From the NCBI GenBank assembly GCA_041651155.1, contig JBAZJU010000001.1, positions 91,932 to 155,931 on the forward strand: 64,000 nt of DNA, read 5' to 3'. Source of the DNA: Patescibacteria group bacterium (lineage in GTDB: Bacteria > Patescibacteriota > Patescibacteriia > CAIXNZ01). Below the pieces are notes generated by a model that saw only the letters and a program-made list of their open reading frames with translations, did no database searches and was not told the DNA's origin. Positions within the stretch are counted from its first letter, which is position 1. The number at the start of each line of letters is the position of its first letter. Shown here one piece after another: positions 1 to 64,000 of the stretch. Both the position numbers and the translations under genes were made by a program.

Positions 1-2
1 AT

Positions 3-335
3 GCCGTCTCTATCTTTTGCGCCATTGAGGAATTAGGGAAATTAAGATTGATCTCAAAGGAGCTTCAGCAAAAATTAATTAAGGCGGCAATAAGGTATCG
101 TGAAAGTAACAAGGGACGAAAAAGGTTTGATTACATTGATTTGCAATCAACCATAAGAGTAACGACATTAGCTTATAGCAGCGCAATCTCCAGGCAGAAC
201 CCTTATAAGATTGAAATGCAGGCTATTTCAAAATGCCCGGATGCCGGAGTGTTGGCCGAAATTTTTTTTGAGGAAAAGCCCGAAAGTGAAGATTGGAAAA
301 TTTCTATCAGAAGTTGCAGCCAATGGAACGATTAA
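3..335 (+). CDS. 3' fragment of a hypothetical protein; the reading frame is open to the window start, and the ORF track places the start at TTG 48
   Basis: The ORF at 48..335 has no in-frame stop back to position 3. No recognisable motif. Confidence 0.3.
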   Translation, partial: AVSIFCAIEELGKLRLISKELQQKLIKAAIRYRESNKGRKRFDYIDLQSTIRVTTLAYSSAISRQNPYKIEMQAISKCPDAGVLAEIFFEEKPESEDWKISIRSCSQWND

Positions 336-564
336 TATCGTTCCTTTTTAATTATGCGAATTTCTGGATTAATGGCAGATGCCCACTTCCTTTGTTAAAA
401 ATAATGCGAATAAACTACGAATATTTCTAGACAAAAAATTGTTTAGAAATGGGCAATCTTTTTATTTTTATGGTATAATTATGGCAGTTGAAAGTTAGAA
501 AGTTTATAAAGTTGAAAGATATACTTTATGAACTTTCTACTTTTTAACTTTTAACTAAAATTCT

Positions 565-906
565 ATGACATTGCCAAATGTTAATGACCCTCAGGTCAAA
601 AAAGACATTGAGGAAAACAAATTAATTGCAGCTATCGGTTACATCGGGATTTTGTGTTTAATCCCGTTGCTTCTAAAGCCAAAATCTCAGTTTGCTAAAT
701 TTCACGGTAAGCAGGGTTTAATTTTAGTTATCGGAGAATTGATTAATATGATCATAGGAATTGTCCCAGTGATTGGCTGGTTTTTGGCCATGATCGGAGG
801 CATTGCTTTAATTATTTTAAGCATCTTGGGAATTTTAAAATCGCTTAACGGTGAATATTGGGAAATGCCGTATTTGGGAGAATATGCGAAGAAGATTAAT
901 ATTTGA
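565..906 (+). CDS. DUF4870-like small membrane protein
   Basis: Two to three TM helices and a KFHGKQGL-type motif characteristic of DUF4870. A TGgTATAAT extended -10 lies upstream at about 470-478. Confidence 0.5.
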   Translation: MTLPNVNDPQVKKDIEENKLIAAIGYIGILCLIPLLLKPKSQFAKFHGKQGLILVIGELINMIIGIVPVIGWFLAMIGGIALIILSILGILKSLNGEYWEMPYLGEYAKKINI

Positions 907-954
907 CGGATTAACACGAATTTAAGACGAATTTAAAATAAAAATAAAAAAAAT

Positions 955-1365
955 ATGGAATTGCTCTATAAAGATTTAAGCTACAGAGTTGTTGGCCTAT
1001 GTATAGAAATTTATAACACTTACGGCTCTTATCATAAAGAAATAGTTTACCATCGCTTGATAAAAGAGAAATTAGATTTAAATGGTATTGATAATATTTC
1101 TGAACCAAAAATTGACTTATATTCACAAGATTCTGGTAAGATTCCTGGTTGTTATGTGCCAGATTTTTTGATTGATAATAAAATTATATTAGAAATAAAA
1201 GCAACTAGAGTAAATTGTTTTAGAGATGAAGAGCAATTAATCCATTATTTAAAAGTTAGCAATTATGAGTTGGGGTATTTAATAAATTTTGGTTTAAGAA
1301 GTTTATATTTTAAAAGGTTAATATATACTAATGATAAAAAGAAAATCCATACAAAAATTCGTTAA
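955..1365 (+). CDS. GxxExxY family protein (PD-(D/E)XK nuclease-like)
   Basis: The N-terminus reads LSYRVVGLCIEIYNTYGSY..E.VY, which fits the TIGR04256 GxxExxY pattern. This family is common in CPR genomes. Confidence 0.5.
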   Translation: MELLYKDLSYRVVGLCIEIYNTYGSYHKEIVYHRLIKEKLDLNGIDNISEPKIDLYSQDSGKIPGCYVPDFLIDNKIILEIKATRVNCFRDEEQLIHYLKVSNYELGYLINFGLRSLYFKRLIYTNDKKKIHTKIR

Positions 1366-1397
1366 ATTTGTTTTAATTAGCGTTAATTAGTATAGCA

Positions 1398-2855
1398 ATG
1401 AAGCGTACAAAAATCGTTTGCACCATCGGCCCCAGTTCCAATAGTGAAAAGGTTTTAACCCAGTTAATAAAGGCCGGCATGAATGTCGCCAGGCTTAATT
1501 TTTCCCATGGAACATATCCGGAACATTCAAGAATTATTAAGTTAATCCGTAAGTTGAGTAAAAAATTTGATCAGCCAATTACCATACTCCAAGACCTCCA
1601 AGGACCAAGGATTCGCGTTGGATTTATTCCTGGCAAAGGTATTTTTTTAAAAACTGGCAAAAAAATTATTTTAACCACTGATTTGCAGGCTAAAACTATT
1701 TTGCCAGGGGAGCGTGTGCCTTCAAAAATTCCAGTCACTTATGACAAATTGCATTTGGATGTGAAAAAAGGCGAGCCAATTCTCCTGGCTGACGGAGTTG
1801 TAAAGTTGAAGGTTGTAAAGTTGAGCGGTAAGGATATTGAATGCTTAATTTTAAATGATGGGTTTATCAGCTCGCAAAAAGGAATTAATTTGCCTGAAAC
1901 AAGACTTTCCATTCCGACAATTACAACTAAGGATAAAAAGGATTTAGAGTTTGGCATTAAAAATAATGTTGACATGGTGGCCTTGTCTTTTGTGCGTACT
2001 GCCAAAGATGTTCAGGATTTGAAAAATATTATCCGCAAATTGGAAATTAAATTCCAGGGCAAAAAATCTCTGCCTACCCAGATCATTGTGAAAGTTGAAA
2101 AAAGGGAAGCAGTGAAAAATTTTAATCAGATTTTAAAAATTACTGATGGCGTGATGGTGGCGCGCGGTGATTTGGGAATTGAAATGCCAGAAGAAGATGT
2201 GCCTTTGGCGCAAAAAATGATGATTGAAAAATGTTTGAATGCTGCCAAGCCGGTCATTGTGGCTACGCAAATGTTGGAATCAATGATTCTAAATCCGCGG
2301 CCCACGCGGGCTGAAGTTTCAGATGTGGCTAATGCGGTGATTGATCACACTGATGCGGTTATGCTTTCTGGCGAAACAGCCGAAGGTAAGTATCCTATTG
2401 AATCTGTAAAGACTATGGCCATAATTTCCGAACGCACTGAAAAATCAAAATATGATGATTTCCAATTCCGTTTTATGTTCAAAGATAAGTTCCATACTGA
2501 TGATGCCATTTCCTCCAGCGCCAATTCTTTAGCTCGTAATTTAAAAGCCAAGGCAATTTTGGTCGCTTCGTTAACAGGTTATACGGGCCGCATTGTTTCA
2601 CGCTATCGTCCGGAACTGCCGATTTTAGTCACCACCAATAATGAAAAAGTCAGGCACCAATTAAATTTAAGCTGGGGAGTTGTGCCTTTTGTTTTGCCTA
2701 AATGCCAGACGATTGAAGATTTGATAGCCAAGGCTTTGATTTATATAAAAAATAAAAAATTCGTTAAAAGGGGTGATAAAATCATTATTATTGCCGGGTT
2801 TCCGCTTGGTAAAAGCGGGAATGTGAATTGGATAAAAATACAGGAAATTAAGTAA
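1398..2855 (+). CDS. pyk: pyruvate kinase
   Basis: TKIVCTIGPSS, NVARLNFSHG, the MVARGDLGIEMP active-site region and a C-terminal regulatory domain. Length 485 aa. Confidence 0.9.
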   Translation: MKRTKIVCTIGPSSNSEKVLTQLIKAGMNVARLNFSHGTYPEHSRIIKLIRKLSKKFDQPITILQDLQGPRIRVGFIPGKGIFLKTGKKIILTTDLQAKTILPGERVPSKIPVTYDKLHLDVKKGEPILLADGVVKLKVVKLSGKDIECLILNDGFISSQKGINLPETRLSIPTITTKDKKDLEFGIKNNVDMVALSFVRTAKDVQDLKNIIRKLEIKFQGKKSLPTQIIVKVEKREAVKNFNQILKITDGVMVARGDLGIEMPEEDVPLAQKMMIEKCLNAAKPVIVATQMLESMILNPRPTRAEVSDVANAVIDHTDAVMLSGETAEGKYPIESVKTMAIISERTEKSKYDDFQFRFMFKDKFHTDDAISSSANSLARNLKAKAILVASLTGYTGRIVSRYRPELPILVTTNNEKVRHQLNLSWGVVPFVLPKCQTIEDLIAKALIYIKNKKFVKRGDKIIIIAGFPLGKSGNVNWIKIQEIK

Positions 2856-2950
2856 TTGGTAATTAGTAAATGGTAATTGGTAAATTGTAAAATTCATTTG
2901 TTAGTAATTAGTAATTTGTAGTTGGTAAACAGTAAATTGAATAATTATTT
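2856..2950. repeat. Degenerate tandem GGTAATT(A/G)GTAAAT-type repeats upstream of the four-helix-bundle gene; an inverted copy lies at 3338-3370
   Basis: ggtaattagtaaatggtaattggtaaattg is upstream. The reverse complement of the downstream ttactaataaccatttaccaattac gives agtaattggtaaatgg. Confidence 0.6.
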
Positions 2951-2956
2951 ATAAAT

Positions 2957-3337
2957 ATGAAAATTACAAAGGTTGAGGATTTAAATGTTTGGCAGGAAGC
3001 AAGATTGTTTTGTAATGATATTTACGATTTGATTAAAAATTTTCCAGCCGACGAAAAATATAATATAGTTAGGCATTTAAGAGAAAATGCTCGTGGCATT
3101 CCGGCAAATATTGCTGAAGGATTTTATAGATATCATTATCAGGATAGTATAAGGTTTTATTTAATCGCCAGAGGTTGTATTGGTGAAATGAAGAGCGATT
3201 TATATATTAGTTTGGATAGGGGATATATTACTAAAGAAAAATTTGAAGATTTAAATAATAAAATTGAAAAAATTTTAATAATGTTAAATGGGATGATTAA
3301 ATCCACCAAAAATCAAATAAAAAACACCAATAACTAG
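2957..3337 (+). CDS. four-helix-bundle protein (TIGR02436, 23S rRNA intervening-sequence protein family)
   Basis: LRENARGIPANIAEGFYRY...FYLIARGCIGEMKSDLYIS motif set. Length 126 aa. Confidence 0.75.
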   Translation: MKITKVEDLNVWQEARLFCNDIYDLIKNFPADEKYNIVRHLRENARGIPANIAEGFYRYHYQDSIRFYLIARGCIGEMKSDLYISLDRGYITKEKFEDLNNKIEKILIMLNGMIKSTKNQIKNTNN

Positions 3338-3424
3338 TTACTAATAACCATTTACCAATTACTTTCCCCCAATTTTAGCCCCAAACGGGTTTTTTTTATT
3401 TTCAAATCTTATCCACACCTAAAA

Positions 3425-3456
3425 TAATTATTATATTGTATAAATTGTGATATAAT
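3425..3456 (+). promoter_or_regulatory. Candidate sigma70 promoter with an extended -10 (TGaTATAAT) for the giant surface-protein gene
   Basis: ttgTGATATAAT at 3448-3456, about 125 nt upstream of the ATG at 3582. Confidence 0.4.
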
Positions 3457-3581
3457 AAGGTTAGAAAAATTCAAAAATGATTAATTTATATATTGCGAAA
3501 AGAAAGGGAGAATACTTAAAGCAAGATTGTTTTGGGTGTGTTTATATTTTAATTAAATATTCATAAAATAAACTTTAATAT

Positions 3582-6500
3582 ATGTATAAGCTCAAAGGAA
3601 ATATAAGCAAATTTTTAATAAGCAGTTTGCTTCTGGGAATAGCCTTAAGTCCGCCAGGGGTTTTGGCAGCCACAACTATTGGAGCTGATATTACTACAGG
3701 TGGCAATTTACAAGTAGATGGAGGGTTGCAGTTTACAAGCGGCGCGGCGAACAATTATATCCTAAGTTCAGATGCGACGGGAAACGCCACCTGGATTTCA
3801 GTTGATACTTCATTGGGTACTTCAAATACAGACAGTTTGCCCCAAGGCGCAACTAACCTTTATTACTCTGATGCTGCTGTAGATGCGCGGATCACTTTGC
3901 AAAAAGGAGCCTTAAACGGCTTGGCAGAACTTGATGCCGGCGGCAAGGTGCCTTCGGGGCAATTACCAGCTATTGTAATTACTAATGTTTATGTGGTGGC
4001 TGACATAACTGCCAGAGACGCTTTAGTTGTTCAGACAGGAGATGTGGCAGTTGTTTTAGATGCTGGAGGAGGCGCAGGTGATTCAAGAACTTATATTTAT
4101 GATGGTACTGTTTGGCAGGAATTATTAGACCCGACAAATATATATCTTAGCAAAGCAAATAATCTATCAGATTTGACCAATGTTGCCTTAGCGCAAACTA
4201 ATTTGGGTTTGGGTACAACTGATACGCCGACATTTTCCGGCTTGATTCTTTCTAATTATCTTGATTTTACGCCAGGAGCGCCTCCTGTTTATAGCGAAGG
4301 TAGAGTCTTTTATGACAGTACAGATAAAGCTTTAACTTATTATAACGAAGCCTCAGCTGTGTCAGTTAGCCTTGGCCAAGAGGCCATGACCAGGGTTTAT
4401 AACCAGACGGGCAGCCAAATAAATAATGGCCAGGCGGTTTACATTAACGGAGCAAATGGAGACGTGCCGACCGTTGCTCTGGCCAAAGCGGATAGCATTA
4501 TTACTTCCAATGTCGTTGGTATCACAACCATGAATATCCCTGATGGCAGTTATGGCTATATTACTTTTTTTGGCTTAATACATGGCTTAAATACTGCAAT
4601 ATATTCCAGCGGAGATGAACTTTTTCTCTCAGATACCGTAGCCGGCGGATTTACGGCCACACGTCCCAACCAACCGAATATTAGCGTTCCTCTTGGCTTC
4701 ATTGTTAAACCAGGCGCGGGAAATGGCATAGTTTTAGCAGAAATTAGTGCATATAAACACGGAGCGCTTGAAGTAGGTACGGTCGCTTTTGGCGCAGCAA
4801 ACGGCTTAATAATGGGTGATCCAAATAATTTATTCTGGGATAATGCCACCAAGCGTCTGGGTATTGGCACTAATATCCCTAATTATACTTTAGACGTAGC
4901 CGGTGATATTAAAGCTGGTGATGGTTCTCTGGTTTTACTTGGCTCTCAAACAAATCCTGATCCAGCTGGAATTAACGGCGCCATGTATTATAATACCTCA
5001 ACTGACAAATTCCGCTGTTTTGAAAATAGCGTTTGGAAAGATTGCGCTGATCCCAGCACTATGCATACGCTTCAGTCTGTCTATGACAATGGCGCAACCA
5101 TTACAACAGCCGGGGCTGTAGATATTGGCTTCACATTATCATCAGGTAATTTCACTGTTTCAGGCGCAGGCTCGGTTGACTTAACGCCGACAGCGGCTTC
5201 CAGTTTTACTTCTGGAGATGCTCTAACACTAACAGCTGGCGCTGCCTCTACCTGGGGAACATCTACTGGGAATTTAAACCTGCAGGTAGCCGGTGCTGGT
5301 GCGACAGCTAATGTGCAAATAGGCGCGGGAGTTGCTTCAGCTACGCCTGATTTGCTTGTTTTAGATCTTGGTAGCGCTGAACCAGCTGGCAGCGCAGGCA
5401 GCATTTATTATAACTCCGGTACAAATAAATTTCGTTGTTATGAAAATGGGGTCTGGGTTAATTGTATTTCAGCTTCAGGCAGCGCAGTCCTTTCCGGCAT
5501 TACTGCCGCAACAGCAGGAAATAGCATAAATAATGGCGATAATGCCCAGGTATGGAATTGGTCATTGACCTCTTTGAATAAGATTGGGTTAAAAATCAGT
5601 GAAAATAGTGCTTCAACCGCAACTGGTACTCCTGCACTGATGGAAGCAAAAACCTTAGCCACTTCTACGGCTACACCCTTGCGCGTAATTAACCAAGGAA
5701 CAGGGCCAAGTTTTATTGTTGAAAATGCAGACAGTGATGCTACTCCTACTTTATATATTGAACCTGCCGGTGCATTACCTATCGTTCACACAGGCCATGT
5801 GGCTATTGGCAGTAATTTTTTTGATCCAACTGCCCCTGAAAAATTAAAAGTAGATTCTGGAACTGAAGATTCTTTTAATATCATCAGCGCTGCCGGTGAT
5901 CTAAATAATTATTTGCAGATTAATGTTACAAATAGGAATGCTGGTAACGATGCTTCTTCTGATTTGGTTGCTACGGCAGATAATGGCGATGAAAGTAATT
6001 ATTATGTGGATTTAGGTATTAATTCATCTGGCTATAGTAATCCTGCTTATTCAATTGGCGGTCCAGATGACTCTTATCTTTTAGCTCAAGGCGGGTTGGG
6101 AGCTGGCGGGAACTTGTCAGTTGGGACAGCTACAACTGGCACAGTTATAAAATTCCATACAGGCGGTTCAACAGCGGCTGATGAAAAGATGAGGATTGAG
6201 GATAGCGGAAATGTGGGTATCGGCACGACTTCGTTAAATGCAAGATTAGATCTGTCGCCTGCTACAGCTGATGCTTTAAGAATTGAGCCGTATGGCGCAG
6301 TTGCCGGTAATACTGGCAATTTGGAATTAATGGAACTGGCAGCTAATGGTTCTAATTATGTGGGCTTTAAAGCGCCTGACAGTATTGCCGCAAATGTGGC
6401 CTGGACATTGCCAAACGCTGATGGCACACCGAGCCAGGTTTTATCAACCGATGGGTTGGGGACATTGTCATGGTCCAGCGGCGCAACCAATTATTGGCAA

Positions 6501-9500
6501 AGAGTAGGGACTACTTTATCGCCCGCAACTGCCGGTGATGATGTTACGACTACTGGAAATATTTCCACTACCGGTGTTGGAACAATTACTTCAGCTGGTC
6601 TATTAACCGGCAGTTTAGGCTCAACCATATCTGGCGCAGCAATTAGTTTAAATGATAATAGCAATTTTAATACCACTATAAATACAGGCACTTCAACCGG
6701 AACAGTAACAATAGGCAGCGCCAATGCCGGAGCAATTCAAATAATCAGCGGTGCAGGTTTAACTTTAACCGGAGGAGCTGCTTCAAATATTAACACTACA
6801 GCAAGCGATCTTAGCTTTCAGCCGGCTGGGATAGGCACAACAGCCAATGTGCAAATCGGTGTTGGTCAGCCAGGTTCGACTACTCCGGATCTTTTGGGGT
6901 TAGATGTCAAAAGTACGGCAGGAGATCCTGCTTCTGGCGCAGATGGCGCAATGTATTATAATGAAAATTCAAATAAATTCCGTTGCCATGTAAACGGAGT
7001 ATGGGCTGATTGTGATACCACCGGTGGCACGGTTACTTTACAATCCGCTTACAATAGTGGCGCTACAATTACCACTGCAGGTGCAGTTGATCTGGCCTTT
7101 ACCTTAACCTCTGGCAATTTTACTGCTGCCGGGGCTGGTTCGGTCAATTTAACGCCCACGGGTGCTTCCAGTTTTACTTCTGGCGGAGCCTTAACCTTGA
7201 CTGGCGGCGCTGCTTCAACCTGGTCAACCAGCTCTGGAGCTTTGACTTTGACTTCAGCAATAGCCGCTACTTGGGGAACCACAGCCGGAGATTTACAATT
7301 ACAAGTAGCTGGCAGCGGTACAACAGCTAATATAAAAGTCGGCGCTGGTGGCGCTGGTTCAGCAACACCTGACTTATTTGCCCTGGACGTGAAATCAAGC
7401 GCAGGTGATCCGGCTGGCTATAATGGCGCCATGTATTATAATCAATCGTCTAATGTTTTCCGTTGTTATGAAGCAGGCGGCTGGAAAGATTGCGGCGCAA
7501 CAGGAACAGGAGCCGCGACTTTGCAACAGTCATATAATGCCGGGTCAACAATTACTACGGCAGGCGCAGTTGATCTGGCTCTAACTTTAACATCAGGCAA
7601 TTTCACTGCCACGGGCGCTGGTTCAGTTAATTTAACCCCAACGGGCGCCTCAAGCTTTACTTCCGGCGGAGCCTTAACTTTGACTGGCGGCGCAGCTTCT
7701 ACCTGGGGCACCTCAGCTGGCAATTTAGCTTTGCAGGTCGCAGGAACCGGGACAACTGCCAACGTACAAATAGGCGCTGGCGGTGCTGGTTCAACTACCC
7801 CTGATCTTTTGGCAATTGATGTAAAATCAGACGCTGGTGATCCCGCAGGATTTAACGGGGCTATCTATTACAATGCCAATGGTAACCGATTTCGTTGTTA
7901 TGAAAATGGAGCCTGGAAAGATTGCGATGCAGGCGTGGTGGCTTCTTTGCAGACAGCATATAATAACGGAGGAACTATAATAACAAATGGCAGCCCAATT
8001 GCTTTTACTTTGACTTCTGGTGATTTCACTGCTACAGGCGCAGGCGCAGTAAATTTAACTCCGACCAGCGCTTCCAGTTTTACTTCAGGAGGCGCTTTAG
8101 CATTGACCGGTGGCGCTGCCTCAACCTGGGGTACAAGCGCGGGAAATTTATCTTTGCAGTCAGCTGGCACTGGCACATCTGCTAATATTCAGATCGGCGC
8201 AGGCGGAGCAGGTTCAACTACGCCTGACAGCTTGGTGCTAGATATTAAGTCAGATGCCGGCGACCCGGCAGGCACAAACGGAGCCATGTATTATAATGCT
8301 AATACAAATAAATTTAGATGTTATGTAAATGGCGCTTGGCTTGACTGCGATATGAGATCAATCGGCACTGCCAAAGGAGACTTAATAGCTTATACGGCAA
8401 GCAATACTCCTGTTAGATTGCCAGTCGGCGGAACAAATGGTTTTATGTTAATGGTTGATTCAACCCAGGCAACAGGTATGAGATGGGGCGCTAATTTACC
8501 GACAGCTAATTCCATTGATTTTACTGAATTGAAAGACGCTATGACTGTTGATGCCAATACTTCAATAAATTTAGCCGGCAAAAATTTAACAATAAACGAT
8601 CTTACTGGCGGCGGCGCATTAAGCATGTCCACTAATGCTGCTGCTTTGACTTTAACTGCCGGTGCGGCTTCAACCTGGTCAACCACAGCCGGCGCATTAA
8701 CAATAAATTCAGGGACAACAACTCCTGCTGCTTTGAATTTAGGCAGTGCGGGAACAAATGCAGTAGCAATAGGCAATGCGGGCAGTACTTTTGCCCTGAC
8801 TTCCAGCGGCGGTTTAAATGTCTCAACTGGCGGCGCTTTAACAGGGGTGGCTTCACTTGATACGATTAGTACTTCAGCTACAGCATTAACTTTTGCAGGC
8901 GCTGGTTCTGTTTCACCAGGTGGCGCAAACAATTTAACGCTGGGTTCTACCAATACCACCTCAACTACAAACATCCAATCAGGAACAGGCAATATAAATT
9001 TAATGCCCGCAACTGCCGGCACAACCGCCAATGTACAAATTGGCGGGGGCGGGGCAGGTTCCGCCACCCCAGATCTTTTAGCTCTGGATGTAAAATCTAC
9101 CGCAGGTGACCCGGCCGGATTTAATGGAGCCATGTATTACAATGCCAGCGCAAACAAATTTAAATGTTATGAAAATAGCGCCTGGAAAGACTGTGATACT
9201 GCTGGGACGCAAACATTGCAAGCGGCCTATAATGGTGGTGCCACGATTACCACTTCAGGCGGCAGTGCTATTACCTTTACTACGCCAATAGGCTCAAATA
9301 ATGCAGGCTTAGTTATAAATCAAAATAATTCAACTAATAATCCTGTTGCCTTACAGATAACTAATGCCGGCACGGGCAATGATATTACCGCGACTAATTG
9401 GTCTGTGACTAAAGCAGGTAATCTTTCTACCAGCGGGAATATTACTACAACCGGTTCTGGCATAATTACTTCAGCGTCAACCTTGACTGCGTCAAATGGC

Positions 9501-10733
9501 TTTACCATGACAACAGGAGCCTTAGGTTTGACAGCGACATCTGGTTCAATCGGGTTGAGCGGTCTTACTACCACTTCAATTGTAAATACGGGCGCATTGA
9601 CTTTAACCGGCGGAGCCGCTTCAACTTTATCAACAACGGCAGGCAATTTAACCCTGCAGGCGGGTTCAGGCACAGTCAGTTTAGGAACTTCTACAAATTT
9701 AACAGCTGGAGGAGCGCTGACCATTGATTCAAATACCACTAGCGCACTTAATCTGGGGACTGGCGCAAATGCCAAGACAATCACGATGGGCAATAATACA
9801 GGCGCGACAAGTTTAGCTCTCAAGGCTGGAACAGGCAGCATATTAATGTCTGGACAGGCAACAGGCACATCCGCAACATTCATGGGCGTGCCGGTTAAAA
9901 CAGACGCTGGTGATCCTACGACAACTCAAATAAACGGCGCAATGTATTATAATTCAAATTCCAACAAATTCCGCTGTTTTGAAAACAGCGTCTGGAAAGA
10001 TTGCGATACGTCAGGAACGACGACTTTACAGCAAGCGTATAACGCGGGCGCAACTATTACTACCGCAGGCGCAACTGATTTGGCTTTAACCCTGGCCTCT
10101 GGCAATTTTACGGCAAGTGGAGCCGGATCTGTTAATTTAACGCCGACAGGTGCCTCAAGCTTTACTTCAGGCGGCGCTTTAACACTGACTGGCGGAGCTG
10201 CTTCTACCTGGTCAACTAGCGCTGGCAATTTAACTTTGCAAGCAGGTTCTGGCACTGTGAGTTTAGGAACTTCTACAAATTTAACAGCTGGAGGAGCACT
10301 GACTATTGATTCAAACACGACTAGCGCTCTCAATTTCGGCACGGGCGCTAATGCCAAGACAATCACTATCGGTAATTCAACTACTACAACAGCTTTAATA
10401 TTAGATGCAGGCACGGGTGGTGTTAAAATTGGCGATAGTACTGCCACGGCAATAACTAATCATTATTCAGCAACAGCTGCCTTAGATTTTGGTTCAATTG
10501 ATGGAGTTTGCACTTCACTAACGATTACAGTGACGGGCGCAGCAGCCGGAGATACAGCGATTGCAACTCCGACACCTGTTGCAGGCGGGATTGAAACTGG
10601 CACTGATTCAGTTTGGAATACCTATGTTTCAGCGGCTAATACTGTTACTGTTCGAGCCTGTGACACAAATCCCGCAGGTGGCGGCTTTAATGCTGCTTCT
10701 CAAACTTGGCGCGTAGATGTCTGGAAACATTAA
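3582..10733 (+). CDS. Giant secreted repetitive surface protein (2383 aa) with a signal peptide, a tail-fibre-like N-terminal region and eight ~150-aa Cys-pair repeats
   Basis: A single uninterrupted ORF with an N-terminal hydrophobic signal and G/T/A/S-rich composition. It has the LSKANNLSDLTNVALAQTNLGLG motif typical of phage tail-fibre proteins. The motif PDLL.LDVKS.AGDPAG.NGAMYYN...NKFRCYENG.WKDCD recurs eight times. Confidence 0.8.
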   Translation: MYKLKGNISKFLISSLLLGIALSPPGVLAATTIGADITTGGNLQVDGGLQFTSGAANNYILSSDATGNATWISVDTSLGTSNTDSLPQGATNLYYSDAAVDARITLQKGALNGLAELDAGGKVPSGQLPAIVITNVYVVADITARDALVVQTGDVAVVLDAGGGAGDSRTYIYDGTVWQELLDPTNIYLSKANNLSDLTNVALAQTNLGLGTTDTPTFSGLILSNYLDFTPGAPPVYSEGRVFYDSTDKALTYYNEASAVSVSLGQEAMTRVYNQTGSQINNGQAVYINGANGDVPTVALAKADSIITSNVVGITTMNIPDGSYGYITFFGLIHGLNTAIYSSGDELFLSDTVAGGFTATRPNQPNISVPLGFIVKPGAGNGIVLAEISAYKHGALEVGTVAFGAANGLIMGDPNNLFWDNATKRLGIGTNIPNYTLDVAGDIKAGDGSLVLLGSQTNPDPAGINGAMYYNTSTDKFRCFENSVWKDCADPSTMHTLQSVYDNGATITTAGAVDIGFTLSSGNFTVSGAGSVDLTPTAASSFTSGDALTLTAGAASTWGTSTGNLNLQVAGAGATANVQIGAGVASATPDLLVLDLGSAEPAGSAGSIYYNSGTNKFRCYENGVWVNCISASGSAVLSGITAATAGNSINNGDNAQVWNWSLTSLNKIGLKISENSASTATGTPALMEAKTLATSTATPLRVINQGTGPSFIVENADSDATPTLYIEPAGALPIVHTGHVAIGSNFFDPTAPEKLKVDSGTEDSFNIISAAGDLNNYLQINVTNRNAGNDASSDLVATADNGDESNYYVDLGINSSGYSNPAYSIGGPDDSYLLAQGGLGAGGNLSVGTATTGTVIKFHTGGSTAADEKMRIEDSGNVGIGTTSLNARLDLSPATADALRIEPYGAVAGNTGNLELMELAANGSNYVGFKAPDSIAANVAWTLPNADGTPSQVLSTDGLGTLSWSSGATNYWQRVGTTLSPATAGDDVTTTGNISTTGVGTITSAGLLTGSLGSTISGAAISLNDNSNFNTTINTGTSTGTVTIGSANAGAIQIISGAGLTLTGGAASNINTTASDLSFQPAGIGTTANVQIGVGQPGSTTPDLLGLDVKSTAGDPASGADGAMYYNENSNKFRCHVNGVWADCDTTGGTVTLQSAYNSGATITTAGAVDLAFTLTSGNFTAAGAGSVNLTPTGASSFTSGGALTLTGGAASTWSTSSGALTLTSAIAATWGTTAGDLQLQVAGSGTTANIKVGAGGAGSATPDLFALDVKSSAGDPAGYNGAMYYNQSSNVFRCYEAGGWKDCGATGTGAATLQQSYNAGSTITTAGAVDLALTLTSGNFTATGAGSVNLTPTGASSFTSGGALTLTGGAASTWGTSAGNLALQVAGTGTTANVQIGAGGAGSTTPDLLAIDVKSDAGDPAGFNGAIYYNANGNRFRCYENGAWKDCDAGVVASLQTAYNNGGTIITNGSPIAFTLTSGDFTATGAGAVNLTPTSASSFTSGGALALTGGAASTWGTSAGNLSLQSAGTGTSANIQIGAGGAGSTTPDSLVLDIKSDAGDPAGTNGAMYYNANTNKFRCYVNGAWLDCDMRSIGTAKGDLIAYTASNTPVRLPVGGTNGFMLMVDSTQATGMRWGANLPTANSIDFTELKDAMTVDANTSINLAGKNLTINDLTGGGALSMSTNAAALTLTAGAASTWSTTAGALTINSGTTTPAALNLGSAGTNAVAIGNAGSTFALTSSGGLNVSTGGALTGVASLDTISTSATALTFAGAGSVSPGGANNLTLGSTNTTSTTNIQSGTGNINLMPATAGTTANVQIGGGGAGSATPDLLALDVKSTAGDPAGFNGAMYYNASANKFKCYENSAWKDCDTAGTQTLQAAYNGGATITTSGGSAITFTTPIGSNNAGLVINQNNSTNNPVALQITNAGTGNDITATNWSVTKAGNLSTSGNITTTGSGIITSASTLTASNGFTMTTGALGLTATSGSIGLSGLTTTSIVNTGALTLTGGAASTLSTTAGNLTLQAGSGTVSLGTSTNLTAGGALTIDSNTTSALNLGTGANAKTITMGNNTGATSLALKAGTGSILMSGQATGTSATFMGVPVKTDAGDPTTTQINGAMYYNSNSNKFRCFENSVWKDCDTSGTTTLQQAYNAGATITTAGATDLALTLASGNFTASGAGSVNLTPTGASSFTSGGALTLTGGAASTWSTSAGNLTLQAGSGTVSLGTSTNLTAGGALTIDSNTTSALNFGTGANAKTITIGNSTTTTALILDAGTGGVKIGDSTATAITNHYSATAALDFGSIDGVCTSLTITVTGAAAGDTAIATPTPVAGGIETGTDSVWNTYVSAANTVTVRACDTNPAGGGFNAASQTWRVDVWKH
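4975..10025 (+). repeat. Intragenic tandem repeats, eight units of about 430-480 nt, each encoding the MYYN..FRCYENG.WKDC motif; a near-identical ~200-nt sub-duplication lies at 9590-9790 and 10170-10370
   Basis: The motif occurrences start near nt 4984, 5404, 6950, 7430, 7863, 8287, 9130 and 9945. The last two sub-blocks are about 90% identical at the DNA level. Confidence 0.75.
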
Positions 10734-10825
10734 TTAAAAATTAATGCCGCGAAGCGGCAGGCTGTCAGACTTGGACAAGGCCAGGTTTAGGCAGGATAAT
10801 TAAAAATTAAAAAATTAAAAACACT

Positions 10826-11545
10826 ATGGACATCAAATCATTGAGACCCAAAGACAAAGCTGGCAAAAAGAAAATGCCGAAAATTTTAAAAACAGTTTTA
10901 ATAATTCTTTTGATCGCTTTTGTAGGTTTTGGTATTTATGCTGAATTAAGCAATTTAGGCTACATTAAAACTTTTCAATTAGCCTGGCAAATCCAGCACC
11001 AGCAGCAGCTTTCAGCTGAAGACAAAGCTATTTTAGCTCAATTGAAAAAAATTATGGTTCTGCCCGACGATGTTACACCTACCATGGCGGTTATTACTGA
11101 TATTGACGCCTTAAAAAAACAGCAGCCAACATTTTTTGCCAATGCCAAAAATGATGATCGTTTAATAATTTATCCTGAGCAGGCAATTATTTTTGACGCT
11201 GCTGCTAATAAAATTATTAAAGTCGGCCCGGTGCAAATTAACCAGGCTACCCAGATCCAGTCTGAAAATTTTGCGATTTATAATAGCTTAAAAGATGATC
11301 CGAATAATTTACAGACAACTGCGATGGAAGCAAAAATTAAGGCAGCTTTTGGTAATGCGGTGGTGTCTGTCAAGGCTAATTCTGCAAAATCTGATTATCC
11401 CAAAACTTTAGTGATTGATATTGCAGGCAATAATCCGGATATTCAAAAAATTGCTGATGCTTTGGGCGGTCAAATTTCAGGTCTGCCAGTAGGAGAGAAA
11501 AAACCAGAGGGAGTAGCTGTTTTGGTGATTATTGGAAAGGAATAA
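10826..11545 (+). CDS. Membrane-anchored protein with a LytR_C-like C-terminal domain
   Basis: An N-terminal TM helix, and the C-terminal PKTLVIDIAGNNPDIQKIADALGG...VAVLVIIGKE resembles the LytR/CpsA/Psr C-terminal domain. Confidence 0.35.
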   Translation: MDIKSLRPKDKAGKKKMPKILKTVLIILLIAFVGFGIYAELSNLGYIKTFQLAWQIQHQQQLSAEDKAILAQLKKIMVLPDDVTPTMAVITDIDALKKQQPTFFANAKNDDRLIIYPEQAIIFDAAANKIIKVGPVQINQATQIQSENFAIYNSLKDDPNNLQTTAMEAKIKAAFGNAVVSVKANSAKSDYPKTLVIDIAGNNPDIQKIADALGGQISGLPVGEKKPEGVAVLVIIGKE

Positions 11546-11628
11546 TCAGTAAAAGCACCAAACAACAAATTCCAAATATCAAATAAACACCAAAAAATAA
11601 ATAACAAATTACAAACAAAAATAAAAAT

Positions 11629-11901
11629 ATGGAGAGAAAATTCGATTTAGAAGATCGCACTTTAATTTTTGGAAAAGAAATAATACATTTGTGTAAATCT
11701 TTGCCTGCAAATACTATAAATTTCAGGTTAATTGATCAAATTATACGTTCAGGGACTTCTATGGGAGCGAATTATAGAGAGGCGAATGAAACAGAAACCA
11801 AAAAAGATTTCAAACATAAAATAAGGATTTGCTTAAGAGAGTGTAAAGAAACGGGATATTGGTTGGAACTTATTGAAGAAGCTAACCCCCCCCCCTTTTA
11901 A
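11629..11901 (+). CDS. four-helix-bundle protein (TIGR02436), apparently frameshifted at a C10 homopolymer; the C-terminus continues in the +1 frame to about 11970
   Basis: The N-terminus is paralogous to the 46668 protein (DLEDRTL.F.K..L.LCK...GANYREAN). The ORF stops as ...EANPPPF. The +1 frame then encodes KEKLRKLLQENNELRKIFASILIKSE, matching the paralog's C-terminus ...QLARIFASIGAKK. Confidence 0.6.
   Translation: MERKFDLEDRTLIFGKEIIHLCKSLPANTINFRLIDQIIRSGTSMGANYREANETETKKDFKHKIRICLRECKETGYWLELIEEANPPPF
11886..11895. repeat. C10 homopolymer tract at the frameshift point
   Basis: cccccccccc sits in an otherwise AT-rich genome, exactly where the reading frame of the four-helix-bundle gene breaks. 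Confidence 0.8.
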
Positions 11902-12009
11902 AGAAAAATTAAGGAAACTTCTACAAGAGAATAATGAGTTAAGAAAAATATTCGCTTCTATTTTAATAAAGTCTGAATAGTTTGAAATTTTGATGCTTGT
12001 TATTTAAGA

Positions 12010-12058
12010 TTTATTTGGCCTACGCCAACCGTAGTTGGCTTCGGCCAACGAAGGTTGG
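12010..12058 (+). repeat. Triple-palindrome element, copy A (gccaac-cgta-gttggc-ttcg-gccaac-gaag-gttgg)
   Basis: Three overlapping 5-6-bp hairpins with tetraloops cgta, ttcg and gaag. Same architecture as copies at 15166 and 46455 but with a different stem sequence. Confidence 0.6.
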
Positions 12059-12208
12059 AGCTTGGTATTTGCTATTTGGTTATTAAAAAGAGGGAGCTTT
12101 TAACCGAAGAACAATATAATTACATTGTTTCTGAACTGAACAAGTTACCTAAAGAAATTAATACTCTGGTAAAATTTACCCGCGAACGTATGTCAATTTA
12201 ATCATTTA

Positions 12209-12706
12209 ATGCTTAAATCATTTATTCATATAATTTCAACCATGAACAAAAAAAAGATTGAAAAATTTTTAAAATCAAAATTATTTTTTATTTTGGTTAT
12301 TATTGTTATTGTCCCTTTGGTAACAGCCGGAGTCTGGGCGGCAACAAATATAGGGACTGATATAGATACTGATGGGAATCTAACTGTTAGTGGCATGGCT
12401 GGTATAAAGAGCGCTACGCCAAGCTTTGATTTAGATGTTAATGGCAATGCCAGAATAACGAATAATAACTTTTTATATTTTGGCGGAACAGGAGCGCTTG
12501 ATACCACTGGTTCTTTACAACATGATGGTACGGATTTTATTTTCAGTACTCCTATTATGCCAACGGGTTATAAATCCAGTGGTGGATCTCCTGGCATAAC
12601 AATTGGAGTTACTGTTAAAGATGGAGATGGCAATAATTGCGCGCTTTTTTTCTCTGATGGTTTGCTGATAGTCACTGATTGCCCGCCTATCCCTCCGCCC
12701 ACTTGA
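12209..12706 (+). CDS. Small secreted protein sharing its N-terminal module with the giant surface protein
   Basis: A signal/TM segment followed by AATNIGTDIDTDGNLTVSG, compared with ATTIGADITTGGNLQVDGG in the 3582 protein. An alternative start lies at M12 (12242). Confidence 0.45.
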   Translation: MLKSFIHIISTMNKKKIEKFLKSKLFFILVIIVIVPLVTAGVWAATNIGTDIDTDGNLTVSGMAGIKSATPSFDLDVNGNARITNNNFLYFGGTGALDTTGSLQHDGTDFIFSTPIMPTGYKSSGGSPGITIGVTVKDGDGNNCALFFSDGLLIVTDCPPIPPPT

Positions 12707-12750
12707 GCTAGGCGCCAAATTCTCTTGAAAATATGTAATTAAAAAATGTC

Positions 12751-14352
12751 ATGAGCCTTAATTTGAATAGGAAAATTTTCATTATTTTAATTGCGTTTAT
12801 ATTTGTATTCGCTCCATTTGTTGTCGGCGCGATTAACGATGTGACAATCAACGGCATTGTTAACTTTAATCTTCTGACCGCTGATACAGCAGATTCAACT
12901 ACCATTTTAGCCGATACAGGCGGGCAGGTTACCTTGTTTAATGTTCAGTCAAATTATATTGATATTACTTTGGATAATTTATCGTCAGTAACTTTTAATG
13001 CTACTGCGCCCAGCCGCTATATTAGAATTTCTTATCAATCTGGTTCAACAGATTATACTATAGCGCCGGCTTGCCCAACAACAACTGCAACTTTAACTGG
13101 TACAGGCGCGCAAGTTGTTTTGCGCCTGGAAGTTTACACGACTAATATCTGTCCTCCGGGTCCAGGCGGAGGCGGTCATACGCCTGTTTTCCCGACTAAT
13201 TACTCGGTAAAAATAAATAGTGGAGCAGCTACAACATCTACCACTAGCGTGACTGTAAATTTAAGCGCTCAAAATGCTGTAGAAGTAGTGGTCAGCAATG
13301 ATCCGAGTTTTATTGGCGCTACCTGGCAATCATTTACAAACCCTCTGAATTTACCCTGGACGCTAACCTCTGGTGATGGCACAAAAACTGTTTATGTAAT
13401 ATACAAAAGTTCAGATGGCAACCTAAGCCCGACTTTAAGCGCTTCTATAATTTTGCAAACTGGTACAGTCGTGCCGCCTGTGGTTCCGCCAGTTGTACCA
13501 CCTGTGGTTCCTCCTCCACCAGGACAATGTGCGATTGATTGTTCTTCAATTACTTATGACCTTTATATTGTTAATCCAAATGGGACAGAAAGGCATATTA
13601 ATACGCTTTATGCCAAGGCTCTTGCTTTAGCTCCTGAAAAAATTCAGTATAGCTTTGAAGATAATGTAGATTTTAATTATAAGGATGTTATTATTATTGT
13701 AGATAAAAGCCAGTGCTCGAGCAGAAAAATTGAAGTAACGGCAGTCAATGGCTCTTGGCACCATCAGATCAAGATAAAATTATTTAATAACGGGCAATTA
13801 TCTGAAGATATATTACTGTGGCCGGATTCCCATTTAGCCATTGGCCAAACCAAGACCATAAATTTTGTAGATTATTCCAGCCTTTGTTTGCAGGAAGTGA
13901 CTTTGAATTCAGGCGATGTTTTTAAAGGCAGCGGAGACACGGTTTATTATTATGGCGCTGATGGCAAGCGTTATATTTTTCCCACTCTCGGCACCTACTT
14001 AAGCTGGTATCCAGATTTTAGCCAGGTTAAAAGAGTGCCGGACAGTCAGTTGCCCAGCATTCCATTAGGTACAAATATTACTTATAAACCCGGCGTTAAA
14101 ATGCTAAAAGCCCAGACTTTGCCAAATGTTTACGCGGTTGATCTCCATGGCGTTTTAAGATGGATTACTTCTGAGACAGTCGCCGCCAGCTTATATGGTT
14201 CGGAATGGAATAAAAACATAGATGATTTAAGCGATGCATTTTTTAGTGATTATATAATTGGGGACGATATTACGAGCGCAACTATTTTTATTCCCAGTTT
14301 GACAAGCGCAGCTGCAATTGATATTAATTATGATAAGCGGATTACGCCTTAA
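12751..14352 (+). CDS. Secreted protein with a (PVVP)n proline linker and the C-terminal ~125-aa shared surface-targeting domain
   Basis: A signal peptide, PPVVPPVVPPVVPPPP, and a C-terminal VYYYGADGKRYIFPTLGTYLSWYPDFSQVKRV...LRWITSETVAASLYGSEW that is homologous to domains in the 47459, 54421, 56633 and 58323 proteins. Confidence 0.6.
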   Translation: MSLNLNRKIFIILIAFIFVFAPFVVGAINDVTINGIVNFNLLTADTADSTTILADTGGQVTLFNVQSNYIDITLDNLSSVTFNATAPSRYIRISYQSGSTDYTIAPACPTTTATLTGTGAQVVLRLEVYTTNICPPGPGGGGHTPVFPTNYSVKINSGAATTSTTSVTVNLSAQNAVEVVVSNDPSFIGATWQSFTNPLNLPWTLTSGDGTKTVYVIYKSSDGNLSPTLSASIILQTGTVVPPVVPPVVPPVVPPPPGQCAIDCSSITYDLYIVNPNGTERHINTLYAKALALAPEKIQYSFEDNVDFNYKDVIIIVDKSQCSSRKIEVTAVNGSWHHQIKIKLFNNGQLSEDILLWPDSHLAIGQTKTINFVDYSSLCLQEVTLNSGDVFKGSGDTVYYYGADGKRYIFPTLGTYLSWYPDFSQVKRVPDSQLPSIPLGTNITYKPGVKMLKAQTLPNVYAVDLHGVLRWITSETVAASLYGSEWNKNIDDLSDAFFSDYIIGDDITSATIFIPSLTSAAAIDINYDKRITP

Positions 14353-14382
14353 ATATATTTAATTAATAATTAATTAAAATTT

Positions 14383-15066
14383 ATGGACTTCCTAAGTTCA
14401 ATTGGCCAAGCTATTATCGATGCCCTGGTTATTCTCTGGGACAAATTAATAGCTTATTTGCCGAATTTGATTGCCGCAATCATTATTTTAATCGTCGGCA
14501 TTTTGATTGCCAAGGCGATTGAAAAATTAATTCAAAAAGTTATTGAAGCTCTTAAAGTTGATGATTTAATCAGAAAAATCAACATTGTCAAAAAGATTGA
14601 AGAATCAGGCACTAAAGTAATTTTTTCTCAGATTTTTGCCTGGCTGGTCAAGTGGTTTTTGTACGTTGCTCTTTTAATTGCTGTTTCCAGCATTTTAAAT
14701 CTTGGGCAATTCACTGACTTTTTGAAATCAATTGCCTTGTATCTGCCAAATGTAATAATTGCAGTCTTGATCTTAGTAGCTGGTTTAGTTTTAGGTTCAT
14801 TTATTGAAGAACTTTTGGTTAAGATCTTGGTTAGCACTAAAGCTAAAGTAGCAGCCTTAGTTGCAAAGGTTGCCAAATGGGCAATTGTAATTTTCAGTGT
14901 TTTAGCTGCTTTGATTCAATTAAATGTGGCGCCGATTTTAATTCAGACATTATTTACAACTATTGCTATGGCTATTGCCTTGGGCGCTGCTTTAGCCTTT
15001 GGCCTGGGGGGCAAAGATGCTGCCAAAGATTGGATTGACCAGATTAAAAAGGAAATTAATCGTTAA
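14383..15066 (+). CDS. Membrane protein with conserved TM-helix repeats (MscS-related or TM_helix type)
   Basis: Four or more TM segments with a repeated I.A..IL.VG.L.AK pattern. Confidence 0.35.
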   Translation: MDFLSSIGQAIIDALVILWDKLIAYLPNLIAAIIILIVGILIAKAIEKLIQKVIEALKVDDLIRKINIVKKIEESGTKVIFSQIFAWLVKWFLYVALLIAVSSILNLGQFTDFLKSIALYLPNVIIAVLILVAGLVLGSFIEELLVKILVSTKAKVAALVAKVAKWAIVIFSVLAALIQLNVAPILIQTLFTTIAMAIALGAALAFGLGGKDAAKDWIDQIKKEINR

Positions 15067-15165
15067 TTTTTTTTAGAAAATATATAAGAACCCTGTTTCG
15101 CTAGAAGCAGGGTTTTTTGGTATAATAAGGTTAAATAACAAATGACAAAAATCAAATAACAAACC

Positions 15166-15203
15166 TTTGTTTGCTGTAGCAAACTACGGTTTGCGAAGGC
15201 AAA
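15166..15203 (+). repeat. Triple-palindrome element, copy B (gtttgc-tgta-gcaaac-tacg-gtttgc-gaag-gcaaa)
   Basis: Near-identical to copy C. It is preceded by A/C-rich AAATAACAAA-type repeats at 15131-15165. Confidence 0.6.
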
Positions 15204-15239
15204 AAAATATCAAATAATAAAATCCAAAATTTTAAATTT

Positions 15240-17591
15240 ATGTCTGAATTGATTTTGAAATTCTCCCAAGTATCCATAAAAGATGTTGGCAAAGTAGGTG
15301 GCAAAAATGCCAGCTTGGGTGAAATGTTTAGGAATTTAATTAAAAAAGGGATTAGTATTCCTGATGGTTTTTGTACTACTGCCAAGGCATGGCAGTATTT
15401 TTTGGAGTATAATTCTTTAAAAAAGCCTATTAAGGAATCTTTGCTAAAGTTAGATAAGAATAATCTGGAAAGTTTGGAATTAACTGGCGCTAAGATCAGA
15501 AATTTAATCATGCGCGGCAGTATTCCGCCAGATTTGGCTGCTGAAATTATTGCAAGTTATAAATTACTTTCCAAGAAATACATGGTTTTAAATGTTGACG
15601 TGGCAGTGCGTTCAAGCGCCACTGCTGAAGATTTGCCAGGCGCTTCTTTTGCCGGCCAGCAGGAATCATATTTAAATATCAAAGGCGAGAAGGAACTACT
15701 TTTAGCCATTAAAAGATGTTTTGCCTCATTGTATACAAATCGCGCAATTTCATATCGCGAAGACCAGGGTTTTAATCATTTGAAAGTTTATTTATCTGTT
15801 GGCGTCCAAAAAATGATCCGTTCTGATTTGGCTTCAGCTGGCGTGATGTTTACGATTGATACAGAATCTGGCTTTAAAGATTTAATAATTATTAATTCTT
15901 CATATGGTTTGGGAGAAAATGTTGTGAAAGGCAGAGTCACGCCTGATGAATTTTTTATCTGGAAATCAAATTTGAAAATTATTAAAAAAGAGCTCGGCAG
16001 TAAAAAAAGAAAATTAATTTACACTAATAATTTAAAAAATCCAACAAAAAATATTTTGGCTGCGCCAAATGAGCGCCAGCAGTTTTCTTTAAAAAATTCT
16101 GAGATTTTGCAGCTGGCAAAATGGGCGCAGATTATTGAGCGCTATTACAAACGTCCCATGGATATTGAGTGGGCCAAAGACGGCCAGGCAAATAAATTGT
16201 ACATTGTCCAAGCACGGCCTGAGACAGTTGAGTCTTTGGTTAATCCCAATATTTTAGAACAATATATTTTGCCCAAAAGAGGGAAAGCAATTTTAAGTGG
16301 GGAAGCCATAGGTCAGAAAATTGCCACTGGCAAAGTTAAAATTATTAAAAATGTTAAACAATTAGGTGCTTTTAACCCGGGCGAGATATTGGTGACTGAA
16401 ATGACTGATCCTGATTGGGAGCCGGTTATGAAAAAAGCCGCTGGCATTATTACTAATTCAGGCGGGAGAACCTGCCATGCGGCCATTGTTTCGCGCGAAT
16501 TGGGCGTGCCGGCAATTGTGGGCAGTAAAATTGCCACCAAAATTTTAAAAGACGGGCAGAAAATTACTTTAAGCTGCGCTGAAGGTGAAAATGGTCGTGT
16601 TTACGATGGATTTTTACCATTTAAAATCAAAAAGACTGATTTGCGCAAGGTAAAAAAGCCTAAGGTAGATATTATGATGAATCTTGGCGACCCAACCCAG
16701 GCTTTTAAATATTCTTTTTTGCCCAATGAGGGTATTGGTTTGGCGCGTTTGGAGTTTATAATAACCAACTATATTAAAATCCATCCCTTAGCGCTCACGA
16801 ATTATCACAAATTGCCGGCTAATTTAAAAAAGCAGATTAATGACTTAACTTCTGCCTATAAAAACAAAACTGATTTTTATGTAGAGCAATTAGCGTTTGG
16901 TATTGCCCAGATTGGAGCTGCTTTTTATCCCAAAGATGTGATTGTGCGCTTTTCTGATTTTAAAACAAATGAATATGCCAATTTAATCGGCGGGGAATTA
17001 TATGAGCCAAAAGAAGCAAATCCAATGATTGGCTGGCGTGGCGCCTCAAGATATTATGATCCGAAATTCAAACCCGCTTTTGATTTGGAATGCCAGGCCA
17101 TAAAAAAGGTCAGAAATGAAATGGGTTTAACCAATATCAAGGTGATGGTGCCGTTTTGCCGCACCTTAGAAGAAGCTAGAAAAGTTATCCAAATATTAAG
17201 GCAAAACGGCCTCAGGCAAGGCCAAAATGGTTTACAGGTTTATGTCATGGTTGAGATTCCCAGCAATGTAATTTTGGCAGATGAATTTGCTAAAATTTTT
17301 GATGGGTTTTCAATTGGTTCCAATGACTTAACTCAATTAACTTTAGGTTTAGACCGGGACTCGGAATTAATTTTACAAATCGGTGATGAAAGAAACGAGG
17401 CAGTAAAAAAACTGGTCATTCAGGCAATTAAATCAGCTAAAAGGGCTAAGATAAAAATCGGCATTTGCGGCCAAGCACCGTCTGATTTCCCTGATTTTGC
17501 CCGCTTTTTAATGGAAGAAGGAATTGATAGCATTTCTTTAACTCCAGATACGGTAATAAAAACACGCCTTGATTTAAGCAAAAAGAGGTGA
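15240..17591 (+). CDS. ppsA: phosphoenolpyruvate synthase (pyruvate, water dikinase)
   Basis: An N-terminal VGGKNASLGEM ATP-grasp motif and the PEP-utilising mobile-domain motif GGRTCHAAIVSRELGVPAIVG. The C-terminal PEP/pyruvate domain is present. Length 783 aa. Confidence 0.85.
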   Translation: MSELILKFSQVSIKDVGKVGGKNASLGEMFRNLIKKGISIPDGFCTTAKAWQYFLEYNSLKKPIKESLLKLDKNNLESLELTGAKIRNLIMRGSIPPDLAAEIIASYKLLSKKYMVLNVDVAVRSSATAEDLPGASFAGQQESYLNIKGEKELLLAIKRCFASLYTNRAISYREDQGFNHLKVYLSVGVQKMIRSDLASAGVMFTIDTESGFKDLIIINSSYGLGENVVKGRVTPDEFFIWKSNLKIIKKELGSKKRKLIYTNNLKNPTKNILAAPNERQQFSLKNSEILQLAKWAQIIERYYKRPMDIEWAKDGQANKLYIVQARPETVESLVNPNILEQYILPKRGKAILSGEAIGQKIATGKVKIIKNVKQLGAFNPGEILVTEMTDPDWEPVMKKAAGIITNSGGRTCHAAIVSRELGVPAIVGSKIATKILKDGQKITLSCAEGENGRVYDGFLPFKIKKTDLRKVKKPKVDIMMNLGDPTQAFKYSFLPNEGIGLARLEFIITNYIKIHPLALTNYHKLPANLKKQINDLTSAYKNKTDFYVEQLAFGIAQIGAAFYPKDVIVRFSDFKTNEYANLIGGELYEPKEANPMIGWRGASRYYDPKFKPAFDLECQAIKKVRNEMGLTNIKVMVPFCRTLEEARKVIQILRQNGLRQGQNGLQVYVMVEIPSNVILADEFAKIFDGFSIGSNDLTQLTLGLDRDSELILQIGDERNEAVKKLVIQAIKSAKRAKIKIGICGQAPSDFPDFARFLMEEGIDSISLTPDTVIKTRLDLSKKR

Positions 17592-17617
17592 TAAGATGGG
17601 TTTAAAGCGTAAATTAC

Positions 17618-17646
17618 TTGACAAGTAATTAAAAATGTGCTATAGT
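17618..17646 (+). promoter_or_regulatory. Consensus-like sigma70 promoter TTGACA-N17-TATAGT
   Basis: ttgaca at 17618-17623, a 17-nt spacer, and tatagt at 17641-17646. An AGGAGG RBS lies 7 nt before the GTG at 17677. Confidence 0.6.
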
Positions 17647-17676
17647 TAAGGAACTAAAATAATACAGGAGGTTTTC

Positions 17677-17922
17677 GTGAAAAGAATGGAATCAGAGATC
17701 CTTGGGGCTATTTCCTTTTGCATCGTCATCTTCTTCTTTTTCTGGGTTTGCGCTGCTGCGGCCGACCCACTCCAGGTGTCGTTGCTGGCCAAAGTGCCAA
17801 GCTTCTACGCCTTCGGCATCCTTTTTCTGGGCTTGTGGTTGGCAATACTTTCCAGCCACGGCAACGAACAGACACTTCGGAAAATGAAGAAAGGCCATAA
17901 GGCCTACGTAGACAAGTATTGA
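17677..17922 (+). CDS. GC-rich orphan small membrane protein (81 aa, two predicted TM helices), GTG start
   Basis: A strong RBS and a canonical promoter and terminator. Local GC is well above the genome background. ORFs open on several frames are typical of a GC-rich insert. Confidence 0.45.
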   Translation: MKRMESEILGAISFCIVIFFFFWVCAAAADPLQVSLLAKVPSFYAFGILFLGLWLAILSSHGNEQTLRKMKKGHKAYVDKY

Positions 17923-17950
17923 GGTACGATCAGTGCCTCAATCTTGCAGC

Positions 17951-17979
17951 GAGGTTCCATCAAGGAACCTCTTTTTTTT
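17951..17979 (+). terminator. Rho-independent terminator (gaggttcc-atca-aggaacctc plus T8)
   Basis: An 8-9-bp stem followed by a run of 8 T. Confidence 0.7.
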
Positions 17980-18054
17980 ATGCTCAAAATTCGCTATAAT
18001 TTAATAATAAGAGCAAGAAGAGCTAGATGAGCAATAGGTGAAATAAGTGAAAAA

Positions 18055-19716
18055 ATGAATATAAAATTTATTTTTATGAGTCTTAAAGAGCTTGTCAAAA
18101 GCATAACAAAAAAAGAATGGCGGTTTGTCATTCTTTTGAGTATTGTAATGATTTTGATTTTCGGCCTGCCTTGTATTTATGCTTATTTAAATGCGCCAGT
18201 AGGCTATTTTTATAATGGTTTGCATACTTTAACCCCAGGCGATTATCCTGTTTATTTTTCCTATATTAATCAAATTAAAGCAGGCCATTGGGAATTAAGG
18301 GATTATTTCACTTCTGAAGCCCAGCCGCTTGGGCTTTTAAATTTTTTTTGGCTGGCAATTGGTCTGATGGCCAGGCTTTTTTCTTTGCCGGCTGATATTG
18401 CCTTTCATCTGGCTAGATTTTTATTGATTCCTCTTTTTTTTATAATTTTTTACATTTTTACTTCATATTTTTTTACTTCAAAAAATCAAAGAAAATTAGC
18501 AGTACTTTTTATTGCATTCTCTTCAGGCATCGGCACATTTTTTGCCAGCTATTTTCTTAAATATCCTTTTAGCTTAGATGATGCTACCTATAAATGGCCG
18601 CTTGATTTTTGGATTCCTGAGCTTAATGTTTTTTCAATTTTAAGCCATTCGCCTCACATAATTTTCTCCTTTATTTTAATGGTGGCTTTTATTTTATTAA
18701 TGCTTTTGGCCTGGGATAATCATAATTATTGGTATAGTATGGCTGCTGGCATAGTCGGCTTTGTCTGGTTTAATTTCCATCCTTTTTTCTTTCCTTATGT
18801 GGTTTTTATTTTATTGCCATATCTAATCTATCTCATTGTTAAAACTAAAAAAATAAAATTGGCTGGGCATTATGTTTTAGCCATGATTTTAAGCTCACCT
18901 TTTGTTTTCTACCACTACTATAAAATTAAAACTGACCTGGTTATTGGCGCCAGAGCCAGCCAAAACATTTTATTAACCCCGCCTTTTCTTTTTGTATTTT
19001 TGGGTTTTGGCTTTTTATTGATTTTTTCTGTTATCGCCATAGTTTATTTAGCTCAGAAAAAGTTATTATTTAAAAATAGTAAGCATGTTTTTTTAGTCAT
19101 TTGGCTAATAGCTAGCTTGTTTTTGATTTATGCGCCTATTTTTTTCCAGAGGAGATTTTTAATGGGCATGCAAATTCCCATGGTATTTTTGATTGTTATT
19201 CTTTTGGCAGATTGGGTAAAATCACATCCAAACTCCAAAATATTGGCCAATAAATTTTTGTTTATCGTATTGTTTGTTATCTTTTTTTGTTTTTCATCGT
19301 TTTTTAATCTGGTCAGAGATGTCTACTATTTTCATACCCATTTTTACCATTTTTACTTGCCGCAGGAATTTAAAACCGGGCTTAATTGGTTAAATGATAA
19401 TAATCAAGCCAATAAAGCAATTTTAAGCTATGAATTAACAGGGGAATTTATTCCTGGTTATATCAATCAGCCTGCTTATCTGGCTCATGGAATTGAAACT
19501 ATAAATTATCAAGACAAAAGAAACGAGGTTTATAAATTTTTTGCTGATCAATTTAGCGAAGATCAGGCCAGAGAATTTTTAAAAACCAATCAAATTGGCT
19601 ATGTGTTTTTTACTGATTTAGAAAGAACTTACGGTCAAATTAAGCCGGCTGGCAAAGATTATTTGCAGTTGGTTTATTCAGCCGGACAGGTAGAGATTTA
19701 CGCGGTTAAAAATTAA
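18055..19716 (+). CDS. Polytopic membrane protein, possibly a GT-C-fold membrane glycosyltransferase
   Basis: About 12 TM helices followed by a C-terminal soluble domain. No decisive motif. Confidence 0.3.
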   Translation: MNIKFIFMSLKELVKSITKKEWRFVILLSIVMILIFGLPCIYAYLNAPVGYFYNGLHTLTPGDYPVYFSYINQIKAGHWELRDYFTSEAQPLGLLNFFWLAIGLMARLFSLPADIAFHLARFLLIPLFFIIFYIFTSYFFTSKNQRKLAVLFIAFSSGIGTFFASYFLKYPFSLDDATYKWPLDFWIPELNVFSILSHSPHIIFSFILMVAFILLMLLAWDNHNYWYSMAAGIVGFVWFNFHPFFFPYVVFILLPYLIYLIVKTKKIKLAGHYVLAMILSSPFVFYHYYKIKTDLVIGARASQNILLTPPFLFVFLGFGFLLIFSVIAIVYLAQKKLLFKNSKHVFLVIWLIASLFLIYAPIFFQRRFLMGMQIPMVFLIVILLADWVKSHPNSKILANKFLFIVLFVIFFCFSSFFNLVRDVYYFHTHFYHFYLPQEFKTGLNWLNDNNQANKAILSYELTGEFIPGYINQPAYLAHGIETINYQDKRNEVYKFFADQFSEDQAREFLKTNQIGYVFFTDLERTYGQIKPAGKDYLQLVYSAGQVEIYAVKN

Positions 19717-19725
19717 ATTTATCAT

Positions 19726-20607
19726 ATGATCCAATTTTTGCATAATTTTTTACCTCAGCCGATTTTACTTCACCTTGCCTTTTTACAAATCCATTGGTAT
19801 GGTTTTTTAATCGCCTTGGGCGCCTTGGCTGGTTTTGGCGCAGTTTATTCGTTGGCCAGGCAATATGGGATAAAAAAAGATGATATTTATAATTTAACTT
19901 TTTATTTAGTCATCTTTGGCTTAATTGGCGACCGTTTGTACTATGTTTTTTACGCCTGGCCTTATTATTCCCAGCATTTATTGGATATTTTTAAAATTTG
20001 GGAAGGAGGTTTGGCCATTCATGGCGCCATGATTGCTGGCGTTTTAGTGATATATATTTATGGACAGAGGCACAAAATTAATTTTTGGCTTTTACTTGAT
20101 ATATTTATTATTGCCTTGCCGTTAGCTATGGCTTTTGGCCGCTGGGGCAATTATTTTAACCAAGAACTTTTCGGGCGGCCGACGTCCTTGCCTTGGGGTA
20201 TCCCAATTAGTCCTGAAAAACGGCCGCCCGAGTTTGTGAATTTTAATTATTTTCACCCTACATTTTTATATGAGAGCTTATGGAATATGCTCATCTTTGC
20301 TTTTTTATACGCCTGGCATAAATTGCGCTTGGCTCGTCTTGGCACGGCTTCGCACGATGCAAGCCGAAGCCAGGTTAAATACAAAAATAACCTTGAACAA
20401 ATTCAAGGTTTGGGAAACATAGCTTTAGTATATTTTATTTTATATTCAGTCGGACGATTTTTAAATGAATATCTGCGGCTTGATTACAGCCCTTATTTTT
20501 TGGGAGTGCGCTGGGCGCAGGTCTTTAGTTTATTAATAATCCTCAGCTGCCTGGCCGTCATTATTTTAAAAAAAATTCACTCCAAAAAATCAGAGCTTGA
20601 AACTTAG
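19726..20607 (+). CDS. lgt: prolipoprotein diacylglyceryl transferase
   Basis: WYGFLIALGALAG, the Lgt signature FGRWGNYFNQELFGRPTSLPWGI, and HPTFLYESLWN. Confidence 0.9.
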   Translation: MIQFLHNFLPQPILLHLAFLQIHWYGFLIALGALAGFGAVYSLARQYGIKKDDIYNLTFYLVIFGLIGDRLYYVFYAWPYYSQHLLDIFKIWEGGLAIHGAMIAGVLVIYIYGQRHKINFWLLLDIFIIALPLAMAFGRWGNYFNQELFGRPTSLPWGIPISPEKRPPEFVNFNYFHPTFLYESLWNMLIFAFLYAWHKLRLARLGTASHDASRSQVKYKNNLEQIQGLGNIALVYFILYSVGRFLNEYLRLDYSPYFLGVRWAQVFSLLIILSCLAVIILKKIHSKKSELET

Positions 20608-21315
20608 GGCAATTTTTCTAATTTTGTACTCATTAAATAAAAGGATCAGATATAAAATGACCAAAAATGCGGCAATGACGAGATTGAAAGATTCTAATCG
20701 TCTCAAAGCATTTACTCCATAAATTGAGAGGTAAATCAGGATTGGCAAATCTTTAAAAATTTCCAGCGCCTCAGCTTTGAATTTAATTAACTTAATAATA
20801 ATTAAAAAAATAATCAGGCTGATAGCCATCCATTTTATGAAATTTTGGCTGTCAATGCTTTTACTTGTGATGATTAGAAAATTTAGGGCGACTAGCAGGG
20901 AGCTGGCAATTATTAAAAAAGTTTTGTGATAAGACTTTATTTTAACAAAAATTTTTATTTTGTAAGCAAAAAATAAAGAGGTAATAAAGATGAGGGGAAT
21001 TGTTACAAGAGTGAAAAGATTGGTCAGGGTCAGGAATAAATTAAATTGATCAATGGTAAAATTTTGCAAGATAGATGATTGGCTGAAAGGGACGTTGAAT
21101 TTTAAAAAAAGATATTCAATTAAAAATGGGGCGGCAACAAAAAAAATTCCGGCCAATATGCCTCTGAGCTTGCCAGTATACTCGGCCAGGCAAATAAATG
21201 ATATTACAAAAGCTAAAAACAGCGTGAAGAACAAAGGCAAAGGGTCTGTGACAAAGAGTGAAATAATCAGAAAGAAAACAAAGAAAATAAACAGGATAAT
21301 AGTAAAATTTCTCAT
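20590..21315 (-). CDS. hypothetical polytopic membrane protein
   Basis: A long ORF, very hydrophobic, convergent with lgt. Confidence 0.4.
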   Translation of the reverse strand: MRNFTIILFIFFVFFLIISLFVTDPLPLFFTLFLAFVISFICLAEYTGKLRGILAGIFFVAAPFLIEYLFLKFNVPFSQSSILQNFTIDQFNLFLTLTNLFTLVTIPLIFITSLFFAYKIKIFVKIKSYHKTFLIIASSLLVALNFLIITSKSIDSQNFIKWMAISLIIFLIIIKLIKFKAEALEIFKDLPILIYLSIYGVNALRRLESFNLVIAAFLVILYLILLFNEYKIRKIALSFKL

Positions 21316-21402
21316 AATTTTGAAGTTAAATTACCGTCTTAATTATAGCATTTTTTACAAATTAGTTTAAATAACAGCTAAAACTATGCTATAATAATTT
21401 AT

Positions 21403-22785
21403 ATGTCTGAAAAAATATTCAAATTAGATTACAGTTTTATGTCTGCCCAAAAAGTGGGCAATTTTGGGTTTAAAGAAACAGATTTAGCCAGTCTGAGCCG
21501 CAAATTGGCCGGTTTTAACAGGAAATTGGAAATAATGGCAGAGGAGCCGGATTTAAGTTTTCGGCAATTGCCTTATGATCAAGAAGCAGTTGAATTAGCT
21601 ATGAAGTTAGCCGGCAGATTAAAGCGCCAATTTACAAATTTAGTCATAGTCGGCATTGGCGGTTCTGATTTAGGCTCCAGGGCTATTTATAGCGCTTTAG
21701 CCGGCAATTATGGCAGCTGCATCAAGAGACCGCAAGCAATGGCCATCAATTTTTTAGGGGATACGACAGATCCCCAGCCAGTGCTTGATTTATTAAAAAT
21801 ATTGGACTTAAAAAAGACTGTTTTTTATATTGTTTCTAAATCAGGCGACACGATTGAACCTTTAAGTAATTTTTTGCTTCTGCGGGAACAGGTAATTAAA
21901 CTTGTTGGTTACAAAAATCATAAGAAACACTTTATTGTCACAACTAATTTAGCAAAAGGCCTGGCCTCGGCCAAGACGGGCGCTCTTTTAGAAATTGCGC
22001 AAAAAGAAGGTTATCTGGTCCTGGGTCATTATCCAGGCGGCGGCCGCTTCTCGGTTTTATCTGTTCATGGATTATTGCCAGCTGCTTGCGCCGGGTTTGA
22101 CCTTAAAAAGCTTTTAGCAGGCGCAAAAGCAATGGATCAACTTAGTAAAAATAATAGCTATTTAAAAAACTTGCCTTGGCTTTTTGCGGCTATGCAATAC
22201 TTGGCTTACAAAAAGGGACAAAACATTTCAGTTTTAATGCCCTACAATTATTATTTGCGCAATTTTGCTTTATGGTTTCGGCAGTTATGGGCGGAAAATT
22301 TGGGCAAGCAATATAATTGGCAGAAGAAAAAAGTTAATGTGGGTATTACTCCTGTAGCTGCTTTGGGTCCGACAGACCAGCATTCTCAGGTTCAACTTTA
22401 TATAGAAGGGCCGTTTGATAAAATTATTACTTTTATTAAAGTTAAAAAATTAGAAAGTTTGAAAGTCCCAAATTACAGGAATTCAGAAATTTCTTATTTG
22501 GGCGGGCATGAGTTTAGTGAGATTTTAAATATTGAACATAAAGCTACGGCAGTTTCTTTAATGAAAAATAAAAGGCCTAATTGCACGATTATTTTGCCAG
22601 AACTTAATGAATATTATCTGGGGCAGATATTTATGTTTTTTGAAATGACCACGGTATATTTAGGAGAATTATTGCAGATTAATGTTTTTAACCAGCCAGG
22701 CGTTGAACAGAGTAAAAGATATATGTACGGGCTTTTGGGCAAGAAAGGGTTTGAGAAAGAGAAAAGGGAAATTTTAAGCATCTAA
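21403..22785 (+). CDS. pgi: glucose-6-phosphate isomerase
   Basis: The VIVGIGGSDLGSRA P-loop-like PGI signature and sugar-isomerase (SIS) domains. Length 460 aa. Confidence 0.85.
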   Translation: MSEKIFKLDYSFMSAQKVGNFGFKETDLASLSRKLAGFNRKLEIMAEEPDLSFRQLPYDQEAVELAMKLAGRLKRQFTNLVIVGIGGSDLGSRAIYSALAGNYGSCIKRPQAMAINFLGDTTDPQPVLDLLKILDLKKTVFYIVSKSGDTIEPLSNFLLLREQVIKLVGYKNHKKHFIVTTNLAKGLASAKTGALLEIAQKEGYLVLGHYPGGGRFSVLSVHGLLPAACAGFDLKKLLAGAKAMDQLSKNNSYLKNLPWLFAAMQYLAYKKGQNISVLMPYNYYLRNFALWFRQLWAENLGKQYNWQKKKVNVGITPVAALGPTDQHSQVQLYIEGPFDKIITFIKVKKLESLKVPNYRNSEISYLGGHEFSEILNIEHKATAVSLMKNKRPNCTIILPELNEYYLGQIFMFFEMTTVYLGELLQINVFNQPGVEQSKRYMYGLLGKKGFEKEKREILSI

Positions 22786-22825
22786 TCAGCCCTTGCCAAA
22801 ATTGAAATTTAATGCTAAAATAGAC

Positions 22826-22848
22826 CTAAGGATTTAATCCTTTTTTTA
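22826..22848 (+). terminator. Weak rho-independent terminator after pgi
   Basis: aggat-tta-atcct followed by a run of 7 T. Confidence 0.4.
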
Positions 22849-22865
22849 TTTTGGAAAATTTATTT

Positions 22866-23004
22866 GGAGCGGTAGTTCCCGCCTTCGCTGAAGCTTCGGT
22901 CTTCACCGACCGAAGTCCCGCCGTGGCGGGACGAAGGTCGGCGGGCAGGCAGCTTGGAAGCATGAGCTGTAGTGGGTGCTAACCAGCTTCATAAATTTTT
23001 TTTA
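22866..23004 (+). other. GC-rich structured element (candidate small RNA or tRNA-derived remnant) whose first 13 nt match the 5' end of the adjacent tRNA-Asp
   Basis: ggagcggtagttc is identical to the tRNA 5' end. There are several perfect hairpins (cttcggtc/gaccgaag, cccgcc/ggcggg, gaagcttc). The element ends in a T9 run at 22996-23004. Confidence 0.4.
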
Positions 23005-23013
23005 AGTTATCCT

Positions 23014-23090
23014 GGAGCGGTAGTTCAGTTGGTTAGAACGCTACCCTGTCACGGTAGAGGTCACGGGTTCGAGTCCCGCCCGCTCCGCAC
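23014..23090 (+). tRNA. tRNA-Asp (anticodon GTC)
   Basis: A cloverleaf with GGAGCGG/CCGCTCC acceptor, GTTC..GAAC D-arm, CTACC-CTGTCAC-GGTAG anticodon arm and GGGTTCGAGTCCC T-arm. CCA is not encoded. Confidence 0.85.
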
Positions 23091-23105
23091 CGAACCAGAA
23101 CAAAA

Positions 23106-23136
23106 CAACACCTAATATAAAGGGTGTTGTTTTTAT
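23106..23136 (+). terminator. Terminator after tRNA-Asp (caacacc..ggtgttg plus T-run)
   Basis: A 7-bp stem followed by TTTTTT. Confidence 0.55.
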
Positions 23137-23208
23137 TATTGAAGATTTTGTTCGGTCTTTTGAGATAAAAAAGCCAAAGATTTTTCCTTGTGAAATATAT
23201 CTTTGGCC

Positions 23209-24225
23209 TTATTTTTTTCTGTTTCGTGAGAATGATTTTGGATAGTTGGCGTGCCTTCTAATTAATTGCTTGAGCGGTTCATTCCGCTTTACAATATTTT
23301 GCACGATTAAGTGACGCAATAAGTCGCTGGGCGTCTTACTGCATTTAGCCAGGTTGCTTATTAGCAGATACGAGAAATAAGTTCTTTTGCATAACAATTC
23401 TGTTGTTTTTTGGCAAAATGGGATGTCATGCAATAAGATTAGAACTCTGCCTTCAGTGTCATAGATAAACGCCGTTTTTTCTTCAGGTTGCGCCCTTAAG
23501 AATTTTTCTTTTAGGATTTTCCTGGCATTTTGCCTGTTTGTATCAGGATAATCCCTGCTATTAGCAATATTCCACGATTGCATTAAGGTTTTTGAGTTTA
23601 AAATCATTCTTAACTGGTATTCAGTTATAAATGAATTTTTTAATAAATTTGCCTGGACATTTAAGTCGTGCAACAATTGTGCGTTGCGGCAAATAAACTC
23701 AAGTCCCTGGGAATTTTTATGGAATTTTGCTATTAAACGGGCATGTTCTAATCCCGAAGAATGATTTTCCAGAATCTTTTTAATTACCCGAGTATCAGGA
23801 TCATGGCACAGGGCAAAAAGCAATGCCCCTGTCTGGAGAGTGGCTTCATTTATTCTTTGGTCAACTGTCATTGAGGAGAATTTTTCACGATATATAGCCA
23901 AGTGATTCTCGTTTTTGATATTTTCCGGCGCTTTGAAAATATCATTGTTATACTTTTCGATTTCCTCAAGTAAAGTGGGCAAGAAGTTGCCATTTTGATA
24001 CCAGTTAGGATTTTCTGCCCTTAGTTTGGCATCATTTTTCATGGCGCAATTTAGGCAAATCACGGTATAATTGCTAATGTCAGAACCAACAGCGGTTTTC
24101 GGCGCGCAATAGAAAAATGGCCATTCTTTATTGCTTGAATCCTTAAATTTTTGTCCGATAGTGCCTTTTGTATTACACTTTGAACAAGAACATTCCAAGG
24201 CCTTTAAAGACTCGTTATTTGTCAC
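23209..24225 (-). CDS. Hypothetical protein with an N-terminal Cys-rich zinc ribbon
   Basis: CSCSKC...C..C/CLNC near the N-terminus. No other recognisable domain. The gene lies next to a tRNA gene. Confidence 0.45.
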   Translation of the reverse strand: MTNNESLKALECSCSKCNTKGTIGQKFKDSSNKEWPFFYCAPKTAVGSDISNYTVICLNCAMKNDAKLRAENPNWYQNGNFLPTLLEEIEKYNNDIFKAPENIKNENHLAIYREKFSSMTVDQRINEATLQTGALLFALCHDPDTRVIKKILENHSSGLEHARLIAKFHKNSQGLEFICRNAQLLHDLNVQANLLKNSFITEYQLRMILNSKTLMQSWNIANSRDYPDTNRQNARKILKEKFLRAQPEEKTAFIYDTEGRVLILLHDIPFCQKTTELLCKRTYFSYLLISNLAKCSKTPSDLLRHLIVQNIVKRNEPLKQLIRRHANYPKSFSRNRKK

Positions 24226-24367
24226 GTAAGTCTGCCTCCTTTCAGATTTTTTATTACTTTAACAAATAGTTCCAGCATAGTCAACTTGTCCCGCCCCAAA
24301 AACCGTGATTTATTCTCGGCTTTTTGATCTTGATTATTTTGATTTTTTTTGATATTATATTAACAAT

Positions 24368-25189
24368 ATGAAAAAAACATTTTTCTTTATTTTACTTGTA
24401 ATTTTTTTTATTTTGGGCGCTAGTGCCTTGCTTTTTTTGCTGTTAAATCAAACATTAAAAAATAATCAGAATTTAGTCAAAAAGATTGAGACACCGAATA
24501 TTAATTCATCAGGCCAAGTAGTCAACCTAAACAATACCAACCAAATTAAAATTCCAAATAATACGCAAACTTCCAACCCGGCTGTTAAAACCGTTAATTC
24601 GGTAATATTGGCCGTGCCCTATATAAATGAATCGCCTGATGGCAACTGGACAGGATATTGGAAAAACGCTTGTGAAGAAGCCAGCATTGCCATGGTTGAA
24701 AATTTTTATCTTGGCAAACAAACCGTGAGCACAAAAGATGCCATGGATTTTATGAACAATTTATTTACCATAGAAAATAAGATTTTTGGTTCCAATACCA
24801 ATACAGACGCCAAGCAAACAGTCCAGCTTATTAATGATTATTCTTCTTATAAAGCGGTGATTAAAGAGGCGCCCACGGTTGAAGATATAAAAAGTGAATT
24901 ACAGCAAAATCGGCCGGTAATTGTGCCTTTGTATGGTTTTGATTTGCATAATAAAAATATTCCCTTTGTGCCGGCGCCCAGAGGCACTTCTTATCATATG
25001 ATTGTGATTATTGGTTATGATGATACGACAAAAGAATTTATCACTAATGATGATGGCGATAATAAACAAGGAGCTAGCCACCATTATGGTTATGATTTGC
25101 TGATGAATGCCATTCATGATTGGAGTTATGTTACCAAACAGGCTGATGGCCCTGCCAAAGCGATTTTTACTTATCCAAAAAATAGTTGA
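24368..25189 (+). CDS. Secreted C39-like (papain-fold) peptidase domain protein
   Basis: A signal/TM segment, a candidate catalytic Cys in WKNACEEASIAMV and a His in SYHMIVIIGYDD, with spacing typical of Peptidase_C39_2. Confidence 0.45.
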   Translation: MKKTFFFILLVIFFILGASALLFLLLNQTLKNNQNLVKKIETPNINSSGQVVNLNNTNQIKIPNNTQTSNPAVKTVNSVILAVPYINESPDGNWTGYWKNACEEASIAMVENFYLGKQTVSTKDAMDFMNNLFTIENKIFGSNTNTDAKQTVQLINDYSSYKAVIKEAPTVEDIKSELQQNRPVIVPLYGFDLHNKNIPFVPAPRGTSYHMIVIIGYDDTTKEFITNDDGDNKQGASHHYGYDLLMNAIHDWSYVTKQADGPAKAIFTYPKNS

Positions 25190-25366
25190 GACTTCAACTA
25201 GTTCCCGCCTTTATTATTTACATGGTAATATAAAACAGTAGGTTTGGATAAAAATACTTTAAAGGTTAAGGGTTGGATGGTGAATATGATAAATATTGTT
25301 GAACAAAATTGGCTGGATACTTTTATTGCCGCTGCTGATTTTAAAATAAATAATTAATTATATTTT

Positions 25367-26020
25367 ATGAGAAAAACTTTTTTTATTCTAGGCGCCTTAA
25401 TTATTATGGCAGGCTGTCAGGCGACTAAAAACGAGAATACTAATTTAAATGTCAATGAGAACGCGAATGCAAACAACCAATCTGACCTCCCCGCGATTTA
25501 TAGCCAACTGGGAATGGAGGATTTATTAAGCCAATATAATGGCGCGATTATAAAAACAAATTTGGGCGATATTAAGGTAAAATTTTATAACCTGGATTCG
25601 CCTCTAACAGTTAATAATTTTTTAAATTTAGCTAAAAAAGGTTTTTATGATGGCACTAAATTTCATCGCGTGATTAAAGATTTTATGATTCAGGGCGGTG
25701 ATCCTAATAGCAAGGATGATAATTGGGCTGATGATGGCATGGGCGGGCCTGGCTATAAATTTAAAGATGAAATTAATACTCATAAACTGGTGCGCGGAAG
25801 TTTGGCCATGGCTAATTCCGGATCAAATACCAATGGCTCACAGTTTTTTATAGTAACCAAAGAATCTACGCCCTGGTTAGACGGTTCATACAATAATTTT
25901 GGTGAAGTAATATCCGGAATGGAAGCGGTTGATAAAATAGAAGCAGTTAAAACAAATGAAAATGATCATCCTTTAGATGATATTATTATTAAAAGTATTG
26001 AATTAATTAAAATAGATTAA
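25367..26020 (+). CDS. Peptidyl-prolyl cis-trans isomerase (cyclophilin type), lipoprotein
   Basis: An IMAGC lipobox, and [15 protein letters not shown] with [19 protein letters not shown]. Confidence 0.85.
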
Positions 26021-26034
26021 TTAAATAATTAGCT

Positions 26035-26274
26035 ATGAAAAAAATTATTAAAATTTTTTATCCTTATCGTTTTTTTATTCTTGCGTTGGTAATTATTATT
26101 AGTATTTTATTGTTATGGTATTTTTTTGTGGGGAAATACCACGGCTTTTTTTGCGAGAGATATTCGTATGCTGAATGCCCATCATTAATTTGCGAGCGTG
26201 TAGGTCAATGTTCTTCGCAGGACGATGTTTCTTTTTCTCTGGCTCCTTGTCAGTGTAAATCTCTGTGGAAATAA
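26035..26274 (+). CDS. Small TM protein with a Cys-rich tail
   Basis: An N-terminal TM helix, six Cys in the C-terminal 45 aa, and a terminator directly downstream. Confidence 0.3.
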   Translation: MKKIIKIFYPYRFFILALVIIISILLLWYFFVGKYHGFFCERYSYAECPSLICERVGQCSSQDDVSFSLAPCQCKSLWK

Positions 26275-26312
26275 AACATCTTGACAATTTGGGCATCTCA
26301 AGTAATTCATTA

Positions 26313-26345
26313 AAAAAACTCCTCCGCGTTCGGAGGGGTTTTGCG
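26313..26345. terminator. Bidirectional terminator (cctccg-cgtt-cggagg flanked by A-run and T-run)
   Basis: aaaaaaactcctccgcgttcggaggggttttg. Confidence 0.6.
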
Positions 26346-26909
26346 CTAATCTTTTTGGAAGCGACCGACAATTGGCAAGTTTTTTTCGGGGTGTTTGGCT
26401 AATGCCATTTTGACTAAAGAGTTGAGTTTAATTCCATTTTTAGCTGCTACGGCTAGGGCAGTGGCGCGATGCATGCCTTCAACGATTCTGATTTCACCAT
26501 TGACTATTACGCCGCTAATAATGGTTTGAACTGGAAAATTTTTTAACATAGTTTGCACCCCGGAGTTTTTTTCTACTTTCTGATCTTGAGCTAGGCTGGA
26601 AAATGACGGAGCTGTCTGTCCGTGATAATATAATTCTACCCAGGAACGAAATGGTCCGCCATGGCAAAAGGGTAATATAATCAGTGGCTCGGGTATATTG
26701 TATAATTGCCATTTTAAATCAGCTAAACCTAGTGGTTGAACATAAGTTTGGCGCCATTCTTCCCATGATTTGAAGCCGCGGCTTTGCCAGTGAGTAATCC
26801 AGTGGGAATTGGGATAATCTTCATTCTGACGCCAAATTTCAAAAACATCAGGCCAAGTTAGCTCTTTGATTAGGTCAAGCTTTATTTGTTTGTCTTTTAA
26901 GTTGTCCAT
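26346..26909 (-). CDS. Hypothetical protein, possibly a ParB/sulfiredoxin-like domain
   Basis: The motif RIVEGMHRATALAVAA resembles the ParB-like DGhHR core. Weak. Confidence 0.3.
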   Translation of the reverse strand: MDNLKDKQIKLDLIKELTWPDVFEIWRQNEDYPNSHWITHWQSRGFKSWEEWRQTYVQPLGLADLKWQLYNIPEPLIILPFCHGGPFRSWVELYYHGQTAPSFSSLAQDQKVEKNSGVQTMLKNFPVQTIISGVIVNGEIRIVEGMHRATALAVAAKNGIKLNSLVKMALAKHPEKNLPIVGRFQKD

Positions 26910-26934
26910 AGTATTTTTTTTGCGATTTGTTATT

Positions 26935-27165
26935 AAAGGGCTCTCCAGCTCTGTGTCCTCTCATTGTCATCCTGAGCCGAGCGAAGGATCTGTTAATCTA
27001 GGGTCACACTCAAACCCCTCTCAGACACAGAGCCCTGTCATAACAGAACTGCTTGATTGTGATTTAAGCCCGCCTTGTCCGAAAGTAATTACTGGGTTTA
27101 TCAAATCACCGAAGTTGCAGATCCTTCCTGCGTCAGGATGACAAGGCGGGAGCGAGGTAGGTTAA
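26935..27165. ncRNA. GC-rich structured intergenic element with pseudoknot-compatible long-range pairings; candidate ncRNA or 5' leader of the 26346..26909 gene
   Basis: Complementary pairs: gctctgtgtc (26947) with gacacagagc (27023); gtcatcctga (26966) with tcaggatgac (27141); gcccgccttgtc (27069) with gacaaggcggg (27150). The ORF 26866..27141 here is implausible. Confidence 0.35.
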
Positions 27166-27189
27166 TTTTTCATACTTTAATTATACACC

Positions 27190-27225
27190 AAAAAAAATAA
27201 AACCCCCTCATTTTTGGCGAGGGGG
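27190..27225 (-). terminator. Rho-independent terminator for the LysE gene (ccccctc..gaggggg plus U-run on the - strand)
   Basis: aaaaaaaataaaaccccctcatttttggcgaggggg. Confidence 0.65.
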
Positions 27226-27237
27226 CTAAATAACTTG

Positions 27238-27858
27238 TTATTCCCGGGCAAATACTATTTTAAGTCCCAGGGAAATTAGAAGGGCACCGAAAATTTTTTC
27301 CAAGTAAATTACGTACCTTTGGTATCTTGCTTTGACCTGCTTGATCGTGAATACTGTCGCAACAAGAGCAAACCAGGCAAATACAATGAAAGAAATTTCC
27401 AGTCCGTAAAATATTTTCAGGTTCAAGGTTGAAGTCGGGGAGATGATTTGAGAAAAAATACTTAAAAAGAACAAGGTTACTTTGGGGTTGGTTATGCTGG
27501 TTAAAAAGCCGATCTTGAGAGCCTGCCAGTTGGTGATTATTTTTAGTGTAGCGGCTCCATTTTTGTTTCCTGCCTTTAGTCTTTTTGCCCTTAGCATTTT
27601 AATGCCCAAGTACATTAGATAGGCTGCCCCGCCCAGTTTAAGTAGATTAAACACCAGAATTGATTGGGCAATGATAAGCCCCAGGCCGATAATAGAATAA
27701 GAAGCGTGGAGCAAAGTGCCTAAACCAATACCTAGTGCCGTAAATATCCCGATTTTTCTGGTATAGACAATGCTGTTTCTGGACACAATGGCAAAATCAG
27801 GACCTGGCGAGATAGCGCCAATAATAGCTGCCAAAGTTACGATTATAATTTCGTGCAT
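27238..27858 (-). CDS. LysE/RhtB family amino-acid exporter
   Basis: MHEIIIVTLAAIIGAISPGPDF.. N-terminal signature, six TM helices, 206 aa. Confidence 0.8.
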   Translation of the reverse strand: MHEIIIVTLAAIIGAISPGPDFAIVSRNSIVYTRKIGIFTALGIGLGTLLHASYSIIGLGLIIAQSILVFNLLKLGGAAYLMYLGIKMLRAKRLKAGNKNGAATLKIITNWQALKIGFLTSITNPKVTLFFLSIFSQIISPTSTLNLKIFYGLEISFIVFAWFALVATVFTIKQVKARYQRYVIYLEKIFGALLISLGLKIVFARE

Positions 27859-27879
27859 TGGATTCCTCCTTTTTCAAAA

Positions 27880-28212
27880 TTATGCTTTTACTTTTTCCTT
27901 AGCCACGGCAAAAGGTATCTGAATAAGCTCAAGCAATAGTTCTTCTTCCTCGCGATATATTTTGAATTTCATGCCGCAAATTTCATAGACCCTATAATCA
28001 GCATAATCATGTTTATCTTTTAGCATTGGCAGCGAAAATACTGACCGCGGGATTGAGAGCCAATATTGATGATTCTCAGGCTCTTGGATAAGGTTGCCTT
28101 TCAGCATATCTGCTACTGCTTCAGGGCTTTCAGCAAAGATTGCTCCGTGAACAGTTAACAAATTATTAGGATCTTCGTGAAATTTTTTATCAATGATAAT
28201 GTACAATCTCAT
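27880..28212 (-). CDS. hypothetical protein
   Basis: A 110-aa ORF with good coding periodicity. No recognisable motif. Confidence 0.4.
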   Translation of the reverse strand: MRLYIIIDKKFHEDPNNLLTVHGAIFAESPEAVADMLKGNLIQEPENHQYWLSIPRSVFSLPMLKDKHDYADYRVYEICGMKFKIYREEEELLLELIQIPFAVAKEKVKA

Positions 28213-28290
28213 TAGATTAGCCTCCTTTTTTACTGAACTGTTTTGATTACAGAATGTTAGTATTTTATTTAATTTTTGTCAAGGTAGCGA

Positions 28291-28329
28291 ATAAAAACTG
28301 CGCGCTCCGACGTATGTTGGAGCGCGCAG
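28291..28329 (-). terminator. Terminator of the infC-rpmI-rplT operon (11-bp GC stem ctgcgcgctcc/ggagcgcgcag)
   Basis: A perfect 11-bp stem, followed by a U-run on the - strand (plus-strand ataaaaa). Confidence 0.7.
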
Positions 28330-28345
28330 AGATCAATGTAATTTT

Positions 28346-28690
28346 TTATTTTACCGCTTCTACTATTTTAGCAAAAACTTGAGGATTATTGACTGCCAGG
28401 TCAGCCAGGACTTTACGGTCCAGTTCAATTTTTTTCTTATTTAAGAGATCTATAAATTTAGAATAGTTTAAGCCATGTTCGCGCACAGCTGCATTAATCC
28501 TGATTTGCCAAAGCTGGCGGAAATCTCTTTTTTTATCTTTGCGTCCGACATAAGCATGCACTCCAGCCTTAAGCATAGCTGTTTTGCCTAAGCGAATAGT
28601 CTTTTTGCGGCCCCATTTATAACCTTTGGTGGCTCGGCGGATGGTATGTCTTTTCTTTAAGTGGATTTTAGCTCGTTTAACTCTGGACAT
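28346..28690 (-). CDS. rplT: 50S ribosomal protein L20
   Basis: [15 protein letters not shown]...GYKWGRKK...[11 protein letters not shown]: a full-length L20. Confidence 0.95.
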
Positions 28691-28807
28691 GTTTTTTCTA
28701 ATTATTTGTTAATGCTTACATCTACAGATTACTGATAATTACAGATATACAGATGATATTTTATGACAATTCGTAAATCTGTATAAATCCGTAATCAGTA
28801 GAAAATT

Positions 28808-29005
28808 TTAATTGTATGGCATTAAGGATTTAAGCTGTCTGGAAATGGTTTTGTCAGCTTGTTGCGTTCTTCTTTTGGCTCTGGTGATATTGCTGGATTC
28901 GCGGGCATTAAAATGATCCTGGCCAGCTTTCTTTTTCATGAGCTTGCCTTTGTTCGTTACTCTGTATCGTTTAGCGATTGATTGATGAGTTTTAATTTTT
29001 GGCAT
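28808..29005 (-). CDS. rpmI: 50S ribosomal protein L35
   Basis: MPKIKTHQSIAKRYRVTNKGKLMKKKAG. Confidence 0.9.
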   Translation of the reverse strand: MPKIKTHQSIAKRYRVTNKGKLMKKKAGQDHFNARESSNITRAKRRTQQADKTISRQLKSLMPYN

Positions 29006-29032
29006 AGGTGAATTCCTAATTATGAATTATGT

Positions 29033-29060
29033 CCGCCAGCGGCGGATCCGCCTTTGGCGG
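29033..29060 (-). promoter_or_regulatory. Twin GC hairpins immediately upstream of the rpmI RBS; candidate L20 operator or attenuator
   Basis: On the - strand, ttccgccaaaggcgg-a-tccgccgctggcgga sits about 20 nt before the AGGA RBS. Confidence 0.3.
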
Positions 29061-29163
29061 AAGATATGAGCTGAATATAAGGAAATCTTTAAAAAAATAA
29101 AAATAGCTCTTCTTGGCTAATTTGAAATTAGTTTAGCTTAATTTTAAATTTTCGTCAAGCCGT

Positions 29164-29724
29164 TTAACTCTTTTTGGCAATAATAGCTGAAAAATTGGCA
29201 CCTTGTCTTTTAATTTCCTGTTCTGTTCTTATTTCTACTATTTGGTTAATTGAACTCACAAAATTTTCAATTAATTCTTTGGCTAATTCCGGATGAGCTT
29301 TCTCCCTGCCTTTTAAGATGACCAAAATGCTAATTTTATCGCCGCGGTTTAAAAATTTTTCAGCCTGATTAATTCTGACATCAAGGTCATGCTTGCCAAT
29401 GCGCGGTGAAAGGCGAATTTCTTTGAGCTCAACTTCTTTTTGCTGGGCTTTTTGCTTGCGGCTGGCTTTTTCCTGCTGGTACTTAAAACTGCTGTAATTG
29501 ATAAATTTAGTCACTGGCGGTTCAGCTTTGGGAGAAACAGCCACTAAATCTAATTCTCGCTCCTTAGCCATGGCAATCGCTTGCGCAGTCGGCATGACGC
29601 CAAGCATCTGGCCTTTTTCATCAATAACGCGGACAGAAAGAGAGCGGATTCGTTCATTAACCGGATATGTGTCTGGGATTTGTTGTCTTTGCGCTTGTCT
29701 ATGGCGGAAATGAATGCGTTTCAA
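29164..29724 (-). CDS. infC: translation initiation factor IF-3
   Basis: NERIRSLSVRVIDEKGQMLGVM...ERELDLVAVSP..PPVTKF and C-terminal IF3 domains. Confidence 0.9.
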   Translation of the reverse strand: MKRIHFRHRQAQRQQIPDTYPVNERIRSLSVRVIDEKGQMLGVMPTAQAIAMAKERELDLVAVSPKAEPPVTKFINYSSFKYQQEKASRKQKAQQKEVELKEIRLSPRIGKHDLDVRINQAEKFLNRGDKISILVILKGREKAHPELAKELIENFVSSINQIVEIRTEQEIKRQGANFSAIIAKKS

Positions 29725-29742
29725 TGTGGTGTAGGTTAATAA

Positions 29743-29985
29743 TTAAATTAATCGTTTATTTCTAAAAGCAATGCCTGAAGATGTTTTAAGATATCTTTCA
29801 AAGTTTAATGCTTTTTCTTTATTTTCAAATGCGCAGTAAAAAATTATTTTCCATGGTTTAAATGTGTCAGTATATTCCGAATTACCTTTATTATGATCAA
29901 TTAGTCTATTATCGATATTCTCGGAAAATCCTGTATATAATTTTTTAGGGAATTTGATGCTTTGGAGAATATAAACAAAAAACAT
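29743..29985 (-). CDS. GIY-YIG nuclease family protein (small URI-type)
   Basis: FFVYILQS...KLYTGFSENIDNRLIDHNKG...PWKIIFYCAFENKEKALNFERYLK. Length 80 aa. Confidence 0.75.
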   Translation of the reverse strand: MFFVYILQSIKFPKKLYTGFSENIDNRLIDHNKGNSEYTDTFKPWKIIFYCAFENKEKALNFERYLKTSSGIAFRNKRLI

Positions 29986-30160
29986 TGTTTCGTTTTTATT
30001 TTAAAAATTTTATTAAATAGCTCGTCATTTTAGTGGCGTGCCATTCGAAGCGCAGTAAAAAGATTTTAACTTGCCCTTCTTCGCTTATTCTTTGTTATTC
30101 TCTTAGCTAAAATCTTAAAGTTAATAAAGCTACGAAGGGCATTCTTCGCTGCGCGAAGAA

Positions 30161-30549
30161 TGGAGATGGCGGGAATTGAACCCGCGTCTAGAAAGCCTTT
30201 TAAAATACTTCTACAAGCTTATTTTAGATTAAAATTACGCCTTAAGATAATAATCTAAACAAAAATCTTAGGGCCTGCCTTAAATTTTTAGCTTAATAAC
30301 TTAAGGCTAAATTATTGAGCGAGCCTGAATTTATGGCACCCAATACCTTTTATCAGGCATCAAAGGCGTGGATGGTTGCTGTTTTAGTTAAACTGCAACT
30401 GACGCAAGGTTAAAAGCAAAAGCTGCTTTAACATTGCTTAATAAGTTTTTTGCACTTATTAGATTTCTATTTTTAGTTTTACGAGATTAAATAGCATGCT
30501 CGGCTTGCGATATTTTTAAAAGATCTTCCTATCGAGGCCTGTCATCCCC
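30161..30549 (-). ncRNA. ssrA: tmRNA (SsrA)
   Basis: On the - strand the 5' end is GGGGAUGACAGGCCUCGAU. The 3' end GCGGGUUCAAUUCCCGCCAUCUCCA gives the T-arm and an acceptor pairing with the 5' GGGGAUG. A 9-bp terminator hairpin (30141-30160) follows. smpB is the next gene upstream, with a TTACAAT-repeat promoter region at 30550-30630. Confidence 0.8.
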
Positions 30550-30630
30550 GAGTGACTATTGTAAAACAATTGTAAGAAAATTGTAAGACTATTGTTTTAC
30601 CAGGTCTTACAATTGTATTACTAACATTCA

Positions 30631-31083
30631 TTATCTGAATCTAGTTTTTAGGGCTCTTTGAACGCTTCGTTTTTCTTCTCTTTCTTTAATTGATCTGCGT
30701 TTATCAAAGAGTTTTTTTCCTTTGGCTAAGGCTAGCTCTAATTTGATTTTCTTATGCTTAGTATACAATGAAAGCGGGATTAAGGTCAAGCCTATTTGCT
30801 GTAATCTTACAGTTAAAAAGTGAATTTCTTTTTTATTTAGTAATAATTTCCTTGAGCGCGTAGGATCATAGTTTGGTAATGGTCCTGCCATTTTATAGGC
30901 TGGCACATTGGCATTGATTAAATATAGTTCGTTTTGATGCAGAGTCACATAAGCGCCTTGTAAGCTGGCATGGCCAGCTCTGATTGATTTTACTTCTTGC
31001 CCTGTTAAAACTAAGCCAGCCTCGAAAGTATCCAGGATTTGGAAATCAAATTTAGCTCGTTTGTTAAGGGTTAAGACTGTCAT
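30631..31083 (-). CDS. smpB: SsrA-binding protein
   Basis: KFDFQILDTFEAGLVLTGQEVKSIRAG...LLLNKKEI: a full-length SmpB. Confidence 0.9.
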   Translation of the reverse strand: MTVLTLNKRAKFDFQILDTFEAGLVLTGQEVKSIRAGHASLQGAYVTLHQNELYLINANVPAYKMAGPLPNYDPTRSRKLLLNKKEIHFLTVRLQQIGLTLIPLSLYTKHKKIKLELALAKGKKLFDKRRSIKEREEKRSVQRALKTRFR

Positions 31084-31380
31084 ACTTTTTGCTTAATGCT
31101 TATATTTTATAATATCCTATTTTTAACAAATAAAGAAGGCAAAAACCTTCTTTTTAAGTCTGAACAGCAAATTGCTGGTCACAGAGCCAAATAAGGAAGT
31201 CAGCTTTGGTTTTAGCCTCGCTGACTTGGGTAATAGTTTTTTCTTAAGGCCTGTAAACAGCAACCTGTTGTTCAGTCAATGGTAATTGCTAAAATTAGCA
31301 TATTTTTTTATTTTTGTCAAGGTTTGACCAATTGGCATTTTTTTCGTATAATAAAATTAGTTAATTATTAATCAAGTTAT

Positions 31381-32439
31381 ATGGATTCAGCCAATTCTAA
31401 GAAGATTAATCTGGATATATCAACCTCATCAATAATTAAAGTATTAGTCGTAATTTTTTTAGTCTGGATTTTGTATTTAATCAGAGACGTAGTGGCGATT
31501 TTGCTTTTTGCCTTTATTTTCGTGTCAATTCTTGAACCTGCGGTCAACTGGTTGCGAGCCAGAAAGATCCCCAGGACTTTATCAGTAATCTTGATATATT
31601 TAGTTTTATTAGCGGTTTTAGGTCTGATTATCGCTCTGATAATTCCGCCGATTAACGATCAAATTGATCAAATCTCAAATTCTTTCCCGGCCTATTGGCA
31701 AAAATTTAATTTGGAATTCGGCAATATCAGCCAGTTTTTAAACCAATACGGAATCGGCCAGGAAATTGAAAATGCAATTGTTAATTTAAAATATAATATT
31801 CCGCAGACAACGAGCGGCTTATTTTCTCAGGTTGGCCAATTTTTCTCTGGGGTATTTTCAGTCTTTATCATTTTAGTCATTATTTTTTATAGTTTGGCAG
31901 AAGAAAATGCGACCAAAAGGATTTTTCGTTCCATCTTGCCCAGCCAATATCTGCCTTATACTTATCAAGTTTTCAGCCGTATCCAAAACAAATTGGGTCT
32001 TTGGTTGCGGGGCCAATTAATATTAAGCTTAATTGTGTTTCTTTTGGTTTATATCGGGCTTTTATTTTTAGGCGTCAGATATGCGTTAATTTTAGGCATT
32101 ATTGCCGGCCTGGTAGAATTTGTACCCTATATCGGTCCGATTATGTCTGGCATTTTGGCTGTGACCCTGACGTTTTTTCAGTCGCCAATCAGCGCGCTCT
32201 TAGTTTTAATTTTATATGTTGCCATCCAATTAGTGCAAAATAATATCCTCACTCCTAAAATTATGCAAAGGGCAGTGGGCTTGAATCCGGTTGTGAGCAT
32301 TGTGGCATTACTCATTGGCGGTAATTTAGGCGGAGTAATTGGGGCAATATTAGCTATCCCATTAGCCACTGCCTTGAGTGTCTTTGCTCAGGATTTTTTG
32401 GAAAAGAAGAGGGCGCGTGAATTAACGCTTGAAGAATAA
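31381..32439 (+). CDS. AI-2E family transporter (PerM/YhhT-like permease)
   Basis: Eight TM helices and the conserved LVEFVPYIGPIMSGI and GGVIGAILAIPLA segments. Confidence 0.7.
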   Translation: MDSANSKKINLDISTSSIIKVLVVIFLVWILYLIRDVVAILLFAFIFVSILEPAVNWLRARKIPRTLSVILIYLVLLAVLGLIIALIIPPINDQIDQISNSFPAYWQKFNLEFGNISQFLNQYGIGQEIENAIVNLKYNIPQTTSGLFSQVGQFFSGVFSVFIILVIIFYSLAEENATKRIFRSILPSQYLPYTYQVFSRIQNKLGLWLRGQLILSLIVFLLVYIGLLFLGVRYALILGIIAGLVEFVPYIGPIMSGILAVTLTFFQSPISALLVLILYVAIQLVQNNILTPKIMQRAVGLNPVVSIVALLIGGNLGGVIGAILAIPLATALSVFAQDFLEKKRARELTLEE

Positions 32440-33205
32440 TTTTTTTAAAATGACAAGAATAGATGAAAATAATAACCACAGCAATATCAGCGATTTGGAA
32501 GCTGAGGTGGAAAAATTAAAAAAGACTTTAAAACGCAAGAAAAATAAGAAATTTTTCAATTGCGGCTCTTGTTTGCTGTTTTTTATTTTATTTTTGCTGA
32601 TAAGCGGCTTGGTCGGGGCTTATTATGTATCTCTTAGCGGATTGATAGAAGTACCTTATTTTACCAAAAAGTTCTATCATGAGCCCAGGCCAAGTTATTT
32701 AGTCAATGCTGTAAATTTAGGAGTGGCTCAGAAAGATTTTATTCAGGTTCTGGAAGCTGAAGCTAAAAAACAGGTTTTGCTGCAGAAAAAGACCACTAAT
32801 TTGAAGCTGAATTTGGGAATTAGCGAGGGGCAATTGTCAGCTATGCTCAGGGAACAAGCGCAGAAAAACGAAGCCTTGAACCAAAGGATTGAATATATCC
32901 AGTCTGCGGTTTTACCCGATGAATTGGAAGTATTTGCCAAGCTAAAAGAGCCCAAATTGTTTATTACCTTCAATATAAAGCCAACAATTGAAGATAAGGC
33001 ATTAAAATTAAAAACTGATAATTTCAAAATCGGGAACTTGCCAATGCCAAAATTTATTGGTAATATGATTATTACTAATTTTGCGGCCAAAAGCATAAAT
33101 CAATTATTAGCCTCATTCTCAAGTATATTTGAAATTACGGCCATAAAATTAGAGGCCAAAATGGTCTCGCTGGAGATACTTGTTAAAAATTTAAATTTTA
33201 ATTAG
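32429..33205 (+). CDS. Hypothetical membrane-anchored coiled-coil protein
   Basis: One TM helix and a charged helical region. It overlaps the upstream gene by 11 nt. Confidence 0.4.
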   Translation: MKNNFFKMTRIDENNNHSNISDLEAEVEKLKKTLKRKKNKKFFNCGSCLLFFILFLLISGLVGAYYVSLSGLIEVPYFTKKFYHEPRPSYLVNAVNLGVAQKDFIQVLEAEAKKQVLLQKKTTNLKLNLGISEGQLSAMLREQAQKNEALNQRIEYIQSAVLPDELEVFAKLKEPKLFITFNIKPTIEDKALKLKTDNFKIGNLPMPKFIGNMIITNFAAKSINQLLASFSSIFEITAIKLEAKMVSLEILVKNLNFN

Positions 33206-33206
33206 A

Positions 33207-33968
33207 ATGCTTTTTCGAAAAATAATAGTATTTTTTTGTCCGTTATTGTTATTTTCGGCTTTGGAATTAATGTTTTTTAATATTAGTCTGCTGCCATATT
33301 GCCTGGCATTTAGCGCCTTGATATTATTTATAGCCTTGAAATATTTAATTAAAGGCAAATTGCTGAGCTTTGAATTTCTATATTTAAGCCTTTTGCCTTT
33401 TTTATTCCTGATTACGACTGTGTTTTTCCTTTTTATTTTAAATGATAATTGGATCAGGCATGCTATTATTGCCAGTTTCGTCATTATTTCAGGCTTTTAT
33501 TTGGAAAATATTTTCCTTTATTTTAATCAGCCTGACGTCTATCAGCTTGAAACCCTGGAAAATTTTTCCAGTTTTTTAATTCTTATCATTTTTTTTCTGC
33601 TGGCGGTTAATCTGAACTCACTAAGTGTTTTTATTAATTTGCCGCTCTGGCTGCTTTCAATAATTTTGCTAATTTGTCTGACGCTTTTACTCCTGGCCGG
33701 CTTTTGGTTCGGCAAATTAAAACATGAGCTAAAAACCGTTTATCTTCTGATTATAAATATAATAATATTAGAAGTATTCTGGGGTTTGTCTTTTTTGCCC
33801 ACAAACTTTTATGTCAGCAGCATTATTTTAACGATTTTTTTCTATTTTTCATGGGGAATAATAAAGGCAAAATTACATGATGAATTAGACAGGAAAAACA
33901 TCTGGCGTTACCTGGCGATAAGCTCAATTTTGATATTTTTAATAATTATAACTTCGTCTTGGATATAA
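33207..33968 (+). CDS. hypothetical polytopic membrane protein
   Basis: About 8 TM helices. No motif. Confidence 0.4.
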   Translation: MLFRKIIVFFCPLLLFSALELMFFNISLLPYCLAFSALILFIALKYLIKGKLLSFEFLYLSLLPFLFLITTVFFLFILNDNWIRHAIIASFVIISGFYLENIFLYFNQPDVYQLETLENFSSFLILIIFFLLAVNLNSLSVFINLPLWLLSIILLICLTLLLLAGFWFGKLKHELKTVYLLIINIIILEVFWGLSFLPTNFYVSSIILTIFFYFSWGIIKAKLHDELDRKNIWRYLAISSILIFLIIITSSWI

Positions 33969-33988
33969 AAAATTAACCTAATCATCAT

Positions 33989-35146
33989 ATGGAACAAGAA
34001 GCAAAGAAAGCAAAAAAAGGTTTTAAATTATTTGGCGTAATCGTGCTGATCATTGTAGCGGGTTTTGTTGCCGGCTTGAGCGGAGAATTTATAGCGCGTT
34101 ATTATTTGTCTAATGTGGCTTTTTTCAGGGATTTGTATTTTACAGGAAGTACAAATCAAACCCAGGGTGAAATAGTGATCAATGATCCAAGGAAAGTGGT
34201 CGTAGAGCAGGATTTAAGATTGAGCCAGATTAAAAATGAAATTCGCCCCTCGGTCTTAAATATTTATAGCCGTCAAAAAGATAATAAAAATTTGCTTGAT
34301 AATATATTTTTGCCTGAAGATTTTTTAGGCCAGGCAATAGTGCTGACCAGCGACGGCTGGCTGATTAGCAATGCAAATGTCAGTCTTGGCTCGCAAACAG
34401 GCGTAGTCATTGGCGAAAATAAAAAAATATACAAGATTGAAAAAATCATACAAGATCCAGCCAGCAGCATTAATTTTATAAAAATTAATGCGCAAAATTT
34501 GTCTGTCGCCAAACTGGCGGACATTAGTAAAATTACCGATGGGGAACAATTAGTCGCTTATAATAGTTTTTCTAATATATTTAATTTAGCCAATATCTCC
34601 AATGGGAAATATAAAGAGATTAGCAGCCGTTATGATTATATCAACTCAACCCAGATTTTAGATAAAGCTATCTTATTAAATAAAAATTTAGGTTCTGACT
34701 TTGTAAGCGCGCCAATTTTTAATTTCCAGTCAGAATTAATTGGATTTATATACAATTCCGCTAATACAGCCAATAAAGTTATTCCCATCAATTATATTGA
34801 TCCAATCATAAACCAGGTATTGAAAGGCGAAAAAATTACCAGGCCATATTTGGGAATTAATTATATTGATTTAGCCCAGGTAGACGGTTTAGATGAAACT
34901 GTCAGGCAAGGCGCGATAAATGGAGCCTTGATCTGGCCCAATCAAAAGGGGATTGCTATCGCCGCTGACAGTCCTTTAACCGGTAAATTAGTAAAAGGCG
35001 ATATAATTACCAGTTTTGAAAATCAAGCACTGGATGCCAATAATAACTTAAATGACTTGCTTTTAGAATATAAAAGCGGCCAGCAAGTAAGCATTAAATA
35101 TTTGCACGAACAAAAAGCAGCTGAAATCAGCATTGTCTTGAAATAA
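33989..35146 (+). CDS. HtrA/DegP-like (S1C fold) protein with a C-terminal PDZ domain; catalytic His and Ser appear substituted
   Basis: An N-terminal TM helix. SNANV sits where TNAHVV is expected. GSDFVSAPIF sits where GNSGGPL is expected. A PDZ-like KGDIITSFENQAL follows. Confidence 0.4.
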   Translation: MEQEAKKAKKGFKLFGVIVLIIVAGFVAGLSGEFIARYYLSNVAFFRDLYFTGSTNQTQGEIVINDPRKVVVEQDLRLSQIKNEIRPSVLNIYSRQKDNKNLLDNIFLPEDFLGQAIVLTSDGWLISNANVSLGSQTGVVIGENKKIYKIEKIIQDPASSINFIKINAQNLSVAKLADISKITDGEQLVAYNSFSNIFNLANISNGKYKEISSRYDYINSTQILDKAILLNKNLGSDFVSAPIFNFQSELIGFIYNSANTANKVIPINYIDPIINQVLKGEKITRPYLGINYIDLAQVDGLDETVRQGAINGALIWPNQKGIAIAADSPLTGKLVKGDIITSFENQALDANNNLNDLLLEYKSGQQVSIKYLHEQKAAEISIVLK

Positions 35147-35195
35147 ACATTGGATATATACCTCTAACTTTAGCCCTAAAAGGTTATTTTAGAAC

Positions 35196-35224
35196 AAAAG
35201 ACTCTTATTGAAAGAGTTTTTTTG
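35196..35224 (+). terminator. rho-independent terminator
   Basis: actctt-attga-aagagt followed by a run of 6-7 T. Confidence 0.6.
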
Positions 35225-35236
35225 TTTGCGTTGGTC

Positions 35237-35265
35237 TTGACAAACTTTAGATTATGTGATATGAT
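35237..35265 (+). promoter_or_regulatory. sigma70-type promoter TTGACA-N17-TATGAT for the polysaccharide cluster
   Basis: A near-consensus -35 and -10 with exact 17-nt spacing. Confidence 0.55.
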
Positions 35266-35322
35266 TTTAAATCAAATAATAACTTATTCAGGAAGCTATT
35301 TCCTGGGATAAATTTAAATTTT

Positions 35323-36135
35323 ATGGAAAACTTACAATATTCAAAAATTTTAAGAACAAATTGGGACATTGTGGCTTTAATCATAGGCATTACAATGGTT
35401 TTATCATTGATAATCAGCTTAGTTCAGCCATTCCAATATTCAGCCGGCACCCAGATTTTAATTATTCAAAAACAAGAATTAAATACTGATGCCTATACAG
35501 CTACTAAATCAGCCGAAACAATCGGTAAAAATTTAGCTGGCATTATTTATACCTCGTCTTTTTATAACGAAGTTATTGAATCAAACAGCGCCTTGGCCGG
35601 TAAATTTCCCCAGGATAGCATTGAACGAAGAAAGGAATGGAAAAAGAATGTGAAGGCGATTGTGTTGCCAGAAACCGGCATGTTGGAAATTGATGTTTAT
35701 GATGCTGACCGGAATTTTGCTTCTCAACTAGCCAGAAATATTTCTTATGTCTTAGTTAATAAAGGCTCTGAATACCATGGCGGCGGTACAAATGTGGAAA
35801 TTAAAGTGGTTGATGATGTTTTTATCAGCAAATATCCAGTCAAGCCAAATGTCATCTTAAATAGTTTATTGGCTTTAATAATCGGCTTTATCTTAGGCAG
35901 TATTTTTGTGATTTTGAATGAAGCCAGCAAATTAAATAAAAATACAAATACAAATCTAATCTCAGAGCTAGATAAACCTAAAGAAATTGAGGCTAATGAA
36001 AAATTAGTAAATAACTATGAAGTAATTCGGGCTAATCTTGAGAAAGATTTTGGGTTTGTGTCTGAAGCAGAAACCCCAGCTCCTGTAGCTGAAAGGAAGA
36101 TAGAAATCAGAACAATGTATGACCATTTGCAATAA
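35323..36135 (+). CDS. Wzz-like polysaccharide chain-length determinant protein
   Basis: An N-terminal TM helix after ILRTNWDIV, a periplasmic region and a C-terminal TM helix, matching Wzz topology. Confidence 0.5.
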   Translation: MENLQYSKILRTNWDIVALIIGITMVLSLIISLVQPFQYSAGTQILIIQKQELNTDAYTATKSAETIGKNLAGIIYTSSFYNEVIESNSALAGKFPQDSIERRKEWKKNVKAIVLPETGMLEIDVYDADRNFASQLARNISYVLVNKGSEYHGGGTNVEIKVVDDVFISKYPVKPNVILNSLLALIIGFILGSIFVILNEASKLNKNTNTNLISELDKPKEIEANEKLVNNYEVIRANLEKDFGFVSEAETPAPVAERKIEIRTMYDHLQ

Positions 36136-36165
36136 ATTTAATAAACTTAAATAATTTCAACAAAT

Positions 36166-36201
36166 CACCCTTAGCCGTATGGCAGGGGTGTTTTGTTTTT
36201 T
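36166..36201 (+). terminator. Terminator-like hairpin plus T-run
   Basis: caccc...ggggtg followed by ttttgtttttt. Confidence 0.4.
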
Positions 36202-36212
36202 GGGCCTAAAAT

Positions 36213-36241
36213 TTGACAAAAATTAAAAATTGTGTTAGAAT
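36213..36241 (+). promoter_or_regulatory. sigma70-type promoter TTGACA-N17-TAGAAT
   Basis: The ORF-track TTG start at 36213 is actually the -35 box. The true start is the ATG at 36276. Confidence 0.5.
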
Positions 36242-36275
36242 TAAGATATTATTATATATATCTATTTTCTCAAAT

Positions 36276-37262
36276 ATGGCTAATCTTAGACTGCCAAATG
36301 ATTTGGTTTTGGCAATTACCTATAATTGCAATTCAAAATGCCGCATGTGCAATATCTGGAAAACAGAGCAAATGCCAGTTTTAGATTTGGCAGAATATAA
36401 AAAATTGCCCCAGAACTTAAAAGAAGTAAATATAACTGGCGGTGAGCCATTTCTTAGCCCTAATTTAATTGAAATAATCAAAATATTAGTAAACCTAAAT
36501 CCTCTGGTTAGGATTATTATTTCAACTAATGGCTTTGCTACGGAATTAATCAAGACCAAGATGCAGGAAATTTTAAAAATTAAGCCTGATATTGGCCTGG
36601 GGGTTTCAGTAGATGGCATAGGCGCAGCTCATGATCAGATAAGAGGTATTTCCGACGGTTTTGACAAGGTTATGGCTACGATTAAGGCACTTCAAGCCAT
36701 GGAGGTAAAGGATTTACGCTTGGCCTTTACGGCCGGGGATTATAATATCTTAGAATTAAATAAGGTTTATAAATTAGCCCAGGAATTAGGCGTGGAATTT
36801 AGCTTGGCTGCGATTCACAATGCTGATAATTATTTTAATACCGTAGACAATCAGATTAACCGGATTGAAGATTTTAAAAAAGAATTTAGGCGCTTGATTC
36901 AGGCTGAATTAAAATCATGGAATTATAAAAAATGGCTGCGCGCGTATTTTGCCTATGCGCTATTAAGATTTATTGAAACAAAAAAAAGATTACTGCCAAA
37001 TTATTCCGGCCGAGATAATGTATTTATTGATCCGCTCGGCGATGTTTACCCGGCTGATGTATCCGGTCATTTAATGGGTAATTTGAAAGATTTCCCTAAT
37101 TTTAAGGAGCTGTATGATTCAAAGCGAGCTCAGGAAGCAATTGCTTTAGAAAAATTAGATCAAAACTGGATGATTTGCACAGCCAGAAGCGCTATAAAAA
37201 GACATCCTGTGGCGATTATAGCCTGGATCTTAAAAAATAAGCTTTGGGGAGCAAAATTATAA
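36276..37262 (+). CDS. radical SAM enzyme
   Basis: The CNSKCRMCNIW CxxxCxxC cluster, about 25 aa from the proposed start at MANLRL. The ORF track extends it to 36213. Confidence 0.7.
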   Translation: MANLRLPNDLVLAITYNCNSKCRMCNIWKTEQMPVLDLAEYKKLPQNLKEVNITGGEPFLSPNLIEIIKILVNLNPLVRIIISTNGFATELIKTKMQEILKIKPDIGLGVSVDGIGAAHDQIRGISDGFDKVMATIKALQAMEVKDLRLAFTAGDYNILELNKVYKLAQELGVEFSLAAIHNADNYFNTVDNQINRIEDFKKEFRRLIQAELKSWNYKKWLRAYFAYALLRFIETKKRLLPNYSGRDNVFIDPLGDVYPADVSGHLMGNLKDFPNFKELYDSKRAQEAIALEKLDQNWMICTARSAIKRHPVAIIAWILKNKLWGAKL

Positions 37263-37263
37263 T

Positions 37264-38646
37264 ATGGCTTTAATTAAAAATAAAATATTTTGGCTAATCA
37301 TAATTCTGGCAGCTCTTATAACCGCCAGTCTTAGCCTGACCAATGAAGGGTCATGGTATCCTTTAATTTTTTTAATTTTTATTTTGCTGTTTTTAATTTT
37401 TTTAAGCCGTCCAGAACTGGGCATTTACCTGATCGCTTTATTATTCCCTTATAATGACTGGCTGTTTATTTATTATGAATATAATATTCCTTATGTTGAT
37501 TTAATTGCTTTGCTTCTTTTTATAGCCTGGTTGGCTAGAGTAATATATTTATATCTGGAAAAACGTGAAAAATTAAGCCTGAAAAATTTTCCTCTTTTAG
37601 GCTTGATGCTTGTTTTTATAATCGCTTCATTTTTATCCTTATTAAATATAGAGGGGCAATGGTTGTTGATGGGCATAAAATACATTTTTAGGCCGATAAT
37701 TTTCTTTTATCTCATGTTTGTGATTTTGCCGTTTAATATCATTGATAATTATAAAAAGCTGGACAATACCTTTAAAATCATATGTTTTACGGGCATGATC
37801 TTAGCTTTTATCGGTATCGTCTCTTTAATTATTCCTCCGTTTGAAAATATTAATAGGGCAATGCCAATTTCTATTTTTGGCATCTGGCCTTTAGGCAGCA
37901 ATCAAAATGCTTTGGCTGAAATTTTTGTCGTGACCATACCGCTGGCTTTGATTTTATTTTGGAAAGAAAAAGATATTTTTATGAAAGCAGTCTATTTAAT
38001 CTGCGTATTATTAATGGCAGGCGTGAATATGCTGACTTTGTCCAGAGCAGGTTGGATTGCTTTTGCTATGGAATTATTATTGTTAGTGATTTTAAAATAT
38101 CGCCATGAAGTCAAAAAATTTTTTACCAACTCTTTGTCTTATATAATTGGCTTACTGCTTGTCCCTGTTATTTATTTAATGTATCAATTGTTTGCTTCAG
38201 GTATAGTTTCTGCATCAGATTCAAACCGTTTAAAATTAATTGATATTGCTCTGACCTTATTCAGCAGCCATCCTTTTTTGGGCAATGGGGCGGGAACTTT
38301 TACTTTAATTTTAGGGCAAATCAGGTGGTATCTGATTGAATATGGAGGGGTACTTGATGCCCATAGCTATTTATTTAAAACATTGGCTGAAACAGGCGTA
38401 GTCGGAACTTTAAGTTTTATCGCGCTTTTAGCTTATGTTTGTTATATTATATTCAGAGGTTATATTAAAGCTAAAGATAGCCAGGCGTCGTTAGTTATTT
38501 TGGGCTGTTTTTTGGCAGTAATCGGCGCTTTCATATTCCAATTTTTTGGCACAAGCTACTATTTAGCCAAGATGTGGCTGCCAGTAGGATTGGCGTTGGC
38601 AAGTTTACAAATTTTTAATTTATATAAAGTAAAATTATTTACATAA
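37264..38646 (+). CDS. O-antigen ligase/polymerase family membrane protein (Wzy_C-like)
   Basis: About 10-12 TM helices and a large periplasmic loop late in the protein. Context is a glycan cluster. Confidence 0.5.
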   Translation: MALIKNKIFWLIIILAALITASLSLTNEGSWYPLIFLIFILLFLIFLSRPELGIYLIALLFPYNDWLFIYYEYNIPYVDLIALLLFIAWLARVIYLYLEKREKLSLKNFPLLGLMLVFIIASFLSLLNIEGQWLLMGIKYIFRPIIFFYLMFVILPFNIIDNYKKLDNTFKIICFTGMILAFIGIVSLIIPPFENINRAMPISIFGIWPLGSNQNALAEIFVVTIPLALILFWKEKDIFMKAVYLICVLLMAGVNMLTLSRAGWIAFAMELLLLVILKYRHEVKKFFTNSLSYIIGLLLVPVIYLMYQLFASGIVSASDSNRLKLIDIALTLFSSHPFLGNGAGTFTLILGQIRWYLIEYGGVLDAHSYLFKTLAETGVVGTLSFIALLAYVCYIIFRGYIKAKDSQASLVILGCFLAVIGAFIFQFFGTSYYLAKMWLPVGLALASLQIFNLYKVKLFT

Positions 38647-38650
38647 TTAT

Positions 38651-39193
38651 ATGATTTTAAAAGACATTAAACGAATTTGCGGATTAAACCAATGGTCGGG
38701 TCTAAAAAAGATTAAAATTATTTTTATGCCTGGTTTTTGGGCTATTTTAGTTTACCGTTATGGTAATTTTTTTACTCGCTTAAATATTCCGGTCATTAAA
38801 CAACTTGGTTTGATTGCCTATTTTCCTTTTAAAATTTTAGTGGAAATTTTTTGGGGCGTTTCAATTTCACGGAAAGCAAAAATTGGTCCTGGATTTTTTA
38901 TAAATCATTTTGGCTGTATTTTTATCCATTTTGACGCGCAACTAGGCCAGGACTGCGTTATTAGCCAGGAAGTGACAATTGGCGTCAAAGGCTGGGATAC
39001 TCATGCTGGCGCGCCAAAAATCGGAGATAGAGTCAGAATCGGGCCGGGCGCTAAAATTTTAGGTCCCATTACGATCGGAGATAATTCAATCATTGGCGCT
39101 AATGCTGTCGTGACTAAAGATGTGGAGGCAAATAGCGTGGTTGGCGGAGTGCCTGCAAAATTTATTAAAACAAATCTAGTCTTAAATCCTTAA
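38651..39193 (+). CDS. Hexapeptide-repeat acetyltransferase (CysE/NodL-like left-handed beta-helix)
   Basis: The [LIV]G..[STAV]x[LIV] repeats in IGPGAKILGPITIGDNSIIGANAVV. Confidence 0.7.
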   Translation: MILKDIKRICGLNQWSGLKKIKIIFMPGFWAILVYRYGNFFTRLNIPVIKQLGLIAYFPFKILVEIFWGVSISRKAKIGPGFFINHFGCIFIHFDAQLGQDCVISQEVTIGVKGWDTHAGAPKIGDRVRIGPGAKILGPITIGDNSIIGANAVVTKDVEANSVVGGVPAKFIKTNLVLNP

Positions 39194-39201
39194 ATAAATT
39201 T

Positions 39202-39933
39202 ATGTCAGAGCAAACAAATAAATTATTTGATAAATATTTGTCCACTAGTTTTTTTGAAACCAATCAACTAGAGGCAAGCTTGGATAATATTAAGCATATT
39301 GCCTCAACTTATGATTGGAATTATAAAAAGATAATTCCGGCTGATAAAAATAGCAAAATTTTAGACATTGGCTGCGGCTTAGGTCAATTTTTATATTGGT
39401 TAAAAAATAATGGCTATAATAATTATTTGGGAGTAGACTTAAGCCAGGAAATGCTGGATTTTTGCAAGGCCAATGTAACCGGCCAGGTTTTAAAGATAAG
39501 TTCCATGACTGAATTTTTGGCTGACAAAAAAGATCAATATGATCTTATTGTTTTAAATGACGTGATTGAACATCTGCCCAAAACTGAAATTATTAATGAT
39601 TTGGCACTAATTAAATCAGCTTTAAAACAAGGCGGCATGTTAATTGTGAAAACAAATAATTTGGCTGCCATCACCGGCCCCAGATTGCGCTATGAAGATT
39701 TTACCCACGAAGTCGGCCTGACTGAACATAGTTTAATGCAAGTTTTACTGCTTGCTGGCTACAAACAGGTGGAGATTCGAGCTTTTGCCATGCCCAGAAC
39801 AAGCATCTTGCGCTGGATTAGATTTATTGTCCAGACGATTTTACACCAGCTGTGGCGTTCAATGTTCTTTTGGGAATTTACCCTTGTGCCAAAGATTGTT
39901 GATGAATTAATCTTTGCCGTAGCCAAAAAATAA
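39202..39933 (+). CDS. Class I SAM-dependent methyltransferase
   Basis: Motif I ILDIGCGLGQF and an acidic post-I residue in VDLSQEM. Confidence 0.7.
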   Translation: MSEQTNKLFDKYLSTSFFETNQLEASLDNIKHIASTYDWNYKKIIPADKNSKILDIGCGLGQFLYWLKNNGYNNYLGVDLSQEMLDFCKANVTGQVLKISSMTEFLADKKDQYDLIVLNDVIEHLPKTEIINDLALIKSALKQGGMLIVKTNNLAAITGPRLRYEDFTHEVGLTEHSLMQVLLLAGYKQVEIRAFAMPRTSILRWIRFIVQTILHQLWRSMFFWEFTLVPKIVDELIFAVAKK

Positions 39934-39942
39934 ATTTTAAAT

Positions 39943-41166
39943 ATGAAGATACTTATGATTAATAAATTTTTTTACAGAAAAGGCGGTTCAGAAGCCTATA
40001 TGTTTGATTTGCTTGAACTTTTAAAAAAAGCCGGCCACGAAGTTGTTGAATTTTCCATGAAAGATGAGAAAAACCAGGCTTCAAAATACTCTGATTTTTT
40101 TATTGATAAAATTGATTTTAACAAAAGGCAGGGTTTTTTAGAGGATTTGAAAAAAGCAGGCCATTTAATTTATTCGTTTGAAGCGAAGAGAAAATTAGAG
40201 GCTTTAATAAAAAAAGCCAAGCCAGATATTGCGCATCTGCATAATTTTAGCTTTCAGCTCACACCTTCTATTTTGCAGACTTTGAAAAAATATAACATTC
40301 CAATTGTTTGGACAATGCACGATTATAAATTAATTTGCCCTAATTACCGCTTATTTACCCAAGGGTCAGTCTGCGAACGCTGCAAAGTCCATAAATATTA
40401 CAATTGCTGGAAGTATAAATGCATTAAAAACAATTCAGGCATGAGCTTTTTAGCAATGCTGGAAATGTATTTGCATAAGCTGATTTTAAGAAGTTATGAA
40501 AAAATTGATTGTTTTATTGCGCCCAGCAAATTTTTAGAGGCTAAAGTTTTAGATTGGGGGATTAATGAAGCCAAAGTTAAACAGTTATACCACTTGCTTG
40601 ATCTTGAGAAATTGAACGTTAATCCTGAAATAGGCGAGGGCTTGCTCTATTTTGGCCGTTTAGCTGAAGAAAAAGGCTTAAAGATTTTGCTGGAGGCAAT
40701 GAAGGACTTGCCAAACATAAAATTAAAAATAGTTGGCGCGGGGCCGCAAAAACAAGAATTACAAAACTATATTGCGGGCAATAATTTAAATAATGTAGAA
40801 ATAGTCAGCCACAAAACAGGATCTGAGCTTTATGATTTAATTAAAAATGCCAGATTAGTGGTGGTACCTTCAATCTGGTATGAGAATAATCCAATTTCTA
40901 TTTTAGAAGCCTTTGCTTTTGGCAAGCCGGTGATTGGCTCAAATTTAGGCGGAATCCCGGAATTAGTCAGAGAAAATAAAACCGGCTTTTTATTTACTGC
41001 CGGAAATAGCCGTGAATTAAAAAATAAAATTGCCCAAAATTATAATAAGGCTGAAGAATTAAAAATATGGGGCGCTAATGCGCGCCAGCTTGTTGCCTCT
41101 ATTTCTAATCCCGCAGATCATTTGCAGTCTTTGCTGGATTTATATCAAAAGCTAATAAAAAAATAA
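39943..41166 (+). CDS. Glycosyltransferase family 4 (GT-B, Glycos_transf_1)
   Basis: GT4 C-terminal E..G..[IV]EA-type signature (LEAFAFGKPVIGSNLGGIPELV). Confidence 0.75.
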   Translation: MKILMINKFFYRKGGSEAYMFDLLELLKKAGHEVVEFSMKDEKNQASKYSDFFIDKIDFNKRQGFLEDLKKAGHLIYSFEAKRKLEALIKKAKPDIAHLHNFSFQLTPSILQTLKKYNIPIVWTMHDYKLICPNYRLFTQGSVCERCKVHKYYNCWKYKCIKNNSGMSFLAMLEMYLHKLILRSYEKIDCFIAPSKFLEAKVLDWGINEAKVKQLYHLLDLEKLNVNPEIGEGLLYFGRLAEEKGLKILLEAMKDLPNIKLKIVGAGPQKQELQNYIAGNNLNNVEIVSHKTGSELYDLIKNARLVVVPSIWYENNPISILEAFAFGKPVIGSNLGGIPELVRENKTGFLFTAGNSRELKNKIAQNYNKAEELKIWGANARQLVASISNPADHLQSLLDLYQKLIKK

Positions 41167-41167
41167 T

Positions 41168-42406
41168 ATGGCTAAGGCTCAAGCAAAAAAAATTTTATTA
41201 TTAACCGGGATTTTTTATCCTGATGTTTTTGGCGGCAGCGGCAAACTCGTTTATTATCATGCCAAAGAATTAGTTAGGCAAGGTTTTGCTGTTACGGTTT
41301 TAACCAGGAAATATAAAGAAGAATTTCCTAGCCATGAAAATTTAGAGGGTATTGAGATTTATCGCTATGAATCCAAATTAAATAAAATCTGGGGAAAAAG
41401 CCTGACTGATATTTTTGTTTTGCCAAAAATTATTAAAAAATTCTGTCAAAATACTAATTTTGATCTGGCTATGTTCTATGATGAATTCCAGGTCAATGCT
41501 TTTGTAAAAGCAAAAGTTAATTTACCGGCAATTTACGTTTTTTTGGCCAGTTATGCCCAGGAGCTTGCGCTGGAAGGTTTGGAACGTAAAACAGGCATTA
41601 AGTTTATTGATGGCTTAATTAAAAATATTTGGGTAAAAATTTTAAATAAGATTGAAATAAATAATTTAAAAATTGCGAATAAGATCGTAGTCTTAAGCGA
41701 GTTTTCTAAAAAAATAATACTAGAGATATTGCCTCAAATTGATAAGCAAAAAATAAAGATTATCCCAGGAGGAGTTGACCTGGGCTTGTTTACCGCGCCT
41801 AAAGATAAAAATTTTTTAAAAACAGAATTAAATTTACCTTTAAATAAACTGGTGATTTTAACAGTCAGACGCCTGGTTGGCAGGACAGGAGTGGATAATT
41901 TAATTGCCGCAGTTTCGCAATTAAAGAAAGTATATCCAGATTTTGTGCTTTTGATTATTGGCAGCGGATTTTTGGCTGCCAAGCTTAAAACCATGGTTGC
42001 AGAATTAAATTTACAGGCTAATGTTAAGTTCTTAGGCTTTATTAAAGAAAATGATCTAGTTAAATATTATCAAGCCGCTGATTTATTTGTTTTGCCTACT
42101 TTAGCTTATGAAGGTTTTGGCCTGGCAACATTGGAAGCGCTGGCCTGCGGAACACCTGTTTTGGGCACACCTGTTGGCGCTACGCCTGAAATTCTAAGTA
42201 AAATAAACAAATCCTATATTTTAGCTGGCAATGAACCCGAGGCTATTTTTCAGGGAATTAATAATTTTATCAAACAAAAAGACAAACCTGAAAATTATAA
42301 TTTAAGCCAGCAATTGCGGCAATTTGTAATAAAGAACTATAGCTGGACTAAATCAGGCCAAAGTTTAAAAGAAGAAATTGCTACTTTGCTAGGATTGACA
42401 TTTTAG
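41168..42406 (+). CDS. glycosyltransferase family 4
   Basis: EGFGLATLEALACGTPVLGTPVGATPE. It is separated from the upstream gene by 1 nt. Confidence 0.75.
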   Translation: MAKAQAKKILLLTGIFYPDVFGGSGKLVYYHAKELVRQGFAVTVLTRKYKEEFPSHENLEGIEIYRYESKLNKIWGKSLTDIFVLPKIIKKFCQNTNFDLAMFYDEFQVNAFVKAKVNLPAIYVFLASYAQELALEGLERKTGIKFIDGLIKNIWVKILNKIEINNLKIANKIVVLSEFSKKIILEILPQIDKQKIKIIPGGVDLGLFTAPKDKNFLKTELNLPLNKLVILTVRRLVGRTGVDNLIAAVSQLKKVYPDFVLLIIGSGFLAAKLKTMVAELNLQANVKFLGFIKENDLVKYYQAADLFVLPTLAYEGFGLATLEALACGTPVLGTPVGATPEILSKINKSYILAGNEPEAIFQGINNFIKQKDKPENYNLSQQLRQFVIKNYSWTKSGQSLKEEIATLLGLTF

Positions 42407-42464
42407 TAGCTTGCTGTTAATTTCAAGGCAGAATACTAGAAAAAATATTTACTAAATACTTTAG

Positions 42465-42488
42465 CAGGGGAGAAAGCTCCCTTTTTTA
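42465..42488 (+). terminator. rho-independent terminator (ggggag-aaag-ctccc plus T6)
   Basis: cagggggagaaagctcccttttttatt. Confidence 0.6.
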
Positions 42489-42544
42489 TTATGTTATTTT
42501 TTATCTAAAGTTAGCTCTGAAATTGAATTATATCGGTTTTATCC

Positions 42545-42573
42545 TTGACAAAGAAGATTAATTATGCTATTAT
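42545..42573 (+). promoter_or_regulatory. sigma70-type promoter TTGACA-N17-TATTAT
   Basis: Exact -35, 17-nt spacer. Confidence 0.55.
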
Positions 42574-42643
42574 TTATTATTAACATGATTATCAATGATT
42601 TTGTTAAATTGTATGAACCAAGTAGGCAAACAATTAAGCAAAA

Positions 42644-43828
42644 ATGGTAATAAATTTAAATAACAGTGTATATATTATGAAAATTTACTTTATCGGACAA
42701 AAAGGCATCCCAGCCATCTATGGCGGCGTGGAAAGCCATGTGCAAGAATTAGCAACTCGTTTAGCCAAAGAAGGCCACGAGGTTTTTGTCTATGTCCGAA
42801 ATTATTATACTCCTAAAGATTTAAACGAATTTAAAGGCGTGAAATTGATTCATTTGCCTAGCATCAAGACTAAGCATTTAGATGCTATTTCTCATACTTT
42901 ATTGGCTAGTTTGGATGTTTTAAGAAGGGATGCTGATATTATTCATTATCATGCCATTGGCCCTTCAAGTTTGCTGTGGATTCCCAAATTATTCAAAAAG
43001 CAGGCTAAAGTCATTTCCACTTTTCATTCTGATGATCGCAAGCATAAAAAGTGGGGTTTAATTGCCCGCAAATTTTTAGCCTTAGGCGCATATATTTCTG
43101 TCAGATGGCCTGATAAAACAATTGCTGTTTCTAAATATCAGAGTAAAACTCATGGCTTTGAATTTAATGGCGAATTAGAATATATTCCTAATGGCGTGCC
43201 AACCTTTACTCAAGTCAATCCCCAATTAATTACTGAAAAATGGGGATTGCAAGGCAATGACTATATTTTGGCTGTGTCTCGCTTGATTAAGCACAAAGGC
43301 TTGCATTATTTGATCAGAGCTTATTCTATTTTGAAAAATGTTGATAAAAAGCTCGTGATTGTTGGTGAGGCAAATTATACTGATAATTATGTGCAATATT
43401 TAAAGAATTTAGCTGGGGATAATAAGAATATAATTTTTACCGGCAATCAGACCAGCCAGACTTTGGCTGAATTATATTCTAATGCCTATTTATTTGTGCA
43501 GCCATCTGAAGCTGAAGGCTTATCCATTGCTTTACTTGAAGCAATGTCTTATGGCAAGGCTGTGATCTGCAGTGATATTGAACCTAATAAAGAAGCAGTA
43601 TCTGATCTGGCCTTAACTTTTAGAAATAAAAGCATTAGCGATTTAAGCCAGAAATTAAGATACTTATTGAATCATCCTGAAATAGTGAATACCATGGGCG
43701 TTAAATTGCAGGAACGAGCCCTGGTTGAATATAATTGGGATAATATTGCCAAAAGAACCATTGCGCTTTATGAAGCAGCGCGTTCTGAAGAAATGGCAAG
43801 CAAAGCAGTCCAAATTGTTGAAGCTTAA
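42644..43828 (+). CDS. Glycosyltransferase family 4; likely true start at M12 (42677)
   Basis: EGLSIALLEAMSYGKAVICSDI. Confidence 0.75.
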   Translation: MVINLNNSVYIMKIYFIGQKGIPAIYGGVESHVQELATRLAKEGHEVFVYVRNYYTPKDLNEFKGVKLIHLPSIKTKHLDAISHTLLASLDVLRRDADIIHYHAIGPSSLLWIPKLFKKQAKVISTFHSDDRKHKKWGLIARKFLALGAYISVRWPDKTIAVSKYQSKTHGFEFNGELEYIPNGVPTFTQVNPQLITEKWGLQGNDYILAVSRLIKHKGLHYLIRAYSILKNVDKKLVIVGEANYTDNYVQYLKNLAGDNKNIIFTGNQTSQTLAELYSNAYLFVQPSEAEGLSIALLEAMSYGKAVICSDIEPNKEAVSDLALTFRNKSISDLSQKLRYLLNHPEIVNTMGVKLQERALVEYNWDNIAKRTIALYEAARSEEMASKAVQIVEA

Positions 43829-43836
43829 TAATAATA

Positions 43837-43869
43837 CTTATATAATAAAAAACGTTCTTCTTCGGAAGA
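43837..43869. terminator. Bidirectional terminator (aacgttcttc-ttcg-gaagagcgtt)
   Basis: A 10-bp stem with one mismatch, flanked by an A-run and a T-run. Confidence 0.6.
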
Positions 43870-43980
43870 GCGTTTTTTAATTTTTAATTACTAATTTTTA
43901 ATTTTAAATCAATGATGAAATGAGATGAAATGATAAAATAAAATTTTTAATAAAACTGGGTATATTAGGTCACAAGGATT

Positions 43981-44265
43981 TCAGGGTCTATCTGATTTAA
44001 TGATTTGGGGGTTTGGGCTGTAATGTTTGTTATTGATCTTCCATTTATCCACATATTGGCCAATGCCTTTTTGATTGGTTTTATTCCTGACAGTGGGCTT
44101 TTTTTGCGACCATTTGAGCAAGCTCTCAAAGTTAAGCTTATAACGTCCACGTACGACAATATAGCGCAATTCCTGGCTTTTAAGCGCGCGCCTGATTGTT
44201 TTTGGATCAATGCCAAAGAGTTTGGCAGCCTCAGATATTGAAAGGCGGATTATATTTGGTTCCAT
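43981..44265 (-). CDS. Excisionase/MerR-like HTH_17 DNA-binding protein
   Basis: LSISEAAKLFGIDPKTIRRALKS helix-turn-helix. Basic C-terminal tail. It is antisense to the surrounding cluster. Confidence 0.55.
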   Translation of the reverse strand: MEPNIIRLSISEAAKLFGIDPKTIRRALKSQELRYIVVRGRYKLNFESLLKWSQKKPTVRNKTNQKGIGQYVDKWKINNKHYSPNPQIIKSDRP

Positions 44266-44280
44266 ATGGTTATAACTTAT

Positions 44281-44302
44281 TTGTCCACGATAATGTGGAC
44301 AA
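44281..44302. promoter_or_regulatory. Perfect palindrome TTGTCCAC-N6-GTGGACAA just upstream of the HTH gene; candidate operator
   Basis: ttgtccacgataatgtggacaa lies 16 nt upstream of the - strand start codon. A 13-bp GC hairpin (aggttcggcctcc/ggaggccgaacct) lies further upstream at 44352-44385. Confidence 0.5.
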
Positions 44303-44543
44303 AGTTAGTATATCAGGAACTCTTGATTTTAGCAAGTGTAGAGTAATTAGAGGTTCGGCCTCCAATTTGGAGGCCGAACCTCTTTGCGTTTACGAAAGGT
44401 CGCGGATGTACAATTTAGTGTTATTTCGTGTCAATTTTTCGTGGTTCAGCTCCATTTGAACAAAAATTTGATTCATGCTAAAATGCTAATATCTCCAAGA
44501 TGTTATATTGCTGTGTAACATTTTTTTAATTCAAACGTCTTAT

Positions 44544-45113
44544 AAAATGCCTACCAATATCTTTAAAGAAAAATATCTATTATTCCGGGCGAAAAACAAG
44601 GATTCAGAAGCATTTGCCCGCGTGTACGATTTTTATGTGGATAGGATCTACCGCTTTGTTTTTTTTAAAATAAATCGGCCAGATGAAGCTCAGGATATTA
44701 CTTCTGAAGTTTTTTTAAAAACCTGGCAATATATTATTGATGGCAAAAAGATCAATAATTTAAATGCGCTATTTTACAAAATCGCCAGGAATTTAGTAAT
44801 TGACCATTATCGCAAGGCCAGCGCTCAGGATGTGTCGCTGGAGAATATAAAAGCAGATGCGGAGGAAATAAAAGAACTTGCTGATGAGCAAATAAATAAA
44901 ATTGATAAAAAGATACAGGTTGAAAAAATAGAAGAAAAATTAAGAGGGTTAAAAGATGATTATCGCGAAATAATAATTTTAAGATATATTGAAGACTTAT
45001 CAATCGGCCAGATCGCGGAAATAGTGGAAAAGAAAAAAGGCGCGGTGCGGGTTATTTTATATAGGGCGCTGAATGCTTTGAAAGACCTAATGGGTGAAGC
45101 TGATAAAAAATAA
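44544..45113 (+). CDS. ECF-type RNA polymerase sigma factor (sigma-70 family, regions 2 and 4)
   Basis: Region 2 YRFVFFKI..DEAQDITSEVFLKTW and LVIDHYRK. Region 4 LSIGQIAEIVEKKKGAVRVILYRALNALK. The ORF track starts at 44508. Confidence 0.8.
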   Translation, partial: KMPTNIFKEKYLLFRAKNKDSEAFARVYDFYVDRIYRFVFFKINRPDEAQDITSEVFLKTWQYIIDGKKINNLNALFYKIARNLVIDHYRKASAQDVSLENIKADAEEIKELADEQINKIDKKIQVEKIEEKLRGLKDDYREIIILRYIEDLSIGQIAEIVEKKKGAVRVILYRALNALKDLMGEADKK

Positions 45114-46470
45114 AATTTACAACTCAAATAAAACAATGAAGAAACGCGACCTTCTCAAACAAATTAATAATTTGAAAAAAACAATTAAGCCTGATTCAGC
45201 CTGGCAAAAGGCAAATCGGGAGATTTTGCTGTCTCAAATCAAATCCCAGACCAGCGCAGAATTTTCTTATAGCCACAAAATAATGCTGCAGAATTTATTT
45301 CTGGCTGTTTATAAGCCGGTTGGCAGCATGATTTTAATTTGCAGCGTTTTATTCGGCGCCTGGATTGCCAGCGTGGGGGCGACTAAAAACAGCCAGCCGG
45401 GCGATTTATTATACGGCTTGAAATTAACCGCAGAAAGAATGCAGGTTAATTTGACTATGAATGATGAAAAACGTACTAATTTAGAAATCGCTTTTGCTGA
45501 AAGAAGGTTAGATGAAATCAAGCAGACTACTGCCAAAGACGGTTCAAACAAAAACAAGAAGAATCTGGAAGTAACCCTGAAAAATTTTCAGGAAAGCATA
45601 AATAATGTCAAAAGCAATCTGGCCAAATTAGAAGCGACTGATAAGCAGGCTGCTTTGAAAGTTGCTGATTTAATTGATGAAAAGACCAAGTCTTATGTCG
45701 GGATATTAAAAGATCAACAAGATCAAAATCCGCAATTTGTGGCGAGTGAAAACGCTGAACAGGCTATTTCAGATTCCAAAGCAACAGGCAATAAAGCTTT
45801 AAGCGTGATTTTGGAAGAGTTTGAAGCCGGCAATAGCGGCTTGAAAGTTGATGATTTAAGGCAAAAAATTAATACCAGAATTGATGATTTGGATAAAAAC
45901 ATAGAATCAGCCAAAAGTGATATCCCCCTGATTATTGAGAATAAGAAAATAGCTGATGAAGCGGCCGCTGCCAAAGCTCTGGCGGATAAAGAAGCTGCCA
46001 AAAAAGCCGAGGAAGAAGCCGCCGCTAAGGTTTTGGCGGATAAAGAAGCCTTGGCGAAAACGGAGCTAAGCTCCGACGCTTCGGAGCTTAGCTCCGTTCA
46101 GGAAGTTGCTAATACCAATACTAATACATCACCAGAACCGGTTAAAGAAGCCCAGCCAGAATTACAGAACACTAATAGTTCAGCTGAAATCAAGCAAGAT
46201 GAGCAAATAGTTAGCCAGCCTGAAGAGGTTTTGCCAACGATTGATGAGATTAAAAATAAGCCTGCAGAAGCCGCAGCCTTATTGGTCAGAGCGCGTGATT
46301 ATGTAAAAAGCGGTTCTGTGAGCCAGGCTTTTGATCTGGTAAAACAGGCTGATGACATTATGACTTTGGTCAATAAAGTGATTAAGGCAAATAGTGTTTA
46401 TTTAGAAGCACCGGAAGAAGTGAAGGTAGGTGAACCGGTTGATGTAATGACGAACCTTCGTTTGCAGTAG
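45094..46470 (+). CDS. Putative anti-sigma factor (single-pass membrane, coiled-coil, Ala/Lys/Glu-rich)
   Basis: It overlaps the sigma gene by 20 nt, suggesting translational coupling. A TM helix lies at about residue 76-96. The periplasmic part is helical and low-complexity. Confidence 0.45.
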   Translation: MKLIKNKIYNSNKTMKKRDLLKQINNLKKTIKPDSAWQKANREILLSQIKSQTSAEFSYSHKIMLQNLFLAVYKPVGSMILICSVLFGAWIASVGATKNSQPGDLLYGLKLTAERMQVNLTMNDEKRTNLEIAFAERRLDEIKQTTAKDGSNKNKKNLEVTLKNFQESINNVKSNLAKLEATDKQAALKVADLIDEKTKSYVGILKDQQDQNPQFVASENAEQAISDSKATGNKALSVILEEFEAGNSGLKVDDLRQKINTRIDDLDKNIESAKSDIPLIIENKKIADEAAAAKALADKEAAKKAEEEAAAKVLADKEALAKTELSSDASELSSVQEVANTNTNTSPEPVKEAQPELQNTNSSAEIKQDEQIVSQPEEVLPTIDEIKNKPAEAAALLVRARDYVKSGSVSQAFDLVKQADDIMTLVNKVIKANSVYLEAPEEVKVGEPVDVMTNLRLQ

Positions 46471-46492
46471 CAAACTACGGTTTGCGAAGGCA
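46455..46492 (+). repeat. Triple-palindrome element, copy C, overlapping the stop codon of the 45094 gene
   Basis: ccttcgtttgcagtagcaaactacggtttgcgaagg, with an outer ccttcg/cgaagg stem. It is followed by A/C-rich repeats at 46493-46660. Confidence 0.6.
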
Positions 46493-46667
46493 AATGACAA
46501 AGCATCAATAACAAAATAAATTCAAATAATTAAATTTAAATAACAAAACTTGAATAACAAAAAAATAATCAATGACAAAATCTAGATAACCAAAAAATAA
46601 GAAATAAATAAAAATTTCCGCCTCTGGCGGAAAATAATAAAACAAAAATAAAAATTAAAGTAAAAAT

Positions 46668-47009
46668 ATGGATTTTGATTTGGAGGATAGGACATTAAAA
46701 TTTGCGAAAAATTGCCTTGATTTGTGCAAGCAATTGCAGAAGGATGTTATAAGTTTGGAGTTGGTTAAGCAATTTGTGAGAGCGTGCTGTTCAGTCGGGG
46801 CAAATTATAGAGAAGCAAATGACACAATAACTAAAAAGGATTTTTTACATAAAATTGCGATTTGTCGTAGGGAGTCTAAAGAAAGTAAGTATTGGTTGGA
46901 ATTGTTGCTGCACACTAACCCCAATTTTAAACTGCAAATTGAACCTCTGATTGACGAATCCCACCAACTAGCCCGCATCTTTGCCAGCATCGGCGCGAAA
47001 AAGAAGTAG
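46668..47009 (+). CDS. four-helix-bundle protein (TIGR02436)
   Basis: A paralog of the 2957 and 11629 genes. It is flanked by A/C-rich repeats upstream and their inverted T/G-rich copies at 47010-47140. Confidence 0.75.
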   Translation: MDFDLEDRTLKFAKNCLDLCKQLQKDVISLELVKQFVRACCSVGANYREANDTITKKDFLHKIAICRRESKESKYWLELLLHTNPNFKLQIEPLIDESHQLARIFASIGAKKK

Positions 47010-47118
47010 TTTAGTTATTTGATATTAAGTATTAGTTATTTAAATTTTGAGTTTATTTTGGTTATTAAGTATTAGGTATTTGGTATTCTTTTGGTATTTT
47101 ATATTGGTCATTTGGTAT

Positions 47119-47458
47119 TTGATAAAATTTACAATTTAATTAATAATAGCTGGTAAATCGCCAAGGGGATTATGCAGGGTTTCCTTGGCGGTTTATCCGC
47201 TCGTTCTCTGCTTAATTGCAGAGGACACAGCTTTGGATTTTAAAGATCCGAAGCAAGCTAATTAATGCTCTTTGTTTGAAAGCTAGGTTAAAGTATGAAG
47301 ATTAAGGCCTGGATTTCAAAGGGTAAAGGTCGATTTCTGGTTTAACCAGAAGACCTTTTTGGGAACAGGATTACTTTCAAGCCTCTAAGAGGCAAGAAAG
47401 AAACTTAACTTCCTACTCTGGCGATCGGGCAAGGAGTTTAAGAAAGGACAAGTTTAAT
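47119..47458 (+). promoter_or_regulatory. Candidate promoter (TTGATA-N17-AATAAT) plus ~300-nt GC-enriched structured 5' leader of the S-layer-like gene; contains an ECF-like GGAAC-N17-TCTAA motif at 47362-47388
   Basis: Multiple short hairpins (cgccaagg/ccttggcg, ctctgc/gcagag, gcctc/gaggc). No ORF. Long leaders are typical of S-layer genes. Confidence 0.35.
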
Positions 47459-50400
47459 ATGATTAAGAAAATTTTTACTGTTGGCGTGGTAGTATTGACC
47501 ATTTTTTGGGCTGTCGGTCTAGCAGCATTTGTTCCAACCGCTCAGGCTACAACTTTTAGCTCTGGCGATTTGATCAAAGCTTCTTTACCAGCAGTTTATT
47601 ACTACGGTGCTGACGGCAAAAGGTATGTGTTCCCAAACGAACCAACATACAAAACCTGGTATGCTGACTTCTCCAGCGTGAAAACTATCACTGACGGAGA
47701 ATTAGCCACCATTCAAATCGGCGGCAATGTCACTAACAAACCAGGCGTTAAAATGGTGAAAATCACCACTGATCCAAAAGTATACGCTGTGGCTGCAAAT
47801 GGCACATTGAGGTGGGTAACCACTGAATCACTTGCTGCTTCTTTATACGGTTCTAACTGGGGAGCAATGATTCTTGATGTGTCTGATGCTTTCTTTGTTA
47901 ATTACTCTATTGGCGCTCAAATCAGCAATGTTTCTGATTATTCTCCATCTGCTGCAACTGCTGCTGCTCAATCAATCAATGTTGATAAGGGCTTAGCAGG
48001 CGCAACAACAACTGGCGGTAATTTAAATGTTTCTTTAGCATCTGATACACCAGCTGCTTCTACAGTTGCTGGCGGTGCTGCTGCTAATATGTCAAAGATC
48101 ATTTTAGCTACTGGTTCCGCAGCTGTTAAAGTTAAATCTTTATACATCACTCGTTCAGGCTTAAGCGCAAACGATGATGTTGAAAATGTTAAATTAATCA
48201 ATGTTGCTGGCGCTACTGTTGGCGATGTTGGTTCATTTGGTTCAAACAGCAAAGCATTAATTTCTTTTGTTCCATCATTAGAAATTGCTGCTAATACTTC
48301 AGTCTCATATTATGTCCGTGCTAGTATCAGATTAGGCGCTCCTGCTGGCAACACGGTTGCTTTGGGCGTTGCATTAAATACTGATGTAGTATTGGAAGCA
48401 GGTACTGTTAGCGGTGCATTCCCAGTCGTTGGCAACTACATGTCAATTGTAGCTTTAGCTAACATTGGCAGTGCTACTGTTGGCCAAGATGCAGCAGTTG
48501 TCGATACTATGCCAGATGCTGGCGCAAAAAGAGTTCAGGTCTCTGAATTTTACGTCATGGCTGGTGCAAATGAAGATTTGACTATTGAAGCTATGAGTTT
48601 AATTGAAGCTGGTTCAGCAAATACTGCTGATTCAGCTAATATTGAATTATACAGTTTGACAGAAGGTAGAACATTGGGCACTGCTGCTTCATGGGATGCA
48701 AATTCTCGTGTTACTGTTGGTAGCATGAATGTTGTTATTCCAAGAGGTGGTAAACACATTTTCCAGGTTTATGCTGATATCGTAAGCGGTTCAGGCAACG
48801 TTATTGATGTTGATTTAACTGATGGTACTGATGTTTTAGTAACTGTTAAGGGTAATACCTATGGTTTTTATCTTTCTCCAATAGTTGCTGTGACTCCTCC
48901 ATTAAACTGGGATGGTCAAGGTATTCCAGGAGTAGGTGGTCAAACCGTAGGCGCTGGTTTATTAAATGTTACTAAATCAACTTCTTCTCCAGCTACTGGT
49001 AATATTGCTCGCGCTTCTGATCAGGCAATTGCAACTTATGATTATGAAGTACGAGGTGAATCTATTAAGATTACTTCAACTATGGTTACAATTACAGAAG
49101 GTGCTGCATTTAATAATGTTGTTCCAAACTGGAATAGAGTTGCTAATGTGAAATTAGTTGATGAAAACGGTTTAGTTGTTGCGGGCCCAAAGAATTTAAC
49201 AAATGTATCTGTCGGCGCTGCCGGTGGTGTTACAACTGTTACTTTCAATGAAACTTATGTTGTACCAACTGGTACTCATAAATACACTGTTAAAGTTGAT
49301 GTTTTGAGCAATGCTCCAGCTGGCGCAACAGCTACTTTGGTAGCTAGTTTAACTCCAAGCGCTGATATTACAGCAACTGGGGTTACAACTCGTGAAAGTG
49401 TAGTTCCAACGCCTGCTGTTGCTGTCGCTGGCAATGGTGAGACTATCTTGGGTGTAGCATTAACTGTTACCAATTTAACTCAACCAGCTGCTAGATCAAT
49501 TGCTGTTGGTACTCAGAATTTTGTCTGGGCAACTACTTCATTAGATGCAACTGCTTCTGGTGAAGATGTTCGTGTTTCATCTGTTACAGTTTTGGATACT
49601 TTAGGTGTTGGTAATACTGATGATATGACTGCTTTGCAGAATCTTTCAATCTGGGCAGATTTAACATCAGCTAGTTCTACTCGTGGTGATGCTTATGAAA
49701 CAAAGGTTTCTAATAATGAGCAGCCAACACTTGCTACTACTAAAGCAATTAACTTAACACAAGTTATCACTGTTCCAAAAGGAACTTATGTTAAGATTGC
49801 TGTTGTTGGTAATTTATCAACCTTAGCATTTGTTACAGATACTCACCAGATTAGTATTGCTGCGCCTATAACAGCAACTGGTAAATCAACAGGCAATGCT
49901 CCTGTTATCCCAGCTATTATTACTTTGGGACAGGTAATGCTTGTATCTGCTTCTGGTACTTTAACTGCGTCATTAGATGCTTCTACTCCATTAGCTAATA
50001 TTGTAGTTAGTGGTGCACAAAAGGTTACTGTTGCTGCTTTCAAATTAACAGCTGATAATATTGAAGCTATTGAACTTGATGATCTTTTGGTTAATGATGT
50101 TGCGGCAATTGCTACAAATCCAGTTGCATCAAATTGGTACTTGTATGCAAATAGTCGCGCTGATGGCGGTTCAATTGCTGATCCGGTTGCTGTAGCTGCT
50201 GGCGGTTTTGCGCCACAATTCATTTTAGCTGATAATACAATTGTTGTTCCATCTAATAGCAGTGTTGTCTTGACTCTTAAAGCAGACATCGCCCCTGTTG
50301 ATGGCGCTACTGTAATTAATGGTGATGATTTAATCCCAGAAATTACTGCAGCTGCAAGCATAAATGCTACAGGCGTGTCTTCTGGTGTCCCAGCCACCAT

Positions 50401-50956
50401 CTTTAATGGTCTTGGCTGGTTCCCAAAAACTGCTGCTACAGATTTGGCATTTGCTTCAAAACCAACTATCAGCCTAAATGCTTCTTCTCCAAGCGGTGCC
50501 TTAGTGCCAAGCGCTAATACTTTAGTAGCCATCTTTAATATTGCTGCTGATTCAGCTGATGATATTTCCTTTGATGACGCTGGAAGCGCAGGCACAAAAT
50601 TAGTAGTTACTATGGCTGAAGCTTGTACTGGTGCTGGTGGCGCTACAAATATGATTTTGAAAGACGAAGGTGGCACAGTTTTATCTACCGCAACAGAAGC
50701 TGCTGATGCATGTACTGTTGGCAATAAGACATTTGAAGTCTGGACTAACCCATTAGTTATTGCTAAAGGTACCACCAAGAAAGTATATGTCTATGGTGTT
50801 ACTACTAGTGCAACAACTGCTGGTGATAATTTACAGGCTTCTATTACAGATGCTGCTGCTGGCAATGTTACTTGGGGTATTAATGGTGCAGGTGCTTTTG
50901 CAACTGCTGCCATTACTGCTCGTGGTTCAATTTATGCCAATGCACTTTCTAGATAA
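47459..50956 (+). CDS. Large secreted surface (S-layer-like) protein, 1165 aa, with the N-terminal shared ~125-aa domain
   Basis: A signal peptide (AFVPTAQA), then GDLIKASLPAVYYYGADGKRYVFPN...LRWVTTESLAASLYGSNW. A/T/S/G/V-rich with few Cys. Paralogous to 54421. Confidence 0.8.
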   Translation: MIKKIFTVGVVVLTIFWAVGLAAFVPTAQATTFSSGDLIKASLPAVYYYGADGKRYVFPNEPTYKTWYADFSSVKTITDGELATIQIGGNVTNKPGVKMVKITTDPKVYAVAANGTLRWVTTESLAASLYGSNWGAMILDVSDAFFVNYSIGAQISNVSDYSPSAATAAAQSINVDKGLAGATTTGGNLNVSLASDTPAASTVAGGAAANMSKIILATGSAAVKVKSLYITRSGLSANDDVENVKLINVAGATVGDVGSFGSNSKALISFVPSLEIAANTSVSYYVRASIRLGAPAGNTVALGVALNTDVVLEAGTVSGAFPVVGNYMSIVALANIGSATVGQDAAVVDTMPDAGAKRVQVSEFYVMAGANEDLTIEAMSLIEAGSANTADSANIELYSLTEGRTLGTAASWDANSRVTVGSMNVVIPRGGKHIFQVYADIVSGSGNVIDVDLTDGTDVLVTVKGNTYGFYLSPIVAVTPPLNWDGQGIPGVGGQTVGAGLLNVTKSTSSPATGNIARASDQAIATYDYEVRGESIKITSTMVTITEGAAFNNVVPNWNRVANVKLVDENGLVVAGPKNLTNVSVGAAGGVTTVTFNETYVVPTGTHKYTVKVDVLSNAPAGATATLVASLTPSADITATGVTTRESVVPTPAVAVAGNGETILGVALTVTNLTQPAARSIAVGTQNFVWATTSLDATASGEDVRVSSVTVLDTLGVGNTDDMTALQNLSIWADLTSASSTRGDAYETKVSNNEQPTLATTKAINLTQVITVPKGTYVKIAVVGNLSTLAFVTDTHQISIAAPITATGKSTGNAPVIPAIITLGQVMLVSASGTLTASLDASTPLANIVVSGAQKVTVAAFKLTADNIEAIELDDLLVNDVAAIATNPVASNWYLYANSRADGGSIADPVAVAAGGFAPQFILADNTIVVPSNSSVVLTLKADIAPVDGATVINGDDLIPEITAAASINATGVSSGVPATIFNGLGWFPKTAATDLAFASKPTISLNASSPSGALVPSANTLVAIFNIAADSADDISFDDAGSAGTKLVVTMAEACTGAGGATNMILKDEGGTVLSTATEAADACTVGNKTFEVWTNPLVIAKGTTKKVYVYGVTTSATTAGDNLQASITDAAAGNVTWGINGAGAFATAAITARGSIYANALSR

Positions 50957-51009
50957 TTGTTGATTCACTGAGATATATTCTTTCCGCGCTCGCGGAATAG
51001 AATAGCGAA

Positions 51010-51044
51010 CCCCTCTGGCGCAAGTCAGGGGGGTTTTGTTTTGG
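51010..51044 (+). terminator. rho-independent terminator (cccctctg..cagggggg plus T-run)
   Basis: An 8-bp stem with one G-U, followed by ttttgttttgg. Confidence 0.6.
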
Positions 51045-51259
51045 TGGAAGAATGGTGGTTTGGGAGGAATTTATCAACCTCCCCCAATCCCCCTCCTTTT
51101 CTAAGGAGGGGGTATGGAGGTTATCATGACCTAAGGTGCAGGGCTTTGGGTTTTGTTTTTTGGGGAAGATCGTGGAGGGAGTGGGACGGTTGATTTGTTT
51201 TGTTTAGGGATTTATGGTATTATAAAGGGAGCAATTATTTAATATTCAATTTAAAAAAT

Positions 51260-51517
51260 ATGAAAGAAAAAAATAAATTACAATTTAATATTATTTTTAG
51301 GCCTGAAGAAGAAGGTGGATTTACTGCAATAGTTCCGTCTTTGCCAGGTTGTATTACTTACGGCAAAGATTTAAAAGAAGCTAAAAAAATGGCGATTGAT
51401 GCAATTTATGGCTATATTGAATCAGTAAAAAAACATAAAGAAGAAATACAGTCAGATGAGGAAAGTTTTATTAGTTTAATTAGGCTTCCTCAAAAGCACT
51501 CTAGACTTTATGCCTAA
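51260..51517 (+). CDS. hicB: HicB family antitoxin (UPF0150 N-domain)
   Basis: EEGGFTAIVPSLPGCITYGKDLKEAKKMAIDAI. The ORF-track start at 51200 lies inside the conserved promoter repeat, so the real start is 51260. Confidence 0.65.
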   Translation: MKEKNKLQFNIIFRPEEEGGFTAIVPSLPGCITYGKDLKEAKKMAIDAIYGYIESVKKHKEEIQSDEESFISLIRLPQKHSRLYA

Positions 51518-51734
51518 ATTGCCATCATTAACTCCAAAGAAACTTTTACGAGTATTGGAAAAATGCGGGTTTGTAACAGACCATATAGCCGGCAGCCACT
51601 ATATCCTTTTTCAATCCGCTTCAAATAAAAGAATTACATTGCCATTCCATTGTAAAGATTTGCCAAAAGGTACCCTCCACTCTATTTTAAAGGCAGCCGG
51701 AATTGAAATAACAGATTTGAAAAAATTAAAATAA
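51510..51734 (+). CDS. hicA: HicA family mRNA interferase toxin
   Basis: LLRVLEKCGF...GSHYILF...LPFHCKDLPKGTLHSILKAAGI. It overlaps hicB by 8 nt. Confidence 0.7.
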   Translation: MPKLPSLTPKKLLRVLEKCGFVTDHIAGSHYILFQSASNKRITLPFHCKDLPKGTLHSILKAAGIEITDLKKLK

Positions 51735-51948
51735 CTCGTCTCGGCTCGCCTCGCGAAGCGGGCTTCGCTGGACATAGATATCGTTTTTGTCCCTTGAGTG
51801 CCTTCGCCGAAGTCGGATGAAAAACACAAATCTCGCCATTTTTTAAAGGGCGTTTTTTGTTTTGCTCTGTAACACATTTGGTGCAGGGCTTTGGTTTTTA
51901 CGATAAAATTAAGGTCGGAAACCCCATAAATTTGGGTTTTATGCCGTA

Positions 51949-52014
51949 TTGACTTTTGGCAGAAAAAGAAGTAAAATGAAAGTAGTTTCAATAAAAATGA
52001 AAGTAGTTTCAATT
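51949..52014 (+). promoter_or_regulatory. Promoter TTGACT-N17-TAAAAT with two 17-nt direct repeats (ATGAAAGTAGTTTCAAT x2) as a candidate operator of the MNT-HEPN pair
   Basis: The -35 is at 51949-51954, the -10 at 51972-51977. The direct repeats are at 51976-51992 and 51998-52014. Confidence 0.5.
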
Positions 52015-52016
52015 TT

Positions 52017-52547
52017 ATGAATATTAAATTGACCATTCTCAATAAGAAAGTATTTAATTTCTTGGCTGATTGGCCTGAAAAACAGTTTTTTTCTAAGGAA
52101 ATCTCCGACAGATTGGGGATATCTTTGGGTGGCGCCCATAACAGCCTCAAGGCTCTGCTAAAGGCAGGCGTGGTTGTTTTTGAGCAAAAAGGGAATATGA
52201 AGTTTTTTAAAATTAACTTTAGCAGCCCTTTGTTTAAACAATTGCGCTCGGCAGGCATTGTGGAGAGCCTTTTGCCTTTGGTTAAGAAAATAAAAAATCA
52301 CTGCCTCAATGTGATTTTATTCGGCTCCGCGGCCAGGGGCGAACAGACTGCCAAAAGCGATATTGATATTTTTATATTAACCAATAATCCGTTGGAAATA
52401 AGAAAATTACTGCCAGCCAAAATTAACCGACTGCTTCTTAAGGCCATAATTAAAAAACCGAATGAGTGGAGCGAAATGGAAATTAAGGAACCGGAGTTTT
52501 TTAGGGAAATAAAAAACGGGATTAAATTATATGAATCAAGATTTTAA
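52017..52547 (+). CDS. Nucleotidyltransferase (MNT, minimal NTase) with an N-terminal winged-helix; antitoxin-type partner of HEPN
   Basis: ILFGSAARGEQTAKSDIDIF matches the GS-x9-DxD NTase motif. Confidence 0.7.
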   Translation: MNIKLTILNKKVFNFLADWPEKQFFSKEISDRLGISLGGAHNSLKALLKAGVVVFEQKGNMKFFKINFSSPLFKQLRSAGIVESLLPLVKKIKNHCLNVILFGSAARGEQTAKSDIDIFILTNNPLEIRKLLPAKINRLLLKAIIKKPNEWSEMEIKEPEFFREIKNGIKLYESRF

Positions 52548-52968
52548 TGATTGCCTGGACAAGGGCAAGATAAAAATATTTTCCAGGGGGAAGTTTGTTG
52601 CCCCTAAGGAAATCAGATTGGCTGAGGAAGACTTGAAGATTGCCTCGGCAAGCTTTAGTGACGGCAATTTTCGCTGGTGCGTGATTCAGACGTATTATTC
52701 TATGTTTCATTCAGCGAGAGCCTTATTGTATTATCAAAATTATCGGGAGCATAGCCATTATTGCCTTATTCAGGCAATCAGAGCATTGTATGTTGGAAAC
52801 AAATTATTGGATTTGTCACTGGTTGAAGCAATGGCCGAAGCGAAAAATCTGAGGGAAGCCGCGGATTATTACGGAGATTATAGCCAAATTAACGCGGAAA
52901 AATTATTGGAACATGCCAAGAATTTTTTAAAAGCGGCAAAGGATATTATAAAAAATGGTACTTTATAG
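52531..52968 (+). CDS. HEPN domain protein (toxin-type partner of MNT)
   Basis: Helical; FHSARALLYYQ and LREAADYYGDY fit the Rx4-6H-type HEPN motif region. It overlaps the MNT gene by 17 nt. Confidence 0.65.
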   Translation: MNQDFNDCLDKGKIKIFSRGKFVAPKEIRLAEEDLKIASASFSDGNFRWCVIQTYYSMFHSARALLYYQNYREHSHYCLIQAIRALYVGNKLLDLSLVEAMAEAKNLREAADYYGDYSQINAEKLLEHAKNFLKAAKDIIKNGTL

Positions 52969-53238
52969 CGGACTTCAGTCCGCGAATGACCCCATTACCT
53001 TACGGGGACTTCCACCGTCGCTCTGTGAGTTATGGCGGACAAGAAAGTCCCCTGTAATGATTTTTCTTTGTTAAGGTCCTCTGTAATGATTTCTCTTTAT
53101 TTTTATGATAAAATTAAGGTGGAAAACCCCATAAATTTGGTTTAAGGAGGGGGTGTTTACAGGAGTTTTTTATTTGTTTTGTTTAGGGATTTATGGTATT
53201 ATGAAAGGAGCAATTATTTAATATTTTATTTAAAAAAT

Positions 53239-53508
53239 ATGAAAGAACAATCCTGCCTGCCGGCAGGCAGGTTAAAAATTTCAAAATTTGGCAGGCAATT
53301 GCCTATTGTTATTGAAAAAGGGGAAGATGGTTTTTATATTGTAGAATGCCCGCTTTTTGACGGTTGTTTTACACAGGGTAAAACAATTGATGAGGCGCTT
53401 AGAAATATTAAAGAAGTCATATCTTTGATTTTGGCAGAAAAAGACGCCAGAAATACTTTGAAGGAATATAAATCAACAGAATTTAGTTTGCATACCATTA
53501 CCGTTTAA
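53239..53508 (+). CDS. HicB-like antitoxin, second copy
   Basis: EDGFYIVECPLFDGCFTQGKTIDEALRNIKEVI. The ~80-nt upstream region (53164-53241) is a repeat of 51185-51262. Confidence 0.6.
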   Translation: MKEQSCLPAGRLKISKFGRQLPIVIEKGEDGFYIVECPLFDGCFTQGKTIDEALRNIKEVISLILAEKDARNTLKEYKSTEFSLHTITV

Positions 53509-53511
53509 TTT

Positions 53512-53703
53512 ATGACCCGCTTACCCATTATTTCCGGCAGGAAATTGATTAAAGTTCTTAATAAGGTTGGTTATGAATCTATCAGGCATCAAAGGCGTGG
53601 ATGGTTGCTGTTACTGATTATAAAGTTATTGACCGATCATTATTATTAAAGATATTGCGCGATGCAGAATTATCCGCAGATGATTTTATGAAGTTGATGA
53701 ATT
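53512..53703 (+). pseudogene. hicA-like gene, frameshifted; contains a 33-nt segment identical to part of the tmRNA gene
   Basis: Frame 1 encodes MTRLPIISGRKLIKVLNKVGYESIRHQ. Frame 3 continues KAWMVAVTDYKVIDRSLLLKILRDAELSADDFMKLMN, which aligns to the HicA C-terminus. The segment 53580-53612 equals 30350-30382. Confidence 0.55.
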
Positions 53704-53761
53704 AATATTTGAATATATATATTTACAGACCGCCTGGCCTTTCCGGGTGGTTTTGTTTTTT

Positions 53762-53795
53762 GCCCTGCACCAGTCGCTTCTCTCCGGTGCAGGGC
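53762..53795 (+). repeat. REP-like perfect hairpin gccctgcacc-N14-ggtgcagggc upstream of the transposase; solo half-copies occur at 51135 and 51890
   Basis: A 10-bp perfect inverted repeat. ggtgcagggcttt recurs three times in the island. Confidence 0.55.
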
Positions 53796-53846
53796 TTTAT
53801 ATTTTGGAAATTGAATGGTAAAATTAAGGTGGGGAAAAATAAAAAT

Positions 53847-54395
53847 ATGAATGAATTATTTAAAAATAAATATCGTACAGATTCCGTTCGTTTAAAAGAA
53901 TGGGATTATTCTTGGCCGGGTTTATATTATGTAACAATTTGTACCAAGGATCGTTTTTGTTGTTTAGGGGATGTAAAAAATGGTTTGGTTTATTTATCGG
54001 AAATTGGGAAAATCGTGTTTGAAGAATGGTTAAATACGCCAAAGATCAGACCGAATGTGGCGTTGGATGATTTTATTATAATGCCGAATCATATTCATGG
54101 AATTATAGAAATTAAAGAAATTGGGGATGTTGTAGAGACGCATTGCAATGCGTCTCTACAGAAACCCACATTCGGCCCGCAACGCAATAATTTGGCCTCA
54201 ATAATTCGTGGTTTTAAAGGGGTTGCCAAGAAAAGAATAAATCAAAAATTTGGAGAAAATTATTTTGCCTGGCAATCTGGCTATTACGAACACATTGTCC
54301 GGGACGAAGATGATTATGCCAGAATTAAAGAATATATTGCCTTAAATCCGATCAGATGGGAACTTGACAGAAATAATCCAAAAAATAGATCCTAA
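53847..54395 (+). mobile_element. IS200/IS605-family Y1 (HUH) transposase, RAYT-like
   Basis: The HUH motif PNHIHGIIEI and the catalytic Tyr region QSGYYEHIVRDEDDYARIKEYIALNPIRW. The ORF track extends it to 53709. No room exists for a right-end hairpin before the next gene. Confidence 0.7.
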
Positions 54396-54420
54396 AATAT
54401 TAATTATAAATTTTAAAATT

Positions 54421-56397
54421 ATGTCAAAACGAATTTTCACAATCGGAATTGTGGCTATGACCATATTGTGGTCTATTGGCTTGTCTGCTTTTACACCAAG
54501 CGCGCAGGCAGCCACAATTAATTCAGGCGATTTAATTAAGGCTTCCACGCCTGCGGTTTATTATTATGCCAATGACGGCAAACGCTATGTTTTTCCCAAT
54601 GAAAAAACATTTAAAACCTGGTATGCTGATTTTTCCAGTGTGAAAATAATTACAGATGCAGAATTGTCTGCTATTTCTATTGGCGGCAACGTTACTTACA
54701 GACCCGGAGTTAAAATGGTAAAAATCACGACCGATCCCAAAGTCTATGCTGTGGCTAGCAATGGGACATTGCGCTGGATAACAACAGCCTCTTTGGCCAC
54801 GCAATTATATGGCGCAAATTGGGCGACAATGGTTGATGATGTGCCTGATTCATTTTATGTGAATTATAATGTTGGTTCGCCAATTAATAATCTGACTGAT
54901 TATAATCCTGCAGCCACAACCGCAGCTTCCCCTTCAATTAATGCTGATAAAAGCTTGATTATGCCGACTGTTGGTTCAGTTTTGACAGTTTCTCTGGCAC
55001 CTGATACACCGGCTGCTGGTACTGTGCCTGCTGGTACGACTGTTAATTTTACTAAGATTATTTTTAGCGCGAGTAATTCAGCAGTCAGCATTAATTCAAT
55101 CTATGTAACGCGTTTTGGCTTGAGTACAAATAATGATGTAACTAATATTCAGTTTGTTAATACCAGTAATGTGGCGATTAGCAGTATTGCGAGTTTAGGT
55201 TCTGATAGCAAAGCCTTAGTTACATTTAGCCCTGCTTTAATTGTTAATCCAAATAGTCCTGTGAGCGTATATATCAGGGCAAACATTAGCCAAACAATCT
55301 CAAGTGGTAATACTATAGGTTTGGGTATTAATTCAGCCAGTGACATTAAATTGGCTCCAGGCACAATTAATGGCATCTTTCCAATGCTAGGAAATTATCT
55401 GGGCAGCAGCTCTTCTGCCAATATTTCAGGTTTAACCCCGCCGGAAGGAATTTTAATTGCTGGCAGAAGTAAACAGGGCGTAGCTTCGTTTAAAGTCCAG
55501 GCAGGCCAGGCAGAAGATATGGATTTAAATAGCGTCACAATCACTGATACAGGCACTGGCAAAGTAGCTAATACCTGGTATTTATATTCAAGCAAAAGAA
55601 ATGACGGCATTTCTATCAGCGAACCGGTGGGAACTGCGATTATGGACTCAGTGAATAAAAATGCCAGATTTATTTTGCCTACCAATACGATAATTATACC
55701 TGCCAGCCAAAGTGTTACTTTGACAGTTGCAGTTGATGCTGTGTTAGTTGATGGGGTGACAGTGCAAAATGGCGATACGCTTCACGCAATTGTAGCGGCT
55801 GGAACTGATATTGTGGCCACAGGCAAGGCTTCTGGCCAGCAAATAAACGGCAGCGCCGTACTTGACTCTAAAATATATTATATCTTAGCCTCTTACCCTT
55901 ATTTCAGCCTGGATGCTGCTTCGCCAAAAGGAGCCTTAGTGCCTGGAGCCAATACCTTGCTGGCTATTTATGATGTGACAGCTGACTCGGCTGATGAGGT
56001 GGACTTTTTAAACGCAGGGACAAATACTTCTGGCGTGGCTAATAAGTTAAGGGTTGATATCGCGCACAATTGTACTGCCGGCCTTGGTTTGGGGCTCACT
56101 TTGAAAGATGAAGCTGGCAATGTGCTGGACACTCAGGCAGTTGATGTGTGTAATAGCGCCAGCGCAACTTTTACCTTTGGCAATCCTAATAATTTGGCAA
56201 TTGCAGCCGGCGCCACAAAAAAATTATATATTTACGCTGATACTCAAGGCGCGACCAGCGCAGGGGATAGCATTCAGCTTTATTTAAGCGATTCAAATCC
56301 GGCAAATGTTGATTTCGCGATAAATGGAGCAGGTAATTATCAATTTGCCCAGTTTATTTTCAGAAGCAATATTTATAGCAATCCTTTGGCGAGATAA
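54421..56397 (+). CDS. Secreted surface protein, paralog of 47459, with the N-terminal shared domain
   Basis: A signal peptide (AFTPSAQA), then GDLIKASTPAVYYYANDGKRYVFPN.... It is collinear with the 47459 N-terminus and C-terminus (...YSNPLAR versus ...YANALSR). The ORF track starts at 54364. Confidence 0.8.
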   Translation: MSKRIFTIGIVAMTILWSIGLSAFTPSAQAATINSGDLIKASTPAVYYYANDGKRYVFPNEKTFKTWYADFSSVKIITDAELSAISIGGNVTYRPGVKMVKITTDPKVYAVASNGTLRWITTASLATQLYGANWATMVDDVPDSFYVNYNVGSPINNLTDYNPAATTAASPSINADKSLIMPTVGSVLTVSLAPDTPAAGTVPAGTTVNFTKIIFSASNSAVSINSIYVTRFGLSTNNDVTNIQFVNTSNVAISSIASLGSDSKALVTFSPALIVNPNSPVSVYIRANISQTISSGNTIGLGINSASDIKLAPGTINGIFPMLGNYLGSSSSANISGLTPPEGILIAGRSKQGVASFKVQAGQAEDMDLNSVTITDTGTGKVANTWYLYSSKRNDGISISEPVGTAIMDSVNKNARFILPTNTIIIPASQSVTLTVAVDAVLVDGVTVQNGDTLHAIVAAGTDIVATGKASGQQINGSAVLDSKIYYILASYPYFSLDAASPKGALVPGANTLLAIYDVTADSADEVDFLNAGTNTSGVANKLRVDIAHNCTAGLGLGLTLKDEAGNVLDTQAVDVCNSASATFTFGNPNNLAIAAGATKKLYIYADTQGATSAGDSIQLYLSDSNPANVDFAINGAGNYQFAQFIFRSNIYSNPLAR

Positions 56398-56420
56398 AAA
56401 ATTTAAAGATTACAGCTCCT

Positions 56421-56455
56421 AGGCTCGTCGGCGAGATACGCTTGTCTCGCCGACG
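56421..56455. repeat. Perfect 13-bp GC-rich hairpin (ctcgtcggcgaga..tctcgccgacgag), REP-like; followed by a 10-bp inverted-repeat pair at 56467-56478 and 56518-56530
   Basis: No flanking T-run on either strand. The GC-rich composition is foreign to the surrounding sequence. Confidence 0.5.
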
Positions 56456-56632
56456 AGGAAATTTGGGACTCAATTCCCAATTGTAGATAATTATAAGCGG
56501 TTGTTTAGGAAGTAATTCGGAATTGAGTTCCGTTGCCAGCTCATTTTTATGGGCTGGTTTGTTTTTAAAGCGATATTTTGATAAAATTAAGGTATACATA
56601 TAAATCAATAATTAAATTTTAAATCAAAACTT

Positions 56633-58267
56633 ATGCGTAAAATCATTTTCTTATTTTTGATTTCATTAATTTTAGTTGTGCCTCAAGCTAAGGCATTTCA
56701 GTCCAATGCTATTGTTAATAATGGCGCGCCTTATACGACTTTTTACCGCGGTACTTTTGATGATTTGGTCATGGATTTCAGCTTAATTACTCTAAATGCC
56801 GATACGGTTAAGGCAATTTCTTTAAAAAATTTAGGCACTTCCAGCTACTTGCGCGATATAACATATATGAAATTGTGGGCTGATGAAGGGCCGCTTGGGT
56901 TCCAGGGCATGGGCATTGACCGCGAAATCGGGACTCTGAGCTATTCAACGACATACTTGTCTTGGTCAATTGAAAACCTTAACGAAATAATCAATACAAG
57001 TGAAAGATTTTTTATCTCAGTGGAAACTTATTCCAGTTTGAGTGCTTCAACCACCATTCATATGCAGATTCCTATTTTAACGGATAATAACAATAATGGC
57101 AGCTATGATGCCGGCGACTTTGGCATTTTTATGGATTCTGGCAATAATGGACCGACTGATGTGAACATTGATAATGCCAATACACAAGTAACCAGCACCT
57201 CGTCAGTTGATAGCTTGACGCCAAAAGTGATTTTAGCAAATTTGAATGATGGCGCGATTTTAACAAATGATAATTTTATTATCAACGGTTTGGTGCGTGA
57301 TCAGGGCAATACTTATCTGCAAACATTCCAGATAATTATTGATGATCAGGCAATCAGCATTGATAATTACGATCAGTTTAACTATACCTGGAATTATAAT
57401 TGGCAGAATATCAGCGATGGAAAACATACAGTGAGTGTTTTGGCGCGCGATGGCTGGGGCAATACTACCCAGACCAATCCATTAACGATTACTGTGAATA
57501 AGCAGCTATTTTCAGTTGCAAATTCAGCAGCGACAATTGATAAGTCAGGGATTAAAAATGACGGTTTGGATAAGGCCACGGTCACTGTAATTATCAAAGA
57601 TCAAAACAATCTGCCAATAGCGAATCGTCAGATAACAGTGGAAACGAGTTCGGATGTGATTATTTCCAATCCGACTAATAATTCTGATGCAAGCGGGAAA
57701 ATTGTTTTTGAAGTAAGATCCACCGCTTTAGGCCTGAAAACAATAGCAGTTAAGGTTGCTGATACGCTTTTGCAGACTTTAACTTTAAACGTTAATACGG
57801 GAATTCAGCCTGCTTTTGGCCTTAATTTTGGGGATTTAATCAAAGCCTCAACTCCGGCTGTTTATTATTACGGGGCTGATGGCAAAAGATATGTTTTTCC
57901 CAATTTAAAAACATATTTGACCTGGTATAATGATTTTTCTGGAGTTAAAGCAATTACTGATGAACAGCTCGGACAAATTACAATCGGCGGGAATGTGACA
58001 TATCGTCCGGGAGTTAAACTTGTTAAAATTACTACTGATCCAAAAGTTTACGCCATAGACAGCCATGGAACTTTGCGCTGGATTACCTCTGAGCAACTGG
58101 CTATCCAGCTGTATGGCGCTAAATGGAATACACTGGTTGAGGATGTCTCAGATGCTTTTTTTGTTAATTACTTGACGGGAAACCAGATAAATTCTTTGAG
58201 TGATTTTAGTCCGGTTGATGTTAAAAATGCGGCTGGTACGATTAATATTGATAAGGGGTTATTATAG
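56633..58267 (+). CDS. Secreted protein with bacterial Ig-like (Big_1-type) domains and the C-terminal shared domain
   Basis: A signal peptide. KATVTVIIKDQNNLPIANRQITVETSS...GKIVFEVRSTALG is Big-like. The C-terminus reads GDLIKASTPAVYYYGADGKRYVFPN.... Confidence 0.6.
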   Translation: MRKIIFLFLISLILVVPQAKAFQSNAIVNNGAPYTTFYRGTFDDLVMDFSLITLNADTVKAISLKNLGTSSYLRDITYMKLWADEGPLGFQGMGIDREIGTLSYSTTYLSWSIENLNEIINTSERFFISVETYSSLSASTTIHMQIPILTDNNNNGSYDAGDFGIFMDSGNNGPTDVNIDNANTQVTSTSSVDSLTPKVILANLNDGAILTNDNFIINGLVRDQGNTYLQTFQIIIDDQAISIDNYDQFNYTWNYNWQNISDGKHTVSVLARDGWGNTTQTNPLTITVNKQLFSVANSAATIDKSGIKNDGLDKATVTVIIKDQNNLPIANRQITVETSSDVIISNPTNNSDASGKIVFEVRSTALGLKTIAVKVADTLLQTLTLNVNTGIQPAFGLNFGDLIKASTPAVYYYGADGKRYVFPNLKTYLTWYNDFSGVKAITDEQLGQITIGGNVTYRPGVKLVKITTDPKVYAIDSHGTLRWITSEQLAIQLYGAKWNTLVEDVSDAFFVNYLTGNQINSLSDFSPVDVKNAAGTINIDKGLL

Positions 58268-58322
58268 AATTTTAAATTTTAAATTTTAAATTTTAAGTCA
58301 ATTTTAAATAGTTTAATTATAA

Positions 58323-59888
58323 ATGAAGAAGTTTCAATTCATTATTGGTCTTTTAATATCCAGCCTTTTAGTGGGCAGTTTTGCTTTTGCGCAGGAATTA
58401 TTGCCAAATGATCCATATTATAGCCGGCAATGGTATTTGGAAAAATTAAACCTGCCCCAAATCTGGGCGCAGGAAACCGGCTCAAAAAATGTAATTATCG
58501 CAGTCATTGATTCTGGCATTGATGTTTCACACCCTGATTTGCATGATAATATCTGGGTTAATCAAAAGGAAATCCTAGGCGATGGCATTGATAATGACCA
58601 TAATGGCTATATTGATGATATTAGCGGCTGGGACTTTATAAATAATAGCAATGATCCTTCGCCCAAATATGATGTTAGTTGCTTGCAAAATAACACTTGC
58701 ACTGAAGACGGCATTTTTCACGGCACATTTGTGGCCGGGGTGGCTGCGGCTGTCGGCAATAATGGCATTGGCACAACAGGGGTTGCTTGGAATGTAAAAA
58801 TAATGCCGCTGAGAGTGCTGAATGAAAATGGCAGCGGCAATACTGTAGACGTGGTTAAAGCTATTGAATATGCGATTAATAATGGCGCCAACATCATTAA
58901 TTTAAGTTTTGTCGGCGACACATATGATTTAGCTTTAGAACAGGCATTGGTCAACGCTTATCAAAAGGGATTAGTGATAGTGGCTGCTTCTGGCAATGAA
59001 AATCAGGCTGGCCAGGCAATTAATTTAGATTTAACTAAAATGTACCCAGTCTGCCATCAAGGTCCTGGCGGCCAAAGAATATTACTTGGCGTGGGCGCAA
59101 CAGACATTTTTAAAAAAATAACCGAGTTTTCCAATTACGGCTCAAGCTGTGTTGATATCATGGCGCCTGGCAGAGATTTTTTTGGCACCCTGGTCTATAA
59201 TCCTCAGGTGAGCAGTTTTAATCAATATTATGGCGGTAATTTTTCCGGCACTTCTTTGGCTGCGCCTGTTGTTTCAGGCGTGGCCGCTTTAATAAAATCA
59301 TATAAGCCGGAATTGACCAACCAGCAGATCATGGATGCAATTAATAAGAATGCTGAAAATATTGATGCGCTAAATCCTGCCTTTGTAGGGAAAATGGGCA
59401 ATGGCTTGATAGATCCGGTTAAAATTTTTCAGAATTTGAAAATGTCTGTAATTAACAGCCAATTGATCAAGGGTTCCACGGCTGCAATTTATTATTTAGG
59501 CAGTGATGGCAAACGCTATACTTTCCCGGATCAAAAGGTTTTTTTTAGCTGGTATGACAGCTTTAAGGGCATTAAACAAATTTCCGATCGGGAATTGTCT
59601 GATTTTACACTGGGAGGAATCGTAACTTACAGGCCAGGCGCAATGGTTAAAATTCAAACTGATCCAAAAGTGTATGCAGTAACCCAGGGCGGTATTCTAA
59701 GATGGATTAAAAATGAAACAATAGTCCAGGCATTGTATGGCAATGTTTGGGCGCAATTAATTTTTGATGTGCCAGATTCTTATTTTGCTATTTATAAAAT
59801 TGGCGCTGACATAAATAGCGCGCTAGATTTCAATCCTGTCATAGAGAAAAATAATGTACCTTCAATTGATATAGATAAGAGCTTATAA
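58323..59888 (+). CDS. Subtilisin-like serine protease (peptidase S8) with the C-terminal shared domain
   Basis: The catalytic triad contexts are VIAVIDSGID (Asp), HGTFVAGVAAA (His) and GTSLAAPVVSGVAAL (Ser). A signal peptide is present. Confidence 0.85.
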   Translation: MKKFQFIIGLLISSLLVGSFAFAQELLPNDPYYSRQWYLEKLNLPQIWAQETGSKNVIIAVIDSGIDVSHPDLHDNIWVNQKEILGDGIDNDHNGYIDDISGWDFINNSNDPSPKYDVSCLQNNTCTEDGIFHGTFVAGVAAAVGNNGIGTTGVAWNVKIMPLRVLNENGSGNTVDVVKAIEYAINNGANIINLSFVGDTYDLALEQALVNAYQKGLVIVAASGNENQAGQAINLDLTKMYPVCHQGPGGQRILLGVGATDIFKKITEFSNYGSSCVDIMAPGRDFFGTLVYNPQVSSFNQYYGGNFSGTSLAAPVVSGVAALIKSYKPELTNQQIMDAINKNAENIDALNPAFVGKMGNGLIDPVKIFQNLKMSVINSQLIKGSTAAIYYLGSDGKRYTFPDQKVFFSWYDSFKGIKQISDRELSDFTLGGIVTYRPGAMVKIQTDPKVYAVTQGGILRWIKNETIVQALYGNVWAQLIFDVPDSYFAIYKIGADINSALDFNPVIEKNNVPSIDIDKSL

Positions 59889-59901
59889 ATAATATTTTAA
59901 A

Positions 59902-60309
59902 ATGATTATATTTAAAAAGCTTATATATCGGCAATTTTTTAAATTCTGTCTGGTGGGCGCAATTAATACTGTGATTGATTTCTCAGTATATTTATTTTTT
60001 AACCGTGTTCTTGGGCTTTATTTCCTTTACGCGAATATCCTGGCAATTTTAGCGGCCATGACATTTAGTTTCTTTGTTAATAAATATTGGACATTTCAAA
60101 ATAATGAAAAAAAACTGCATACTCAATATCTGAAATTCGCCCTGGTAAATTTGGTTTATTTTTTACTCTATAATTCAATTTTATTCGGCTTAGTTGAATA
60201 TTTTAAGGTTTTTGACCTGGCGGCAAAAATTATTGCCATAATAATCGGCTTATTTTGGAATTTTTTTGCCAATCGCCGCTGGACATTTAGGCCAGCCCCC
60301 AAAATTTAA
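59902..60309 (+). CDS. GtrA family polysaccharide-synthesis membrane protein
   Basis: FFKFCLVGAINTVIDFSVY...NKYWTF. Four TM helices, 135 aa. Confidence 0.75.
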   Translation: MIIFKKLIYRQFFKFCLVGAINTVIDFSVYLFFNRVLGLYFLYANILAILAAMTFSFFVNKYWTFQNNEKKLHTQYLKFALVNLVYFLLYNSILFGLVEYFKVFDLAAKIIAIIIGLFWNFFANRRWTFRPAPKI

Positions 60310-60386
60310 GGGGGCTTTATTTTTATGGTAAACTTTGCTAAAATAGGAATATCAAATTATTTGAATTAACAACTAATTTAAACATT

Positions 60387-61424
60387 ATGGCAAAAGCCAA
60401 AGCTTTATTTGAGAAAAAAAATATTTTAGTACTAGGGGGCGCTGGATTTATTGGCTCACATTTGTGCGATAAATTAGTGCAAAAGAGCAAGGTCATCTGC
60501 TTTGATAATTTTATTTCCGGACAAAGGGAAAATATTGACCATCTTCTGCAAAATGAAAATTTTATTTTTATTAATGATGATATTAATAATCTGACTGATT
60601 TAGAAAAATACAAAGAACTAGAGCGCTTCCAAGTAAAATTTCAGGGCATCCAGGAAATTTATAATTTAGCCTGTCCGACCTCGCCTAAAGATTTTACCAA
60701 GCAGACTGTTTACACTGCCCAGACAAACAGTCTGGGCACAATCCGCGCCTTGGATTTAGCTGTTAAATATAAAGCCAAACTGCTTCATTTCTCATCTTCA
60801 GTGGTTTATGGACCGCGCGGGGGTGAAGATCCTGTGATGAAAGAAAATGTTTATTATCCGCTAAGCCCTTTAACTCCCAGAGGGTGTTATGATGAAGGCA
60901 AGAGATTTGCTGAAACTTTGGTTTATACTTATCGTCAGTTTTATAATATAGATGCCAAAATTTTAAGAATTTTTACCACCTATGGTCCGCGCATGCCGCT
61001 TTTTGTCGGCCACATGATCCCGGATTTTATTGTCGCGGCTTTAGATAATCAACCGCTGATTATTTATGGCGATGAAAATTTTACCACCACCCTTTGTTAC
61101 ATAACAGATGTAATTGACGCTTGCTTTAAAATTATGGCCTCAACCGAGTCTGGCCCGTTTAATATCGGTAACCCAGAAGAATATAAAATTTCAGAGGTTG
61201 CCCAAAAAATATTAAAAATGACTGATTCGGAAGCGGAAATTCATTATGCCGAACCTCTTCTTTTTATGTCGCGTTTAGGTTTGCCAGATATCAGCCTGGC
61301 CAGAGAAAAATTACAGTGGTTTCCGATTACTTTATTAGAGAAAGGCTTGGAGGAAACAGTGGAATATAGCAAAGCCAATAAGGTGATAATTGATTGGAGC
61401 AAAGTTGAAGAAATTAAGGATTAG
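60387..61424 (+). CDS. NAD-dependent epimerase/dehydratase, UDP-glucuronate decarboxylase (UXS)-like
   Basis: The GGAGFIGSHL Rossmann motif, an FDNF.SG..EN pattern, an SSSVVYG catalytic Ser region, and a Y..K motif in the YDEGK context. Confidence 0.7.
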   Translation: MAKAKALFEKKNILVLGGAGFIGSHLCDKLVQKSKVICFDNFISGQRENIDHLLQNENFIFINDDINNLTDLEKYKELERFQVKFQGIQEIYNLACPTSPKDFTKQTVYTAQTNSLGTIRALDLAVKYKAKLLHFSSSVVYGPRGGEDPVMKENVYYPLSPLTPRGCYDEGKRFAETLVYTYRQFYNIDAKILRIFTTYGPRMPLFVGHMIPDFIVAALDNQPLIIYGDENFTTTLCYITDVIDACFKIMASTESGPFNIGNPEEYKISEVAQKILKMTDSEAEIHYAEPLLFMSRLGLPDISLAREKLQWFPITLLEKGLEETVEYSKANKVIIDWSKVEEIKD

Positions 61425-61492
61425 GATTAAATATTATGCATTAAGTAGAATATTTAAAAGGGTAGAGGGTTGGCTCTATCCTTTTGTGAAGT

Positions 61493-62539
61493 ATGAAAAA
61501 AGTAGCAATCATTATTGTAAATTATAACGGTTTAGAATACTTATCAGCTTGTTTGACGAGTTTATTGAGTTTGGATTATCCAAAAGAAGATTATAAAGTT
61601 TTTTTTGTTGATAATGCCTCAATAGACAGTTCGGTTGATTTTGTTAGAAATAATTTTCCGCAGGCTGAAATTATTATTAATAATGAAAATTTAGGTTTTG
61701 CCGAAGGTAATAATATTGCCATAAAAAAGGCTCTGGCTGAAAACTTTGACTTTGTTCTTTTGATTAATCAGGATACGATTTCTGAACCTGATTTTTTAAA
61801 AAAGTTAGTTGAAGAAACAGCCAAGGCAGAAGATATTGGAGCGGTTCAGCCGCGCATCATGTTGTATCCCGAAAAAGATAAGGTTAATTCTTTGGGTAAT
61901 TCAATCCATTATTTAGGTTTTGGTTTTTCCAGCGGCGGTTATCAGAAATTTGCCGGCAATTTAGAGCTAAAAGAAATCGCCTATGCCAGCGGAGCCGCGG
62001 TTTTAATTAAAACAAATGTGCTGAAAAAAATCGGGCTTTTTGACCCTGATTTTTTTATGTACCATGAAGATTTAGATTTGGGCTGGCGCATGCGCTTGGC
62101 AGGATATAAAATTTTAGTGGTGCCTCAAGCTGTTATTTATCATAAATATGAATTTAGCAAAAGCATAAAGAAGTATTATTTTATGGAACGCAATCGCTTT
62201 ATTTGCCTTTTGGAAAATTATAAGCCGGGAACTTTGATTTTAATTTTTCCTGCCTGGCTGGCAATGGAAATCGGTTTGTTTTTGTTTTCACTTAAGTCAG
62301 GGTTTTGGAAAGAGAAATTGAGGGCTTATGGGTATTTTTTTAAATTTTCTGCGTGGCAGAAAATTGGAAGGGTAAGAAGGGAAAGAAGGGTAAAAAGGGT
62401 AAAAGGGGATAAGGAAATTGTGGAATTATTTACAGGCAAGATTGAATTTCAGGAATTAGATAGCTGGCTTTTAAATAAAGTTGTAAATCCCATCTTTAAT
62501 TTGTATTGGCAAGTAATTAAAAGTTTGATAATTTGGTAG
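61493..62539 (+). CDS. glycosyltransferase family 2
   Basis: VAIIIVNYNGLEYL...FFVDNAS... DxD-like region, a GT-A fold and C-terminal TM helices. Confidence 0.8.
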   Translation: MKKVAIIIVNYNGLEYLSACLTSLLSLDYPKEDYKVFFVDNASIDSSVDFVRNNFPQAEIIINNENLGFAEGNNIAIKKALAENFDFVLLINQDTISEPDFLKKLVEETAKAEDIGAVQPRIMLYPEKDKVNSLGNSIHYLGFGFSSGGYQKFAGNLELKEIAYASGAAVLIKTNVLKKIGLFDPDFFMYHEDLDLGWRMRLAGYKILVVPQAVIYHKYEFSKSIKKYYFMERNRFICLLENYKPGTLILIFPAWLAMEIGLFLFSLKSGFWKEKLRAYGYFFKFSAWQKIGRVRRERRVKRVKGDKEIVELFTGKIEFQELDSWLLNKVVNPIFNLYWQVIKSLIIW

Positions 62540-62632
62540 TAGATACAAATTTACAAATTAACTATAAATTATTACAAATATTCAGAAACCAATTCGTAGT
62601 TATATGTATCTGATTTGTAGATTTGTAACAAT
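62506..62632. repeat. 127-bp direct repeat, copy 1 (covers the GT2 stop codon and intergenic region); copy 2 at 62936-63062
   Basis: The copies differ at two positions. A diverged third remnant of the GT2 3' end (encoding NLYWRVVKLFIFW*) lies at 62640-62700. Confidence 0.75.
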
Positions 62633-62684
62633 AAAAAAATCGCCAATCCAGTTTTTAACTTGTATTGGCGAGTGGTGAAGCTTT

Positions 62685-62879
62685 TTATTTTTTGGTAATT
62701 TTTTCTCCAGGTGAATTGCAGTCCCAGGAAAAATTGCATTCTGTGCAGGTAACTGCAACTTTATTAGGAATTTTAATAGCAGCCGGTTTCCCGCATTTTA
62801 GGCAAATATTTGTTTCTCCTGTCATAACATGGGCTGCCCAAATTTGAACATCCTTATCTGATGGATTCTTGTCCGCCAT
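62685..62879 (-). CDS. Small zinc-ribbon protein (CxxC...CxxC) inserted between the direct repeats
   Basis: CLKCGKP...CTEC, 64 aa. Confidence 0.4.
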   Translation of the reverse strand: MADKNPSDKDVQIWAAHVMTGETNICLKCGKPAAIKIPNKVAVTCTECNFSWDCNSPGEKITKK

Positions 62880-62935
62880 TTAAACCTCCTTGATTTTTGT
62901 TTCAGCTTAACAATTTTATGTATGAAAGTCAAGGG

Positions 62936-63062
62936 TTGGCAAGTAATTAAAAGTTTGATAATTTGGTAGTAGATACAAATTTACAAATTAACTACAAATT
63001 ATTACAAATATTCAGAAACCAATTCGTAGTTATATGTATCTGATTTGTATATTTGTAACAAT
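62936..63062. repeat. 127-bp direct repeat, copy 2, ending immediately before the ATG of the downstream GT4 gene
   Basis: See copy 1. Confidence 0.75.
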
Positions 63063-64000
63063 ATGAAAATAGCCCAAGTCGTCTGCAGATTTAAACCATA
63101 CAAAGGCGGCATCAGCAATGTAGCTTATGACCAGTCTTTGGGTTTAGCTAAATTAGGACATGAAGTTACGGTTTTTACTCCTTTATATAATGTTAAAGAT
63201 AATAATTTTACTGCGCCTGAATTTAAAATAACACGATTAATCCCCTGGGGAAAAATTGGCAATGGCGCGTTTTTGCCTCAGCTTTTTTGGCAATTGAAAA
63301 ATTTTGACATTGTTCATTTGCATTACCCATTTTTTGGCGGGGCTGAAATTGTCTGGCTCTTAAAGCTGGTTAAAGGTGCAAAAATGAAATTAGTAATTAA
63401 TTATCAGATGGATGTAATTGGCGGCATATTCATGAAACCTTTTTTTAAATTCCACACCAGATTTATTATGCCGCACATTATTAAAGCAGCTGATAAAGTC
63501 ATTGTCTCTTCCATGGATTATGCGCAAAATTCAAATATAAAAGAGCAAGTTGAGAAGAATCCCGCAAAATTTATTGAATTGCCGCCAAGTGTTGATTTGG
63601 AAAGATTTATTCCAGCGCCAAAAACCAAAGATCTTTTGTATAAATATGGTATTCACCCGGAATTTGACCGCATTTTGCTTTTTGTCGGCGCATTAGATAA
63701 AGCCCACTATTTTAAAGGCATTGATTTTTTAATCAATTCATTTAATGTTTTAGATTATTCTGGCAGCCAAGATGCAATCTATAGGATTAAACTTTTAATT
63801 GTTGGCGAGGGCAATTTAAAGCCAAAATATCAAGAAGAGGTCGCTAAAGCAGGAGAGCAAGGTAAAATTATTTTTGCTGATCCAGTTTCAGATTTAGATC
63901 TGCCCAAGTATTATAATTTGGCAGATGTAGTAATCTTACCTTCTATTGACCGTTCAGAAGCATTTGGCATAACCTTGATTGAAGCCATGGCTTGCGCCAA
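63063..64000 (+). CDS. Glycosyltransferase family 4 (5' partial, runs off the window); not in the ORF track because no stop codon lies within the window
   Basis: MKIAQVVCRFKPYKGGISNVAYDQSLGLAKLGHEVTVFTP... and a later SEAFGITLIEAMACA EX7E-type motif. Confidence 0.7.
   Translation, partial: MKIAQVVCRFKPYKGGISNVAYDQSLGLAKLGHEVTVFTPLYNVKDNNFTAPEFKITRLIPWGKIGNGAFLPQLFWQLKNFDIVHLHYPFFGGAEIVWLLKLVKGAKMKLVINYQMDVIGGIFMKPFFKFHTRFIMPHIIKAADKVIVSSMDYAQNSNIKEQVEKNPAKFIELPPSVDLERFIPAPKTKDLLYKYGIHPEFDRILLFVGALDKAHYFKGIDFLINSFNVLDYSGSQDAIYRIKLLIVGEGNLKPKYQEEVAKAGEQGKIIFADPVSDLDLPKYYNLADVVILPSIDRSEAFGITLIEAMACA

Follow-up and report, generated by a model that had tools for sequence, protein, structure and literature searches.

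A gap between two surface-protein paralogs is probably a hot spot for small selfish genes in a Patescibacteria clade

The gap between two adjacent surface-protein paralogs, BIG and P658, in the 64-kb stretch of DNA that we analysed (the window), which comes from an uncultured Patescibacteria genome, holds a series of toxin-antitoxin (TA) genes and a gene for a REP-associated tyrosine transposase (RAYT; Table 1). In this Patescibacteria clade the gap is probably a hot spot at which small selfish genes collect, with cassettes being gained, duplicated and shuffled by short-homology recombination. Comparison with relatives suggests that the ancestral order was BIG, terminator hairpins, a RAYT gene behind an extended -10 promoter of its own, and P658. 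In this lineage the region around the RAYT promoter contains three TA operons: (i) hicB1-hicA1, which is intact; (ii) wHTH-MNT/HEPN, with a promoter overlapped by two palindromic operators; and (iii) hicB2 with a dead hicA2, i.e. an orphan antitoxin. The cassettes were most likely acquired, duplicated and rearranged through recombination at short homologous stretches with DNA from related genomes; their transposition is less likely. An earlier note on this DNA had listed these sequence features, all of which are present with small coordinate shifts. They are real but ordinary. The TA modules are common ones in Patescibacteria that would be gained, shuffled and decaying here. Independent assemblies and a second sample have the same gene arrangement. 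A Logan unitig (L002), which comes from another sample, has its start and its end in the two copies of the duplicated promoter block and matches the window at 100% identity in between.

Table 1. Features of the BIG-P658 region, in window coordinates.
Feature	Position	Strand	Evidence
BIG paralog, 1165-aa surface protein	47459..50956	+	ORF
Ancestral intergenic hairpins after BIG	50957..51134	+	Hairpin search, relatives
Junction repeat copy A, GGTGCAGGGCTTTGGGTTTT	51135..51154	+	Repeat search
Duplicated promoter block copy 1: TTGTTT-N17-TATTAT with TG, 5' UTR, first four codons of hicB1	51190..51271	+	Sequence
hicB1, 85-aa antitoxin (predicted)	51260-51517	+	Pfam HicB_lk_antitox 34.7 bits (cut-off 27)
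hicA1, 74-aa toxin (predicted), intact, G-S-H kept	51510-51734	+	Pfam HicA_toxin 56.8 bits, translation
Junction repeat copy B and 44-nt repeat copy 1 (GGTGCAGGGCTTTGGTTTTTACGATAAAATTAAGGT...)	51880..51938	+	Comparison with L005, L030, L027
MNT-HEPN promoter (TTGACT 51949-51954, 17 nt, TAAAAT 51972-51977) and two tandem operators	51949..52013	+	Sequence
wHTH-MNT, 176 aa, predicted antitoxin and autorepressor	52017-52547	+	Pfam NTP_transf_2 and Polbeta
HEPN, 145 aa, COG2250/UPF0332 class, predicted toxin partner	52531-52968	+	Pfam HEPN PF05168 55.7 bits
X element, structured intergenic module, nested hairpins GCGGACTTCAGTCCGC and GGGGACTTCC...GAAAGTCCCC	52965..53058	+	Relatives, RNA fold
44-nt repeat copy 2, RAYT-promoter-like, TGATAAAATTAAGGTGG	53100..53143	+	Repeat comparison
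Duplicated promoter block copy 2	53169..53250	+	Repeat search
hicB2, 89-aa antitoxin (predicted), now orphan	53239-53508	+	Pfam HicB_lk_antitox 35.2 bits
hicA2 pseudogene, frameshift and internal deletion	53512-53705	+	Three-frame translation, tblastn in two frames, rejoined peptide score
Terminator-like hairpin (53727-53753), hairpin GCCCTGCACC...GGTGCAGGGC (53762-53795), junction copy D (53786-53805)	53727..53805	+	Hairpin/repeat search
RAYT promoter TTTATA-N17-TAAAAT with preceding TG, and 5' UTR	53796..53846	+	Aligns with region upstream of L005 RAYT
RAYT, TnpAREP subclass 2.4-like Y1 HUH enzyme, 182 aa	53847-54395	+	Pfam Y1_Tnp 28.7 bits (cut-off 23)
'Double-foot' REP palindrome GTAGAGACGC-ATTGCAAT-GCGTCTCTAC, in frame in RAYT gene	54132..54159	+	Hairpin search
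P658 paralog, 658-aa surface protein	54421..56397	+	AlphaFold2 model, pLDDT 84
RAYT-promoter-like remnant TTTTGATAAAATTAAGGT, next gap, now before Big_1 gene	56576..56593	+	Repeat comparison

BIG starts with a TM or signal helix, followed by a shared domain of ~150 aa and a Thr/Ala/Val-rich, beta-rich region, and has no family match in Pfam or NCBIfam. The AlphaFold2 model of P658 predicts a TM helix, an alpha/beta domain and three Ig-like beta-sandwiches, and its best PDB matches by Foldseek were the Ig-like adhesins PrgB, AgI/II and CNA. The term 'S-layer-like', which the earlier note had given to these genes, is a label and not an observation, and Pfam, NCBIfam and Foldseek lend it no specific support. 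Identity between the two proteins is 47% in the first 478 residues and 41% in the last 343, and the pair is part of a four-gene array with the common ~150-aa domain. Their order is identical in 13 related contigs, where they are always neighbours whether TA genes are present or not. BIG orthologs occupy the same position in L003, L004, L005, L023 and L025; in L003, L004 and L005, all of which lack TA genes, the flanking cluster (sigma factor, DUF5667, Big_1, S8 peptidase, GtrA) is kept as well. This adjacency, together with the lower identity of the paralogs (41-47%) than of P658 orthologs among relatives (62-86%), argues that the duplication is ancestral, predating the clade and all of the present cassettes. 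It is therefore very improbable that a mobile TA and transposase island entered a single surface-protein locus and brought about its duplication, e.g. by recombination between island copies, even though the position of the island is exactly between the paralogs and it carries repeats. A further point in favour of such duplication comes from the L005/L026 lineage, in which an extra RAYT-P658 unit apparently arose by tandem duplication: its two RAYT copies share 87% identity, and on L026 the end of a P658-type gene is followed by a RAYT and then by a P658-like gene. Of the earlier suggestion that the island either mediated or followed the duplication, only 'followed' survives.

The first and third operons resemble type II HicAB modules, in which HicA is an mRNA-cleaving toxin and HicB neutralises it by binding; the toxin and antitoxin activities of the modules described here are predicted from sequence. 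The likeness lies in the overlapping two-gene operon (hicA1 and hicB1 share 8 nt), in HicA_toxin and HicB_lk_antitox matches above the Pfam cut-offs, in the G-S-H of HicA, and in the dispersal of close homologs over unrelated genomic contexts. HicB1 has 562 homologs, mostly in Patescibacteria and up to 82% identical, and hicBA1-type modules elsewhere are likewise scattered. The differences are that the two HicB proteins, both short, have no RHH or HTH DNA-binding tail (HicB1 has only the RNase-H-like HicB fold), so that no autoregulator is evident, and that the second module is without its toxin. As the earlier note had proposed, hicA2 is frameshifted: frame 0 covers 53512-53649, and the C-terminal part is read in a different frame as far as 53705. 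It is also missing ~11-13 codons, including the catalytic-His segment that carries G-S-H in HicA1, and the rejoined peptide scored only 16.7 bits against HicA_toxin. Although the promoter block in front of them is duplicated, HicB1 and HicB2 are just 35% identical across 34 residues. The 5' end of hicB2 contains a 20-nt palindrome (53252-53271).

The second operon is similar to MNT-HEPN modules (COG1708/COG2250 class, Makarova et al. 2009, PMC2701414) and to type VII HepT/MntA in that a GS...DxD nucleotidyltransferase gene is followed by an overlapping HEPN gene (by 17 nt in this case). MNT-HEPN modules are also mobile and patchily distributed and, like HicAB, are established mobile two-gene modules (PMC2701414). 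However, the MNT protein here combines its minimal nucleotidyltransferase domain (GS...DID) with an N-terminal winged helix (weak HTH_20, HTH_24 and MarR_2 matches at residues 12-56) and is encoded behind two palindromic operators; it matched PADLOC PDC-M05A at 4.5e-21 but the NCBIfam MntA_antitoxin model only below its cut-off (31 bits). The HEPN protein is UPF0332/AF0298-like rather than DUF86/HepT-like (closest solved structure AF0298, 2HSB, E 3e-7), and its motif LREAADYY has no His, with Tyr at the His position of the canonical R-x4-6-H. The promoter and both gene assignments of the earlier note held, and its tandem operator repeat is present, although it is 20 nt long and not 17 (AAAATGAAAGTAGTTTCAAT at 51973-51992 and 51994-52013, period 21). 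Each copy contains the palindrome TGAAA-N4-TTTCA, giving operators TGAAAGTAGTTTCA at 51977-51990 and 51998-52011, and in L006, L007/L008, L009 and L027 the half-sites, unlike the centre, do not vary. Most likely the winged-helix end of MNT binds the two operators, 21 bp apart, and would thereby repress its own operon. The operator pair is also found 5' of hicB in L009 and L027, in neither of which a wHTH gene can be seen, so that its link to the MNT winged helix is only a probable one.

The borders of these modules are made of repeats. The sequence GGTGCAGGGCTTT has three exact copies in the window, only at three module borders (0.14 expected by chance). The ~80-nt promoter duplication of the earlier note proved to be 82 nt long and 93% identical between its copies; in another genome (L043) the closest homolog of hicBA has no such block on its 5' side. 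The segment that contains junction copy B repeats the ancestral RAYT terminator/promoter. Along 36 nt it is 94% identical to what lies immediately 5' of RAYT in L005 and L030, i.e. their 'empty' site matches copy B, and 100% identical over 27 nt to L027, where copies B and D are adjacent. The two 44-nt repeats are 91% identical. The coincidence of module borders with copies of the RAYT terminator/promoter and of the 82-nt block makes recombination the most likely way in which the cassettes moved; no recombination intermediate or alternative junction was observed, and it is from the repeat positions alone that we infer this mechanism. Among the hairpins that follow BIG are TTCCGCGCTCGCGGAA (50982-50997), a terminator-like stem (51007-51036) and the palindrome CCCCCTCCTT..AAGGAGGGGG (51089-51112); the element at 51068-51112 occurs once in the window, and its counterparts at this site in L003, L024 and L004 are 89-92% identical to it. 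The X element (RNA fold z = -3.8; no match in Rfam) lies immediately 5' of the P658 ortholog in both L027 (91% over 90 nt) and L042 (94% over 48 nt). GC-rich hairpins are present, as the earlier note had said, but they are local and do not form a dispersed REP family in the window. None of the tested motifs is dispersed elsewhere in its 64 kb, and a canonical GTAG foot occurs only in the palindrome inside the RAYT gene.

The content of the gap differs in every relative, drawing on DUF559, two RAYT subfamilies, MNT-HEPN, HepT/DUF86 and hicB remnants. The block is thus variable, and the earlier note's description of it as made of addiction modules is borne out. Complete gaps without any TA gene were found in L003/L024, L004, L005 and L023, and other or partly deleted TA combinations in L006, L007, L009 and L027; L006, L009, L027 and L042 are short contigs in which only part of the gap is visible. 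Deletion remnants include a HEPN(1-13)::hicB fusion in L007 and an operator directly before hicB in L009 and L027. One could account for such differences by loss and decay only, with the TA genes and RAYT as vertical residents ancestral to the clade and no horizontal input. MNT-HEPN does occupy the site, with the same promoter and operators, in branches that are far apart (the window, L006 and L007), the operators in L009 and L027 may be relics, and decay is evident in the hicA2 pseudogene, the HEPN deletion and truncated RAYTs. Between the window and L006, moreover, dS of MNT (1.55) and HEPN (1.35) equals that of P658 (1.44), i.e. MNT is as diverged as its flanks, and part of the pattern could therefore reflect ancestral presence followed by repeated loss. 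We nevertheless consider loss without horizontal input unlikely. Between the window and L007, dS of MNT is 0.63 against 1.38-1.58 for flanking genes, about half (a contrast of ~2.8 SE over 110-176 codons, with synonymous sites near saturation), and by this measure the MNT cassette appears younger than its flanks. Identity to L027 is 91-97% in intergenic modules and 73% in the proteins next to them (e.g. 53762-53833, 97%, next to the P658 ortholog), hicBA1 and its D4 block are absent from all of the relatives compared, and close relatives have different RAYT subfamilies in the same gap (a in the window, b in L042 and L023). Pure loss would also require at least five independent losses. The locus resembles variable hot spots, defence or TA islands and chromosomal integron arrays in having a fixed slot between conserved genes, small TA-type content that varies among relatives, decaying toxins and orphan antitoxins. 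It differs in that integrase, attC-like site, tRNA and phage gene are all absent, the borders are promoter and terminator repeats, and the region is very small (~3.4 kb).

The Y1 gene had been taken for an IS200/RAYT-type insertion splitting the pair. A Y1 gene is present; judged by the subclass traits given in PMC6006769, it is assigned to the RAYTs of TnpAREP subclass 2.4, not to IS200, and it is not a fresh insertion. In most relatives this gap contains a RAYT, which belongs to one of two subfamilies, and frequently there is a RAYT in the next gap too. It shares with subclass 2.4 (Quentin et al. 2018; Bertels group 4) the NHIH HuH, WQ and Y-x3-NP motifs and a length of ~180-190 aa. Its key residues are H82/H84 (HUH), W142-Q143, E148-H149, R152 and Y163 in YIALNP, the catalytic residues are invariant among syntenic homologs, and its sole PDB relative is E. 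coli TnpAREP (4ER8). It differs from the subclass in lacking flanking or dispersed REP copies within the window, in its host (Patescibacteria, the subclass being described mainly from Cyanobacteria and Bacteroidetes) and in scoring below the cut-off of the NCBIfam equivalog REP_Tyr_transpos (60.4 against 80 bits). The REP palindrome (GTAG...CTAC, a trait of subclass 2.4) lies between the HUH and Tyr motifs and was found in all nine RAYT copies examined; in the alignment 97.4% of cells pair, five of 12 pairs have changes on both sides, and its reading frame differs between homologs.

RAYT might itself be the engine of the gap, recognising the border hairpins as single-stranded DNA and capturing or moving the TA and DUF559 cassettes in an integron-like array. 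In most relatives a RAYT gene closes the gap downstream, and the RAYT of the window retains the HUH, Tyr and GTAG-recognition residues. The cassettes lie against hairpins, and the 3' arm of the hairpin immediately before the RAYT promoter is also one of the border motifs. Such a role is nonetheless highly doubtful, as no junction hairpin has the GTAG/CTAC foot recognised by this class, L007 and L027 have cassettes and no RAYT, and the flanking duplications of 20-80 nt resemble homology-based events and not HUH cleavage products. Cargo-carrying RAYT elements have not been described (PMC6006769). The remnant in the next gap, now before the Big_1 gene, marks a site at which L005, L025 and L009 have a second RAYT and L004 has a degraded one.

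All of the features that the earlier note had described between the surface-protein paralogs BIG and P658 (hicB-hicA, MNT-HEPN, a second hicB with a broken hicA, a duplicated promoter and a Y1 gene) were present, and they are listed in the table together with the smaller elements of the locus. The sequence comes from a metagenome-assembled Patescibacteria genome, and its 658-aa and MNT proteins have identical counterparts among NCBI entries labelled 'Patescibacteria group bacterium'. Contigs of 293,782 bp (ENA ERZ27247363) and 348,259 bp carry this locus, and a Logan unitig from a second sample (L002) was 100% identical to the arrangement in the window. Since independent assemblies show the same arrangement, an assembly artefact is unlikely. 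The first and last 29 nt of L002 are the same, as they might be in a circular molecule, but we rejected this reading because both ends lie precisely within the two 82-nt repeat copies, i.e. where a de Bruijn graph breaks. A minus-strand ORF (51611-52258, 215 aa) covering two genes and an intergenic stretch was treated as spurious. The region lies in a conserved cell-envelope cluster, made up in order of glycosyltransferases, an HTH_17 gene, an ECF-type sigma factor, a DUF5667 protein, a small 23S-IVP-family gene and BIG, followed by the variable region, P658, a Big_1 protein, an S8 peptidase, GtrA and sugar-modifying enzymes. Neither an integrase nor a nearby tRNA gene (tRNA at 23014, tmRNA at 30158) marks it as a classical mobile genomic island, and its GC content (0.33-0.39 vs 0.38-0.44 in the flanking Thr/Ala-rich genes) is uninformative on foreign origin. 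The region is a true variable hot spot, and every one of its components is of a known kind.

Genes and sequence elements of the variable region and its surroundings (window coordinates)
Feature	Position	Description
Hairpin AGAGGTTCGGCCTCCAATTTGGAGGCCGAACCTCT	44349-44383	35 nt, upstream of sigma-factor gene
Palindrome AACGGAGCTAAGCTCCGACGCTTCGGAGCTTAGCTCCGTT	46059-46098	perfect, in frame in DUF5667 gene, 40 nt, 18-bp stem
23S-rRNA-IVS-family gene	46668-47009	PF05635
Four A-rich repeats and 23S-rRNA-IVS-family gene	46493-47047	repeats of ~32 nt, preceding the gene
Inverted repeats around that gene	46532-46568 and 47011-47047	37 nt, 78% complementary
Shared domain	47560-48000, 54520-54960, 57830-58260, 59450-59880	~150 aa; in BIG, P658, Big_1 protein and S8 peptidase, respectively
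Junction repeat copies A, B and D	51135, 51880, 53786	GGTGCAGGGCTTTGGTTTTTATGGTAAAATTAA, full or partial
Duplicated block	51190-51271 and 53169-53250	82 nt, 93% identical
HicAB module 1	51260-51734
hicB1	51260-51517	HicB_lk_antitox, 34.7 bits
hicA1	51510-51734	HicA_toxin, 56.8 bits
MNT promoter	51949-51977	TTGACT-N17-TAAAAT
wHTH-MNT	52017-52547	nucleotidyltransferase (NTP_transf_2, 39.8 bits), weak N-terminal winged-helix matches
HEPN	52531-52968	Pfam HEPN, 55.7 bits
X element	52965-53058	structured intergenic module
HicAB module 2	53239-53705
hicB2	53239-53508	HicB_lk_antitox
Palindrome CCTGCCTGCCGGCAGGCAGG	53252-53271	20 nt, in first codons of hicB2
Y1 gene (RAYT)	53847-54395	Pfam Y1_Tnp
In-gene palindrome	54132-54159	perfect, 28 nt, in frame in RAYT gene
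RAYT promoter-like remnant	56576-56593	gap after P658

The earlier note had suggested that a mobile island might have mediated the duplication of the surface-protein gene, and had proposed asking whether the two paralogs are adjacent elsewhere. We fetched 13 related contigs (designated by L numbers), each with a P658 ortholog at 62-86% identity. BIG and P658 were neighbours, in the same order, in every relative whose contig extends far enough, and the contents of the gap between them differed in nearly every one. The gaps of L005 and L030 contained a REP-associated tyrosine transposase (RAYT) alone, those of L003 and L024 a RAYT that lacks its 5' end together with a DUF559 pseudogene, and that of L023 a truncated RAYT belonging to the second of two subfamilies. 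L006 had MNT-HEPN (70% and 74% identical) with a second-subfamily RAYT; L007 had DUF559, MNT (83%), HEPN codons 1-13 fused to the end of hicB, and only the promoter of a RAYT. In L009 and L027 a HepT/DUF86 module was followed by the same operator pair directly before hicB, with hicA degraded or missing. No toxin-antitoxin (TA) gene was found in the complete gaps of L003/L024, L004, L005 and L023. Because the BIG-P658 pair is also kept around these TA-free gaps, the duplication is older than the clade and unconnected with the island, and island-mediated duplication is refuted. The locus is a small, clean example of addiction-module turnover in streamlined Patescibacteria genomes: the cassettes in one fixed intergenic slot differ from relative to relative, and toxins are the first to be lost, while antitoxins and operators remain.

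BIG and P658 are indeed paralogous (47% identity in the N-terminal part, 41% in the C-terminal part), but they are not just a pair. An alpha/beta domain (GDLIKAS..VYYYGADGKRYVFPN...W), for which Pfam has no family and which more than 800 homologous proteins in Patescibacteria metagenomes carry, is common to four adjacent surface proteins. BIG and P658 have it at their N-terminal end, the Big_1 protein and S8 peptidase at their C-terminal end; the pair is therefore part of a larger array. The description of the paralogs as S-layer-like found no specific support, as Pfam and NCBIfam gave no match to SLH or any other S-layer family. The AlphaFold2 prediction for P658 (pLDDT 84) combines a membrane helix with three Ig-like sandwiches and an alpha/beta domain spanning residues 30-180, with Gram-positive adhesins containing tandem Ig-like domains, e.g. 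PrgB, AgI/II and CNA, as its best PDB matches; no S-layer protein was among the top 50 structural matches, although a surface-layer role is still compatible with them. In one relative (L005 9179-12539 and L026 1-3031) a unit of RAYT plus P658-like gene seems to have been tandemly duplicated again, the two RAYTs being 87% identical; in L026 a RAYT separates the end of a P658-type gene from a following P658-like gene.

The borders of the cassettes give an indication of how they arrived. In the 'empty' site of L005 and L030, GGTGCAGGGCTTTGGTTTTTATGGTAAAATTAA stands directly before the RAYT gene. In the window it occurs three times and nowhere else in 64 kb, and these three copies exactly delimit the hicBA1 module and the MNT-HEPN/hicB2 block; in L027 the copies B and D are adjacent. 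The inner borders carry two further repeat families, of 44 nt (91%) and 82 nt (93%). We infer that these flanking duplications of 20-80 nt are the product of short-homology recombination and not transposase target duplications. The dS of MNT between the window and L007 was 0.63, compared with 1.38 and 1.58 for the flanking P658 and BIG segments, and between the window and L027 the stretch 53762-53833 was 97% and the X element 91% identical, whereas the adjoining protein was only 73% identical. The low MNT dS and the high intergenic identity support exchange between lineages. However, MNT and HEPN of the window and L006 have diverged as much as their flanks, and part of the pattern is therefore probably due to old presence followed by loss.

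Both Pfam matches in module 1 exceed the cut-off of 27 bits for HicA_toxin and HicB_lk_antitox, and the two genes are adjacent and co-oriented with an 8-nt overlap; on their domains, HicA1/HicB1 are predicted to be a complete type II pair. Neither hicBA1 nor the 82-nt block was present in any of the relatives compared, and the block had no copy in viral contigs. The closest hicBA homolog (79%) lies in another genome, between a diacylglycerol kinase gene and rplU, and has its own promoter. The duplicated promoter block, put at about 80 nt in the earlier note, and the frameshift in the second hicA were both borne out. The hicA2 frame runs for 27 codons behind hicB2 and then continues in another frame, with about a dozen codons deleted including the Gly-Ser-His segment of HicA1; the rejoined peptide, at 16.7 bits to HicA_toxin, has only a faint likeness to HicA. 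HicB2 is thus a predicted orphan antitoxin. Behind the duplicated block, HicB1 and HicB2 are only distantly related (35% over 34 residues). The palindrome in the first codons of hicB2 adds ~13-16 residues (QSCLPAGRLKI...) relative to hicB1, and looks like a small palindromic insertion in the coding sequence.

The MNT protein contains FGSAARGEQTAKSDIDIF, which fits G[GS]x9-13DxD, and the HEPN gene is next in the operon with a 17-nt overlap, as in MNT-HEPN modules. MNT was the sole protein recognised by PADLOC, matching a defence-candidate family, and it scored 31 bits against the NCBIfam MntA_antitoxin equivalog cut-off of 60. By Pfam the HEPN protein is not DUF86/HepT; its class is COG2250/UPF0332. 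The R-x4-6-H RNase motif (Rx4HxY in HepT) was not found, as LREAADYYGDY has the Arg and, at the position of the His, a Tyr; AF0298, the closest solved relative, likewise has Arg without His. RNase activity is therefore not to be assumed. A 2026 paper on a fused MNT-HEPN (PMC13000451) contains nothing on the COG2250-type HEPN motif. The promoter proposed for this operon was confirmed, as was the tandem repeat behind it, except that the repeat unit is 20 nt and not 17. Two such direct repeats follow with a period of 21 nt, each holding TGAAA-GTAG-TTTCA, and these two predicted operators overlap the -10 box and transcript start. Across five loci their half-sites were invariant and their centres variable, as expected for the site of a dimeric repressor, and the MNT protein probably autorepresses its operon through them. 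L009 and L027, however, keep the operators with no visible wHTH gene; these are most simply deletion relics.

The Y1 gene had been called an IS200/RAYT-type transposase; the RAYT part of this assignment stood and the IS200 part did not. IS200/IS605 was rejected because the tyrosine motif is Y-x3-NP and not Y-x3-Q, there is one copy in the window and there is no tnpB gene; furthermore, RAYT copies from a single genome share only 45-87% identity, where near-identical copies would be expected. Among solved structures its one relative is E. coli TnpAREP (4ER8), and the window RAYT keeps every residue with which that enzyme contacts GTAG (W, Q, E, H, R). TnpAY1 subclass 2.4 is defined by NH[IFV]H at the HuH motif, WQ at the W motif and Y-x3-NP (YIxNNP) (Quentin et al., PMC6006769 Table 1). 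The window RAYT has PNHIHG, AWQ and YIALNP (YIANNP in relatives), with these residues invariant in seven homologs, and so by motifs and length it fits subclass 2.4. An unusual trait of this subclass is a REP with a GTAG foot that sits within the coding sequence, in frame and between the HuH and Tyr motifs (PMC6006769), and the window gene carries just such a palindrome, GTAGAGACGC-ATTGCAAT-GCGTCTCTAC. All nine RAYT copies examined have it, with 97% of positions pairing and 5 of 12 pairs changed on both sides, i.e. compensatory, mostly in the L004 lineage. Its reading frame varies among homologs (VETHCNASLQ, RDAPWHVST, GNGRDRSLP), and what is conserved is therefore the palindrome as DNA and not as a peptide. 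Flanking or dispersed cognate REPs were not found: the internal copy is the only one in the 64-kb window, and exact matches in the relatives fetched lie solely within RAYT genes. These results extend subclass 2.4, with its REP in the gene, to the phylum Patescibacteria.

The two RAYT subfamilies replace each other at one site even in close relatives, the same gap holding the a type in the window and the b type in L042 (with an 86% ortholog) and L023. The b-type RAYT of L006 exceeded the NCBIfam REP_Tyr_transpos equivalog threshold (104 bits, cut-off 80), which the window RAYT missed (60.4 bits). In the linker of the L006 RAYT (1500-1680) a GC-rich segment, GGCCGTCGGGAACCGCC[T/G]GACGA, is directly duplicated, and this duplication may be the counterpart of the a-type in-gene REP. 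The next gap, after P658, has a second RAYT in L005, L025 and L009, a degraded one in L004 and only a promoter-like remnant in the window; no RAYT relative was found in viral contigs. One could imagine that the gap before each surface-protein gene would serve Y1 HUH enzymes as a site-specific landing pad, at which the two subfamilies alternate, and that these enzymes would capture or move TA and DUF559 cassettes via terminator-like hairpins. We regard such a RAYT-driven, integron-like cassette array without an integrase as very improbable. The value of the locus lies in its correct annotation and in its being a possible model for short-homology cassette exchange, and current understanding is unchanged.

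DUF559 genes or pseudogenes (Vsr-like endonuclease fold) were seen in the surface-array gaps of L003 (8790-9125), L007 (436-849), L009 (6598-6927) and L023 (3673-4071), usually bracketed by CCCCCT...AGGGGG-type hairpins. As for the REP-like hairpins and interspersed repeats that had been reported as scattered through the region, the palindromes are there but their dispersal is not, since CCCTCCT-N6-AGGAGGG, CAACCTCCCCC, GTAGAGACGC and GGTGCAGGGCTTT were absent from the rest of the 64-kb window. We also rejected GATAAAATTAAGGT as a repeat family: with two mismatches allowed it gave 4 matches against 2.2 expected by chance, and it reads as a promoter consensus plus local copies. At gathering thresholds Rfam found tmRNA and tRNA only in the whole window, and at E<=1 on 50900-54450 it gave two chance-level matches only, so that no known RNA family accounts for the hairpins or the X element.

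The X element is ~90 nt long with nested hairpins (RNA fold z = -3.8, no Rfam match). It follows HEPN in the window, and its counterparts in L027 (1021-1110) and L042 (240-287, shorter and without the inner hairpin) lie directly upstream of the P658 ortholog. The hairpin AGAGGTTCGGCCTCCAATTTGGAGGCCGAACCTCT is conserved upstream of the sigma-factor gene in L003 (about 2001-2029) and L024 and lies instead inside the variable gap in L027 (839-865); it is a palindromic element of low copy number that shifts from one intergenic site to another. One gap upstream of the region, the 23S-rRNA-IVS-family gene is a further variable small gene, with a homolog (31% identity) at the same place in L004 and none in L003 or L005.

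Follow-up and report, generated by a model that had tools for sequence, protein, structure and literature searches.

The window, a 64,000-nucleotide stretch of contig JBAZJU010000001.1 from a Patescibacteria group bacterium, carries a toxin–antitoxin cluster at 51.2–53.7 kb that consists of an intact hicB1-hicA1 pair, an MNT/HEPN pair, and a hicB2 gene followed by a broken hicA2 gene. The hicB1-hicA1 pair (51260–51734, + strand), which lies 2 kb upstream of the second, paralogous pair, retains the reference architecture. The nucleotidyltransferase (MNT) and HEPN genes are encoded in overlapping frames (52017–52968) between the two hicBA loci, and together these genes constitute a small toxin–antitoxin or defence cluster. 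The hicB2 gene (53239–53508, + strand), which directly adjoins hicA2 as its partner, encodes an intact antitoxin of 89 amino acids that matches Pfam family PF15919 and is annotated by NCBI as 'HicB family antitoxin'. Its product is 61–64% identical to the HicB partners of two intact HicA proteins (P0001 and P0002) and 70–78% identical to the best HicB matches in the databases.

Several repeated elements are distributed through this cluster. An 82-nt repeat (93% identity between copies) precedes both hicB genes, at 51190–51271 and 53169–53250. A 44-nt repeat that includes the extended −10-like motif TGATAAAAT precedes the MNT/HEPN pair (51895–51938), hicB2 (53100–53143) and a gene for an IS200-like Y1 transposase (53810–53853). 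Both repeats are probably promoter modules shared by members of the cluster. HicB2 also carries an N-terminal insertion of nine amino acids relative to its homologues, and the corresponding DNA holds a perfect, GC-rich 20-nt palindrome (CCTGCCTGCCGGCAGGCAGG, 53252–53271) that is unique in this AT-rich window. It may have arisen through a second small insertion, or it may be a hairpin element. The Y1 transposase gene (53847–54395), directly downstream of hicA2, includes a perfect 22-nt palindrome of its own (GAGACGCATTGCAATGCGTCTC, 54135–54156), which encodes the peptide ..ETHCNASLQ.. within the protein.

To define the damage in hicA2 (53512–53705, + strand), we used as a reference set five intact HicA homologues of 73–74 amino acids (P0001, P0002 and the hicA products of loci L087, L088 and L089). 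Alignment with these proteins divides the gene into three parts. A 5′ remnant (53512–53579, + strand; MTRLPIISGRKLIKVLNKVGYE-) retains codons 1–22 and two nucleotides of codon 23. It is followed by a foreign patch of 33 nt (53580–53612, + strand), and then by a 3′ remnant that is read in the +2 frame and corresponds to codons 44–73 (53613–53705, + strand; TDYKVIDRSLLLKILRDAELSADDFMKLMN, then a stop codon). The joined remnants match two 73-amino-acid proteins of family PF07927 with E values of 2.5e-13 and 4.9e-12 and identities of 54–55%. This similarity, together with the position of hicB upstream of hicA, is typical of type II HicAB toxin–antitoxin systems. Taken singly, the hicA2 fragments yield no Pfam match. 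One member of the reference set, the intact 74-amino-acid hicA of L087 (positions 1449–1680; ENA ERZ534010 NODE_6919), follows a hicB gene and had been missed by the gene caller; short toxin genes are easily overlooked in such collections.

The central ~20 codons of hicA2 are gone, with up to 61 nt removed and up to 33 nt put in their place. Relative to the 73-amino-acid homologues the net change is −28 nt, and thus the 3′ part of the gene is read in the +2 frame. Consequently, hicA2 offers no uninterrupted HicA open reading frame of ~60–75 amino acids, as the frame shifts within 53580–53612. All five homologues share the run G-Y-R-E-V/T-R-Q-R-G-S-H-I-R-L-x-C-x-x-R-K-S-V/I-T-V/I-P-D/N-Y, and the corresponding G-Y-R-E-V-R-Q-R-G-S-H-I-R-L-x-C-x-x-R-K-S-V-T-V-P-D-Y is missing from hicA2. 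This segment holds the Gly-x-His catalytic motif, in which the His of G-S-H is the HicA catalytic residue (PMC11594946). Specifically, the R-G-S-H...R-K-S signature present in five of five homologues is replaced by the patch. A first-pass annotation of this DNA had correctly placed the 33 nt at the point where the hicA2 frame breaks, but had described them as aligning to the HicA catalytic core, whereas they have in fact taken its place.

Judged from these alignments, hicA2 is a pseudogene whose toxin is predicted to have been killed by the combined loss of its catalytic core and reading frame. No second lesion is seen in the remainder of the gene when it is aligned to the homologues, and the undamaged state of these parts points to a single, recent event. 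On the same grounds, hicB2 is now apparently without a working toxin partner. The locus thereby resembles other HicAB modules with inactivated toxins, in that a dead hicA2 accompanies an intact hicB2 within a larger toxin–antitoxin cluster (hicBA1 and MNT/HEPN). It differs from them in the nature of the lesion, which is a patch copied from another gene, the tmRNA gene ssrA, rather than a point mutation, a simple deletion or the insertion of an IS element.

The patch sequence (TATCAGGCATCAAAGGCGTGGATGGTTGCTGTT) occurs twice in the window and nowhere else within it, with 33 of 33 positions identical between 30351–30383 and 53580–53612. Both copies are read on the + strand, in direct orientation, and are spaced 23,229 nt apart. 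A match of this length exceeds what chance would supply: the 33-mer has 0 matches in 100 dinucleotide shuffles, and the longest dispersed exact repeat in each of 20 Markov-simulated windows spans only 15–18 nt. The exact match and its improbability had both been claimed in the first-pass annotation, and both claims stand, as do the hicA2 coordinates; the ssrA copy, which had been placed at 30350–30382, is shifted by one position. Sensitive local alignment of the two loci reveals no similarity beyond the 33-mer, such that both edges are sharp and the flanks are unrelated. Likewise, we found no gapped or extended similarity between ssrA and hicA2 and no further ectopic patches in the hicBA2 locus. 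The patch is the sole isolated, sharp-edged and completely identical stretch shared by unrelated genes in this window, and the remaining long repeats are diverged paralogous sequences.

Other repeats in the window are of several kinds. A 49-nt hairpin repeat (GCAAACCGTAGTTTGC; 92% identity, 28 nt of it exact) is found at 15155–15203 and 46446–46494, each time at the 3′ end of a gene; the two genes are unrelated and separated by 31 kb. A large open reading frame of 2383 amino acids (3582–10733) is composed of many diverged repeat modules of ~420–480 nt and reaches a GC content of 48%, compared with ~35% elsewhere. Related N-terminal modules recur in large surface proteins encoded at 47459–50956, 54364–56397 and 56633–58267. 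Finally, a 139-nt direct repeat (96% identity) occupies 62506–62644 and 62936–63074, with its copies 430 nt apart.

One copy of the 33-mer resides in a full-length, intact ssrA gene (30161–30549, − strand), as identified by both ARAGORN and the Rfam model RF00023. The covariance model matches over model positions 1–374 with a score of 145 bits, compared with a gathering score of 47 bits, and the gene has the tRNA-like ends and tag open reading frame expected of a tmRNA. ARAGORN predicts the tag peptide AKNLLSNVKAAFAFNLASVAV. Immediately upstream on the same strand is smpB (30631–31083, − strand), whose product matches PF01668 (E = 7.8e-53), is named 'SsrA-binding protein SmpB' by NCBI and has its best identities, 64–68%, with proteins from Falkowbacteria and Uhrbacteria metagenome-assembled genomes. 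The tag ends in ...ASVAV, and those of relatives end in ...PVAV, ...FAAV or ...PVAA (gene region 30158–30549). The 3′ CCA of the tmRNA is not encoded in the window (..CUCCAUUC), and several relatives encode CCACCA.

The donor segment (30351–30383, − strand) corresponds to tmRNA nucleotides 167–199, as established by the exact match, the Rfam model and the tmRNAs of relatives. The tag stop codon occupies nucleotides 160–162 and the 33-mer begins 4 nt later. It contributes the 3′ strand to the stop-codon helix and the 5′ strand to the stem of PK2, the pseudoknot that follows. The first-pass annotation had assigned this copy to an ssrA gene transcribed from the − strand, just 3′ of the tag stop and in pseudoknot territory, and each of these placements agrees with the gene models. 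On its own strand, the hicA2 copy is antisense to tmRNA.

Comparison with other tmRNA genes, taken from beside smpB homologues, reveals which copy is the original. The homologous segment in relatives is identical to the 33-mer at 11–26 of the 33 positions. In the nearest relative (L002) the segment is 26/33 identical (79%) compared with 73% for the whole gene, and in another (L035) it is 22/33 identical (67%) compared with 58%. In the closer relatives, therefore, the identity of the segment is comparable to that of the gene in which it is embedded. Furthermore, nucleotides of the 33-mer pair with partners located outside it. A CCUUU sequence within the segment pairs with AAAGG (30346–30350) beyond its edge, where most relatives carry CCGCC and GGCGG. 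Similarly, GUUGC outside the segment pairs with GCAAC inside, and the corresponding sequences in L002 are GCUGC and GCAGC. Because the 33-mer covaries with these external partners, it is no recent import into ssrA, and the hicA2 copy is the derived one. These comparisons indicate that the 33-mer is native to ssrA and that sequence was transferred from ssrA to hicA2. The reverse possibility, in which hicA2 donated the sequence to ssrA, is rejected on the basis of tmRNA homology and this covariation.

Because the source is a metagenome-assembled Patescibacteria genome, the patch might have been created by chimeric reads or mis-assembly, but this explanation is unlikely. The identical sequence is present in an ENA contig of 293,782 bp assembled with MEGAHIT (ERZ27247363 k141_799758; L083, 4050–4082), in which the final 141-mers span the entire patch and both hicA flanks. 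To our knowledge, de Bruijn assemblers take all of their junction k-mers from reads, and thus both patch junctions must exist in reads. The same proteins (MFA5187849–MFA5187872) are also encoded on an NCBI/JGI contig of 348,259 bp, which on the evidence of protein records only indicates a second assembly. Moreover, the patch is flanked on both sides by hicA sequence and the donor on both sides by ssrA sequence; since the flanks of each copy derive from one gene, no chimeric swap has taken place. Over 51194–53201, the window is matched with 100% identity by a Logan contig of run SRR8542065, which ends 380 nt before the patch.

Genes for tmRNAs are classic integration sites for genomic islands, and direct repeats 23,229 nt apart with one copy in a tmRNA gene could in principle be the attL and attR sites of a 23-kb element inserted in ssrA, or the hicA2 copy could be a leftover att site. 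The resemblance to ssrA-integrated islands and prophages ends with this direct repeat. No integrase or recombinase is found among the open reading frames of 30.4–53.6 kb, and the interval shows uniform composition and none of the cargo of an island, encoding instead an AI-2E transporter, a glycosyltransferase/Wzy/Wzz polysaccharide cluster, a sigma factor and a large surface protein. Within ssrA, the repeat occupies an internal position rather than the 3′ end, and no displaced piece of ssrA is seen next to the hicA2 copy. In addition, co-evolved tmRNA sequence is present on both sides of the ssrA copy and hicA sequence on both sides of the other, and thus there are no hybrid junctions. The annotation of the interval and its junctions largely refute an att origin, which we regard as extremely improbable. 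A connection between the patch and the neighbouring Y1 transposase was also considered, and no link was seen; the 33-mer has neither hairpin ends nor the structure of an element.

The ends of the patch provide a possible reason for the use of this particular segment. When translated in the correct hicA frame, the left end of the patch reads S-I-R-H-Q where homologues carry E-V/T-R-Q-R, and the right end reads V-A-V where they carry V/I-T-V/I. We scored every 33-mer of the window, on both strands (n = 127,936), in the position of the patch. At the protein level, 0.9% of these 33-mers are as HicA-like as the patch at the left end, 0.7% at the right end and 0.0086% at both, and the joint frequency is 0.11% when nucleotide matches to the codons of the homologues are counted instead, in a test that was devised after seeing the data and in which homologues of only 54–55% identity stand in for the parental hicA2 gene.

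This pattern suggests that the ssrA segment was used owing to its resemblance to hicA2 at both ends. Microhomology shared with ancestral hicA2 may account for the outer ~10–13 nt of the left side and ~9 nt of the right side, as inferred from homologues of 54–55% identity rather than from the parental gene. If the ends were indeed shared, the foreign core of the patch may measure only ~11 nt.

We favour, with a probability of roughly 0.7, the interpretation that the hicA2 lesion is the scar of a single illegitimate-recombination event, in which a short templated patch from ssrA inactivated the gene. In such an event, a fragment of single-stranded DNA derived from ssrA would anneal to hicA2 DNA that was itself transiently single-stranded, using two short and imperfect matches, approximately TATCAGGCA on the left (S-I-R-Q codons) and GTTGCTGTT on the right (V-x-V codons). 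The fragment would then be built into the nascent strand while the intervening hicA2 sequence was looped out. A two-step, microhomology-mediated template switch is an alternative route that would yield the same product. The first-pass annotation had proposed that recombination or gene conversion linked the two loci. An event that carried sequence from ssrA to hicA2 is upheld, whereas our data support a short, illegitimate templated patch rather than gene conversion driven by homology.

The GC skew identifies the + strand as the leading strand over the whole window, and thus both loci have the same replication polarity. This shared polarity fits the direct orientation of the two copies but is no proof of the mechanism. 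The mutant probably persisted because loss of the toxin was neutral or advantageous. A toxin gene could naturally collect rare inactivating events, and the recovery of one is accordingly plausible.

A mutation process with these properties has been described in the laboratory. [quoted passage not shown] The hicA2 patch corresponds to this description in several ways. A short ectopic stretch, 33 nt long and thus within the range of 3 to ~100 bp, replaces a short part of an unrelated gene, with a gain of up to 33 nt and a loss of up to 61 nt. The template is traceable elsewhere in the same genome (ssrA, 30351–30383), where it is native and unchanged. The event is visible through a changed selectable function. 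At the joints, the HicA-like ends of the patch hint at imperfect microhomology. SPDIR is further characterized as driven by single-stranded DNA, independent of RecA and suppressed by RecJ, ExoX and DprA.

There are also differences between the two cases. The hicA2 patch would be a natural event in the genome of an uncultivated member of the Patescibacteria, whereas SPDIR is known from His+ revertants of Acinetobacter baylyi, and the joints of hicA2 were judged from homologues rather than by hybridization energies with the parental sequence. Measured frequencies of SPDIR come exclusively from A. baylyi, at ~1e-12 to 1e-13 per locus and cell, and the authors of one study point to a lack of reports from natural genomes (10.1101/2024.07.02.601687). 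Invoking so rare an event is a point against our preferred interpretation. Template switching of the FoSTeS/MMBIR type is likewise comparable, in that it combines a deletion with a short templated insertion whose equally oriented source lies on the same chromosome, tens of kilobases away, although most of its documentation concerns eukaryotes and larger rearrangements. SPDIR, replicative template switching and RNA-templated repair give outcomes that are inseparable at this locus.

The last of these routes belongs to a family of explanations in which the patch derives from RNA or from a CRISPR-type process, through capture of reverse-transcribed tmRNA at a break in hicA2 or mis-integration of a protospacer from ssrA. 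The abundance of tmRNA and the length of the patch, 33 nt being typical of a spacer, are compatible with these ideas. One report assigns bacterial group-II-intron-like reverse transcriptases a role in microhomology-mediated end joining (bioRxiv 10.1101/2022.03.14.484287), which counts in favour of an RNA-derived insertion. However, the event is a replacement with deletion rather than a simple insertion, no reverse transcriptase or cas gene is present among the open reading frames examined (~24–54 kb), and the putative microhomology signature requires no RNA. Neither a repeat duplication nor CRISPR-like repeats flank 53580–53612, and no array exists in the window; a CRISPR-type origin is rejected on the lack of flanking repeats. 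Overall, we consider an origin of this family very unlikely.

The presence of the 33-mer in hicA2 means that any hicB2-hicA2 transcript would carry a perfect complement of part of tmRNA, and this raises the possibility that the patch has a function. According to this explanation, the hicB2-pseudo-hicA2 transcript is a trans-acting antisense RNA that pairs with tmRNA nucleotides 167–199 and thereby lowers trans-translation, or shields tmRNA from the nuclease of the intact hicA1 gene 2 kb away. The duplex of 33 contiguous base pairs has a calculated energy of −63.7 kcal/mol, and the unit appears to be transcribable, with an intact hicB2, promoter-like repeated sequences upstream and a terminator-like hairpin after it. 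This hairpin (53727–53753), which together with its T-run spans 53727–53763 (+ strand) and was found by a consensus scan only, would end the predicted hicB2-hicA2 transcript downstream of the patch. Also compatible with this idea is the nearby intact hicBA1 pair and a report, in agreement with a statement of the first-pass annotation, that HicA of Escherichia coli induces cleavage of tmRNA (PMC11594946). Furthermore, selection for complementarity to tmRNA would also be expected to yield the 33/33 identity observed here, which counts against a mere scar. If this explanation were true, a toxin pseudogene would have turned into an RNA regulator of the substrate of its own toxin family.

Despite these attractions, an antisense function is very improbable. 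The exact 33-mer has no matches in GTDB representative genomes, JGI metagenome contigs or IMG/VR viral contigs, and neither it nor a similar hicA allele was found in any other genome, metagenome or viral contig searched. Thus, there is no sign that the complementarity is conserved, and in those collections this genome alone carries the hicA2 allele, or indeed the exact ssrA segment. Protein searches gave a similar picture. No close relatives of HicA2 or HicB2 occur among 5.8 billion proteins, and no identical protein is on record for the two hicA2 fragment open reading frames or for the predicted 5′-cut hicB2 product of a Logan contig. Look-ups with the HEPN, HicB2 and Y1 transposase proteins returned only the ENA contig identical to the window and a 2-kb Logan contig, and P0007, a relative of HicA1, is encoded among different neighbouring genes.

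The properties of the target and of the locus also argue against this function. The region of tmRNA that would be bound is largely base-paired, and for a bacterium with a small genome, an antisense RNA that blocks trans-translation would probably carry a cost. Trans-encoded antisense RNAs, such as the small RNAs that act as type I antitoxins, likewise have ~20–35 nt of perfect complementarity to an RNA encoded elsewhere, but the complement in hicA2 lies in a disrupted coding sequence. Nothing sets the locus apart from an ordinary fresh pseudogene, and both the position and the content of the patch would be explained by the putative microhomology at its ends. The proposal in the first-pass annotation that the element deliberately carries a segment directed against tmRNA is therefore not supported, given a private allele, a destroyed gene and a position for which microhomology would account. 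If hicA2 was patched by illegitimate recombination, the perfect pairing that any hicB2-hicA2 transcript could form with tmRNA would be a by-product, and the link between the patch and the activity of HicA proteins on tmRNA is most likely a coincidence.

The hicA2 patch probably represents a naturally occurring case of a type of mutation that is known but seldom documented. Almost all measurements of SPDIR-type templated microindels come from a single laboratory reporter system. At the hicA2 locus, the intragenomic donor is unambiguous, the direction of transfer is known, the functional consequence is clear, namely loss of the catalytic core of the toxin, and there is a statistical hint of microhomology at the joints. 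The locus would thus offer a clean example from nature, in a bacterium of the candidate phyla radiation. It also illustrates that a match that appears 'antisense to tmRNA' can arise through the mechanics of mutation alone, which is a caution for sequence-based searches for regulatory RNAs.
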